A stretch of DNA of 64,000 bases from Podarcis pityusensis. Taxonomy: Eukaryota. This document shows, piece after piece, positions 1 through 64,000 of this stretch. The DNA is taken from the NCBI GenBank assembly GCA_964106645.2, contig OZ067040.1; one strand, 5' to 3'. Every line of letters starts with the position of its first letter. The first letter of the stretch is position 1. The notes beneath the pieces are model-generated. The model was not told the origin of the DNA, searched no databases, and saw nothing but the letters and a program-made list of their open reading frames with translations. The position numbers were made by a program, and so were the translations under genes.

Positions 1-233
1 TGGTAACAAGAAACAGACAAACAGGTATATTGTCACTAATGCTATGGTAACTTTGTGACATGAAAATAGTCAAATTTTCATTTATAAGTTGTGAATATTC
101 ATGTGGATCAGTTGCTCATAAATGTAATTGGACTGCATTATTACATGAATTGGAACAAGTATGAGTTGGCTGTGTTGTGGTAGGTTTGGAATTTGTGCAG
201 AAGGCAATCCCCTTCTTGGCTGATTTTGCATTA

Positions 234-755
234 CAGTGGTACCTTGGTTCTCAAACTTAATCCATTCTGGAAGTCCGTTCCAAAACCAAAGCATTCCAAA
301 ACCAAGGTGCGATTTCCCATAGAAAGTAATGCAGAATGGATTAATCCGTTCCAGACTTTTAAAAACAACCCCTAAAACAGCAATTTAACATGAATGTTAC
401 TATCTAACGAGACCACTGATCCATAAAATGAAAGCAAAAAACAATGTACCCCAGTCACACAATCAATCAATCAGTAGCTGAACTGGGTTCCACACAGTCA
501 CAAAAACAAAACAAAAAAGCACCACAAAAAGGCAAAATAAATAGCAAAAACAGACAGACCTCAGTATAACACTCAAAATGGAAATGTGCAACTCAAATCA
601 GAAGCATGACACTCAAAATGGAAGTGTGGCACTCAAAATGGAGCATGTTCGACTTCCAAAAAAGTTTGCAAACTGGAACATTTACTTCCAGATTTGCAGT
701 GTTTGGGTTCCAAGTTGTTTGAGTACTATGACGTTTGAGAACCAAGGTTCCACTG
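234..755. mobile_element. Tc1/mariner (Tigger/pogo-like) non-autonomous element
   Basis: TIR CAGTGGTACCTTGGTTCTCAAAC / GTTTGAGAACCAAGGTTCCACTG, flanked by TA on both sides. Confidence 0.88.
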
Positions 756-1084
756 TAAAAGACTGAAGGGGAGCTGTGGTGAGCTGTATTGTCAGAAAAG
801 GTAAATGGGCATTTCTATATTTGGAAGTATAAGCATTTTCTTAATGTTTTTTTTTTCTCCCCCACCCCAAGAAGTTAGTCTCAGCAATTTATCCACAGGA
901 TACTTCCTCAGTGTGGGGACAGTACCACATCAGAAGCAAATGTAATTAGCATTTAGTGCTTCAGAGTTAAAAGTAAAAACATGGTATTAATAGTAGTGAA
1001 TGTTGCCACTTGGTAGAATCAGCTTATTGCCTATGATGTGCTGTCAGAAAATGGTTTTTATTAAAATACGATTGAATTTTCTAG

Positions 1085-1171
1085 GAAGATGTGGAAACAG
1101 GAGTTCACCTTGATCCAACTACAAAGGAAGTTCAGTTCAACCCAACCTATGACACAATGTTTGCACCTGAG
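1085..1171 (+). CDS. CDC40: CDC40 exon 2 ([29 protein letters not shown])
   Basis: ttctag acceptor, gtaagc donor, 87 nt. Confidence 0.95.
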
Positions 1172-4100
1172 GTAAGCAAACTAACTTTTGTTAAAAATAT
1201 GAGTAAGTTGGAACAATATTGGCTAACTTTCTTCAAGGAATACCCTGTGAACTATTAAATCATTCCTGTTTAAAAAACAGCCCTTTTAAATTAGGAATAA
1301 TACTAAATTCTACAGGCATTTCTATAAATCTTGATCTGAGGCCAAGCAAACTTGGCTTTCGTTTTGTATATGTATACATCAAAATATGTAATGACATTAT
1401 ATTTAAACTTTTAAATTAAGTACTTGAAATGTGGCATAGGTAGTTTCTTCTCATAATAAAGCCATAATTTGCACACACAAAAGTAAAATTTGCAGGGTAG
1501 TAAATAAAAAAAATTAGAAGTCAGATGTCCTTGTGAACATCTTTTTTAAAGTCATCGTTTTTAAATTTCTATAATGAGGCCACTTAAAGTTGCAAATAGG
1601 TATGTTCATCAGGCAAAAATCATGGAATTGCACACTCAGAGTTCATTTTCATGTTCGGTTGAAATGCTTAGGATATATCATGTTCAGACCGGGGAATATT
1701 AGACGAGTAAAAGAAAACCATGCATTATTCGCTGTTTATAATCTCCTAGCCAGGGGTTATGTTGTTGTTTTCTTTCCCCCCCATTTGTGGAATCACACAG
1801 TTGGTGGGTATACTGCATCTAGCCTGCCTCCCCCCCCCCTCTCTCTCTGATGAATTGTCATATCTGTATACACGAGCGTGCAAGTTATTTCTACTAAATG
1901 CTCAGACAATTCATATGTTTCATGATTTGTCAGATAGGAGGGTCACTTGTACCTCTCTGTATCCCAAAGTATCATGTATTCAAATCATGGGTACACTAAT
2001 CTGGCACCATGTAAGATCTGTGCTTTATTATTTTTGCATGTTGTTTGTTTTTCTGAGTTTGCACAGTTTCAAAAATATACTGTATTTTTCACCCTATAGG
2101 ACGCACTTTTTCCCCTCCAAAAATGAAGGGGAAATGTGTGTGCGTCCTATGGGCCGAATGCAGGCTTTCGCTGAAGCTTGGAGAGCGAGAGGGGTCACCT
2201 CTCGCTCTCCAGGCTTCAGGAAGCTATCCGCAAGCCCTGGGAGCCCGGTGGGAGTTCCCGCCGGGCTCCCTAGGCTTGCAGAGAGCTGCCTGTTCTGGGG
2301 GCTGGGGTCGGGGGAAAAAATTTTTCCCCCTTTATTCCCCCCCCCCAAAAAAACTAGGTGCGCCCTATAGGGCGAAAAATACAGTAATCTGGATCTACCC
2401 TTATCCACATTAGCAGTATTTATCATAGCTGCAGCTGAGAATGCAGAAAGCATTGTAGTAAGTTACCCTTTTAAGAAATCTTCACAAATGTTAAAAAGAA
2501 ATACGCTTTAAATGAGTGTGCATAATAAAATCTACTCCAGTACAGTGGGGGGGGGAGGTTGGAAAATAATATTTACTATATAAAAGCTGTCAAATAAATG
2601 GAGTATAAAAACAATTTAATCTTGAAATCAAATATTCCTCATGGAAAAACACCTCTGGGGAAATGCAACCAGTATAAAAATACAATATAGTTAGTTTTAA
2701 TACATGCAGCTGTCAAAATCTTGAAATTGTTGCTGTCCAAAGCTGTAAGTTATTTGTGTAAGCTTGAGGCAGTTTTCCTAGGTTTAGCCAATCAGTAAGT
2801 GTAGTTTCCATTCCCCATGGAAAAGCTCATCTGAAGCAAGGATGTTAATATGTACACTAATTTTCTGTTTATTTATTATTTTATAAAACTTAGTCACAGT
2901 TTAGGTTTAAATACTGATTATGAAGTTTCAACCTGTATTAAAAGCATGAGAGTGTATGGGAATGCTTCAATAAATAGAAATGGGTTTGCTCCTCTTAACC
3001 CTTGAGAAATAGCAAACAATGCATGGAAGGAATCTGATTAGATTTAGCAAATGTGGCGCAACATTACTTTTCTGATGGCTGTGGACTTATTCATTATTTT
3101 AGGTTCTCTGTGGGTTATACTACACTTTACAGTAGCTGGTTTATGGGGTGCCAGCAGTTGGACAGGTCAGGCATTGTCCAAGGATCCCAGGGGCTCCAAA
3201 TGGCTCTCACCTGGCCAGCCTGCTGGACCACACTCCCCACCTAGCCCCCAGAGCCATTTCAGCGATAACAGGCAGCGCTGCCAAGCTCAATTCCCATCCA
3301 TGGTGCCCACTTGCTCTGTTTAATTACGGAAAACGTGCTAGCCACTCATTTGTTTTGCTGGTCAACTTGTACGCAAAGGCTTTAAAACAGAAAGCTAGTA
3401 GGATGGATCACAGTGGATGTTGTCATCAGGACAGCCTTCTCCAACCTAGTGTCTTCCACGTGTTTTGGATTACAACTCCCATCATGCATGACCATTGACC
3501 ATGCTGCCTGAGGCTGATGGGAGTTGTAGTCCAGCAACATTTGGAGGTCATCAGGTTGGGGAAGACTGGATTAGACTAGAGTTGTTGAGCCCTGGGTTAA
3601 AAAGCCCAGCTAGTTGTGCATCTCACTGAGTGACCTTGGGCCAGCCAGTCACTACATCTCATGTTTGTTAAGGATAAAATGGGCAGGAAGAGAATCACTT
3701 TTATTCCCCTAAGAGCCTTAGAAGAAGAGCAGGATGAAAATGTTACAAATGCATGGATACACATATGTAAGTAAAGAGTTGCGTGTGAAATGGCCTTTAT
3801 TTTTAATGCAGTTTGGGCCGGTGAATCCATTTAGGACTCAGCAGATGGCTGCACCTAGGAATATGCTTTCTGGATATACAGAACCAGCACACATTAATGA
3901 TTTCATGTTTGAACAACAGAGAAGAACATTTGCAACCTATGGTAAGGTGTATTTTTAGATAATCCTCTTGTGATCTTGAATCTGCTACATTTGTCTGTGG
4001 TTGACATGGTCTGATAGAGTTCAAAGGTTTTAAATATACTCTTATTAGTTCTAAATGTTAGCTAGTTCAGATAATTAGAAAAGGGATCCGATTAGGAGTG

Positions 4101-7100
4101 TAATATCGACATGATATGTCCTATACAAGGCCATTGATCTTTGTGCATGGGTCAGTACACAGTCAATAGCCGCTTGAGGTCCTTGTATCCAGTTTGGAGA
4201 CCTAGAGGTAGCATATGCCGTATCCCTGTTTCCACCAGAATTGTCAGAAACTACAAAGCATGCAGCTTTCAGTTAGCCAGGTAGCTTTAACGTCTCAGTC
4301 ACTCTTTTATTTGCTAATGTTCTTCCCCCCCCCATCTAAATTTTAATTGCGTGAACTCTGAGGTGGGAGTTCATTATTTAGCATACAACACAGGCAGAAA
4401 TGTACTTGAGTCTATAAGATAGCTGAAGCTTCTTTTAATTACTATGTGCTAAATGTATGTTAAAGTATGCCACAACTACTTATTTGTATTTATATTTGCT
4501 ATATTATAATTTGGATTTCTTTATTTGTATTTGTGGGCTAGGGGGTGGTTTAAGGGCTTTCGCTGGGGAGTGTATTTTTTATTAGCTTGTATACATTAGT
4601 ATTGTTAATTGTTTTAATTTTTATTCTGTATTTTGTGAACCACCCTGAGACCTACAAGTATAGGGCAGTATCCAGAATTTAAATAATAGTAATAGTAATA
4701 ATTTCTACCTTCTAATGTAAGTTGAGAGCACTGTTGAGATTGAACTGCACTTGCTCCAACATATGCATCATAGTGAGATAAGTGTTTTGGTTATTATGTA
4801 TTTTCCTAAAATAACTAAATAAGTACAGAGCATACTATATCTGCAAGACATGCCTCCAAACTCTTGTCTCTTCAGAAGCTGCTTTGATTCCTAGAACCAT
4901 TAATGCAGTCCCTTTTCATGCTGGTTCCCCTGGAAACTGCTAGGTTATCCAGGAGTTATGGTTACCCGATCTGTTCCAATTGTGAAATGCTGCTAGAGAA
5001 AGTGGAGCAGTGCTGTTGTTAATTCAAGTGGTAGTTAATATCATGAAGAGTATTGTATATTTTCTGAATTTTGTGTGCTATGATTTCGATCCTGACATCC
5101 ACTAGCAGCTTCTTTGAAAAATGAAGCCTACTTGTAAGAGTAACTTGAAGGAAATGTCAACTAGTGAATGGTATTTCACTATTCAATAGCCTTTGAGATT
5201 ATTTTGTAGATGTCCTCTGTAGGAGGATCAGTGAATAGGAATTTCACAACAATAGTGGTAGTGAACACAAGGGCAGCAATTCTGAGAAGTACATCTAAAC
5301 ATTGTGCAAAAAGATTGAAGTCTAAAAAGATTCCCCGTGTCCATTCCACAAGCCTCGTGTTGCTGCTTTAAGCAATCCTATATGTCAGACAGTCAATTGA
5401 TTGTGGCAAGTAGAGGGAGGAAGCATCTTCAAGAAACCAAAAAAATGGCTACATAGAAAAAGGAAGACCCTGTCCTTTGTTCTTTAGAGAATACTCATTG
5501 ATGGGGCACATGCTTGCATGCAGAATGTCCCAGGTACAGTTCCCAGCATTTCTAGATAGGGCGAGGAAAGTCATTTGTCTGAAACCCTGAAGAACCACAG
5601 CTAGTTAGCGTAGCTAATATTGAGCTCAATAGACAGACTTATTTCTTTATTTCAACAATTTATATGCGGACTAATTACAATAATCTCTAAGTAGTATACA
5701 GGTGATTTAGCACAGTATAATGAAGATAAAAATCAGTTAAAACTATAAAATCAGAACAGTTAAAATGTCTGCTGAAATAATAACAATAAAAGTCTTCAGT
5801 AGCTGCTGGGCATCCAACCAGGAGGGACCTGTGCAATCTCAGCTGGAAGAATTGAGTCCATAACAGCTTCTGGTGGATCCAGGCTGTGCATCTGAGCCAT
5901 GAGGATCTGCTGATAGTGACTCCCCAAAGAACTCCGTGATAAGGAACGGATATAATGAATCTGGTGGTCCTTAGGGTATCCTGGACCCAAGCTGTTAAGG
6001 GCTTGGTAAATTGATACCAGAACCTTGAACCCAGCCTATGGGCAGCCAGTATATTGGCAGCCAGGGAAAGCTTTTAAGCACCAGAGTGGAAGCAATTGTC
6101 TGTCCCTATCAGTAGTCTAGCCACAGCTTTCTGCACCAGCTGGAGCCTCTGGTCCTGACTCAAACGTAGCCTTAGTCTTGGTATAAGGCAGCCTCCGATG
6201 TTCTGAGAGCAATTTCCCATTTTAATTGAGATTTTTCAAATAAACAAAAATTACATAACAACAAACAAGACACATAAGAGGGCAACCATTTCTGAGCAGC
6301 ATCAGCTTTACAAATAATCCCAAAGCCATTGGAATCTGCTAATCACTAATGCCTATTCCAATATGATGTCTGAAAATGGTTGTAAATAAAAGTAGAGAGA
6401 ATGGATAGCAATCTATGGATAATTTTTTTATCTCCCATCCGCATATACTGTTTTGGAGAGCTCTCCAAAGATAGCCCTTAATGCACCATTGCAATGTCTA
6501 TATATATGGGGATATGTGCATGTTGCCTTGGAATTAAATGTTGGTGTGGTTTCAGTGTACTTTATAAGAAGAAAAATACTTTGCTTTTCTATTGCATCCA
6601 TGACATGGTGAGCGATTTCTCTCTGTAAAACCACAATAAAGTAATTTTCTAAATACCAGGGTGCAGAGAAGGACATATTGTCTGTCTCCAAGAATGCAAG
6701 CTTCTTTGCACAGGAATGCACTTCATGCCTAAAATGTTGCTAGCATAAGACAAAGGCACCATTGTTCAGTTACATCAGGCTAATAAAATACGCTAGGATG
6801 TTGGCAGTAGGAACTAATAAATCTAATTCATCCAGATACTAGGCTGTCTTCCAGGCTCATCTTAGTGCTCCACCATCACAGTGCTGGTAGCTGGTCATAG
6901 TCCTTACGCTAACATTAGGCACTAGAATTTATTTTCAGAGAAGCAAAAAAAGAACAAAGCCTCAATTTTGCCCCAACTCTTGCATTTTGTCTTTAAGTAG
7001 GTACATTATGTTTCAACCTAGAAAGAGCATTATAGTATGTTTGACATTATTCACTCATTCAGAACTTATTCTTCACCAGCTAAAATATGGTTATACCCAT

Positions 7101-10100
7101 TATGCTTTGTCAAGGCCGTTGAAGTCCTTCGCTTTTAGGAAGGTAGCCAGTCATTCCATTCAAGATCTTTGCTGTCAGGTTGCAGAGGAGCATTTTATTT
7201 TCAGGGGATATATGGAAGGAGAGCGATATCTGGGAATCAGAAGGGAGAGTATTGTTCTTTTTCCATACTCTGACCAGTAATAAAACATTTCTCTACTATC
7301 CATAAGCAAGATTCTACCTGCTGCATTATTGAAGCAAGTTTCATGCTGCCAGTGGATTATTCTACCCTGAGCTTGACCTTTGTGTGAATAGACAAACTCT
7401 GTGGTTTCATTTGGAAGGGAGCCATTCAGCTGCCTTTTGTCGGCATGCATGCTGGCCAGTGGCACTGCGGATAATTCCATCTTGCAGTGATAGCATTTAT
7501 AGACCGGATGTCACTGAAACAAATAGTATTTATTAGCAGCCACATGCTTGTGTTGACCACATCACTTTCATTGTGTTTTATGTCAAATAGGAAGGAAGGA
7601 AAGGATCCTTCTTGGTCAATCTTGTGTTTTTGGACTGTGCTTTTAGACAACTTGCCATTTGCTTGTAACCTCCCAAAGGCAATTTAATGCTTGTGTCCTT
7701 ACCACGGCTGAGTCAGTTCTGTTGCCACAGAGAAGGTAGGGAAGAGAAGGCAGCGCAGTCTCACAAATGTCTCCTTCTTTTTAAAGACTAAAACCATACA
7801 GTGTTCATGTTTCATTTTATTCTCAGTGACTGGGGAAGGTGAACCGCATGTGGGCCTGTTTATTTGTAATTGGGTTGGGGGGAGTTAAGTCAAAGGTTCT
7901 ATGCAGAGACCAGTTACATAAAAAGAGGTCTGTTTTTAAAACAGCAGGTTTCCCCTTACAGCTGCATTTGGAAGTCTCTGTCAGAAAAAAAAAGATAGGA
8001 ATCTCTTTCACATTCTCAGCATAAAGTAGGAGTTGTTCAAAGTCCTTTTCATAAGGAAAAGATGCTGAATGAAATGCAGGCAGGCTATAGAGAACACAGC
8101 TCCCGCTGAAGATTAAATCTCACCCAGTGGCTCCATTCACGATCACTCGGTTTGAGGGAGCAAACAAATAGTCCCAGAAATGGCATCAATACAGTGAGAG
8201 GACAAATAAGCTGCTGTATTGATTTTGACATACATCCAAATTGGCATTTCTGCCTTAAATAAGAACTGTGAAGTTGAGTCTAACTGAGAAATTGGCTCAT
8301 TGGCCCCACGCAAAGACCTCACTCAGCATAAAACTGGGTTCTATAATGCTTGGCTTATTTATGTGGAATTCTCATCAGAATAGTAAAATCCAGACAATTT
8401 TCATTTACAATGGTCATCCTTGCAAATTGTTCATGAAATCCCACCTCACCAGCTAGGTTCTGGCAATTGACCAGACTCTGGGTTGGATTGGAGAGTTGCT
8501 ACTTTCATTTGGCAAGCAGATTGCACTCTAAAACTATTATTCAGTGTAGGTTTGTTAAGCTGGAAACTTTACTATGTTTATTCAGTTAATTATATTTGTA
8601 TGCTGCCTTTTGATAGGGTCATTAAGGTTGTTAATATCTGCCACTTTGAGTCATGGTACTGTAAGCTCAGGGTGTGCAAATCTCTGTTCTTATGAACAAG
8701 TTAACATTGTATTTCATTGGTTGTAGCAGATTCAAGAACAGTCTGCTACGTTCAGCTTTGATAAACAGACTGAGAATTTTGTTTAAACAGTTCATTCTTT
8801 GCTGAAAGCAAAGTGATCCCGTCTTCTATAGCAGATGATCCATGACTAGTAGCTGTCATATTAATATACTGGCACCTAGTAATAGATACTTTTGGTTGAG
8901 GCCTGCCACATCACCCAAGTTATTATTGGCCTACTTTCTGTCTTTTTCTGAATTAAGATAGTATTGACTATAAACGATGAAGCTATTCTCATGTATCCAC
9001 CATGTGAAAGGGTTGCTAGCATGGCAGGCACAGGGGCACGTGTCCCTACAGAGGCCTTCTCTGGCATCCAGAAGGTCCCCTTCCCTTGGTGAAATCAGGT
9101 TTGAAAGAAGCACACTTTTGTATTCTGGGTTCAAACAACATGCTAAGCTGAATGATGACTTAGTTCAGTGCAACAGCAAAATGGCCAGGGAGGAGCAAAG
9201 CGGTCACAATTGCCTCTCCAGAAAGCTGCATGTCTGTTCCTTTGTGCTAAGCTGTGCTTTGGCTTCACTATGATGGATGTGTCCTCAGGGTAAAGGTCTT
9301 CTGAGAGTTGGTGGCTGAAATTGGAGCTCTGCCAATAAAAATATTCCACAAGAGGTGAATCTTAAAATGTTATGGTTTTGTCCTTCCACAGGATATGCTT
9401 TGGATCCCTCAATAGATAATTATGAAGTTCCTACTAAATATATTGGTTCTGTTGAAGAAGCTGAAAAGAATCAAGGTAAAGAATATTTGTTATAGCGTTG
9501 CCTAATTACAAAGTTCAATCAGTTGTGTGTGTGTGTGCATTAACAAAATGTTTAAAATAAATTGTTATTAATGGATGAAATAGTAGTTTACTTAAGTAGG
9601 GAGGTGCTTTTAAGTGACTGATATTGGACATACAAAGGGACTGCTTCTGGAACATAGCAGAAGTCAGGCATAGTGTGTAAAGAACTTTGTGTATCTCAAC
9701 TTCTTGACAAAATGCTAACAAGATTTGCATCTTATATGTTTCTTCATTGGAGAGTGCAGAAGGCGGCAATAGGTCAGTTGCCGATGAAGGCACAACTCTC
9801 TAGAAAGGCTAATAAAATATAGCGTATCGAGAGCTGATTGGTTTATCATCTTGTGATTTTACAGCTGCCATTCACTTTGCATGCAGTGCTTGTTTCTTGT
9901 TTGACAGATCATTTGAAGATGCATGTCCAAGGCCAACAATTGCACACAAAAGCCTCAATTTACCCTAATCTAGTACATTCTTTCTTTTCTGACAACACTG
10001 AAATGATTCAAGTGGAATGTGGAAGAATACATTGTCGTTCTTAAAGTGAACCTAGACTTAAAATTCTGCTACTGCCTACAGGTCTGACTGTGTTTGAAAC

Positions 10101-13100
10101 AGGACAAAAGAAAACGGAGAAACGGAAGAAATTCAAAGAGAATGATGCATCTAACATTGATGGCTTCTTGGGACCGTGGGCAAAATATGTTGATGAAAAG
10201 GATGTTGCAAAACCTTCAGAAGTGAGCACCCCTTGTTTATTCTTCGAAGTAGAATAGTAGTGGTGATGCTTAGTCTGGGATCCCATGTGTGGTCATAGGG
10301 GAGTTCCTCACACCTTGCAGCAGGGTGCCTGGCTTTCCCTTCCAGCTCCATCTGCTTTTATTGCATTGAATGCTACCCTGAGAGTCCCCTGAGCTTCTGG
10401 TAACTCTGAGGATGGGACACGCAGGGCTGAAGTGGGAGGGGTCTTGAAAAGTTCCCGTTGTCAGAATCAGTGTAGGTTTATTTGGGCAATCTTTCTGAAG
10501 GCACAGCAAGTGACAGGAGATGCCAGGGCTGCACACCAGTGGTGGGTGGGAGCTGGAGCCAATAGTGGGCCCAAAGCAAGAAGTGGCCAGTGCAGAGTTA
10601 ACTGTGTCTACCCACCATGTTGGGCTGAATTCTTTTATATTGTACATGTGCATCTCTGCTGTTCCTTCTTGGCCATTTGTGTGCTTTCTATTGCTCCCTT
10701 CCATTCAGAAACTGCTTCTTCTTGAAGCAGCAGCAAGGTTGATCCATTGGGTGCTTGTCCCCCTAGCAACATTTGCCCCCTTCTCTCCCTGTCTCAATAT
10801 TGGGTGCCTTTCTCGGGAGGCTTTCGTTCTGTGTCAGGATTTTCCTTCTGCCTGACTTAGTTCTTAACGAGAGGAATCTGACACTGCCATAAAGGGAAAC
10901 TATTAGGCATGGTGATCAGAGTGATTTCTGCGTGAAGGTATGGTACATGCCACTGTGTCCAGTCCCAGATATAGTAAAACATTGGATTTGTCCATTGATT
11001 TTTGTAGGCATTTATCACTTTCATCTCAGTGGTGCTACTTAAAATTAACATCTTGCTGTAAGCCAATACAGCAACTTTGGAGTTGTGTATGGCTGTTGCT
11101 GTTTGACTATATAAGCAATGAATTGAATCAGAATTGGGAAACATGTTTAGAATTTATTTTGTGAAAACTTGTTTCTAAACTGAATAGTTTACTGACCTTT
11201 TGTTTAACATGCTTTTTCGACCTTTCCCCCCCTAAATAGCATTAAAATTGGAAACTTTAAGTGAATTCAGTGAAAATATTCTAGATTTTGTTGTAAAAAC
11301 AAGACTGGTAATTTTTAATGTTTGGGCTACTTAGGAAGAACAGAGGGAACTGGATGAAATAACAGCAAAGAGACAAAAGAAAGGCAAACATGAAGATGAT
11401 AAGCCTGGAGAAGAAAAGACTATTTTGCATGGTAAGTGCTTTCTTTAGCAGCTGATTTGCATTTCCTGCATCTACTTTCAAACACTTGTTTATCAGGAAT
11501 AATGTATGTTGTCATTTATTTGCTATGTTAGTTCTTCTTGCAGCGTACCATGTAGGAAGAAACGATCTCTAAAAGAAAACATGGTGCCAGAGACACAAGG
11601 GGGATTTCAGTAAGGAAGAAACTTAGAAACAGCCTGGTTTTGTTGTTTCTGGTAACACCGGAAAGAATTTCAAGATGTGGTTAAATTTAGCTTGTGGGCA
11701 GATTGTATTATTGGGAACACTGTGGAAATGTCATTTGCTTGTATATTCATCTCAAATGTCAGCTCCTTGTATTTTAATTTGGCAGCCTCCTTTTCTTGGC
11801 TGTCATTTGTACCACATCAAACTTAATCGTTTGAATCTTTACTTTTGTCAACTTTTAGATCATTACATATTGATCTTGCCTCATTTTTGACAATATAGGA
11901 ATGTAGGCTTCATTGTTGACTATAAAGGCTTGAAATTGTCATTTTTTATTTTGCTGCTGATGTGGAAGCAATTCATAGGATTATGGAGAAAAGTCTTTTT
12001 TGTTCCCCACTTCTACATAATGCATTTTCTTAACCTAATGTTTTGCTCCTCTCTTTGTCACATCTCTCCTGAGATTCACACATGTGGCAGGACTTCATTC
12101 ACATCTCCTTTTTTATAGAACCCTCTTGCCCATCACCACAAATGCAATGATAATTTGCAAGTTAACTTTGAAATTTGAAGTTACATGCAGTGTTTTAATG
12201 TACATTTCACTGCTTGGTGCCTTCGTCAAAGATTGCAAGGGGTGTGCAGAAATTGCAAACAGGATTTCTGAATTGTTTCTCATTGGATTTTCATAAACCA
12301 ATAAAAAAACCCCTAACATTGCAGATAAATCATTTTTGATGTTTCTTGATACAGAGCTGGGTATTTTAAACATAAATATTATACAGCGTTGGGTATAGCA
12401 TTTTAGCCTATGGAGATTTAAATTGTTACCTAAGAGGCATGAAAAAGCCAGCTAGAATAAAGTATTTAAGATCATGAATGTGTGTATCTGGTCAGGAGAA
12501 GTTAGTTTTTGAGCCGTGTAGTTAGTAGATTATTCATTTTAATCACCGTTGTGTCCTAAAACTGATTTCATCCATGTCATATTTGAGGGAGACTGTAAAT
12601 CTGCATGTTCTAATTTTGTTTTGTTTATTTTGCAGTCAAAGACATGTATGACTATCAAGGGAGATCCTATCTTCATGTTCCTCAGGATGTTGGGGTTAAC
12701 CTACGTTCAACAGTACCCCCTGAGAAATGCTACCTTCCTAAGAAACAGATCCATGTATGGTCTGGTCATACAAAGGTAAGAGACAATTAAAATATTAAGT
12801 TTTCTTGGTTTCATAATTATGGGCCCAGCATCATTTTTTTTTTCAATTTCAAAAATTGCCCTTGCACAAACATATTTCATGTGCCAGCTTGTATTCATTC
12901 AGTACTTGGCGATCCTATATAGGTGGAGACACTTGTGGGTAGATTCAGCTGCCCAGTTCTCTTAGCAGAAGCCAGCACAAGGACTACTAGCACAGCTGAA
13001 CTTCCCCCCTCTGCCACCTCCAAATCCTCTCTGGTGGGTAGGGAGAACAACCAGAATATGGGGTGAGAAGGAGAAATAGGAGGTCGAATGTCCAAAGTCT

Positions 13101-16100
13101 TCCAAATGCAGCACTGTATGGTTGCTCAGCCAGTTGCTAAACTTGCCAAATCATTTCCTTTGCCACTAGATAAGGTTCCTCTGCAGTGGAGGCAGGAGTG
13201 GACTCTGCATTATCCCAATTCTCACCCATAGTTTAGACCGGTGTCATTAGGTGCACAATAGTGTTCATTTGCTAATGGTGTGTGAAAACCTTATTACTAT
13301 ATTCGGAACTATGAATATTTAATTTCACACTCTATATAGGCCATCATTCTTTCACCATTAAGCCATGATACAAGCACGCAAATCCCCTGAGATGCAATTC
13401 TCTCAGCCAGTTAGTCTCCTAACTAATAATTCCCTATCATGGGTCCCTGTTAGTGAACTAAACTGGCTTTGAGAAATGTGTTTCCTTATTCATACAGAGG
13501 TTATTTATATATTTTGCACCGGTAGTCCTCGCTGTACATTTTGTAGAATTACAAGTGTGTTTCTGTGATTTTATGTTGCTAATCTTTGAGACTTTCTTGG
13601 GGAACTTATACAAATTCAGATGCCTACTTGGAGATGGTAGGAATGGAATGGCAGAAATTATTCCTCAAACGTTAGCACATATAGCTGTCATTTAGATGCA
13701 ATATGCTTAACTTGAATCCATCAGGGCCCCCAAAGCCAAAGACATGGGCAAATCTGCAAAACTTTGATTCAGTTAGATTTGGAGTGCCTGCTTAGTAGTT
13801 ACTCCCAGGCTTTTTCTATATGTCATATGAAGCTATGGGCCTTGGTCAACTAAGTCGTTGCGCTGGCGAAAGCCAGTGCAATGAGTCCCAATAGTGCAAC
13901 AGAACTACCCCCAATGTGTGTCCCCTGTTGTTGTTTAGTTGTTTAGTCGTGTCCGACTCCTCGTGACCCCATGGACCAGAGCACACCAGGCACTCCTGTC
14001 TTCCACTGCCTCCCGCAGTTTGGTCAAACTCATGTTGGTAGCTTTGAGAACACTGTCCAACCACTCGTCCTCTGTCCCCTACTCCTTGTGCCCTCAATCT
14101 TTCCCCTGTACCACCCCCAAATTGGGTTGGGAGAACCCCAAGAACCATGCATGGGGTGAGGGTAGGAGGGGGGAATTCCACTGATAAAGCTGTACTCTTA
14201 AAAACAACAGCAACAACCAGAGCCTTTTATTCAGTGGTGAGAATAAAAATTGGGTGAGAATAAAAATCAGCATGATTTCAAAACATTGATAATGTTTTGA
14301 AAAGGAACCCATTTTCCAAACACACAGTACATGTTTCTTCGTTAAGAGATTTTGGTGGGCACCAGTGCAACTTGTGCTACTTACTCTATTCAGTAGTATC
14401 AAGATAGTGACCTGTTGAATCAGCAAACGGAATTGTTGCTGTGCCAACAGCTAAGTTAGTGGCATTGGCAGCCACCCTTTAACAATGAATGTCTCCTATA
14501 GGATCAAATATAAACATGTTTGGAAAGAAAAGAAAAATATTTGTAGCTATTTCATAGTTGTTTTTATTTATAAGGGAGTCAGCGCTGTCAGACTGTTTCC
14601 TCTTTCTGGCCACTTGCTGTTGTCTTCTTCCATGGACTGTAAAATTAAGGTGAGTACCTTCAGAAAGTACACTTATTGCTGCCTACAGATGGTTAAATTC
14701 ACATCAAAAGTATTGGGATATGCCTCCCCTTTAACACTCATGTCAAGGCAAATTCAGTTGTTGCCTTTTTGTTACGCTAAAGTAATAGGTCAGGTTCATA
14801 ATGGAACCTTCTGTTTATCATGAAACAAATACAGTGACTCTTTAATCACTGTAAAGCAACAACAAGACTACAGCAATATATACCAAGCAGGGTGCCGTAC
14901 AAACTTTTTGTGTGGGGAGGCGAATCTCCTTGGTCAGTGGCTTTAACTTAGCCTGTAGAGGTCAAGTCATATGTTCTGGTAACCTTTACTATTTCTTTCT
15001 GTTTCCTTCAATAATGAGGACTTCAAATAGATGTCTGAAATCTGTTCAGCTACTCTGCACTGACACCTTGCTCAAAACAGGCAGCAATTCATCTCCATAA
15101 GTGAGGGAAAGAAATGCACACCTGCCTCTCCATAAAGCAGATGCCTTCGTGCATAACAGCCCAGTTTTGTGCTGTTTCTACTTTTAAAAAATTCCTGAAA
15201 GGGGGCTGCAAAAAAATGGGCTGTCAGGCATGCAAACCTTTGCATGGAAGATGCACCTCACATGTTACTGTTTGTGTTTGAACTCGAAAGTGGATTGCTA
15301 CTCAAATAAAGTATGTGGTACAGGCTATGCTTTTCCAAAACTGCTGTTAATTGAGACAGCATGTAGTAGTTCTCTTATGTCCCAGTCCACCATGCTAGCC
15401 ACTACATTACACTGCTTTTCTCTCTTTAGGGATGCAATATTTATTCAATTTATCTTAATTTCTTTTGATCAGTGGAAAATGTGACCCTGTTTTTTAAAAA
15501 GTGTATAAGTGTTCTCTACTGCCTTGCCGGATATTGTCGAGAGAAGAAAGTGCTAAGGAGTAAACCCTACACAAATCAGGAGTGGAGTCCTTAAGATGGT
15601 AGGATGGTGCCTTGTACGCCTCCTTCCAGCCACTCCTGCATCCAAGCTGGTGCCAAATGTATTGCTCTGCTTTCCTTTGGACCACATGAGTGAGGCTGAG
15701 AGAGGGGTCTCGTCCATCTGGGCAGCCCAGGACCCCCATACACACCACCCAGGGTTACGCCCTGCGAGGTCACCTTGGTGCTGTAAACGCAGCAGTTTGT
15801 TTCTCAAGACAGGAGGATGCCAACAATACAATATGTAGTAAGACATGGGGGGGGGGGGAGGTACACGTGGCAATGCAGCTGCACTTTCCTTCTCCATTGC
15901 TGCTGCCACACTTCCCTTGTTTGTTGATACGCAGTTCCAAGAAGTAGCTCTGTGAACATCCTATGAATCAGCAAGTTCTCTTGGTATAACATTTTTCAAA
16001 TCACACAGTTAATTACATTTTGTACCTGTTTTGTTATATTATGGGAATTACTTTTAAAAAACCATAGCTTTTCATTCAGCAGGTGTTATAAAGCTTTTTT

Positions 16101-19100
16101 AACCAAGAAAGAATGTTAACAGTACTGGATTTGAAATAGTGTAAATGTATGTTTTCTTAGGAACACGGGTGGCGCTGTGGGTTAAACCACAGAGCCTAGG
16201 ACTTGCCGATCAGAAGGTTGACGGTTTGAATCCCCGCAATGGGGATGGCTCCTGTTGCTCGGTCCCTGCTCCTGCCAACCTAGCAGTTCAAAAGCACCTC
16301 AAAGTGCAAGTAGATAAATAGGTACCACTCCGGCGGGAAGGTAAACGGCGTTTCCATTCGCTGCTCTGGTTCGCCAGAAGCAGCTTAGTCATGCTGGCCA
16401 CATGACCCGGAAGCTGTACGCCGGCTCCCTCGGCCAATAAAGTGAGATGAGCGCCGCAACCCCAGAGTCGGTCACGACTGGACCTAATGGTCAGGTCCCC
16501 TTTACCCTTTACCTATGTTTTTCTTGTTGATTTTGTTTTGTTTTGTTTTGTTGAATTGCTTCAAGAAATTTTATGGGAAGCAATTCATAAATGAGGCAAA
16601 AATAAGATGGGCTTAATTTAAAATAGTATGTTGTGTGCATTAGCTGTTCTACTTGCATTTTGTGTCTTCCTTAAACCATATTGTAAAATGTATTTTCCAC
16701 CCACCAGCTCTGGGAAGTATATGGTGAACGAAGATGCTTAAGAACTTTCATTGGTAATATTTTTATTTTTATTTTTTAAAAATAATCAGCTTTTTAATAA
16801 ATGCTAATTGTGTCAGATTCCAGTTGTGTGCTGCCTTTAGCAATATGTCCAAATATTAATGTGTGCCTCAAGGGAATAATTAGAAGTGATGGATGCTAAG
16901 AAAATAATTATTGAGCATGGTAGTTCAAAATTCTCCCTGCGGTACAATTCATTCATGTGTGGTACATAGCTAAACACACATTTATCCCAAGTAAAGCAAT
17001 TGGGTGGTACCAGAGGGGAGGGCAAGGGAAGCTCCCACCCCAACAAATAGCTTATCCCCCCCCCCCGCCCGGATCTTCAGGGCTGCTTGTTTTTAGAATG
17101 GGGTCATTAACATGAAATATATGTATTTTTGCTCAGCATCTCTTTCCACTTACATTTTAAAAACTATGGTTCACGTGACGTAGCCTAAGGACACCCTGAT
17201 CCTAGTGAGGGGTGGTACACAGGTGGATCTGGGCCTCCCTGTGCGCAGCCACTGCTGAATTGAGAACTGCATGCGCAAAAAGGTGCTGTATCCCTAGTTT
17301 CCAGTGTTGGATTGAGAACCACAGTCACAGCACTTGAGCCCAAATGGTTTGTGCTCTTAATTAGATAGAATAGCTTGCTTTTAAGGGGAAGCAGGGGCAA
17401 TGGAGATGGGAGGACTGAATAGAGGGGGAGATAAAAAGTGCATGAGCCATATTGCAAATCACAGACACTGCACATCCAACAACTGCCCTAGTACCGAAAA
17501 GAAAAACATCTGGTACCCTTTCCTACTAATACTATATATATTTGTCCTGCAGGGCACAGTAAAGCTGTTAGAGATATATGCTTTAACAATGCTGGGACTC
17601 AGTTTCTCAGTGCTGCATATGATCGGTATCTTAAACTCTGGGACACGGAGACAGGTAGGCGAATGCTTGTTATGTTTCCTCTTCTGATACCTGTATTTTT
17701 GTGAATGACAAATACAACTGTTAAAAGTGCAACAGGGTGGCAGGAGCGCAGATCCCTCTACAGCATTATTGTCTTAGAATAGCTTTGCTTTTTGGATGCA
17801 TTTAAACCATTCTGGAAAATGGTTGGTTCAAAAGTGAATAAGGGTGTATTTATGAAATAGGATAAGGAAACATAGCTCAGTGATAGAACATCTTGACACT
17901 CTGGCATTTTCAGGGCGGGCTAGGAAACACCATTGTCTGAATCCTGGGGAGTTCACTGCCAATCAGGACCACTGTGAACAATCTTGAGTTAGATGAACCA
18001 GTGGTTTGAGGGTAACTGCCTATATTTCTGTACTCCAGAAATTACAGTTGTTGGCAAAACCAGGTTTGTTGCTTTGTATTGCATGAAATGGCCATCAATG
18101 GATTGGGTTTGGTAATCTGGATTTAAGGCAAATGGCACTCCCTTCAGAAATACAGGTTGAGGCTTATTTTATTATGTGCAAAATTGTCATCCCACCATAC
18201 AACCCAACAGCTACAACAGAAAACGAAGAAGCTGGGTATGTGAATCTCTTCCTCTTCATTGATCTGTTTCCCCTCCCACCCCCTCTCTAGGACAGTGTAT
18301 TTCAAGATTCACAAACAGGAAAGTTCCCTACTGTGTCAAATTCAATCCAGATGAAGATAAGCAAAATCTTTTTGTAGCAGGAATGTCAGATAAGAAAATT
18401 GTACAGGTAAGTTAGAAAATTCAGAGTATTTGGTAAAGATCATGCAGAAACAATTTGAAGATCAAACCAATTGACTATTTAACCAGAATTCTTTTTGTAT
18501 TGTTGCAGTAATAATAGGCTATTTCTGTTACAAAATACTTGGTTTTTTAAAATGGATCATTTTCTTCACCATTTTTAAGGAGTTGTTTGGATTTGTCTTG
18601 CAGTGGGATATTCGAAGTGGAGAAATTGTTCAGGAATATGATAGGCATTTGGGTGCTGTTAACACCATTGTTTTCGTGGATGAGAATAGAAGATTTGTGA
18701 GTACATCTGACGACAAGAGTTTAAGAGTCTGGGAATGGTAAGTAAAAAAACTGTGTCTTGACTTTTTTATTAGAGAGGAAGAAAATATAGTTTGAGTAGT
18801 GAATGTATTCTCTTTATACTTTCCCCCTCAATATAGCCATGATGCCAACTGGTTGCAGAACTTTAGACTTCTTTCCTGTGAGTCTACCCCATCCAGAATG
18901 TTTAGTAAATTCTCGACTTGGTTTTGCAATTTATGCTGTAGAATCTAAATTTTAGGACCTAGAGTCACAGGTCTCCTCCCCTTCTCTGGAATTAATGATG
19001 CTGAGATGTAGCATACAATGACATGGCCTGATTCCTAAACCTTGGTTAGCTTGCATCTCTGTACCAGCCTTGAGATAAAACTTAGGAGGGACCGCAGTTT

Positions 19101-19279
19101 ACTCCACATTTAAAGGGGATGTTGTCAAAGAAACAATGGGCAAATATGGCAAAGAAAGGAGTATGTTTTCCAGTGTTGTGTCAAATCGTGGGTTATTCAA
19201 GAAAGGATGCCAAGACACAAACATTTTACTTTCAGGTCAGAGACTGGAGTTATCAGAATGAAGACATACTTTTAGTCAG

Positions 19280-19326
<47 letters not shown>

Positions 19327-22300
19327 TGTTTTTAAATGGAACCATTGCAATAAAATTATTTGTTTGGGCTTTGGTTAGTTATTGACTCTGGGGAAAGAGC
19401 ACCACCTACTGGCTTTACCAGTACCACTTCATAATGCTTAAGGGCCATATGAACATCTACTATAACCATGAGGAATGGGTAGATGAAATACAGAAATCAC
19501 AGTAAATGCAAACGGAGAAATTCATGGAGGGACAATTACACCTAGTGTCTGTACTACCTCCATTATCCAAAGTGGTATAGCTCTAATTATCAGTTGCTGG
19601 GAATCTCAAGTGGAAAAGAGTGCTGTTGCACTGGGCTCCTGCTCTAATCTTTCTTGGGGGGCATTTTGACTTCATTTTAATGATCTCTGAAGTTGAATAA
19701 TAAACTTCAAAATAACAGAATGTTTGGTATAGTGAGTGAGAGATGGGTTGAGGGCCCTCGCATCCTGTCTACTCAGATTTGCTGTGCCCTTCAGGGTGAG
19801 GGTTACTTGTTTTCTTAAACAAAAACAAATAAATGTGTGGTTTATCTAAAATCTGTAGGATTCTTTTAATGATGTGCTGCATAAAAGCTGGACATGAAGT
19901 ACTGAAGTTATTTGCCATAACAGGCAAATAGGTTTTCCTCCCTTGCATTTTTGCTTCTTAAAGGTGTGAGTGATTCTTCTAAAAAAAGCTTTCCGGTCTT
20001 TCTGTTGGCCCAAAGCGCCAGTGGTAGAATTTGATTACTTTGAATTTATATGATCTCATGGTTATATGAACAAAATTAAGCTGCAATTAACCTTCATGAG
20101 AGCATTTACACTCCATCTAATTTGTCATTAATGTGATGTATGTAAATATTATGGAGGTTAATGTAGCTGTGTAATGAATGGTTTCTGCATTGTTAAATCT
20201 TCAGTGCCACCCACAGACGCTGATGATATTTATATCAGCCATAGCAATTCTCAAGAGTTTCCAAAGACCATTTAGTTAACCAAAACTAAACAGTTAAATG
20301 CCTTGAGCAGAATCATGAAGCAAAAGAAAATTCTAGTGGGAAATCTTTTATTCTTTGTACAGTGTAAGTGTGCTGAAGTCCTTTAACTCTCTCCTACTTG
20401 AGGCAGATCTTCCCATGTATTTATTTTCAAGTATTTATTTATTTTTTAAAAACAAGAAAATCATGTTGAATGCTGCCTTTTACTTTCTACAAATCTTAAG
20501 ATATTACTAGGAACTATTCCTAGTAATGGTGAAGCAGCCGCCAGCAGGATTGAGCCTTGCCCTCCCCCATTAGCCCACGATTCAAGCTTCCCTACCCTAG
20601 TCTAGAGCAGGGGTAGGCAACCTAAGGCCAGGGGGCCAGATGCGGCCCAATCGCCTTCTCAGTCCGGCCCCGCGGATGATCCGGGAATCAGCGTGCTTTT
20701 ACATGAGTAGAATGTGTACTTCTATTTAAAATGCATCTCTGGGTTGTTTGTGGGGCATAGGAATTCGTTCATTTTGCCCCCCAAAATATAATCCGGCCTA
20801 CCACATGGTCTGAGGGATGGTGGACCGGCCCACGTTTGAAAAAGGTTGCTGACCCCGTGGTCTAGAGCATTATTCAAAAATAAAGAACTAGAGAGATCTG
20901 CAACAAAGTGCTGCTGTGCATACCTAGGAGTGTTCCTTTTCAGGGCTCCAGCTAGCATAGAATCAGGAGTCTTGTGACACAGTGTGGGTTTGTGAATGAT
21001 AGGTAAATAGACTCCTCCCCAACTCTTCTCTTTCCAGCCCTCCTAAAAACCACCTCCACAGTGCGCATAATGCCAAAGGGCTCAGATTTAAAGCTGGCTG
21101 CCTGGCCCAAACCTGAGTCCACTTTGTTGTTTTACACAGGGAGGGGAGCTCTGGAGAATGAGAGGAAAATGCTGCTGCCCCACACCAGCTGTCATTTATG
21201 ACATCTGGTGTAGGGCAGGTGAGTGTGGCTTGGCCAAATGGCAGGCCTAATTAGGCCTGTGGGCGAGGTATCTCCCACTGCTGCCCTACCCCATCCAATG
21301 CACTATAAACTGTTAGAAGCTCAAGCCAGCCCATTCCTTCCTCCTCCATTGTTCTTTGGTTTATTTCCAGCTGATACCCTCAACCTTTCGGGGCTCAACT
21401 GCTGTTTTGAGGCTAGGGATTTTTCATGAGCAGGTGGTAACATTTTGCTCTAACTGGCAAACTACTGTATGACAGAATGCAGAAACCCCACAACATTGTC
21501 CAGGGCAGGGGGCTCATTTCACTTCAAAATGGTTAGGCATTAGACCACCCACTCTCTGCATTGAAGGAGATCCTGATTCCTAAATTTGGAACACAGGGAG
21601 AAAGAAAGAAAGTGTATTACACATGGCGTTGTTAGACACTGCAGAATTCAATAGCCAAGTAAACACATTTAGACTGCAGACCTCTAGGCCCCTCTCATCT
21701 CTTAATTTTGTTTACTAGGTGTATTTTTGTAGTATTTCATCCATATATTTTGTCTTCTTCCATAGGGACATACCAGTAGATTTCAAATACATAGCAGAAC
21801 CCAGTATGCACTCAATGCCAGCAGTGACTTTGTCTCCAAATGGTAAGGCAATGTATCTTCTTAGGCCTCTCATAGAATAATTTATTGCTTTAGAATTTAG
21901 CTCTTGAGGCTCCATATTTATGGCAGAATACAAATCCATGTTAAGTCCTATTACAACCAAAATAATTAATAATTCCATGTCTCAGATTGTGTGTCTTTGT
22001 AGAATGCAAAATTGGGGCTTTATTTTTTTAAATATACTATGGATATCAGATGTAGAAATCTAAGTGCGTGAATTTATTTTAAGAATGACATTTAACATTC
22101 ATGTTTTTTACTCTTAACAGGGAAGTGGCTGGCTTGTCAATCGATGGACAACCAGATTTTGATTTTTGGAGCTCAAAACAGATTCAGGCTAAATAAAAAG
22201 AAAATATTCAAGGGCCATATGGTGGCTGGGTATGCTTGCCAAGTAGATTTTTCACCTGACATGAGGTATGTTTCATTATAGTTCATCTGGCTATTATGGG

Positions 22301-23098
22301 ATATCATTCCCCATTTTGATTTTCAGACTTTTTCCCCATGGTCTGATTTTGGACTCTAAAGTGATTTAAAAGATGTTTTTAAACTGTCAAAGGAGTCCTC
22401 ATATGTGTATAGTCTGTAACAATGATTCTGGATTAGGGAGGAGGATGAGTGTCCCGGTTCCTCCATCCAGTAGTCAAGGCTGCACATGTGGTGCCCAATA
22501 CTAGCAGTGCTGAGCCTATGTTTTGGTACCATTCGTTTTTGACAGAATCTTGGGGGAGGGGAGGAATTGGGGGTTGTCTTCCCCTTCCTTGTCATATGAT
22601 GGGGCAGCATGAGGAGAAATTGGTTTAACTATTTTAACCCTTTTGAGCAGCTGATTTGCATGGTGATACTGACCACAGCGGCAACCGGTTGGGCAACTGA
22701 TGCACACAGCATCTTGTAAGCAGCCCACTGCTGGGCAGGTAACTTTTGAGGCCATTGTGATTAGTGTAATTCATTGCAAAAACCCTGCAGTAAAAAGTAA
22801 GCATGGAAAGCAATTACTATTTCATCTGCTTTCTATGTTAAACCGTATTTTGGTGTTTTGACATAACCCTTCAGAATTTGATTTCAATGGATTGAAGCAA
22901 TTTTTAATTTTTCTTTGAAGCTATGTTATATCAGGTGATGCAGATGGAAAACTGAACATCTGGGACTGGAAGACAACAAAACTATACAGTCGATTGAAAG
23001 CCCATGACAAAGTCTGTATAGGTGCAGTATGGCACCCACATGAGACATCCAAGGTAATCACGTGTGGATGGGATGGTCTTATTAAGCTGTGGGACTGA
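1085..23098 (+). CDS. CDC40: CDC40/PRP17 pre-mRNA processing factor 17, spliced CDS, exons 2-15 (5' partial)
   Basis: 14 AG/GT-bounded exons (87,130,84,140,97,140,75,46,102,116,134,77,145,178 nt) join in frame from [11 protein letters not shown]... to ...[13 protein letters not shown]; C-terminal WD40 repeats; matches the vertebrate PRP17 sequence as recalled. Confidence 0.98.
2080..2384. mobile_element. Tc1/mariner-type MITE (C[C/T]GTATTTTT-ended family)
   Basis: TIR CTGTATTTTTCACCCTATAGGACGCAC / GTGCGCCCTATAGGGCGAAAAATACAG, TA TSD, internal palindrome. Confidence 0.88.
3432..3568. mobile_element. Degenerate hAT-like palindromic MITE, same family as 25690-25825
   Basis: ACAACTCCCATCA...TGATGGGAGTTGT arms with CAGCCTTCTCCAACC / GGTTGGGGAAGACTG ends. 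Confidence 0.75.
3812..3941 (+). CDS. CDC40: CDC40 exon 3 ([43 protein letters not shown])
   Basis: atgcag / gtaagg; peptide visible in ORF 3734..3958. Confidence 0.96.
5500..6203 (+). mobile_element. Old tRNA-derived squamate SINE (Squam3-like), split by an L2 fragment
   Basis: 5' part 5500-5637 (tgcatgcagaatgtcccaggtacagttcccagcat...gaaaccctg); 3' part ggtataaggcagcctccgatgttc resumes at ~6175. Confidence 0.55.
5638..6170 (-). mobile_element. L2 LINE 3' fragment
   Basis: Minus strand reads [16 protein letters not shown], like the L2 RT C-terminal motif; AT-rich tail at ~5640. Confidence 0.7.
9392..9475 (+). CDS. CDC40: CDC40 exon 4 ([28 protein letters not shown])
   Basis: ccacag / gtaaa; phase 1-1. 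Confidence 0.95.
10082..10221 (+). CDS. CDC40: CDC40 exon 5 ([47 protein letters not shown])
   Basis: ctacag / gtgagc. Confidence 0.95.
11335..11431 (+). CDS. CDC40: CDC40 exon 6 ([32 protein letters not shown])
   Basis: acttag / gtaagt. Confidence 0.95.
12636..12775 (+). CDS. CDC40: CDC40 exon 7 ([47 protein letters not shown])
   Basis: ttgcag / gtaaga. Confidence 0.96.
13927..14105 (-). mobile_element. Bov-B (RTE) LINE 3' end fragment
   Basis: (GTT)n tail followed by tagtcgtgtccgactcctcgtgaccccatggac, characteristic of the Bov-B 3' terminus. Confidence 0.85.
14575..14649 (+). CDS. CDC40: CDC40 exon 8 ([25 protein letters not shown])
   Basis: tataag / gtgagt; peptide in ORF 14485..14823. 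Confidence 0.95.
16160..16513 (+). mobile_element. Sauria SINE, full length
   Basis: ggtggcgctgtgggttaaaccac tRNA-like head, B-box-like ggtttgaatccc, (CCTTTA)n tail, imperfect TATGTTTTCTT TSD. Confidence 0.92.
16708..16753 (+). CDS. CDC40: CDC40 exon 9 ([15 protein letters not shown])
   Basis: caccag / gtaata. Confidence 0.94.
17553..17654 (+). CDS. CDC40: CDC40 exon 10 ([34 protein letters not shown])
   Basis: ctgcag / gtaggc; GH...WD repeat. Confidence 0.96.
17865..18030 (+). mobile_element. Degenerate Squam3-like SINE
   Basis: tagctcagtg A-box head; body similar to the copies at 5500 and 33180. Confidence 0.55.
18291..18406 (+). CDS. CDC40: CDC40 exon 11 ([39 protein letters not shown])
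   Basis: ctctag / gtaagt. Confidence 0.96.
18604..18737 (+). CDS. CDC40: CDC40 exon 12 ([44 protein letters not shown])
   Basis: ttgcag / gtaagt. Confidence 0.96.
19280..19327. repeat. (CTTT)n microsatellite
   Basis: ~12 tandem CTTT units. Confidence 0.95.
20608..20859. mobile_element. hAT non-autonomous element
   Basis: CAGGGGTAGGCAACC...GGTTGCTGACCCC ends; exact 8-bp TSD GTCTAGAG. Confidence 0.9.
21766..21842 (+). CDS. CDC40: CDC40 exon 13 ([26 protein letters not shown])
   Basis: ccatag / gtaagg. Confidence 0.96.
22121..22265 (+). CDS. CDC40: CDC40 exon 14 ([48 protein letters not shown])
   Basis: taacag / gtatgt. Confidence 0.96.
22921..23098 (+). CDS. CDC40: CDC40 exon 15, terminal coding part ([18 protein letters not shown]...GLIKLWD*)
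   Basis: ttgaag acceptor; TGA stop at 23096-23098. Confidence 0.96.
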
Positions 23099-24610
23099 AG
23101 GCCATACTGGAGAACTCTAAACTTCTCATCACTTGGTGAACACCTGAGATTTTGGAACACCTATTCTGCAACAAAGACATTAGAATATAAAGATGGGTTG
23201 CCTCAGGTATTTCAGTATTACAGTGCACATATACCATATGGGGAATTCAGAAGATTTCATCTGAAATGTTTTCAATCTCAAACTATTATAAGCTGAAAGT
23301 GACCAAATGAAGTGGTCTAAATGGAATATCCTTTGTAAGATATTTTAAAATTAAATTAAACTGAGGAGATTTGTGTCTAGCTTTGTGTTCATGAAGCTGA
23401 AGTATACACTTCATAAGCTTCACTCTATTCTCGAAAGTGCACAATTTGGGAGAAAAAATGTTTTCATTTCAGCATTGTAAGATGATGCACCTGTTTATAA
23501 ATACTGTTTGGCAGTACTCTCAAATTTCCAAATGTGTGTGTACAGTATAATAGAAGTTGTTAGAATTGTTTTTGTATTTTAACAGCAGTTGTTGGTCATG
23601 TTGAAATACACAAAGATTTTATATGTGCAACACGGTTGTTGTTTCTTTGTGAGGGCAATCCCCTCAAACCCAACAGCCCGGCTTGAAAATATGAAGGAAA
23701 GCCTAGTGCAGAGACCCAGATAGGCAGAGGATGTCTATCTGTTGCTATGTTTAGCTCCAAGATGGGTTCCATCAAGTCCTGGATGTTTCTCTTCACCCTT
23801 ATCCATTTTGTGGAGCAGATGGATATAGCTAATGGGTTAGATCAGAAAAATGCTTACGAAAGGTGATGAGCATGAGGTACATTTAATAGCTCCTCCCACT
23901 ACCAAAAGGCCTTTCCTGGATGTTAGGGCATGCTGCTGAGTGTGGTGGGCTGTAGCACATGGGGGCTAAAGCAGAAGTCACCAAAAATTGGGTGGGGGCA
24001 CCTTCTTTTTACAGGAGCCCAATATTCAGCAATCCACATCCTTCCTGTCAGCCCCCAACACCACAACCCATTCCATTCACCGAGGGACAGGCTGTTTGTG
24101 GTGAGATGGGATAGGAAATACATTTTATGCTCCCTCACCTCCAGGTATTTTTCTCAATCCCATTATATTTGCAGATGCATGGATTTGGATACATGCTAAG
24201 AAACTCTTCATTTTTATCATGACTCCTTTTTTATAATTATTATTGACAAGTCAGGTTTCTATTCTTACTCAAATATTTTCTTTTTATAATGAAAAAAAAT
24301 CCAAAGAATATTATGTATATATGTATATAAGACAGTTATATACATATATAACTGATGAGTAATTCATCAAATGCTGTTTTAGCATAGGCCCCATTCAGCC
24401 AGTGGAGCTTGTGCAATTAGTGAATTACTGCCTTTGTGGAGATGCTTCCGAGAGGTATAACTGAAAGCACATTGCAGCTTCATTGCCATTTGACCACCTA
24501 TGTCTTGTAAATGGGCACTTTAATATCTATTTTTATTTCATAGAATTATGTGTTTTGTGCTAAACTACTGTACATATGTCTCAATCCTCCTTTTTACAGA
24601 TCTTATTTTT

Positions 24611-24616
24611 AATAAA
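24611..24616 (+). terminator. Candidate CDC40 polyadenylation signal (AATAAA); second candidate at 24972-24977
   Basis: Canonical hexamer ~1.5 kb after the stop codon, with U-rich sequence upstream and U/GU-rich sequence downstream. Confidence 0.55.
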
Positions 24617-25547
24617 TGTTTTATATTAAAAGATGGATACCAGCTTAGTGTAACATCTCTAGCATTGTCTGCAGGTGGCTGCTGCTTCTTCCTTTCTTTC
24701 TTTTTACTCTTTATTTGGTATTAAAGTTGTAACTGCCTAGTTTTCTGCAGTGCCAGAGTGTAAATTTATCTTTCATTGAATTTATTATATTAAAATATTG
24801 TGGGATAATTTCTTTGTGCTGTACATTTCTACAGTTGAAGATGTGCAGCATCTTCAGAAATCTAGAACCGCTTCACACATTTCTGGTAACATGGCATTTA
24901 CAGTGGATGAAGCATGTAAGAATACTACATTATAGCTACGCAACCACTTTTTTATTCTAAATACATGCATCAATAAATTGCTGCTGCCAAATTTGTGTTT
25001 CCCATCTACTCACCCACTGCTACATGTGCTTCATCTAAGGGCCTAACTAGGCATGATCTCACACTGTTTTTTAAACTTAAAATCAGCTCTTTGGGGGGCG
25101 TTTGTAGTGGAGTCATAGCATGGAGAGAGGAAAGGTCTCACCTTTTTCATTGCTACCATAGTCCCAGTTCCACATGCCTCCTCAAACAGCTGTTGGCCCC
25201 ATGGGTGTGAAGCATACAGGCACCTGTGTGCCACTTTGGGAGGATTCAGATAGGGCAATTGCAGGGGGCTTAATTCCCCCAGAAGCCCCAATCTGAATTG
25301 CCTTTTGAAAACCTTGGCTGTTGCTGTGTGAATTTACACAACTGTTTTGTAGTTGTGCATGGCTGCTTCTAAAAATGTGGTCATGGACCAAAACTGACAC
25401 ATTTCACACGATGATGGGCAGTTAATAACAGCATATGTTGTAAACCACCATTCTGATAACCTTAGCCCCCGCCCCAGTGAAGAAAGCTTAGTATTTTAAG
25501 ACAGCTTTTTTTGGGGGGGGGGATGCTATTCAGCCATGAAGAAACAA

Positions 25548-25553
25548 TTTATT
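25548..25553 (-). terminator. Candidate METTL24 polyadenylation signal
   Basis: TTTATT on + (AATAAA on -), ~440 nt after the stop codon. Confidence 0.45.
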
Positions 25554-25689
25554 TGTCACACATTTTGAGTTTTTAATCAGTATGATGATGAAAACATCTC
25601 AACAGGCTTGGGCTGGGCAGCAGCCAAGCGCATAGATAAAGTAAACAAAATACTTTATCTTAAAAGAGTTGAAGCTTGAATTTATAGAA

Positions 25690-25825
25690 CAGGCTTCCTC
25701 AACCTCGGCCCTCCAGATGTTTTTGGCCTACAACTCCCATGATCCCTAGCTAGCAGGACCAGTGGTCAGGGATGATGGTAATTGTAGTCTCAAAACATCT
25801 GGAGGGCCGAGGTTGAGGAAGCCTA
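25690..25825. mobile_element. Young hAT-like palindromic MITE in the inferred METTL24 3' UTR
   Basis: AGGCTTCCTCAACCTCGGCCCTCCAGATGTTTT is perfectly inverted at the other end; 8-bp TSD (T/A)TATAGAA. Confidence 0.9.
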
Positions 25826-25994
25826 ATATAGAAGCTATGCCTTCCCACTTTTGTTGGGGAACAAAAATATATATTATATACCATAGCTGCTGTATTTGCA
25901 CTTTGGATAATTTTTGACAGTGCATCTCTGAACTCACCTTCAATAGTACCGTTGAAGGGGATGAGTCGCAGTTCTGTTCTGTAGGCCGAAGCCC

Positions 25995-26309
25995 CTATTT
26001 CCATCTTGTATTCACCCAGCTCAGTGTATAACAACTACTTGCGTTGAAGGCTTCCCTTTTTAGGAACATCTGTGGTTTTGATAAGTCTTTGTAAGTGTGA
26101 AAAAGCCTGAAGTCTTTCAATTCTAGCTCTTTGAGGAGACTGTACCAGTACCGAACCACAGTGCTGTCATTGCCGCTGACCTCAAATCCCGGCCAATGAA
26201 CATGGATTTCCAAGACCAGTTGCCCTATGTGTTCCACAACGTCCTCTAGGATCAGGTTTTCCAAAATTTTCCACTCTGCACTTTCCATATCTGCTTTGAG
26301 GATATCGAT
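25995..26309 (-). CDS. METTL24: METTL24 terminal coding exon ([19 protein letters not shown]...[14 protein letters not shown])
   Basis: Minus-strand ttacag acceptor at 26310-26311; 315 nt to TAG; ORF 25995..26357. Confidence 0.95.
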
Positions 26310-29300
26310 CTGTAACAGTATGACAAGAAAGCATGAAAAAGAGGCTCCTTGTTTCATAAATCAATTGTCATATGAATCAACTATATATTTAATATATCAA
26401 GCCTCATCAGGGAGGCCGTTTCCATGTGATTATTAGAGGTTAGAATGGTAGATTATTTACCATAGAAAAGAGATTGCAAAGGAGGTATAAAAAGAACTAA
26501 TTATTAGAAAACAGAGACATGCATTATGGTGAGATCACAACTGACTTCCACATGTGCAAATAAGACCTATGCTTCCTTTCTTCATTGCAGCCCCCCCCCC
26601 CCCCCGGGCAATCTGCTTTGGAGTTTGGTGAGCCACTGGAGGAGATGGAAGGGGCTGCAGGGAACAGAAGAAGCAGCCTCATCATATCTGTTAGCATATT
26701 GTCGGGTCCTGTGCATAGTATTCTATGCACTACTAATAAATTCATGTTCCAGGTGTGGATCCTTATGTAACTGAACAGTTCTTTGTGCGGATACTGGTTG
26801 TATCTTAACAGCCACTGGAACATCCATACTCCCTTTCATATAACACAATAATGATAGATAACCTGATAAAAATTATCATGCAGAAGACTTCCCAAATAAA
26901 AGACCACACACACACTCCTACAACACAGAGAGATGCACCAGCCAAGAGTTTGTCAAGAGCGATTGCTCAGCTGTCCTGACTACCCTTTGACTGACTTGGC
27001 TGAACGAAGTGCTATCTGTCGTTTCCATGGGCACTCGATTCATTCCTAGATACAAATTTCTTCCTGATTGCTTCACAGTTTCAACAGTCACAGATAACTT
27101 GGCTTTTAGGCATCCTTGCTGGGGAGCAAGTCCCATTGAACTAAATGTGAGTTATGGTACTTCTAAGTAGATGTCTGTAAGATTGTGCCATTAGCATCTA
27201 TGGAACATTTTAAGAAAAAGGAAATCCTTTCTCTTGTCATAGTCTCTCCTGGTGAAAGGAAAAGTCACTATCAGGAACCAAAATAAAAGACTTTATTAAT
27301 GTGGAACTTGAGAAGCAAATGTCACAATAGCATCCACATTTCCCATGAAAATTATTTCAAGTATGGTGGCTGGTGTTCCTTCCTTAGCCTCTGCACTGCC
27401 TATGCCCCCAATAGATCTAAAGGCAATTACAACAAATGACAATCATTAGGAGTAGGAGCCAGCCAAAGTTCAGCACTTTCAAATTCCACTATTTCAGCAG
27501 CAGAGTCAAGTATGGGTTGAACCTTTGGCTTCAGGTGGAACATGACTATGGAAAACAAGAGACATCAGTGGAAGTGGTAAGGAAATGATTGTGGCTCATG
27601 GCTGTGAGCACCAAACTCCAGGATAATGAGTTGCTCTTAAATATCCCAGTGTGGTACATTTTACTATATAGTCCCTACATCATGCAAGGCTATTTAAAGG
27701 AACTAAGCTTATAGATTGCTTTTTTAAACAGGACTAGAGCATTCCCTTGAGACTGGATGTCAAACATCTGAAAGGCACTCATCTCTTCTAAAGAAGAAGT
27801 ACAAACATGGAATGCTATGCAGATGTTTGCTTAAGTATATTAATTACTGCAGGACTGCTACTACTGCCAAAGAAAAATCCCTATTAATGCTTTTGCAGAA
27901 GAGGATTCATAGCAATTTCCTTACTGTGCGTGAAAGAGAACCTAGACTACTTAGTATTCACGTCAGACATTTGTTGTCTCCACCCAGATCCACAGCTGTC
28001 AGTTTATGTCTTCCAAAAGGAGAAAAGAAAAAGTCCATCTTGGAAGATGGAGAAAAGCATGCACTCGTCACCAGGCTCCATCTGGTGATAATTCAGTTGT
28101 GCCATCTCAGTTTTGCTATGTGCGCCATCTGCATGATTTTGCTTCATGCCCTGTTTAACTCTTCAATACCTATTAACTGCCTGCAATAATTAAATTAGGG
28201 TCAGAGCAGACAGTGCAACCTCTTTGTGGGGGCTGCTTGACAGAGCAAATGTGCTCACCCAGTGAACTACTTTTGTGTAGTGACCTACGGAGTGGATGGA
28301 TTTTCACCTGGGCAATCCTGGTGGTTGCTCTTTTTTCTATCTGTGTGGTGGGATCCCATACAGAAAATAATTCAATACATACAGTTAGGCAGCAAGCTCC
28401 TACTTAGGGCAATTGAAAATGACATCCACAAGACATCTGTTTGGTGCATTAGGTCTTAAATCTTTTTTTGTATTGGGACAAGTAACAAGAGGTTCAGATA
28501 TCGTACATCCCATATTTAATACGGTACAGGGGGAAACTGTCCTCCCCAAACAAAAAGAGAATTTAGACTACTTGGGAAATATGCTCATATTTGTACACAG
28601 GTAGGATTCATTCACACAATCCATCTGCTGCAGTCAAAAGCAATAGATGGTTCACGAAACAGAGGAAGCCTATTTGTGCAGGAATGTTTGCACATAGGTC
28701 ATTCACAATAAGCAGCCTGATAGGGAGTGGCAGGGGGAAGCCCCGCTGGGCAAGGCCCAAGACTCCCTGCCATGATCCACCACATGTAGAATTTACACAC
28801 ACCATTGAATTAGCCCTACAATTAGAATTCCAAGAGGGATTTCATCAGTTTCAGTTCAGTGGAGAAACAGCTGCATCTCATGCTAACAGCTGTTAGCCAG
28901 TATGATACAGGTCGAGAGAGAGGGTGGGTGGAAATGTATAAATGGTGAATATGCATTGCATTTAGTAAAATGTTAAAAGTATCATAAGATACACTTGAAA
29001 AATTAGTTTAGTTCCTGCAGTTGTGCAGAAATATTAAGCCACAGGCAACACATTTAACCATTAAAGTTCTTGTGCCTTCTGTAAACACCCAGCTCACTGG
29101 TTGCTATGTTTCCATGTGACATATAAGGTAACCAGGTATATCTGAATAGGAGTATCTTAAGATCTATTCGGAGAAAAATATGCTCCTCCATCAATTTTGT
29201 GGGTATTTTAAAAGAAACATCTCTCCGCCCCCCCGCCCACTGTTTCCAGTGGGAGGGGGAAAACAAGGAAGTGGTTTAAAGGAGCTCCTTAAGTAGACCA

Positions 29301-32300
29301 CATGTCATCCTCGTTTAGGTTTAGGGAATCCCTGGTGGCTGAGACAGCTTTGCACCCTTCAGAACCAAGCTGATTCCGAGTCCTTTCTCAAAACTGCCCC
29401 AACGCACACCGTTTCTGGCTCTTCTGATGTCAGAGCTCCAGTGTCGGTAGAGCCAAGATGCTGGAGGCTGCAGTGGCAGAAGGGAGGAGGGATCCAACAC
29501 CAGATCTCTCTGGCACTGCATGCTTGCATATGGTTTTAAATAAGAAGAAAGAGACATCTCCCTTACTGAAATAGTTACGTAGAAGAGGAGGGAATTTCAA
29601 CGGCTGCTACTTGTCTCACAAGCTGCGATTTCCAGGATTTTCTCTCTTGCACAACTATTGAAAGCATAGAGATCCTCTACTCCTTTGCAGTTGGTCCAGG
29701 GACCCTAAAGGAGGGGTAAATAACCAGTGGCTCTCCATATGTTGCTAGACTACAGCTCAAATCCTCCTTGACCATTGGCCATACTGGGGGAAACATATGA
29801 AAGTTCAACAACACCTGGAAGGCCACAGGTCTCCTCTGCTTTAGAGAAAAGCCAATGTACAGCATGGTAAAAAAATTAAGGGGGTTTCCAGTTTGCATAA
29901 CTATTGTAACTAGATATCTGACTGCCTTCTCATACAAGCATTTCCCTTTTCTTACACACCTGCAAATGCAACCTTTTCTTTTTTACATAAATAAGAATAA
30001 CTTGGCTTTTCCCCCTTTCCATTCCATCAGTGACAGGATGTTTTTTGGGGAAATGTTTCTGTCACATACCAGACCTTCAGGTTTGCACAATAAAAGTGGA
30101 TTAAGCTGCTCTTTCACCCTAGCACAACAAATCCACTTTTAAAAAATAAACAAACTTGTGTGGTTCAGAAAATGACAAGGAAATGCACTGAGGGTTCATC
30201 CAGACATCCTTTTCATGGTGCATTCATGGTGCTTTGTGCTCATGATGGGATCTACGCGCTCAGTGGTTTTTGGTTTTTTTTAAAAAAGAGGTGCTGGCAT
30301 TCATATATTGATAGTGTCAGGGGTTCAGGGACAGAGGCACAGGGTAGGCAGGAGATGGAGAGCGATGGGGATGAGTCCCAGGACAGCGAGGAAGAGGATG
30401 ACAATGACTCAAGAGATTCCATGAGTCTTTCCAGCGAATCAGAGGATTCCCAGAAGGGGGCGCCGGTGGTCAAGGCCAGGGGAGCCCCAGGGGGAACGTG
30501 TCAGGAGCAGGGGGCCAGCGGGGGATCCCAAAGTGGCAGCTGGGCGTCAGGACCAGCCTCCCTGCCAGAGTGCAGCGAAGGGGGTGGAGGTTCCAGTGTA
30601 TCAGGGGAAGCAGCTCCGGCAGCAGAGAAGGGAGGGAGGTCGGAGCAAGCCACCCTCCCGGAAGGGGAGGGGAGTAGTGAAGGGAGTAGTGTAGCTGTCA
30701 AAAGGAAGGTTAGAGGTTGGGCGCGCGCGCCAAGTTCAAATGTGGAGGCGCGCGGAAGTACAGGGAGCCCGGAGGAGGGGCCAGGTCCCAAAGCCCGCAG
30801 GAGGGGGCAAGAGCAATCTGGGGATTCCGCGTCAGAGGAATCCAGGAGGGGCGAAACCCCAGCGGGCAGGAAGACCCTGCGGAAAAGGAAAGAGAGAAAG
30901 AGGTGGAGCAGCGCAAGCCTCTTAAACTGGTGCAGGGGAGGGACTGACTCAGAGGGGACTTCAGCGGTCTAAGCGTAACAGACGTAGGGCTACGCGCCTC
31001 GGATGTGAAGCAAACAATGAACTGCAATAAACACTTTTGTATATAAGAAGAGATTGGCGTTGGTCTTTTGTGAGCTGAGACTTGAGGCAGCCCTGACAGA
31101 TAGGATTGCTCTGCCAGAATAAAACAGCTGCCATTGGCAGCAAAAGAACAGGTGCTGGTATTCCGCATAGGGAGTTACTGTCACAAAAATGCCCTGACAT
31201 GCAGCAATGTGTGATCCCATTTTCAATACTGTTTGCTCCTACAGAAGTTCTGGGATGGACATACTGCTTCATTTCCAATTGCTGCCTCTCCTGAAACTCT
31301 TCATGCTACAACAACAATAATAATAATTTATTATTTATACCCCACCCATCTGGCTGGGTTTCCCCAGCCACTCTGCGCAGCTTCCAACAAAAGATTAAAA
31401 ATACATTAAAACATCAGTCATTAAAAACTTCCCTAAACAGGGAATGTTCCAGGATTGTGTGTTACTGTTTTTGTCCAGCTTTTGCTGTGTCTCCAGATGA
31501 CAATAATTGCAGTAACAATGGGGAAGCATCACCGAACAACACATAAAGCAGAATCATGTGTGGACGGTCTATTGTTGCATCAACAACATTGTGAACAACA
31601 CACACACACACACACACACCTGTCGAGTGGCCTGAAGAGGGTGAGATGAATAAATAACTAATGGGAAGCTGTGAAAACACCCTGTAAGCAAATCGGGAAG
31701 AATGCTCATTGACTAAATCATAACAAATGCTTAATAAAGACCAGATATAATCTAATCTTGATGTAAGGATAGTGCACACAAGTCCAGATGAATACCCAGT
31801 ATATGGGTCATCTGGAGGGGCTTTTAGGTTGTGGTATTCTGGCTTTGATGCCTCCCTTCACCTCATGTACTCTCAAGTTAATGCCCAAAAGAGTTGACAG
31901 CCTTGCATTCAGGAGGACAAGCAGCAGGTATTTAGCTCATAACCTACAACATTCACAAAACTGAACTGAAATGTGACTGTTATGAACAGCATCTCCAGGA
32001 CAAAGTGAGCTGCCGGAAGAAGAAAAGCATAAGCTGTGCCTCTGTATCTGTTGCATACGGGAAAGCTCACAAAAGAAAGATGACAGTATTAAGAGATAGC
32101 AGGTAGCCAATTCAAAGTTTGACACTACCTGCACTGCTCACACAAAAATGTTCAGCATGCTTAGAAAAAGAAAAAAGATTGACAGAAAAGCACAGCATCT
32201 AAAATGCTCCAGCATCTAAAACCCAAAACAATGCCTGCCATGAAGGGCAGATTTCTACCCTCAGCTCTAAAAAAAAGGTGTGAGTAAGTAAAATAAAGAC

Positions 32301-32748
32301 ATGAACCAAATAGATGTGTCTTTCTACTCATGACTTTCTATACATTACTGTTGTGTTACTAGTGCACGTCATTCTGGACAGTTCTGTCACCAGACGTACA
32401 CACCCCACATACACACTAAATCCATGTCAGGCAAGGGGTGTGTGATTCTGTGGCCCTCCTGACAGGCCCTGCTAGCTGGCTGAGGAGAGTCCAGCAACAT
32501 CTGGAAGGCCAAAGCTCCCTCAGCCCTGATGTAAGGGCTGCTCTGGACGAGCACAGGCCTGTTCCAGTCAGAGCTCTAAGGAAAGAGGACAGCAGACATG
32601 TACTTAGCAACAGAAAAACAGATCTTTGTGGAAGTGGCAACATCACCACTCTTCCCATTGCACCCAGAATGAAGCCTAGAAAAGGCTACTCTGGGCAGAA
32701 CTATTATATATTGAATTAGAAAGTCTTCCTCTTTTTCTCTCTGTGAGA

Positions 32749-32822
<74 letters not shown>

Positions 32823-35800
32823 AGCACAGCTGTCTGCTCACTATAGGAAGAAGTCCAAGTGGGCAATGCTGCCATTATTGCTCATGTGCCCCTAAGCAAA
32901 ACAGGTGGTCATGCGACCATGCACACATTAAAACTACATTTTCCCAGACATTAATAGAATACTATAAGGCGGCTTCATGGTGTGCCAAAGATTGATTTTC
33001 CCTCCTTATTTCCAGATTCATTTTACAGTGTGGAACTGTAGGAAATTTCCAGGGAAGGAGCATAGCACATACTTTGCCTACTTAGTTCAATCCCTGATTC
33101 CATGGCATATTTAGCTAAAAGCATCACTTTGCTGCCTGAGATCCTGGAAAGCTGCCGTCAGTCAAGAGACATCAAGTCACAGGAAACTGCTTTATACAAT
33201 ATCAGACTTTGGTCCACCTAGCTCAGTTTTATCTACACTGGCAGTGGCTCTCCAGAGTTTCAGGTAGGAGTCTCTCCCAGTCTTGTCTGGAGATGCCAAG
33301 CACAGAATGTGGGACTTTCTGCATACATAGCAGATCCCCTGCCACTGAATTATGGCCCCTGCCCTAGACAATTTGGGGATGAATTGACAAAGAACCTGGC
33401 TTGGTGTAATGCACCTTCCTTTGTTCTCACAATGCACACTCCCTACTCCTGCAATTTGCTTGAACTGTTTTTAATTTCTGAATTTTAAATTGTCCTGAGA
33501 TCTGCTGCTGAAGGGCATGCAATAAACTTAGCAATAACACTGCTGCTGCTGATATTGTTGCACACCTAACCTTCATTATTTCAGGCTCAGTCATAAAAAT
33601 GGAGATGCCAAAGGAGTGTGCAGGTTCTGTGTCTTAAGCATTCTACCTACGCGCTGCTTATCACCAGGACACCATGAGCACCTGAAAAACATTTTATGTT
33701 CCTGCTGCAAATTACCCTCAGGAGAGACAAAAGAATGTTGCTTTAATGATTCACCATGCATTTGCCAGCATTATGTTCCGTGTATAATCTGTTTCCCTGG
33801 TGCTACATTGCCATTCTTCCACACGCTGATGCTGAGTATGGGAGACTGGGGAAAGAGGAGACAGATAAATTTCAAGTATACTTATGTTTACATGCAATTT
33901 CTTCAGCAACTGGAATGAAAAGTAATAAAGACTTCTAATTTCTAAACCCGCAGGCCCATAGCGCCTGCTCTACTCACAGCCGTGTGGAGCTGGTGCACTT
34001 AGCTGCTACAACAGCTACAAGGACGGATGAAATCCAGAGCTCATCAGAGAGCCTTGAGATAGCACTGACAATCCATTTCCGGTTTCTTTTATATGACCAA
34101 AAAACATACCGGGAGTGCACTTGTAGAAGTACTGAAAGGAATGTAACATGCCAACTGGACTCATTGTTGTGGCACAGTCCCAGCCTATGTCTTAAATTTT
34201 TTTTTTAAAGCTTCACAGTTCCCTCAGCTTCCATTCCCTAGAGGCAGGCAGACCGTGGAAGCTCCTGCCAAGTCTCAGTGCACAAGCTGTGCAAAGCTTG
34301 CTGTCTGGCAGGGGAGTTGGGCAACTCTGACAGTCATTAACGCTGTGATAGCCGCATCCCAAAAGGTGGTAACAGTACCTTTCCTGGCTATGTGCCACTC
34401 ATCAGACTGGCTTGCTCAGAGCCACCTGTCAATCAGAGCCCACCCGGACAAGGAACCCTTCACAATGGAATTTGGCCAATAAATTCACCGTCCATCCAAT
34501 CAACCTGGTGCTGCATTACTCAGGGGCCTATGTTTGTGAGTAACTACTTAGGATAGTTGCTTAGAAACTTAGATAGATACTTAGGATAGTAGCTCGGTCC
34601 CAGCTCCAGCCAACCTAGCAGTTCAAAAGCACGTCCAAGTGCAAGTAGGTACCGCTCCTGCGGGAAGGTAAACAGCATTTCGGTGCACTGCTCTGGTTTC
34701 ACCACAAGCAGCTTAGTCATGCTGGCCACATGACCTGGAAAAACTGTCTGCGGACAAATGTCGGCTCCCTCAGCCGGTAAAGCAAGATGAGACTTGCAAC
34801 CCCAGAGTCGTCCGTGACTGGACTTAACTGTCAGGGGTCCTTTACCTTTACCTTTTTACTTAGGATAGAGTAGACTTGGTATCAGGGCCAGATGAAGACA
34901 TGCTGAGACTATAACCCTAGTCAACTTTAAGAGATCCCACAGCACATGAAACACCTTTAAATGAAAGTACCTTCTGAATTCTTACTTAGCATATATGAAA
35001 ACTTTTTATGCTCAGGAACATAAAATCAGTTACACACATAGTTTAGCACTTAACGAAGCAGAAGAGGCATGCACCCTGTGTGTTATGCACATATCATAAA
35101 ATTTAGAAAGAATGAAAAAAGCATTTAGAGCCCCCTCTTAATCTGAGGCCTCAAGCTGTAGTTTACTTAGCATGAAATGTGTGAAGTGCTTTTTACTTCC
35201 TTTCATGCAGTATTCTGCCTTTCCCCTTTTTGTTCCCTTAAACCCTTTTCTCTTAAAACTGGTTGTAGGGGATTACTCATGTGTTGTTGTGACTGCTCAC
35301 AAGATAGTCTTCTCTCCAGGGTGCCTAGATCTCTGGGTCCATGCTGTTTTCATGTCTAGGGAGCACTGCGGGAAAGCTAGCTGCCCTCCTTCGTAGAGGG
35401 AGAGAGGCGTGGGCTGGATGCTCCCACATCTCCCTAACCAGGATGAATTGCTCACAGCCTTGAGCACTGCCCTTCTCTCAAAGTCAGAGGAAAAGGAAGG
35501 GCTGGTGGCAGCAGACCAAATGGTTAGAGACAGGAGCTGTTCCTGTTCCCAGGAGAGAGGGAGGGAATGAACTCTCAGGCTTTCGCTACAATAGTCAGGG
35601 CCAAGGGGGCCTTAATATCTGCAACAACAAGGTTAATGGGATTTCTGATATATCTGGCATTGACCTGAGTGCCATTTAAAGTTCCCTACAGAGAACAATC
35701 AGTTGAGAGTAAGTACCTGAGAGAAGCTATTTGCCAGCGTTATCACAGCATGTGATAAAAGCCACTAGAGAAAGCAAGATATCCCAATTTACCACACATC

Positions 35801-38800
35801 AGGTTTCCTGCATCTCTGCACATAACAAGAGATCATATCTGCAGTGCTTGGGTCCAAAGAGATTTAGGTTACATAGCCATAGTGTCAAAGTTAAGCACTG
35901 TAATCTTTTCTGGTTGGGAAAGAAGGGAGAAAATAATTTCCCTAGTTCCTATACTTTGCATGGATGACAAATCTACCACATTGTATATTTACATGTTTAA
36001 GCCATATGCAAATAAAGGAGTGGATTGTAACGATTTCCCTTCTTATTTGGGCTATTCAGGAAGAGTTCACCCTAACAGCTGTTCCATCACCATGACCTAT
36101 TCTTGGCATAGGGAGCATTTGGTGTTTTGCTCTTGTAGGATTTGTTTAGGATTCTGTTCCTGGGATATTAGTACCTCAATCAAGAGATACACACAAGGAC
36201 TGGATGAGCAGCACAACAAACACAGAGCACCACAAGCCTCCTTCATATAACGGCAGGATGGAAAACCTATCCAAGGGTCTGACCTCATGCCAATATATAA
36301 GGACTTCTCCTGCCTTTCAATACACAAGCGCGCGCGCGCACACACACACACACACTCAAGAGTAAAACACAGTCCAAGGCTACCCAGAGCTTAACCCTGG
36401 AAGCAAGGGTCTATTATCATTCCATAACTTCTACTATTAGGATGTTTAGGGCCTGCTGACACACCCATAAAAGCTATTAAGAAGAATGGCTTTAAAGCCT
36501 GAGACATCCTTTCTGTACTATCCTGAATTGTGGATTTCCCTGGACTGATCTGGGAGAAGGTTTCTTGCCAATAAAACCTGAATAAAAAAAGAACATAAAA
36601 AGAGCCCTGTTAGATCATCCAAAGGGGGTCATCCCTAGTCTAGTACAGTGGCGGAGCAACCTGCTCTGGCACTGGGAGTAGTGTATATCCGGGGGCGTGG
36701 CTGGCATGCATCCCAGGGGGTGTGGCGTGCCACTGGCAGGGGCATGGTACACGTCGGAGGGGTGCGCAGCAAGCAGTGTTGTCTCAGGACGTGTGCGGTG
36801 AGTAGCAAGCATCTCGAGGGTGCGCGCCAAGTGCCCTGGGGGGTGGGGGTGGCTGCGATGTCACCCCCCCAGGATGGGCCGCGATGTCACCCCCACCTTC
36901 GTCTGCCAGTAGTCTAGTATTGTTTTCAAGAGTGACCAGACAGATGCCTCTGGGAAACCTACAAGCAGAGCGTGAGGCCGCAGCCCTTGCTATTTTTTCT
37001 CCCCAGCATTGTGTAAGTAAAGGTGCAGCATCTTTGACTCTGGGCATTCTAATTAGCTCAAATAGTTAACAGCCATTGACAGGTTTTTCCTTCATGTATT
37101 TAGTCCTCAGACTCTACCTAAGAATAAGAACAGCCTGCTGGGTCAGGTCCCCGAGGCCGGTATTGCATCTTGTCCAGCATCCTCTTCTCACAGTGGCCAC
37201 CCAGAAGCCAATGGGAAGCCCACAAGCAGGACCTGAGTGCAACAACACTGTCCCCATCTTTGGTTTCTAGCAACTCTATATTGCCTCCAACAGTGAAGGT
37301 AGAACAGAGCCATTGGGTGAGTAGCCACCAATAGCCTTATCCACCATGAATTTGTCTAATCTCCTTTGGAAGTCTTCTAAGTTGGTAACCTGACCCCTTG
37401 AAAACTTCCCCTGTTCTTAACTTCACATTTCAGAGGCTTTCCTATGGTAGTAAAATGCAGCAGTTACTATAGAATAGAATATAGAATCCCCGTGGACTAG
37501 ACAAACTTTTGTAGAAATGACTGAGGTTGTCTTATTTACATTTCTATCTTTCTATGAAAAATATTGCACTAAAGGCAGGCAATTCATACTCTGCTGCACA
37601 AACTAAAACTCACACACTGTAAAAGCCTTAAAGTGCTGGCTTTCTTCCTCTTCTTCTTCTTCTTCTTTTTAAAAAAGCACCTTAACTTAATCTCTTCTGC
37701 CATCAACCATCAATAAAATGAGTTGCTCTCTCCCCCCATCCCCACAATACATTTAAAGCATGCCCAATGCACATTTAAAGCACTGGACTTCTCCCAAACA
37801 ATCCTGAGGACCATAGTTTCCCTTCACAACGTTGCAATTCCCAGGACCCTTCTCAAACAACAGTACCCAGGATTCCTTAGGGGAAGTGATGTGCTTTAAA
37901 TGAACACTGGATGTGCTTCAAACATACGGTGCGGATCTGCTAAAGATGAACTCGTGGACTGGAGGAAAAGATTCTGCTAACAATGGGCACAATCGAGTCC
38001 CAAAGGTAGGCATCAAAAGTTGAGGTTATGTTTAATTCTCTCACTGAGGTTAGTAGGACTCAGAGTGGAATCTTATGCATGTTTACTTGGAATCATCTGT
38101 AGTGCAAAAGAAAAATCCCATCTTATCTGCAGTTTTGATATGAAGTGCCACAGGCCCAGACACAGCTGGATTCCCTAGCATACCGGATGTTTACATAAAA
38201 GAATTCATTATTTACAACAGTGAGCCCCTGTTGCTCCTTTTTGACAGAAGAACAAATATTTGCAGCTTGTTTACACTGTTCTGGTTTTAAGCTATGCGGC
38301 AAGTTTGCAATACGTAACCAATCTCAATCAGCAGCCTCTCTCTGAATGTAAAAGCACGTTACAATGCATTTGAAATTATACCTGCAGCTGATTAGAAAGA
38401 GAAGTTTTATGTATTTCTAACACAAAGCAAATATTTAAACAAGCAGAAACATTACAGTATGTCACACATCACCCCAACCTCCGCGTGGTGCAAGATTCCA
38501 GGGGCTCCAGGCACTTCCACAGAATGTGAGACAGCAGAGACTGTGGTGCCTTTACGATATATGGTTTATTCACAAATACATACAACCTGAGCCTAAGTTG
38601 CAGGAGCTCACAGCGTTAACACCCCCAAAGGTCTTGCTTCCCCCATAGTCACAGCCTTGGATTCTAGCATAGACCAGTCATGCCTCTCTCCCAGCTTCTG
38701 CCCACTTGCAGCTCTCCACTCAGCTCACTCTGCCCTTGTTTTCCAAATACCGGCCAGGTGAGGGAGGGGGCCCATCCATTTGCCCTCTGGCAGAGAGCAA

Positions 38801-41800
38801 CTTCTTTTGTTATACCAGGGATGGTACTCAGGCATCATTGAGGCTAACCATCCTCCCACCAATTCACAACAGCAATTCAAATATGTGCAATAATTGTGTT
38901 TGATTGTTCAGCATTATAACTATAACTACTGTATTTAATTCTTTCCCCATACTCCCTTTAGCACGCAAAGAGAAGTTCATGGCAGCTGTTACCAGGATTA
39001 TCATCTTTGGGAGGAGAGGGTGCTAGAAAATTGATATAGTCTCTTTATTTATTTACAGCTGAACAGAATACAGCAGGAATTGGACAGAAGCAAGAATGCA
39101 CAGGCAGAGAATACTAGTAACACGGCAGTATTGAGCCGTGCCCTAAAGCTGCCATCTTTCAAAAAGCCTACTGAGTCAGTCAACACCAAGCAGCTTCTTT
39201 CACTTCTTCTTGCCCATTTTTTTTTACAGACAAATCCCAGCTTCCTAATGACCTGCAGAAAGAGCAGCCCTAGCTGGATACAACATCTGGAGTCCCATGG
39301 TAGTTAAGAGCATGAGCCACAAAGTAACCAATTCAAATCTCTGCTCAAACCACAAAGCCTTTAAGAAGCCTTAGGCAAGTTAATATGTCCACTGCTGCCG
39401 AGCCACTCCAGGTATTTCTGGATGATACTGATGATCAATATCTGCTTCAATCTGCTTTTTTACCATGATTTTTTGGCACTGAAAGGGCCTTGGTCATCCT
39501 GGTTAATGATCCATGGCAGGAGGTGAGCAGGAAGGGATCAGATTCTTCATCTAGCTACCACTCACACCATTTCCTCATTTGGGGGGGGGGGCAACCTCAC
39601 CACCACTGCTCATTTTCCAGAAATAGTTTACTCCTAGAGCTCAGGATTTATCATCCCCAGGCAGATACTTTATGCCCCTATCCAGGAGGTCCCACCTCAA
39701 ACCAGGTTATGATGCCTCTTGCAAAACACACATGAATTGCTTTGGTTGCTTACAAAATGCTTATTTTCCTATGACGGGGAAGTATCTTACATCCCATGGT
39801 GCCTTTGCAAAAAGAACAACCTAAGGACTGCCTGCTGTAACCTATCAAAGACTTGAGCCAGATGCAGAAGAAAGAACACAAGGAAGAATCACAACAGTAC
39901 CACAGGAACATCACACCAAAAGCCTTCATTGCTAGGACATGTTACAGGGGAGTAACAGATACCCGATTCAGTTACTACTTCCCAGCATCTCCCTTCCACT
40001 CAGTTTAACCTCTTCATTTAAATTAACACCTCTCCGCTGAAATTCATGCCTAGGCTCTCTGGAGATTCATAGCCTCTAACTTTCTGCCAGCCTTCACCAT
40101 TATTCAGAAGATAATCACAGATAAAAGCAAGCTCCTAAAAAAATAATCCAGATTTGAATTCGAAAGCTGTTTTCACAAGTGAGGCATACCTAAGTGCTCC
40201 CACTTTTCCAGCTCTGCAAATGGAATGAAGAAAGAAAAAGAGACATCCATTAGACTGTTCACTAGATCTTAAAACAGCCATTTTCCTTTCTCACATTAGC
40301 AACATGTACAAACAACACATCCCAGACCGCGGCATTTTCAGCATCGCTTGTGAGAACACCCAAGGGGTCTGGGTTGAACTGTAAAATAATAGTCATGCAT
40401 GATAATTAAAATATGCTGCTATTTTTAGATAGCTTCCGTTTTAACGCTAAAGGAGGAGCAAAATGTTAAATGGAAACTATTTGTTCTGAACTCTTTCTCT
40501 TCCCAAGCCCTTCTGCAATTTTCCTGTTTCCTTCTGCCTGATTTGACAAGTTAACTGCCTTGCTGTTCTCACTAGCCCAGGGGTAGGCAACCTAAGGCCC
40601 GGGGGATGGATACGGCCCAATCGCCTTCTCAATCCGGCCTGTGGACAGTCCGGGAATCAGTGTGTTTTTACATGAGTAGAATGTGTGCTTTTATTTAAAA
40701 TGCATCTTTGGGTTATTTGTGGGGCATTTGTTCGTTTTTTATTTTTTTCAAAATATAGTCCAGCCCACCACATGGACTGAGGGACGGTGGACCGGCTCAT
40801 GGCTGAAGAAGGTTGCTGACCCCTGCACTAGCCTTCCTGATTCTATCCCTTCCTGCTTGACAACTTCCCTACCATTATCCTTCCTCTCAGAGGCAGATTT
40901 AGGACAGTGTGACCAGATCCTCCAAACTGGGCACTGAGCCTCGGGGCACTGCAGGGCGTTGCAACTGTGACCTAGTGAATTAAGTAGAACAGAAGGTTGA
41001 GAGGCAGGGGGACACAAATTCTGGCTTTGCACAGGGCACTGCTGAAATTTCAAAGACCGAAGTCTGTCACTACTCCTTACCACCACATAATTATTTTCAG
41101 GCTGCTCCCCTACCACACTCCAATATACCACCAATCTCCCCATTCAGTCATCCTTGCCACGTCCTTCTCTTCAACATCTGCCTGGTTCCATTTTACTCTT
41201 AGCCTCCAAGCTCCTGAAACTTGCAGCTTCTGCCCATCACCTCAGCCTTCTCTCCCCTGACTTCTCTACTGGCCTCCTCTAGCTTCTAGGTTCTGCCCAT
41301 AGTGCTCTAAAATCATTGCACTGATTTTGCACTTCTCTGAATTTTGTGATACCGTTCTTGGCTATAAAAAAGTACCAAAATGTATTTTAAGATTAAAAAG
41401 AGGCCAAGAAATGTGTATGTTGAGATAAAATATTTAAGTATATACAGCGGTACCTCGGGTTACATACGCTTCAGGTTACAGACTCCGCTAACCCAGAAAT
41501 AGTACCTCGGGTTAAGAACTTTGCTTCAGGATGAGAACAGAAACTGCGCGGCAGCAGCGGGAGGCCCCATTAGCTACAGTGGTACCTCAGGTTAAGAACA
41601 GTTTCAGGTTAAGAACGGACCTCCAGAACGAATTAAGTACTTAACCCGAGGTACCACTGTATATACTTAGTAGTGCAATTAAGAACAAATTTCCTTGCAG
41701 GTTTAAAAAAATTCACAAGGTGATGACTGAACAGACTTGGGAATTGTCACTTGTGAAATTGACATGGACCGAAATTGCCTGACCCACCCATCCCTGGAAA

Positions 41801-44800
41801 ATATGCAGATTTCAAACATCTTAATATAGGACTAATGCTTCACCAGCACTTGCAGAATGCTCCCAGACAGTAGTTATCTTCCTGTGTTCCACCACCAAAA
41901 CTGCTCTTTTTCTAGCCTGACTCCTTCCTTCATCTCCCAGAGGAAGGATAGCTACTTTTTCTAGGTCACAGTCAATGAGGCTGTTGGGAAATGTAGACCT
42001 TAGCTTCAGAATTATTGTTACAATATCATTAAAACACATTTATGAATGGGAAACAAACCTGACAGTTTTCAACACAACAGTGACATTCCATTTTTTTAAA
42101 GGACCATTTGATGTCCACTGAATTTATCTTATTCTAAAAGCAATGACTTCCCACACCTCAATGATGCAGGTTTAACCGGTGAAGGTCAAGATGCCACAAA
42201 TGAGCTTAGTTCTAAAATATTAAATGGAAACACCTGCTACTTGGCTACCAATAACAGTTTGCCATAGAAACAGCATTCGCTTGTGTGTTGACATATCATT
42301 GGAAAGAAGGCTCACACGTGGTAATGGTTAATGCACAAAATTAAGTTGTAGTAATCATAATGGCATTCCTGGGCTTCCACCAAGGTTCAACTCGGTCCTG
42401 ATTGTGTAAGCATGATCCTGGTGGAACTTAATTTGTATCATGCACCATCAATCTTGCATGAGCCCATAATTCAATTATAGAACTGAAGACAGATGTTTCT
42501 TGTTGAATCACATGCTCTAATAGTTTCGGATTTATCACCTTAACATGATGGTTTTTAAAAGAGCTTTCGATTTTATCACTAGCTATTTCCCCATGATTTT
42601 AAAAGGAAGGCCGTACATTAACAAGCCCTTTCCCCTTTCTGTTCCTGCCGTTTCCCATCTTCCATTTCTGTTCAGACATCATAGGCATTTTTCCACTTGT
42701 CAAACTTTTCAGTAAGTACACCTGCTGGCTACAGCAATCCAACTTGTTGCCAATTCCCCCCCCCCCTTTTTTTTAAAGAAACGTTTTGGTACAGCAGTAA
42801 GAAAGTCTGACCTTCATATTCTACTGTACTGTGCTTTCATAAAATAGAAAGATTTCAAAGTCAACCTGGAGATAACACGTTACGGTGCTTTTCTATTAGA
42901 AAGCACAAAATCTGCTCCAGATCTAACATTCTTTAGCGTTTGATTTCATCCTGCTGATGTACCTCTGCCTCTGCTGGCAAAGCAGCCTTTATGCCCCTTC
43001 TTGAGGCCCCTCATTGGATTTACCTATCAGGGTAGGGGCACCTTCAGACTGTTCAAATTTTGTGGGAAGGATTCAAGTGCATAACAAAAAATTTAAGTTT
43101 TCACAATTAAAGTGGGTGCTTTACCCCAGTGCAACAAATCCACAGAAAGAGGGGTTTTTGTGGTTAGGAAAGTGATGGGATAATGCATTGAGAAGTGTAG
43201 AATAATCAAATAAATGTAAGCACAGCAAAAACAAATCGGAATGAACGCTCATTGTCCTAAAAAGTCCTCACAAACAAATCAGAACCAATGCTCTATAAAG
43301 ACCAGGTATAAGCCAATCTGAAGGAGCCCTAGGATTCCTAGCTAAGGGCTTATTCCACACCTACCTTTCCTCTGCGCTTTCCAGGCACAGTCCACAAAAA
43401 AACCCAAATAGCCATTTGTTCTGATTCAACTTTAAAGAGCACGTGTTCGCGGGGAAAGCTCTGGAGCAAAAAAAGGGGAGCACTCAAACACGGAGCTTTA
43501 AACCTGTACGGGAAGCAGTGGGGCAAAATAAGTGTGGATAAGCTCCAAGTGTTTTAACCAGTTATAAGAAAATTGAGGTTTTTATTTAGTACACATAAAC
43601 AAGGAAGTTCCCACTGCATCACTAACAGATACTCTAATCCAAAGACCTACAATTGCACACTTGGATCTCTTTCATGCTTCCCATTCATTTCAATCACAAC
43701 TTACCGTATTTTTTGCACCATAACACTCACTTTTTTCCTCCTAGAAAGTAAGGGGAAATGTCTGTGCGTGTTATGGAGCGAATGCACGCAGGTGGCGGGG
43801 GGGATCTGCTGCAGTCGTGAGCAGAGGATCCATGGTTCCCCTTCCTTCCCTCCTCCGTGGTTACAAAGCATGGATCCACATGGATCCTCAGGATTTTTGC
43901 ATTGGGCTACTCCAAACTCACTATCAGATCACATGTCTGTGGCCACAGCATGAACCACAAAAATCATATATCCACTATTTCGTTTAGAGTATTTTTTTTC
44001 TTCTTTTCCTCCTCTAAAAACTACGTGCGTGTTATGGTCTGGTGCGTGTTATAGAGCGAAAAATACGTAATTTATTTGTGCTGGCATATCAGATTCCTGC
44101 ATGAAACCGGTGGAGGACCCATTATAGATAGGTTACGAAAGGTATATGTGGTATATGTTGCAAATTCCACAGCCCTAAAAAACAACTGCTTGTGTGTTTT
44201 TATTTCTTGCTCTTACTATGTCAGCATATAAAAATGAGCTTATTGTCCTTTGTTAGAAGGCCTGGAAAATTTTGAGAGATCAAGGAGGAGTGAGTTTTGC
44301 TTTTTTTGTCACTATGGGCAGCCATGTCTTTGAGCCTCCCTGCCATTAGCCTGACTTTTGATCCTGGGGGCTTTCTTCATTCCATTGTTAGGCGGCACAG
44401 CAGACAGAGCCAGTGCCAACATTATGATTTTCCACCACACAGGAATGCCAAAAAGAAAGAAAGAAAAAAATGTGACATTTGAATTCACAATCCACACAGA
44501 CTTTGCCACCCGGTAGAGCATTTTTTTTACATGAATCCCTTCGAGGATGAAGAAAAAAGTAGGGAAGAAGCACTAAAGGCTGGGATCTTCAATTTCTATT
44601 CATGTGCAAAGTAAGAAAAGAGTGATATTGCTTCCCCAAAACTACAATATGCCTTCTGATAAAGCTGGAAGCAAAAACTCCTCATTATTTCTCACCGTTT
44701 TACTTATTGGGCAATGCTGCAGAACCATAAATAGAAAGAAGTTCTCTTAGTTCACTGCTTTGAAAATTAAGAATAGCTTTTCTTCAGGCACATGTTCTAT

Positions 44801-47800
44801 ACTGTCTAAATCAGGGGCAAAAAAACCAAAAAACCCCTCAGGATCAAGGGCTGAATATAGCCACTGCTCTCTCTTTCTGGCCAGAGAGAATGTACCCAGG
44901 CTACATCTCCCACCAGCCCTGCTGTGTTCACCTTGCCTAAGATGGAGAGAAGTGTGTGTGTGTTTAGAAACCTCTGACCTTTGCATGGCTGGAATTTAGT
45001 CTACCGTACAGAGGTAAGAACTACTGTCACACATCTGTTGCTTGGCCCCCTTTTGCCTCTGGCCCTGTTCACCACTGGCATGAGGAAGCCCCACAAGGCT
45101 GCCTAGAGGAAATGTTGCCCCTAGCTTGAAAAAGCTCTCCAAGCCTGGTCTAAATGCTAGAAGTAACTAACATGCACAATTTTTTTTTCATCTGCACAAT
45201 TATTTCAATAGTTTGCATAGCTTCCACCAGAAATGGCAGAAAAATTTCATGACACAGACAGTTTACCACTTGTTTATATCTCTGCTGCTATGTGGTTTGT
45301 ACTTGGCCAGCTGTTGCTCAGTTCTAATTTATTGCTATTATGGTCCAGCCATAAGGTCTCCCGTGAGTTGAGAAAAGGGACACTGCCAGGATACTTTGGG
45401 ATTGAGAGGGTGACCTAGTTCTTTTCTCGAGGGCCGAAACAGATGATTGGAGTGCTATTTTCAAAGGCAGCAGACTCCAGTCTCCAATTCAATGCAATGA
45501 ACTGTGACATAACCTGGGCCAGCCCATGACGTTTTGCAGCCTGTGGTGAAGCAGCAAATAGCACCTTTCTCCCAACCAAGGCCATTTGTTTATTTGGAGA
45601 CCTGAGGCAGAAAATCCCACAAGCACCTCTCCTCTTTTCCTGGCAGTAAAATATTGTCATGGATTGGTTAGACACAGAGGACTGGTGGGAGGAACCAGCT
45701 GGGGAGCCACCAAAGGAAGAAGGCTCAGAGCCCAGAGAGTGGTGGTGGGATGTCGATGAGTGGTCAGAGGGAGAAGACTGGGAAGAGGTGGTGTTGAAAG
45801 CTGAAGGGGTATCAGGGCTTAATGAGCTGGGAGAGTCTGTGGCAGAGAAGTTCAGAATCAGAAGATGAAGCTAGCAAGTGGGAGGAGGGAGGTCAAGAGG
45901 CAGGGATGAGTCAAGCTGGTGAAGTTACGGGTGTCTCACCCTCTGCGACAAGCTTCTCTCCCCCATCTCCCAGAACCAGGAGATGCATGAAAAGGGCATG
46001 AAATATACTCAGAGTCACAAAGTGATTTCATGCTCTTTATTCAGCTCATAGTGGTGAGGAGGAAGAATGAAAGTCCCCTCAAGGTATCTGCTTATATACA
46101 TTATTTACACAATGGGCTGCACACGATTGGCTAATTCCGGAATTCTCCTGTAGGCCAATCAGGTTGTGGATTCACTTCTATCTGCAGCATGATTGGGTGG
46201 TTCCTGCCGACCAATCATACTGCTGCATTGTTCTAGGACCAATCAGACTGCTGCATTCTGAATCCTATTGTTCTAGGACCAATCAGACTGCTGCATTTTG
46301 GATCCTATTGTTCTAGGACCAATCAGACTGCTGCAGTTTGGATCCTATTCAACTCAGTACATAACAGGGCAGATGAGACTGGCTGCACACAAGCGCAGTC
46401 TCAGATTGCTTGGGGAAAGCCCTGGAGAGAAGGAGACTTAGACCGCAGTGGGGAGGCGGGGACCTTAATCTTGGCAACTGATTTCATGGGGTAAGACCCA
46501 CAGGGAATGAGCTGCTGTACTCATGAAGCCTGAGACTCAGCCCAGTCTGTGGAGATCATGTTTTCGCTAATAAAGAGTTAACTACAACTTTGAACTGTGT
46601 AATTTACTGACCGGCACGCTCTGTAACAAATATATACTAAAAATTAAGTAAATTAACAATCTGCTCCACTTTCGTAACACTCAAAACCAACTGCCTGAGG
46701 TGGCTGCCCCACTTTGCCTAATGACAGGGTCGGCTCTGCATCATTAGTACGTTTCTTCAAGTTTGGAATGTAGAGCAAGGAGAAATGGCAGCTGTTTAAT
46801 CTCTGGAGATGTGGCAGCACAGAAGGGAAGCATAATAATGGTGAATATAGAGATAAAATATTTCTATTTGAGGAAGGAGGTGCAAACGTCTTCAAAACAG
46901 AATATTCATATTTGAGCTGTCACCTTAGATTTATGCAATAAAATAAGAAGAGGTAAAAATAATGATGTTCCTACTCCAAACCAAAGGGTATGTGCTTTAG
47001 GTTGCAAATATGTACACACCTGGAAGTAAGCCCCACTGGATTTGCTTTTGAGTAGAAATGTATGGAATTGTGCTGTTTAAGATTTGCATGAACTGCCTGG
47101 AAATAAAAAAGTGGACAGGAAAAACTCCTTGTCCAGGAAGGCACTGAGCTGTTAATGCATTCTACCACAGAGTTAAGTTCTTCAGCAATGGCGTTGGATA
47201 TTTAAAAATACACCAAAAGTTAGTTTTTTGCTTACTAAGCCTTAAATCTCGGCATGCTTTTCCAAACAGAGCTGACATCTGTTAGCAGATTTGTCACACA
47301 AGCCACCTTTACTTAAGAAGCCAGCACCAATTATCCTTAAAATAGCCACTGTGACTCAAAGACTGCTTTCCTTTCTTTTAACTGGGAACCTAAGGGTGAA
47401 ATCTAATGTCAGGCAAGCAGGCATCCTCTCACACAGTGATGCTTCTCTTTCTTCTTCTCCTTGTAGCCCCCACATGCCCTGAAAAATCTGCTTGGGGTGG
47501 GGGTGGGGTGTGCAGGTTGCAGAGTGGGAGATGAGAAATGCCTTTGCCTACAAACCTGATTTCAACCCAGTTTTAAATATTAAGACTTTGTAAAATTTAA
47601 CATATTAAAAAAGGCTTTATGGAGATAACAAATAACTAAAGATATATGGGTGATTTTAGAAACCCAGTGCAATGCTGAACAGGTTTTCTGACTGTCAGAA
47701 GTTGAAGATCCATATCTGAACATTCCTTTTATTTTGTCATGGTTATTTTTCTCCATCTCCTGGTGCTTCTACTCTCATAGGTACCAGAAGGAATGCCTAA

Positions 47801-50800
47801 TCCCATATAAAACTGCTCCTATTCCAAGGCCCTCCAGGGTCCCCCATCAACTTAGATGGCATCTGGAAACTGGAGGGAGGGCCTTCTTGGTGGTGGTGTC
47901 CTGTTTGTAGAATTCCCTCTCCAAAGAGGCTTGCCTGGCACCTACTATGCTATATTTTTGGCACCAGTCCAAGACATTTTTGTTCTCCCAGGCTTTTAAA
48001 ATTAAAACAGTTTAAGTTTCAATGGGAACTTTGAAGTGTTTGGCTTTAGTACAAATCTATTTCATTTCTGTTGTGCTGATTTTACTGCTATTCAATTTTT
48101 ACCTGAACAGTGGTATAGGAATGCATTAAATAATAGACATATGAGCAAATATATACCGTATTTTTTGCTCTATAAGACTCACTTTTCCCCTCCTAAAAAG
48201 TAAGGGGAAATGTGTGTGCGTCTTATGGAGCGAATGCAGGCTGCGCAGCTATCACAGAAGCCAGAACAGCAAGAGGGATTGCTGCTTTCACTGCGCAGCT
48301 ATCCCTCTTGCTGTTCTGGCTTCTGAGAGTCAGAATATTTTTTTTCTTGTTTTCCTCCTCCAAAAACTAGGTGCATCTTGTGGTCTGGTGCGTCTTATAG
48401 AGCGAAAAATATGGTAAATGAATTAACATCTATCCTCAAGCTCCATAATAATCCCTGCTTCCCTTATCCAAGAACTCAAAAAGCTCAAGAAATTCTGCTT
48501 CAAGAAATTTCCACTTCCAGAAGCCAACCCCATAAAATATAATAATTGCTTTTATTTTGTATCTCTGATTCAGGGCTATATGCATTTTTCAAGCACTGAA
48601 ATTTGTGTTAGGCACAGAATACCGCATACTGAGTGTCATACAATCTGCTGTATGGCCTTCCTAGAAGAGTAGCCACTTTGCGTTGATCTGTTGAAGATCA
48701 ATGTACAGACATCTGGGTGTACACAAATGTTGGTGCAACAAATGTTGTACATAAATGAATATTTCTACATCTGTGCTCACAGTAGCAGTGACTTGCTGTA
48801 GAAAGAATAGCAGCTACCACAAAGCAGCCATGAAAATGGGCTCTCAGCTTACATTAGCCCAATACTCTCTGTGCTGGCTGGAAGAAGCTCTCCAGTACCT
48901 TAGCAAATTCCTAGTCTTTAAGGCACAGAAGATCTGCTTGAAAGTGTGAGCAATGCCAGGCTGATGAAACCTCAGAAACAGGTGGGTGGTGTGCATAAAG
49001 CAACGAGATTTCTACCAGTTATAGGACAGGTCCTCAGTGTACTACTCCATGTTTGGCATAAGTAGAACAAAACAGGGCAAAATAATTTTTACTGCTTTGC
49101 AAATTCAGCTTTTCATGATATGTTCCCTTAGGATTGCCTAAGTACACAGTCCTACCTGACCTCCAAGAGCAAGGTTGCGTACATATTACCAGCTAAACTG
49201 TTCTTTTCCTCAATTCCAATTAAAGCTGTTTTGGAGGAAAACACAGCATTTCATAAGAAAGGACAGGATAGATACAGGATTGTGGGTAATATTGTGTTTA
49301 CCGAAACCAGCAGTGGGAGTGCACTGGAGCAAGCAGGAGTGTGAATACAGCCTCAGAGCCAATTGCAAGTGATACTGAGTTGTGTGTAGTTTTCCCAACC
49401 TACTTCTCCATTCAGTGGAGGCTGGTGGAAACAGGACCTGGTGGGGTGCCTAGGAGGTCATGTGGGTGGTGCTTAGGTCACATGGGTGGCACCTAGGTCC
49501 CCATGCTCCCCCCTTTCTGTTGTAATGGTAAAGAAGGTAAAGGACCTCTGGACGGTTAAGTCCAGTCAAAGGTAACTATGGGGTGTGGCACTCATCTCGC
49601 TTTCAGGCCAAAGGAGCTGGTGTTTGTCTGCAGACAGCTTTCTGGGTCATGTGGCCAGCTTGACTAAACCATTTTTGGCGTGACAGAAGCCAGAGCGCAC
49701 AGAAACACGGTTTACCTTTCCGCTGCAGCAGTACCTATTAATCTACTTGCACTGGTGTGCTTTTAAACTGCTAGGTTGGCAAAAGCTGGGACAAAGCAAC
49801 CGGAGCTCACCCCACCGAGCACATTCGAACCGCTGATCAGCAAGCCCAAGAGGCTCAGTGGTTTAGACCACAGTGCCACCAGCTCCCTTTCTACTAGGTC
49901 AGCCACTTTTGTGGCTTGTTTACCTGTTCAAATGAGGGAGGAGCTTGATGAAACTTAGAGGATTGCATACAGCATACATCATTCATCAAAATAAAATGAC
50001 AGCAATTGCCTCACTGTGATACAGTGACAGTACAAAGACTGGACCATGGCGTTGGATGTTTAGGTGAGTTTGTAATCTTGACAGAACTATGTCCCACTTT
50101 TCCCATAAAAAAAGCCCTGCCCCCATGGCTTTTTCTTTTCTTTTTCTTTTTTGGAAAAAGAAGCCTCAGAGCTGCAGAGGAAGAGGGTCCTAACCCATTC
50201 CTATTGCCAGTTTTCTGTTAAAATTCCTCCAAGCTGGGTTTTTCACCCATAGCAGGAAAGAGAGGTGTAGCCCCACCCCTCAACTAAGTGAAAGAAGCTT
50301 GGGGTGTGTCATGTACTGAGTTGAATAGGATCCAAAAGGCAGCAGTCTGATTGGTCCTAGAACAATAGGATTCAGAATGCAGCAGTCTGATTGGTCCACA
50401 GGAGCCACCCAATCCAGCTCCAGGTGGAAGTGAATCCGCAACCTGATTGGCCTACAGGTGAATCCCGGAATTAGCCAATCATGTGGGGCCCACTGTGTAA
50501 ATAATGTATATAAAGCAGACATTCTGGGGGAACTTCCATTCCTCCTCACCACTATGAGCTGAATAACGAGCATGAAATCCACTCTTGACTCCGAGTATAT
50601 TTCAGGGTGTTTCACTGCAGTAAGGGAAAGGGTTAAGAAGCCTCTCTGCTGCACATTTTGTGCTTCAGTAGCACCCTCCATGAGTGCATTTTGTTTTCTA
50701 TTTAAAACTCAGCACATTGTATAATTTGGCCCTATCCCAACAATAACTGTTCTGCCACCAGCAATGTATACATATGGCAGAGCTAATGCCAGGGGGATCC

Positions 50801-51194
50801 TCAAATTATTACATGGGGGGAGGCTTTCCTAAAAGGATAATAAATCATTGTTGAGGGGTTCCAGATAGATATATCTTCATTATTTTGTGATCCCAGGCTA
50901 TTTCTCCAGTGCCTTGGCCCAAGGGCACAAACAGATTTATGGAGAATGAAACATCCTCCAAAGTTGCAAATTGCTGCCATGACTGACGATGTTTAGATTC
51001 TGCTGGATCATTAGAAATGCAAGTCACAGGCACATGGCTGAAGGAGAAGGGAGATAGTGAGTTAAAGCCAAAAAGAAATGCCTGATGTGCAAGTGAAACG
51101 TGGACACCCAACATACAAAGCTGCCTTGGGCAATCGTTCTGTTTAAGCCAAGATAGGTATAATCCTTTTGCATACACTCTTTCTCCCCTACACA

Positions 51195-51243
<49 letters not shown>

Positions 51244-54200
51244 CTGTTGCTTTTCACTTCTGCACAAATCGTGATGAAACAAGGAAGTCTCTCATTAACC
51301 ACAGTTTATCATTTTCTTCACTTTAAACCATGGTTTAATATATTCGCTGGTTCCAAAGATGACATCATGAATTTCCTGATTTGGACAAAATAGGAAACTA
51401 ATACTATGGTTAATCAGAAACTCCATGGGGGAATGGCTTGTGTGCAGAGGCAAAATATCCATGCACATTTCAGTTTAATAAGCAGGTGTATGATTGTATG
51501 AACACAGCCACACTTTAACTTCCAAAATAGTAGGGGTGCTCTTTTTTGTGTCAGCCACATGAATATGAAGACAAATATTTCCAAAAGAACACTCAAGAGA
51601 CAATCCATTGCAAACTCACAGAGCTGCCTTAGAAGCAGACCTGAGAGAAAATACAATTTATAGAAAGAATCAGAAATTAGTAGAAAGAGCTGCATGAATG
51701 GCTCCCCATGATCTGTTGTGGAGGTCAGATGTGGAAAAATTAAGCAGGAGCTACTAAGGGATAATGCAGGCAGTTTTATGGGACATGTTCTTTTTAATGC
51801 AAGAACCAAATCTGATTTTTAATTTCAATGGGAATGGCTTGGATTGTAGCAACTGGAAAAAGGAGATGTGGTATTAGATAATAGAACAGTCACCAGGAAT
51901 GTTACTATGTCAAGCATACCCACCAACACTGCTATGGTAAATATGCAAAGAAGCCCAAAGAACATCCACATGTTTGGATTGTGCCCTGGGATTGGATCTT
52001 CCCAAAAACTCCATGTTTTCACATTAGTGGAAAAATGGAAGGAGGAAAAGGCAAGGAGTAATTTTCAAAAAGATGCTGGTGCCATGCCTGATTCCCTCCC
52101 CCCTCCCAAAACAAGAGCTGCGGAAAGGGCAATGAAAGGTCCTTCTAGAATTACCCTAAGAAAGTGAATGAACAAAGTGAATGAAGAATACAGGGAAGAA
52201 GAGACCTCTAATTAATATGTGCTGGAAAGTTCTGGCATCAATTTGTTCTCAGGCAGAACATGATAGACATATAGGCAGATGAAAAGCCCAGGCGGCAATT
52301 ATATAAACACTTACAAAGAAGTAAATCCTATTGAACTCAGTGGGACTTACTTCTTAGTAGACATGTCTGGGATTGTACTGTCAGTATTTACTCTGATGCA
52401 CTCTTTAATTGATAAGGAGCTTTGGGGAGCCTCTCTGCAATACCCAACGCAACCTTAATTCCCCCAGCCTTTTCTCAAGAACAGAGAAAGCAGTGTAAAC
52501 AAACTGTGTGTTTCATTCTGTAAACAAGAAATTCTCATTAATTGGAAGCAACACAGTTCTAATTCTCCCTAAGTAACCACCCCAGACAAAAAAAACAACA
52601 AAACACGCTGTGAATATAAGCCTTCTACAGGACAAGATGCAGTGTTCACTTGGCTGGCTTCCATCTCCTTTGTTCTGTCATCCTGCAGGGGTGGCCCCAT
52701 CATGAGACATATTGAGACAGTCACCTCAAGCAGCAAATGCTAGGGGGCAGAGACAGGATGGAGCTGTGTGTGCTCTGCACTCCCTAAGATAGCCTTCAAA
52801 TGTAGTGGAGGATGGGACTTCCGGGTTGGCGCCTCTGGCAATGGCGGATTTCCTCCGATCGGAAGGAATCCGCTTCGTGGAAAAAAGGGTCTGAACCGCC
52901 ACGGCGAGGCGGAGACCCATTAAAAACCACAGGCGGGAGAAGCCTGTGGACGTGGGATTCGGCTGGCACCTTTTGCGCGCCCCCTACTCGCGGGGAGACC
53001 CGGTTTCGGGGATCCGGAGCGACGTGGGGTGAGCGGCGCGGTGCCTTGAATCGACTGCTTCTTTCACGGAGTGAAGCCACATGGCTGTTGCCGGAGAGCG
53101 CTGACTTTTTCCTGTGGACAATTGGACTCTAAACAACGACCCGTGAGTAGAATGGAAAATTGGATTAAGAAATTTCTTCTAATTTGGCACTGAAGCGGGA
53201 AGGTCTAAACAGGAAGTCAGCCTTCCGCTTTTTGTAGATAGATTAAAGCAAAGACACGGCAAGCTAGAGTTAAGAAAATCACCTGTAAAGGATCAATTTT
53301 CATCATCTAAAATTACTGAACCCCCCTTGGAAGCAGGAGAAGAGGGGTGGGGTTTTCTGGACTGTTTAAACCTGCAGAAGAGAGTGTAAAGAAAAGTAAT
53401 TTTCCACCGTCTTGAACCTGGGAGCGGGGTGTCAGGACAGACGTCCTCGGGAAGTTCATTGACTATAGACAAACGTTTTTGACAGACAGTTAAAAGAAGA
53501 GAAACATAGTGACTCCATTGTTCCCCTTCGCATCTAAAAGGAACAAAATATTGACAAAATATCTGAAAAAGGAAACTTTGCTGTTAGATCTGCTATAAAA
53601 AAAAAAAAGAGAGAGAGAGATGGATACAAATAGAAGCTTTTCCCCTAGGGGGAGCTTGTGAAACTGTTATTAAATCTGAACTGGGGAGCTTTGCAGCTGC
53701 AATAGATTAAGATCGTGGGATCAGACTTTGACCTTGCACAAGAATGTACTCGGAGGCTCTGGTGCGTGCTTTCTGCAAGACAAGTGCTTTATTGGAACAG
53801 TTACATGAGAAGACGGATTTGATGACTGTTGCGATCGGAAATTTTGGACAGGTAGTGGGTATCTATATAGAACCCACTCAGGAATTAATCCAGGAGTGTG
53901 CTCTGACAGATCAGATGAGGGAGGAGGTTGTGGCTGGACCTCGGGAGGCAGAGATGGAGGAAACTGTGGCCCAGCAGGAACATGAGTTGTTGGATCTGAC
54001 GAATGAACCTGGAAAAAGCCAGATTTGGAGAGATAGAGTTTTGCTTGGCTTGGAGATGGGGGGCTGGATAGACCCCCCTATGTTTTGACTTTTCAAGTCT
54101 GGCTTTGGGCCGGGAGGAGTTTGGAGTTGTGGGGGTCCTCAACTTTGGAGGGATTCTGAAACATGCTTTTAAATACCACATGGAGTTCAGTGTTGACTAT

Positions 54201-55564
54201 GGAAAAGGGGCTGATCTGTCGAGAAGGGACAAAAATATTGTCAAGCTGGAGTCTCCATGAGTGAAAGGAGCAGAAGACAAAGTAAAGTACAGGTATAAAT
54301 ATGAAGAAGATCTGCGGAAGGGACATGGAAGAGACTTAAGGGCCTCGGACATAAGGTTACCAGGTTAATGAACTAGATGGATGGGATAGAAAGGACTGAC
54401 AAAACCCGAGACCAGGAGGAAGAGACGTTGGATGAAGATTGGAAGAAAGTTTTAAAAATTTTACTTAGGAATGTTTTGTAAAATTAATGAGTATTAGAAA
54501 AATGTTGGAATGAAATTATTTGGCTTTAGCAGAAATGTTAAAAAGAATTATGTAAGAATATGCTAGGGTTATGAGAAATTGGTATAAATAAGATTTAAGT
54601 TTTAAGTTTTAGGGTTTTTTATGGTAAGATAAGGTTAAAATAGATTAAGGTAATTTAATGACAGATTATTATGAAAAATGGAAAGGATTTGCTGTGATAA
54701 TCAACAACTAGAATACAAAAAAGGGAGGTGTGAGGAGGTCGATGAAATAAGGTAATGACAGTTAAGGATTTGGGAATACTGGATCTGTTTTTAAATTTTT
54801 TTGGCTTATTTTTGCTTTTTGACTTTGATGTGTTATGTGTTTTGTTTTTGTTTTTTGACTTTGATTTTTATCGATTTGTATTGTTTAATTGCTATTTGTT
54901 CTTTCCTTGTTTTTTCCTTCTTTTTCTCTTTGTTTTTTTTTTGTAATTTTAAAATTCTCAATAAATATCTTAAAAAAAAAAAAAAAAACAGATGTAGTGG
55001 AGGATGCTGTCCCACTGCCCGTGTCAAAGTAAGATGAAACTCCCAGTCTCGCTGGCTTCTGTGCAAGGAATGAGGGGAGGCGTAATCTTGTCTGCCTCAG
55101 GCAGCAAAATGTCTTAAGATGGCCCTGCTGCCTTGTCTAGTTCTGGCTGCTCAAAACTAGGGTTTTAAGTAGATAGTCTTCTCCTATCCTGGTATGTCCC
55201 ACAGAGAAATAAAAACATCCTGAAGATCCCAGGCCACAGAGAGGTTAGGCTGGCCTCAACTAGAGCCAGGGCCTTCTCGGCTGCGGCTCCAATCTGGTGG
55301 AACGCTCTGTCACAAGAGACTAGGGCCCTGCGGGACCTGACATCTTTCCGCAGGGCCTGCAAGACAGAGCTGTTCCACCAGGCCTTTGGTCAGGGCGCAG
55401 CCTGACCCCCTCCTCTGGCAATCTGCACAGAATTTTGCTTAATGGTTGCCATCAATTTGATTTTAATTAATTTTATAATGAATGTTTTTAGAATGTTGGA
55501 TTATTTTGATTGTTGTTAGCCGCCTGAGCCCAGCTTCGGCTGGGGAGGGCGGGATATAAATAAA

Positions 55565-55606
<42 letters not shown>

Positions 55607-57771
55607 TGTTTATCCCTATGTTCCAGTATAGAGACCTCTAAAGTTCCACATAAGCAGGCATGTCCAAAGTCCATTTCGGGGGCCTAATCCGGCCCGCCGG
55701 TCAGTTTAATCCGGCCCCTGTGGCAGTTAACTTCAACCTGAACAACTTCAATCCTAAAAAAAAAAAGTCAGCAACTTTGGTCGGCCCCTTGGTCGGCTCT
55801 CACGGCCCTTTAAATCTGGCCCTCTTTGAAAAAAGTTTGGACACCACTGAAAGGTATGGCTCTTTTTAGAGGCTTTCCCAGTCTTTACAAACTCCAGTCA
55901 TTCTAGTTTGAAAAGAGAGACAGACATTGGCATTGTTGACAAGGGGCATTATTTCATAGCAACAAAATATTACAGTCCAAACGGAGAATTAAATATACCT
56001 GCAAAAGAGGTATATTTTCAAAGAGAATGGCTAGAATCGCAGCAGATATGAGATGCAGCATTAGAGAGCACAACCAAACAAAATGGGATGACTCCAACGC
56101 AGTAACAGACTCAATGGACACAACTCACTTAAGTCCATTGATTTCAGTGGGTCTACTCAGAGTATGACTTAGATGGATACAATTTGGTGTGTTGAGAAAT
56201 TCCCTTAGAAACAAAGGAGCATTCAGAAATGCTGCCCAGAGTGGCTGGGGCAACCCAGTCAGATGTGTGGGATTAAAATAAAATACTAATACTAATAATC
56301 AGAATGACCTTTTTAATACATCTCTTAAAAATAAATTATACCCTACCTTTTTGAAAGAGCTCAAGAATACACACAACATAATAATGTATCAATGACAAAT
56401 GATAACAATAAAAAGTAAGAATCCAAAGTTCAAAAATCAGCGAACAGCAGCCACCTGAAGTACACCCACCCACCAAATGTAAGTGTTACCAAAAGATACC
56501 ATTTCTCTCTGTGGTTAAGTATTATCTGGTCCCAAGACAGATTCATAATGTGATTCAATGGTAAAAAAAAAAAAAGGGTTCATTTTCGATTTTTAGCTAT
56601 TTCAGAAGTGTTAATTCCCCAGAAAATAGCACGTTGCACTTTGCAATGATGCTTTATGTTTCACAGCCTTGCTCTGCAAGCCCTGGAGGTGGTGTCCTCA
56701 GCCAGGTCTGCCCATGTCTTAAAAAGGAACCAAAAAGCATACAGCACTACCTGCAGGCATCAAGATATATTAGCAATCTAATTCATTCCCTGCACACTCT
56801 CAAGGGCAGCTGTAACTTGAAAGTATGCTAGCTGAGAATGTCATGAACTTTTTGAAGTATGCATTGGCAAAAAGTTAGTGGAAAGCTTCTACTGCATTCA
56901 CAGTTCCCTAAAAGGAGGTCAGGCAAGTCCATTAAAAAAAACTGCACTCCATTTCAAGCCAGGATGTTTTTGCTACTGGTGTCACTAACAGGGAGAAAAT
57001 AGTGACCCTATGAACATCAACAATCCCTTTATAATCTCTTCTGCTCCAATTATAGCTGGAAATGTTTTCCCATCTCTTTAAATTCTGCACTTAGGACCAC
57101 TGTACAATTCTGCTCATTGCTACATTTTCAGAGCCAGTAAAGAATAAAAGTTGCAGATATTGTAAGACATACAGTACAGTACTGATGGGGCAGAAAGGGA
57201 GAAAAATATGATCTTAAGAAAGTGAGGGTGATTTAAAAATTGTGGGGGTGTTTGACTATTGATTTTAAATCACGATTCCTTCCCCCATTTGTGTCCCTCC
57301 CATCCTCAAATATCCACAGTAGAAGCTTGATTACTCACACCATGACTACCTAAATACACGTTAGTGTAGTTCTATGTCAATGTAGAAAAACAGTCCGAAT
57401 TATCTAAACATCTGACTATCCTAATATTATGGACATTCTCTGCGTTGCTTATATAAATGGAGTTTAAGCTCTAATGGCTTATAAACAAAATGAAGGCCCC
57501 CAGTAATTCATAAAGCTATATGAACAGTAAGTGGAGTCTTACCTTGTGGTGTCCAAAGTCATTTAATACAGTGCCAAGCTTCTTGGTGTTGGTATGAAGC
57601 TTATGAGCCACGATCATTGGATTTGGATCCCGCCAGTCAATGGACAGGCGATGGTACCAGAGGCGCTGTCCTTTCTGAATATGTGCCAGTTTGATACTGG
57701 GGTCAAAGCGATGCACCTCACATCCACTATTGGCCATGCTGATCTCAAACTGGTTGTTGTCACTGCCCAGT
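25995..57771 (-). CDS. METTL24: METTL24 probable methyltransferase-like protein 24, last two coding exons (5' partial)
   Basis: Exon 57771-57543 splices in frame to exon 26309-25995 (...NDFGHHK|[13 protein letters not shown]...SWVNTRWK*); convergent with CDC40, as in the known vertebrate arrangement. Confidence 0.95.
30315..31098 (+). mobile_element. Solo-LTR-like element (784 bp), probably Gypsy-type, with an internal ORF
   Basis: TGTCAGGG...CCCTGACA termini; exact 5-bp TSD GATAG; AATAAA at ~31026. Confidence 0.85.
31316..31443 (-). mobile_element. LINE (L2/CR1 clade) 3' tail fragment; related + strand piece at ~56230-56295
   Basis: TTA-type tail plus ccatctggctgggtttccccagccactctg, the reverse complement of the 56230 sequence. 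Confidence 0.65.
32750..32821. repeat. Compound (CT)n(CA)n microsatellite
   Basis: Seen directly. Confidence 0.95.
33180..33360 (-). mobile_element. Squam3-like SINE
   Basis: Reverse complement of the 5500/17865 family (aggaaactgctttata...gccactgaattatggcccc). Confidence 0.65.
34590..34856 (+). mobile_element. 5'-truncated Sauria SINE
   Basis: Body matches the 16160 copy; (CCTTTA)n tail; TSD TACTTAGGATAG. Confidence 0.9.
36646..36911. mobile_element. GC-rich hAT-type MITE inserted in an older repeat
   Basis: CAGTGGCGGAGC start; exact 8-bp TSD GTCTAGTA; both flanks belong to the family seen at 37118. Confidence 0.75.
37118..37385 (-). mobile_element. Old repeat with a CR1-type 3' tail; relatives at ~36590-37100 and ~60985-61100
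   Basis: Shared ataagaacagcctgctgg...tccagcatcct...ctcacagtggcc...gcaggacctgagtgcaaca sequence. Confidence 0.6.
40578..40825. mobile_element. hAT non-autonomous element, same family as 20608
   Basis: CAGGGGTAGGCAACC / GGTTGCTGACCCCTG; exact 8-bp TSD CACTAGCC. Confidence 0.92.
41445..41659. mobile_element. Tigger/pogo-like MITE
   Basis: TIR CAGCGGTACCTCGGGTTA / TAACCCGAGGTACCACTG, TA TSD; internal repeats of gtacctc..gttaagaac. Confidence 0.9.
43704..44067. mobile_element. Tc1/mariner-type MITE (CCGTATTTTT family)
   Basis: Ends homologous to the 2080 and 48156 copies; TA flanks. Confidence 0.85.
45655..46628 (+). mobile_element. Solo-LTR-like element interrupted by a nested LTR
   Basis: TGTCA...TAACA termini; exact 5-bp TSD AATAT; AATAAA at ~46569. 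Confidence 0.8.
45999..46366 (-). mobile_element. Nested solo LTR with a 40-bp CCAAT tandem array
   Basis: TG..CA termini; 5-bp TSD GGGCA; reverse-complement homolog of 50307-50604. Confidence 0.9.
47800..48135 (+). mobile_element. Degenerate L2 3' fragment
   Basis: agggccttcttggtggtgg...gaattccctc resembles the RAFSVxAPxLWNSLP coding motif. Confidence 0.6.
48156..48414. mobile_element. Tc1/mariner-type MITE (CCGTATTTTT family)
   Basis: CCGTATTTTTTGCTCTATAAGAC / GTCTTATAGAGCGAAAAATATGG, TA TSD. Confidence 0.88.
49527..49887 (-). mobile_element. Sauria SINE (older copy)
   Basis: ggtaaag tail and ...gtttagaccacagtgccacc head in reverse orientation. Confidence 0.85.
50307..50604 (+). mobile_element. 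Solo LTR, CCAAT-array family
   Basis: TGTCATG...TTTCA termini; 5-bp TSD GGGTG; ATTGG boxes; TATATAAA at ~50507. Confidence 0.9.
51190..51242. repeat. Compound (AC)n(AG)n microsatellite
   Basis: Seen directly. Confidence 0.95.
52815..54988 (+). mobile_element. Non-autonomous L1-like retroposon, ~2.2 kb
   Basis: 15-bp TSD ATGTAGTGGAGGATG (52800-52814, 54992-55006); CpG-rich 5' end; AATAAA plus A-tail; no RT ORF. Confidence 0.85.
55205..55607 (+). mobile_element. L2 LINE 3' end with (TTA)n tail
   Basis: Encodes [56 protein letters not shown], a typical L2 ORF2 C-terminus. Confidence 0.88.
55655..55849. mobile_element. hAT-like MITE
   Basis: CAGGCATGTCCAAAG / AAAAGTTTGGACACCACTG ends; internal CCGGCCC motifs. 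Confidence 0.7.
57543..57771 (-). CDS. METTL24: METTL24 penultimate coding exon ([25 protein letters not shown]...[14 protein letters not shown])
   Basis: Minus-strand gggaag acceptor and gtaaga donor; 229 nt; ORF 57516..57845. Confidence 0.93.
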
Positions 57772-57926
57772 CTTCCCAAAGCAAACAGAAGAGGTATTGT
57801 TACTTCAAATAAAAACAAAATCTGAAGGATCGCTACTATTAACATCTTAGCGCACCTACCCCTGAAGGACTTAAGGTAGAAAACATTAATTCTTGGTAGA
57901 TGTGCGGAAGCACTAGAAAGAGCTTA

Positions 57927-58285
57927 AAGGTACCCCTGCCCGTACGGGCCAGTCGTGTCCGACTCTAGGGTTGTGCGCCCATCTCACTTAAGAGGCCGGG
58001 GGCCAGCGCTGTCCGGAGACACTTCCGGGTCACGTGGCCAGCGTGACGAAGCTGCTCTGGCGAGCCAGCACCAGTGCAGCACACGGAAACGCCATTTACC
58101 TTCCTGCTAGAAAGCGGTACCTATTTATCTACTTGCACTTAGGGGTGCTTTCGAACTGCTAGGTGGGCAGGAGCTGGGACCGAAGGACGGGAGCTCACCC
58201 CGCCGCGGGGATTCGAACCGCCGACCATGCGATCGGCAAGTCCTAGGCACTGAGGTTTTACCCACAGCGCCACCCGCGTCCCGTC
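57927..58285 (-). mobile_element. Young full-length Sauria SINE
   Basis: Exact 12-bp TSD AGAAAGAGCTTA; CpGs retained; intact B box (ggttcgaatccc on -). Confidence 0.93.
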
Positions 58286-58399
58286 AGAAAGAGCTTACAA
58301 TACCACAATTTTCAGAAAATACGTAAATAAAAACAGTAATAATAATAATAATAATAAGACTAATGAAAAACAGTCACTGCATGATTTGTCAGCCTAATT

Positions 58400-58920
58400 C
58401 TAATCAGCCCAGAAGTTTTCCTGAAAAGTGAAAAGCCAACAGTGAAGTAGAAGATACAAGGATTTGTTTAGAGAGGGCATTCCATAATCTAGGTGCTACA
58501 CTCAAAAAGGCCCTGTCGCGTTCCTGCATGTTACACTTCAGACAGTGGGGGGAAGGGGCAGTCAGCAGGGTATCAGTAGTTGACTGAAGCACCTAGGCAA
58601 ATTCATATGCAAGTTTGGGGACCTTAAGAAACCCTAGTTACAAATTATTTCGGGCCTTAATGGATATGACCAATGGATATGGCATATTTAATTGGGCTCA
58701 TAAGGAACTTAGCAGACAGCATAGTTGAAACAAAACTAGAATGATGTGCTCAGAACACATCTGCCCAGAAGTCTGTATGATGCATTCTGGAGCAGCTGGA
58801 GCTTCCAACCTCTTCAACGCAACCTTCCCATGCAGATGCTCTAATCCGGATGTAACTAAGGTATGAAAGACTATGGTTCGGTCCAATTTCTCCAGTTCGG
58901 ATGTGCATGTGCATTGCATG
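58400..58920 (-). mobile_element. Degenerate L2 fragment
   Basis: ORF remnants ERDRAFLSVAPRLWNAL and IVFHTLVTSGL. Confidence 0.75.
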
Positions 58921-59756
58921 ATGTAACTTCATTCAATGGCTGTCAGCTAAACTTGTCGACTTACTCAGTTGAAAGCCATTTTGTATGTAGCGAAACATAT
59001 CTGTAACATGTCAGGTGTTAATGGCACGTTGGCACATGCTTGTCACCAGTTAATGCTCCTGCTATCAAGGGTGAAGGCGCATGTATGAGTTTGTCCAAAC
59101 ACTGCAAGATGAATTAAACTCAGGGCATTCTCAGGGCTAAACATCACATTATATTAATCACAATTTTTTAAAGAGCATGCTTAGTGCTGATATCTTTATT
59201 TTGAAGGGGAAGTAGCTGTGGGGCCCCCATCTAGTTTCACACTCCCAATTCAGACTGAGGTCTAAAAACCAGTTGCTCATTAACTCCACACTCACCCCAC
59301 CCCACCGGGCCTCAGAACAGTTTGTAGTAAAGAAGCACCTTTGGAACCAGTAGTAACTGGGGCAATTTCAGGTGGGAAAATAGGGAACAGGAGATGGCAC
59401 CAAAGACCCATGGCTACATTTCCTTTAGCATAAACCAATAGTGTTAAGCACATTAAAAACCACAGGGCGAGGCCTTCCACACATAAGCTGAATTGTGACT
59501 GACTACTGCATATTGGCAAGTCTCTACATAGCATGATAACATAATAAATGTAGTATGGCTTAAGGTCATAAACAATGCTCTTCTGTGGGCTACACACTGA
59601 TTTTCATGCTGCTCTGATTTCTGGAAACGGAGGCAGATGGGAATCTAGAAGAAAAGTTGAGCATCCTGTTTCCACCAAGCATTCATTAGTTCCACCTAGC
59701 TTCCTCTGAAATCAATGGAGTTTAAGTCAAGTCATAATGGGGATTACATGCAGCTA

Positions 59757-59850
59757 ACAGCACAATCCTAACCATGTCTACTCAGAAGTAAGTCTTGTTG
59801 AATTCCATGGAGCTTACTTCCCAGAAAGTGGGGTTAGGATTGCAGCCTTA
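59757..59850. repeat. Short palindromic dispersed repeat; relatives at ~27125-27190 and ~52315-52380
   Basis: caatcctaacc...gaagtaagtc...gcttacttc...ggttaggattg inverted arms. Confidence 0.65.
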
Positions 59851-61469
59851 GTCTGGATCCAGCCTCATGAGTGTTCAGTAGCTAGAGGAAAATGTAAAAT
59901 GAAAGCTGTCTTACATTCATTGCTGACTGTCAATTTAAAAATGCTTAACGATTGTGTGCATAGTTAAACACCTGAGAATGCTGAAACCTGGTAAAACCTT
60001 TTGTGAGTCTGTGGTTGTTGTTTTTTTAAAAAAAAAACCAACAACACTTTCAGATGGAGCATTAATCTCTTTAATAAATTCAGAGTGCTTTTTATACTAA
60101 GCCAATTTAAAAATGATCATTCAAATTCATTGATGCATTTTGCGATATCCCAGCCAGCCAGTAACATTGCCCTCTGTACACCACAGAGTGTCACGTGCCT
60201 CCCAATGGATGGAGTAGCTAGAAAATAATCTAAAATGGGCAGCCTCCAGAGGATTTGAGCTCTGCTCCATCATGTTCATATGAAATGCTTCTGCTTTTCA
60301 TCTCAGTCCTCACAAATGCACAGACAATAACTTCATTCCTCTCAATGTTTCATGCAATACGTATTTTTCATAGGGCTGTCCTATATATACTCAAAAACAT
60401 TTGTTCTCTCTCTAGTCATCCTCTGGGAAGAAACCAGCTGGTCTTCATTTCCTCTTTCATAAATAGAAATTCATTAGATAAGAAGTGTATTTCAAGGAGA
60501 TTTTGTCTCATTCTGAACAAGATTGCTTCTCTGTGCAATCATACACCAAAGAGCAGAATTAAGTGCCAATGTTACTGAAAGATTGTAATTGGATTGGAGT
60601 CACAAGGAATTAGAATTGATTGCTATGTAATTCCTCAAGAATTGCAAACACACGCGTGCACACTTAATTTATTTGAACGTTACTAGAGTTTGTTCCTTAT
60701 TTTCATTCTGTGCTTTAGGGAGAAATCTTCAGTGCTTATATATTCCAGCAGAAGGGACTGGTTTAGTTTCCATTTTTTAAATATTTTATTTATGCAGCAA
60801 AACATTTTTTCAAAGGTCTCATTGTGCGCTTGCTTTTCTTAGGCTAGCAGAAGGCATTCTTAATGGAAGATAGATAAGGAGGCAATAATGTTCTTTGAAG
60901 TAAGGTGACAAAATTCAACATGAAATTTAAAACTGACTCAATTGAATTATTTCTACATAATCTATGTGAAATCATAAGGAGGTAAGAATAGACCTGTTGG
61001 CTCAGAGTAAAGGCCCGTCTAATCCAGCATCCTATTCTCACAGCACCCAACCAAATGCCTATGGAAAGCCCCTAAGCAGGACATGAGTGCAACAGCCCTC
61101 TCCCCATTTGTGGTTCCCTATCAACCACTTCATCAAAAGCTTTTTGAAAGTACACAGTGTCAATTGAATTGCCTCTATCCATAGGCATCTTGTTGCAAAA
61201 TGGATATGCACCAGTCTGTGCTTGAGTGGTGCAAATACCTCTGAATACACATTTGCATGACTTTTTTATTTTTTGAAAAAGTCGGCTACTTCAGCCCACA
61301 TTCTTCCAATTAATCTTGCAATGGTGTTTTTTTTAAAAGAAAAAAACCACATATATCCTGGAGCAAGATAAGCATAAGATAGCCTAGCAGATTGTGTGAA
61401 GAGCATGCCATTCACGATTGCTTCATTTGAATTTCCCCCATCATGCATCTACCTGTGCTTAAAGATCAG

Positions 61470-61800
61470 CACCTGATGCCGTCCTCTGTATGCCACCTCC
61501 AAGAGAGGTTCAGAGGGTAGCAACAAGGGAGAAGGGACTTTTTGGTTGTGGCTCCCCACTTATGGAATGCTCTCCCCAGTGACACCTGGCTGGCGCTGAC
61601 ACTGCTATCTTTTCAGCAACAAGTTAATTTTTTCATGTACCCCCAGGTATTTGGTGCTATGTGATGGGCTGTTTTTAACACTGCTTTTGCACCAGTGTTG
61701 TTTTTGTTGCTTTGTAATGGAGCTGGGGTGGTTTTAGCACTAAATGAATTGTTGCTTCTGTTGCTTTGTTTTAAATTTTGGATACCTTATATTTCTGTAA
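61470..61800 (+). mobile_element. Degenerate L2 3' fragment
   Basis: gtggctccccacttatggaatgctctcccc reads VAPHLWNALP. Confidence 0.65.
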
Positions 61801-62599
61801 GTCAACTTGGATCTCTCTGAAAAGGGCCCCTTAAGAATGTTAATTAATCATGAATAACATAAATGGATCCCCCCACTCAAATGGGAGACTTACCCCAGTG
61901 AATATAGACGGCACTGCTTTCTTTTGATTTGATGAACTAAACTGAATCGGTCATCCAAGCATATTGACCATGGCCTCCTTGAGCTGTTGGGGTTTCCTGG
62001 CAGGTTGTTCATGCTCATATGATCACATGAAATCTGTTAAAATAACAAATGTTGATTTCATTCTGTGTTACAATCTTTCTACACATCTCACATTCTGTTT
62101 GAGCAGGGAGAAGGGAGGATGAGGGAATGTCTTACAGGAAATTGTTCAACAGTTATGTGACTGACAAAGTGGGGTGAGGGAAAGGCAGCCAGGCTTAATT
62201 TATTGTTTGCTTATCTCTTGTTTGTTTGCTTTGCTAAAAGAAGGATGTGCCAGATGAAAGAAGTCAGACGGTGAGAAGAGCAAAGCAAACATTAAAAGGC
62301 AAATAATTGAATTCCAGTGAATATTATGTGCCAGATGCATTTCACCAAAAACAGCTCCCTGGACTACAAAAGACCATTTATTTTTATCCTTCAAGCCTTG
62401 GATTCGATTCCACATTTAACATTATTTAAATAATAGTAACGACCTAACTCCCACTCTTAACTTTAGGTTACTTGCCCTACAGGTCTGAAATCTGTATCTA
62501 TTGGGATCTAGCCTCCCCACTAGAACATCAAGGGGCCTCTTTGGCACAGGGAGCCTTAAACCAACTGAGGCTGCCCCAATGGGTACAACCCCTTTTGAA

Positions 62600-62800
62600 T
62601 GGACACAGCCTGGCCACAGGGACCGTTGTAGCAGCTTCCAAGTTAGATTACTGTATGCGGGGGCTGCCTTCAAAAACTGTATGGAAACCACAGTAAGTCC
62701 CAATGCAGCTATTAACAGAGACCAAGTGCTGAGATCATATCACACGAGTGCTTAATGGACTGGACTGGACCATCTCCCAGTCCATTTCCAGGAACAAATA
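62600..62800 (+). mobile_element. Degenerate L2 fragment
   Basis: SLAT...SKLDYC..GLPSKTVWK remnant in ORF 62472..62696. Confidence 0.6.
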
Positions 62801-64000
62801 CTGGGGTGGAACTCAATGTTGTGCCATTATGAACAAAATGCACAATCATTTCAGCTTGCCAGATGTAACAATCCCCGCCCCAGTGCACACGCCGTTCTGT
62901 GGGTTCTTGCGTACCCGCACCAGTACAATTTTGGGGGTTCACACACTGCAACATGCTGAAGTCACTCGTGCATGCCACACAATGTGCCCTCCTCCTGTCC
63001 TGATGCTGCAGCCATTCTGTCTCCTGGTGGCTCGCTGTGAGGAAGGTCACTAGCCACCTTTCTCAAAGTAAAACATTGGGGTGTTCAAAAAGGATGTGTT
63101 ATACAGCATGTGTGTGCTGGGCCTTCTCAGTTGTGACCCCTCAGCAAAGCGCATGCTCCTGGTGATGGGCATTGCTTAATGCTTGCTTACTTTGTTATCT
63201 CTTTGGTGCCTGGTGAACTCCTTTTCCATTTCTTAGGCCTTTTAACGAATCCAGCACGTGATATAAAAATGTATTTTCCTGCTCTTTTATAGGCTGTTCC
63301 CCCCCCCCCCGCCTGCTGTTAGTTTTGATATCGTCACATTTTCCGTGGTTGCATTTGTTTTTGTGTGTAGTAAAGAAAGTCATTTTGAAAGAGAGGCTAT
63401 ACATATGGTAAAATAATACGGTTTTCTTAAATGGAGGTTGTCCTACAGGCATGCAAAGCAGCAGTCAAGCCAATATAAAGTCTCTGATAAAAAAAAAAAT
63501 CTCTCTCCCACCCGCCTCCCTACCCTCCCGTGGGGCTTAAATCCCTGCTCATTTGAATACCCATATGCTTAAATCCATTCATTCTTTTTCAGTGGATGTG
63601 CTTAAATAAATCCCACTGGAGAAAATGAGAATTAATTATATGTTCAGCTCTTTGCTGAACACATTCTATATAAAGTAAGAATGCACTGTAATAATCCTGT
63701 CTAGAACTCACAACAGGATTATTTGATACAGAAGGTGTCAAACTAACGATTGCCCTGCTATGCACATATGAAGCAAAAGAAATCTTGCCTCAGAATTCCA
63801 CAAGGTTCCACAAGACAAGGTTGCTCATACTCTGTAGTCCAAAGATCCAAGCTCTGTAACATAATACTCCAGATTCTGCAATCTGAATAAATTCTACACA
63901 CACACACACACACACTTGATTTCCTACCATAACGGTTTTCACTTATTTTATTTATTTCAATGTATTTATATCCCGTTTTCATTTAATTTATATATTTCTG

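Follow-up and report, generated by a model that had tools for sequence, protein, structure and literature searches.

An open reading frame in a solo LTR of Podarcis pityusensis is very probably the 3' end of a Ty3/Gypsy chromovirus pol gene

Coding sequence in the U3 region of the long terminal repeat (LTR) is represented in env-bearing retroviruses by MMTV sag and lentiviral nef, which are separate genes with their own mRNAs and are read from the 3' LTR copy. In plant CRM group A and in the Beta vulgaris elements Bingo1-4 and 7, it is Pol that reaches into the 3' LTR, according to two reports (PMC3059260, PMC3605345). The chromoviruses of the Tf1/Sushi group are described in two further accounts (PMC6317226, PMC4600332) as having the domain order PR-RT-RH-IN, with a chromodomain after the integrase and a primer-binding site (PBS) that is complementary to a site within the LTR and not to a tRNA. 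A search of the literature at the level of listings and abstracts gave no report of a pol-into-LTR layout in reptile chromoviruses and none of TND-interacting motifs in retrotransposons.

The window considered here is a stretch of 64,000 nucleotides of Podarcis pityusensis DNA (contig OZ067040.1), in which a first-pass annotation had delimited a 784-bp solo-LTR-like element with an exact GATAG target-site duplication (TSD) and had proposed that a frame running from an ATG (GAGATGG, 30355) to TAA might encode an undescribed accessory protein of a squamate LTR retrotransposon. It had named as checks a collection of genomic copies, the assignment of a superfamily through full-length elements, a comparison with composition-matched shuffles, and, across subfamilies, the retention of the frame and its ATG, with dN/dS below 1 and indels in multiples of 3. 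The element (784 bp, 30315-31098) starts with TGTCAGGG and ends with CCCTGACA; its coordinates, its ends, and the GATAG on each side were confirmed by re-reading the sequence, as was the ATG-started frame, which has 205 codons, a stop at 30970-30972, and an AATAAA at 31026-31031 (Table 1). The open frame extends beyond these 205 codons, beginning at base 2 of the LTR and comprising 218 codons in total. The left host flank is also in frame, presumably by chance, and a 266-aa ATG-started frame from 30172 enters the LTR (window 30094-30972). The 205-aa product consists of 34% Gly/Ser, 17% Asp/Glu, and 14% Lys/Arg, and has no match in Pfam or the ESM Atlas. We consider it very probable that the frame is not a separate gene but the last part of a Ty3/Gypsy chromovirus pol gene, maintained by selection, and this reading replaces that of an accessory gene. 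The part of the earlier proposal that stands is that the frame is selected coding sequence of a squamate LTR retrotransposon; that it most likely specifies a stand-alone product of ATG 30355 does not, the frame being in phase with an upstream chromodomain and integrase.

Table 1. Features of the solo LTR and its borders (positions in the window)
Feature	Position	Strand	Evidence
Left target-site duplication, GATAG	30310..30314	+	Sequence
Right target-site duplication, GATAG	31099..31103	+	Sequence
Solo LTR of family A, a young family of Ty3/Gypsy chromoviruses	30315..31098	+	Genome copies, full elements of ~6.54 kb
LTR-encoded last 218 pol codons (integrase C-terminal tail)	30316..30972	+	Frame continuity, dN/dS 0.41, third-position excess
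ATG, likely an internal Met	30355..30357	+	One variant in 82 family-A copies; Thr/Leu in 5 of 6 related sequences
Predicted U3, protein-coding throughout	30315..30950	+	Inferred from self-priming site
Basic cluster followed by hydrophobic-Leu-x-Trp; predicted nuclear localisation signal	30868..30930	+	Alignment, composition
TTAAA, possible TATA-like element 25-29 nt before predicted start	30922..30926	+	Sequence
Predicted start of the transcript and self-primer; pairs over 11 nt with the primer-binding site after 5' LTRs	30951..30961	+	Complementarity, fold
Predicted R-U5, containing the pol stop (30970-30972) and AATAAA (31026-31031)	30951..31098	+	Self-priming site

On either side of the LTR is a methyltransferase-like exon of the minus strand, one at ~57.7 kb and one at ~26.2 kb (57519-57923 and 26064-26318; Pfam matches below the cut-off), which we take to belong to METTL24, and plus-strand WD40 exons, presumably of CDC40, occupy 18600-23100 and end at 23.1 kb. 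Because the LTR is antisense to the exons that flank it, host read-through would not be sense, and the window copy is therefore likely to be silent as a protein gene. The window also contains an inverted repeat pair with internal 40-bp tandem units (45984-46366 and 50307-50619), four copies of a SINE-like family (16160-16509, 34589-34849, 49640-49839, and 58113-58282), and a two-copy dispersed element (20602-20856 and 40572-40823).

A genome search with the LTR gave 1,716 candidates, and each of the 40 that were scored is full length and at least 99% identical. The 30 LTR copies that were fetched comprise 13 solo LTRs together with 8 from the 5' and 9 from the 3' end of elements, and the 205-codon frame is intact in 27; the window copy is itself solo, as had been proposed, and the same 784-bp LTR occurs elsewhere either solo or paired in full elements. 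Five full elements of this family (family A) are ~6.54 kb long and have TG...CA LTR pairs, 5-bp TSDs, a PBS, and a purine tract preceding the 3' LTR. The family appears to be very young because the LTR pairs differ at only 1-5 of 784 bases. In one full copy, Pfam identifies Retrotrans_gag with a zinc knuckle, protease, reverse transcriptase (RT), RNase H, integrase, SH3_Tf2-1, and a weak Chromo match, and neither Pfam on this copy nor the lists of open reading frames gave an env; this gag, PR-RT-RNase H-integrase, and no env are as in a Ty3/Gypsy LTR retrotransposon, and the chromodomain C-terminal to the integrase is as in a chromovirus. The gag and pol frames overlap around GGGAAAC. Among named proteins, the closest come from Podarcis muralis and P. 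lilfordi, and the nearest named matches outside lizards are catfish gag-pol proteins with a chromodomain. The subfamily of the chromodomain-to-LTR protein P0001 was not found as such in the genome, where the best match is 72%. A 38-Mb contig carries a large share of the chromovirus matches, as a heterochromatic W chromosome would.

In the 3' LTRs, the frame runs upstream over the polypurine tract, with D-V-R at the junction, into ~140 acidic residues and the chromodomain, the distance from the start of the chromodomain to the stop in the LTR being 413 aa. The spacing between the chromodomain start and the LTR Met is 624 nt, which preserves the frame, in 21 of the 29 copies in which it could be measured; the sample consisted of 30 copies retrieved through a query located in the tail, outside a variable run of G residues considered below. 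Among 101 copies scored with P0001, a sampling that favours intact tails, the frame is open back into the integrase in 34 and forms a single frame of at least 1,500 aa in 20. A search with P0003 identified a sister family, B, whose LTR measures 762 bp and whose single pol frame of 1,558 aa ends in the 3' LTR; two database proteins of P. muralis, P0275 and P0276, are likewise products of one pol frame with this ending. At loci identified with an SH3 profile, 16 of 30 read in one frame beyond the D-V-R junction, the others breaking earlier or belonging elsewhere, and the more distant families found in this way encode 79-109 aa within the LTR. Since the frame is continuous with the chromodomain and integrase, its product is the C terminus of Pol/integrase, and it overlaps all of the predicted U3.

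It is very unlikely that translation starts at ATG 30355 and yields an independent accessory protein comparable to MMTV Sag or to the part of Nef encoded in U3. The frame is under selection, and the ATG is in a strong context and is present in 81 of 82 family-A LTRs and in the related sequence P0278, but its retention within family A says little because the copies are 99% alike. In the column of this Met, P0278 is the only one of six related sequences to have Met, family B, P0001, P0275, P0276, and P0277 having Thr or Leu. The ATG therefore probably specifies an internal Met, and the expectation that it would be kept across subfamilies was not borne out. The antisense orientation of the LTR to the two flanking methyltransferase-like exons also argues against such a protein.

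The sequence after the 5' LTRs pairs with 11 nt at LTR position 637 (30951-30961) in 8 of 9 copies and with 10 nt, at position 638, in the ninth; among host flanks used as a control, none of 74 reaches 10 nt at the same offsets (0-3), and one has 10 nt at offset 4 that match elsewhere in the LTR. Families B, S1, and S2 retain the pairing through other nucleotides, and in all four families (A, B, S1, and S2) the pol stop is 17-22 nt downstream of the primer-complementary site. The predicted leader folds with the primer pairing closed (z −1.94; 7 of 200 shuffles are as good). From these features we infer that the genomic RNA starts ~19 nt before the pol stop. With such a start, the frame would lie in U3, which enters the genomic RNA only at its 3' end; transcripts from an LTR's own promoter would then begin too far downstream to include that LTR's copy of the frame, and a solo LTR should not express it. 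It should be noted that the predicted start is downstream of ATG 30355, which also counts against an accessory protein initiated there. No TTAAA-like element was seen at the same place in family S2. A TATATAA at 31040 was considered as a promoter element and rejected, as it is downstream of both AATAAA and the self-priming site.

The substitution patterns indicate that the LTR-encoded part of the frame is under purifying selection. Between families A and B, its dN/dS is 0.41 (bootstrap CI 0.27-0.58; dS 0.90), as estimated from one copy of each by simple counting, with transitions weighted 3 and no CpG term. The value is also 0.41 for the tail upstream of the LTR, and this equality on the two sides of the LTR border is a further point against a separate accessory gene; it is 0.04-0.14 in RT, RNase H, integrase, the SH3-like domain, and the chromodomain. 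The middle 80 codons of the LTR part have a dN/dS of 0.66 (CI 0.37-1.11), which is not distinguishable from neutral. In a plain nucleotide alignment of A and B, 94 of 209 third positions differ as compared with 113 of 418 first and second positions (p = 6e-6), corresponding to mismatch rates of 27%, 27%, and 45% by codon position, and no codon-position pattern is present downstream of the stop. The same periodicity is seen between families S1 and S1b (17%, 17%, and 31%; p = 0.004). Among 82 distinct family-A LTRs, the changes present in at least 3 copies, after removal of one site private to the window, comprise 33 synonymous, 26 replacement, and no stop changes (27% synonymous expected; p = 3e-6), a count that may be inflated by several shared synonymous changes at CpG sites; 39 of 104 private changes are synonymous (p = 0.014). 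The shared indels within the frame are of 3 nt, and the sole shared 1-nt deletion is after the stop; six 1-nt indels within the frame are each confined to a single copy.

It had been cautioned that a T-poor strand lowers the frequency of stop codons by itself. In mono-, di-, and trinucleotide shuffles of three regions, a stop-free frame of at least 205 codons arises in 0.2-3.6% of shuffles, and an ATG-started frame of this length in 0-0.4%; the T-poor composition contributes but is insufficient to explain the frame. An alternative is that the open frame results only from the G/A-rich, T-poor composition of the LTR and encodes no functional protein, pol merely meeting no stop before R. This proposal could draw on the upper limit of 3.6%, on the range in length of the LTR-encoded tail across families (79 to 218 aa), and on the lack of a predicted fold for the tail (mean pLDDT 44.7). 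It does not account for the finding, in two independent pairs of families, of dN/dS below 1 and of more differences at third positions, for shared indels that stay in frame and the lack of shared stops, or for a stop that keeps its position 17-22 nt past the predicted start site in four families; it is already largely refuted, and we regard it as extremely unlikely.

A complication is that, in family A, a run of G residues between the SH3-like domain and the chromodomain differs in length among copies (L031:5343-5350; L038-L067 and L098-L127). At this run, 67 of the 101 scored copies are out of frame, as are 22 of 29 in a sample drawn without regard to the run, and the three reading phases are represented in the ratio 34:40:27 among the 101. 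With so many out of frame, a large number of copies would need recoding to produce the fused tail. These observations raise the possibility that a short integrase, extending to the SH3-like domain, and a long form with the chromodomain and the LTR-encoded tail arise through slippage or frameshifting at the run or are encoded by different copies. Just 34 of the 101 scored copies are in frame, an out-of-frame class is the largest (14 of 29) among copies obtained with a query that avoids the run, only 4 of 57 copies differ in length at the 7-G run of the polypurine tract, and both lengths of the G-run are present in short-read contigs from other individuals, which give no frequencies because they often end inside the run. 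However, the run is absent and the frame intact in family B, in S1-S4, and in the P. muralis database proteins, two copies in which the run is interrupted are in frame, and the 34:40:27 split is as would come from a hypermutable or mis-assembled homopolymer. The existence of two forms is therefore considered unlikely, and homopolymer slippage, in replication or in assembly, is the simpler reading. Copies broken at the run could in principle use ATG 30355, a point on the side of the accessory protein. Two side observations concern family B: an element of this family is inserted in frame in the RT of a family-A element, creating by chance a chimeric frame of 615 aa, with a family-A tail between duplicated B LTRs (L147 / L178), and many family-B LTRs are near contig ends, often beside a ~510-bp repeat (e.g. 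L128-L138, L179), a placement that may reflect subtelomeric targeting or a bias from the query flank.

The chromodomain of family A is a weak match to the Pfam profile (E = 0.0042; 17.4 bits, below the cut-off of 25.1), and that of family S1, when aligned, scores 39 bits, above the cut-off, and matches HP1/CBX structures. The dN/dS of the chromodomain is 0.04 between A and B; despite this, the two families have Arg or Lys where S1-S4 and HP1 have the cage Trp (L031:5372-5545). As judged from sequence, the chromodomain of families A and B is conserved and probably does not read methyl-lysine. Eight aligned tails share, outside the chromodomain, invariant residues F62, F67, T70, F76, G78, and F79, the D-V-R junction, and a Trp that follows a basic run close to the C terminus, and the basic run with its Trp ends all eight at the same position. 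Directly behind the chromodomain (L031:5534-5647), all eight have a first motif composed of two upstream Phe, an 8-residue linker, and FxGF; a second FxGF is present in S1-S4 and S1b. Shuffled tails equal the FxGF count in 0.03-3.8% of trials, and no FxGF was found behind the domain in 130 other chromodomain matches (median remainder 73 aa), chosen from 148 by a pattern that excludes the members of this clade.

This layout resembles that of the TND-interacting motif, described as a hydrophobic helix, an acidic or Ser/Thr linker of 8-16 residues, and an FxGF that is required for LEDGF/HRP2 (PMC9987994), and the consensus for LEDGF binding is given as D/ExExFxGF (PMC8022399). The tail resembles the TND-interacting and LEDGF IBD-binding motifs of MLL1, JPO2, PogZ, and IWS1 in its arrangement of a putative Phe-containing helix, a linker, and FxGF. 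The strict consensus is matched in S1, S2, S3, and S4 and partly in S1b, whereas families A and B have Ser/Thr in place of its Asp/Glu. HIV integrase, for its part, binds LEDGF via a folded surface and not via a linear motif (PMC6382798). Searches of the PDB with the motif, as a profile and as a single sequence, gave chance matches only and did not recover known LEDGF-motif fusions that are present in the database searched. A predicted complex of the family-A FxGF peptide with Podarcis LEDGF 402-490 scored 0.01 with a tool that is unbenchmarked on peptides and was run with alignments unused, and weighs neither for nor against binding; the host LEDGF exon is 99% identical to that of P. muralis. 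AlphaFold2 modelling of the chromodomain and tail from the eight aligned rows gave a mean pLDDT of 44.7 and, within this low-confidence model, a helix (394-402) at the terminal basic/Trp stretch; as the chromodomain itself is unfolded in the model, this is weak evidence of disorder in the tail. By BLASTP, the LTR-encoded part has no similarity to family S1, and since it also lacks Pfam and Atlas matches, its function is deduced from composition alone. The motif behind the chromodomain may tether integrase to a host chromatin reader. It is possible, although on balance doubtful, that the tail mimics TND-interacting motifs, docks onto LEDGF/p75 or HRP2, and steers integration to H3K36-methylated gene bodies, with an end encoded in U3 that functions in nuclear import.

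In the mechanism that we propose, Pol would be produced when ribosomes shift by −1 at GGGAAAC, where gag and pol overlap, a reading in keeping with established knowledge of such sites. Integrase, the SH3-like domain, the chromodomain, and the acidic tail would be translated in one frame that continues through the polypurine tract into the 3' LTR, and the only translation product of U3 would probably be the C-terminal tail of integrase, which is predicted to be disordered. The tail would remain on integrase, its terminal basic cluster serving in nuclear import and the chromodomain and the FxGF motif just upstream of the LTR in chromatin tethering, and the genomic RNA would prime its own reverse transcription as that of Tf1 does. 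The solo LTR of the window would be a leftover of recombination that retains tail sequence without a promoter or the remainder of the gene; the FxGF motif, being upstream of the LTR, is absent from it.

What appeared to be an orphan LTR gene is thus very probably part of a clade-wide architecture in which U3 is dual-use DNA. The length of the LTR (370-784 bp) follows that of the integrase tail, and R-U5 is constant at 126-149 nt. For annotators, the consequence is that thousands of solo LTRs in such genomes will resemble genes of 200 codons. If the FxGF motif does bind LEDGF or HRP2, linear-motif mimicry, the copying of a docking motif of the host, would have brought a retrotransposon to the tether used by HIV and other lentiviruses.

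The frame of family A differs from MMTV sag and lentiviral nef in being fused to pol, in an element that has no env, and in lacking a conserved start codon. With the Tf1/Sushi group (Tf1, Tj1, Sushi-ichi of the vertebrate V-clade, and Amn), family A shares the domain order, the place of the chromodomain, and a PBS complementary to the LTR, from which self-priming is predicted, and the termini of its LTR agree with the att motifs of Sushi, TGTYANR / CNTNACA (PMC3601003). It differs from Tf1/Sushi in that its pol extends ~350 aa past the chromodomain, 218 of these being in the LTR, and from Sushi in that its U3 is G/A-rich, whereas that of Sushi is T-rich (PMC3601003). In plant CRM group A, the LTR encodes a targeting CR motif that replaces the chromodomain, and priming is by tRNA-Met; in family A, by contrast, a chromodomain precedes the polypurine tract, the PBS finds its complement in the LTR, and the LTR-encoded part is a low-complexity tail. 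As the features that define CRM elements are not those of family A, the resemblance between the two, by comparison of their sequence organization, is one of convergent layout and not of membership.
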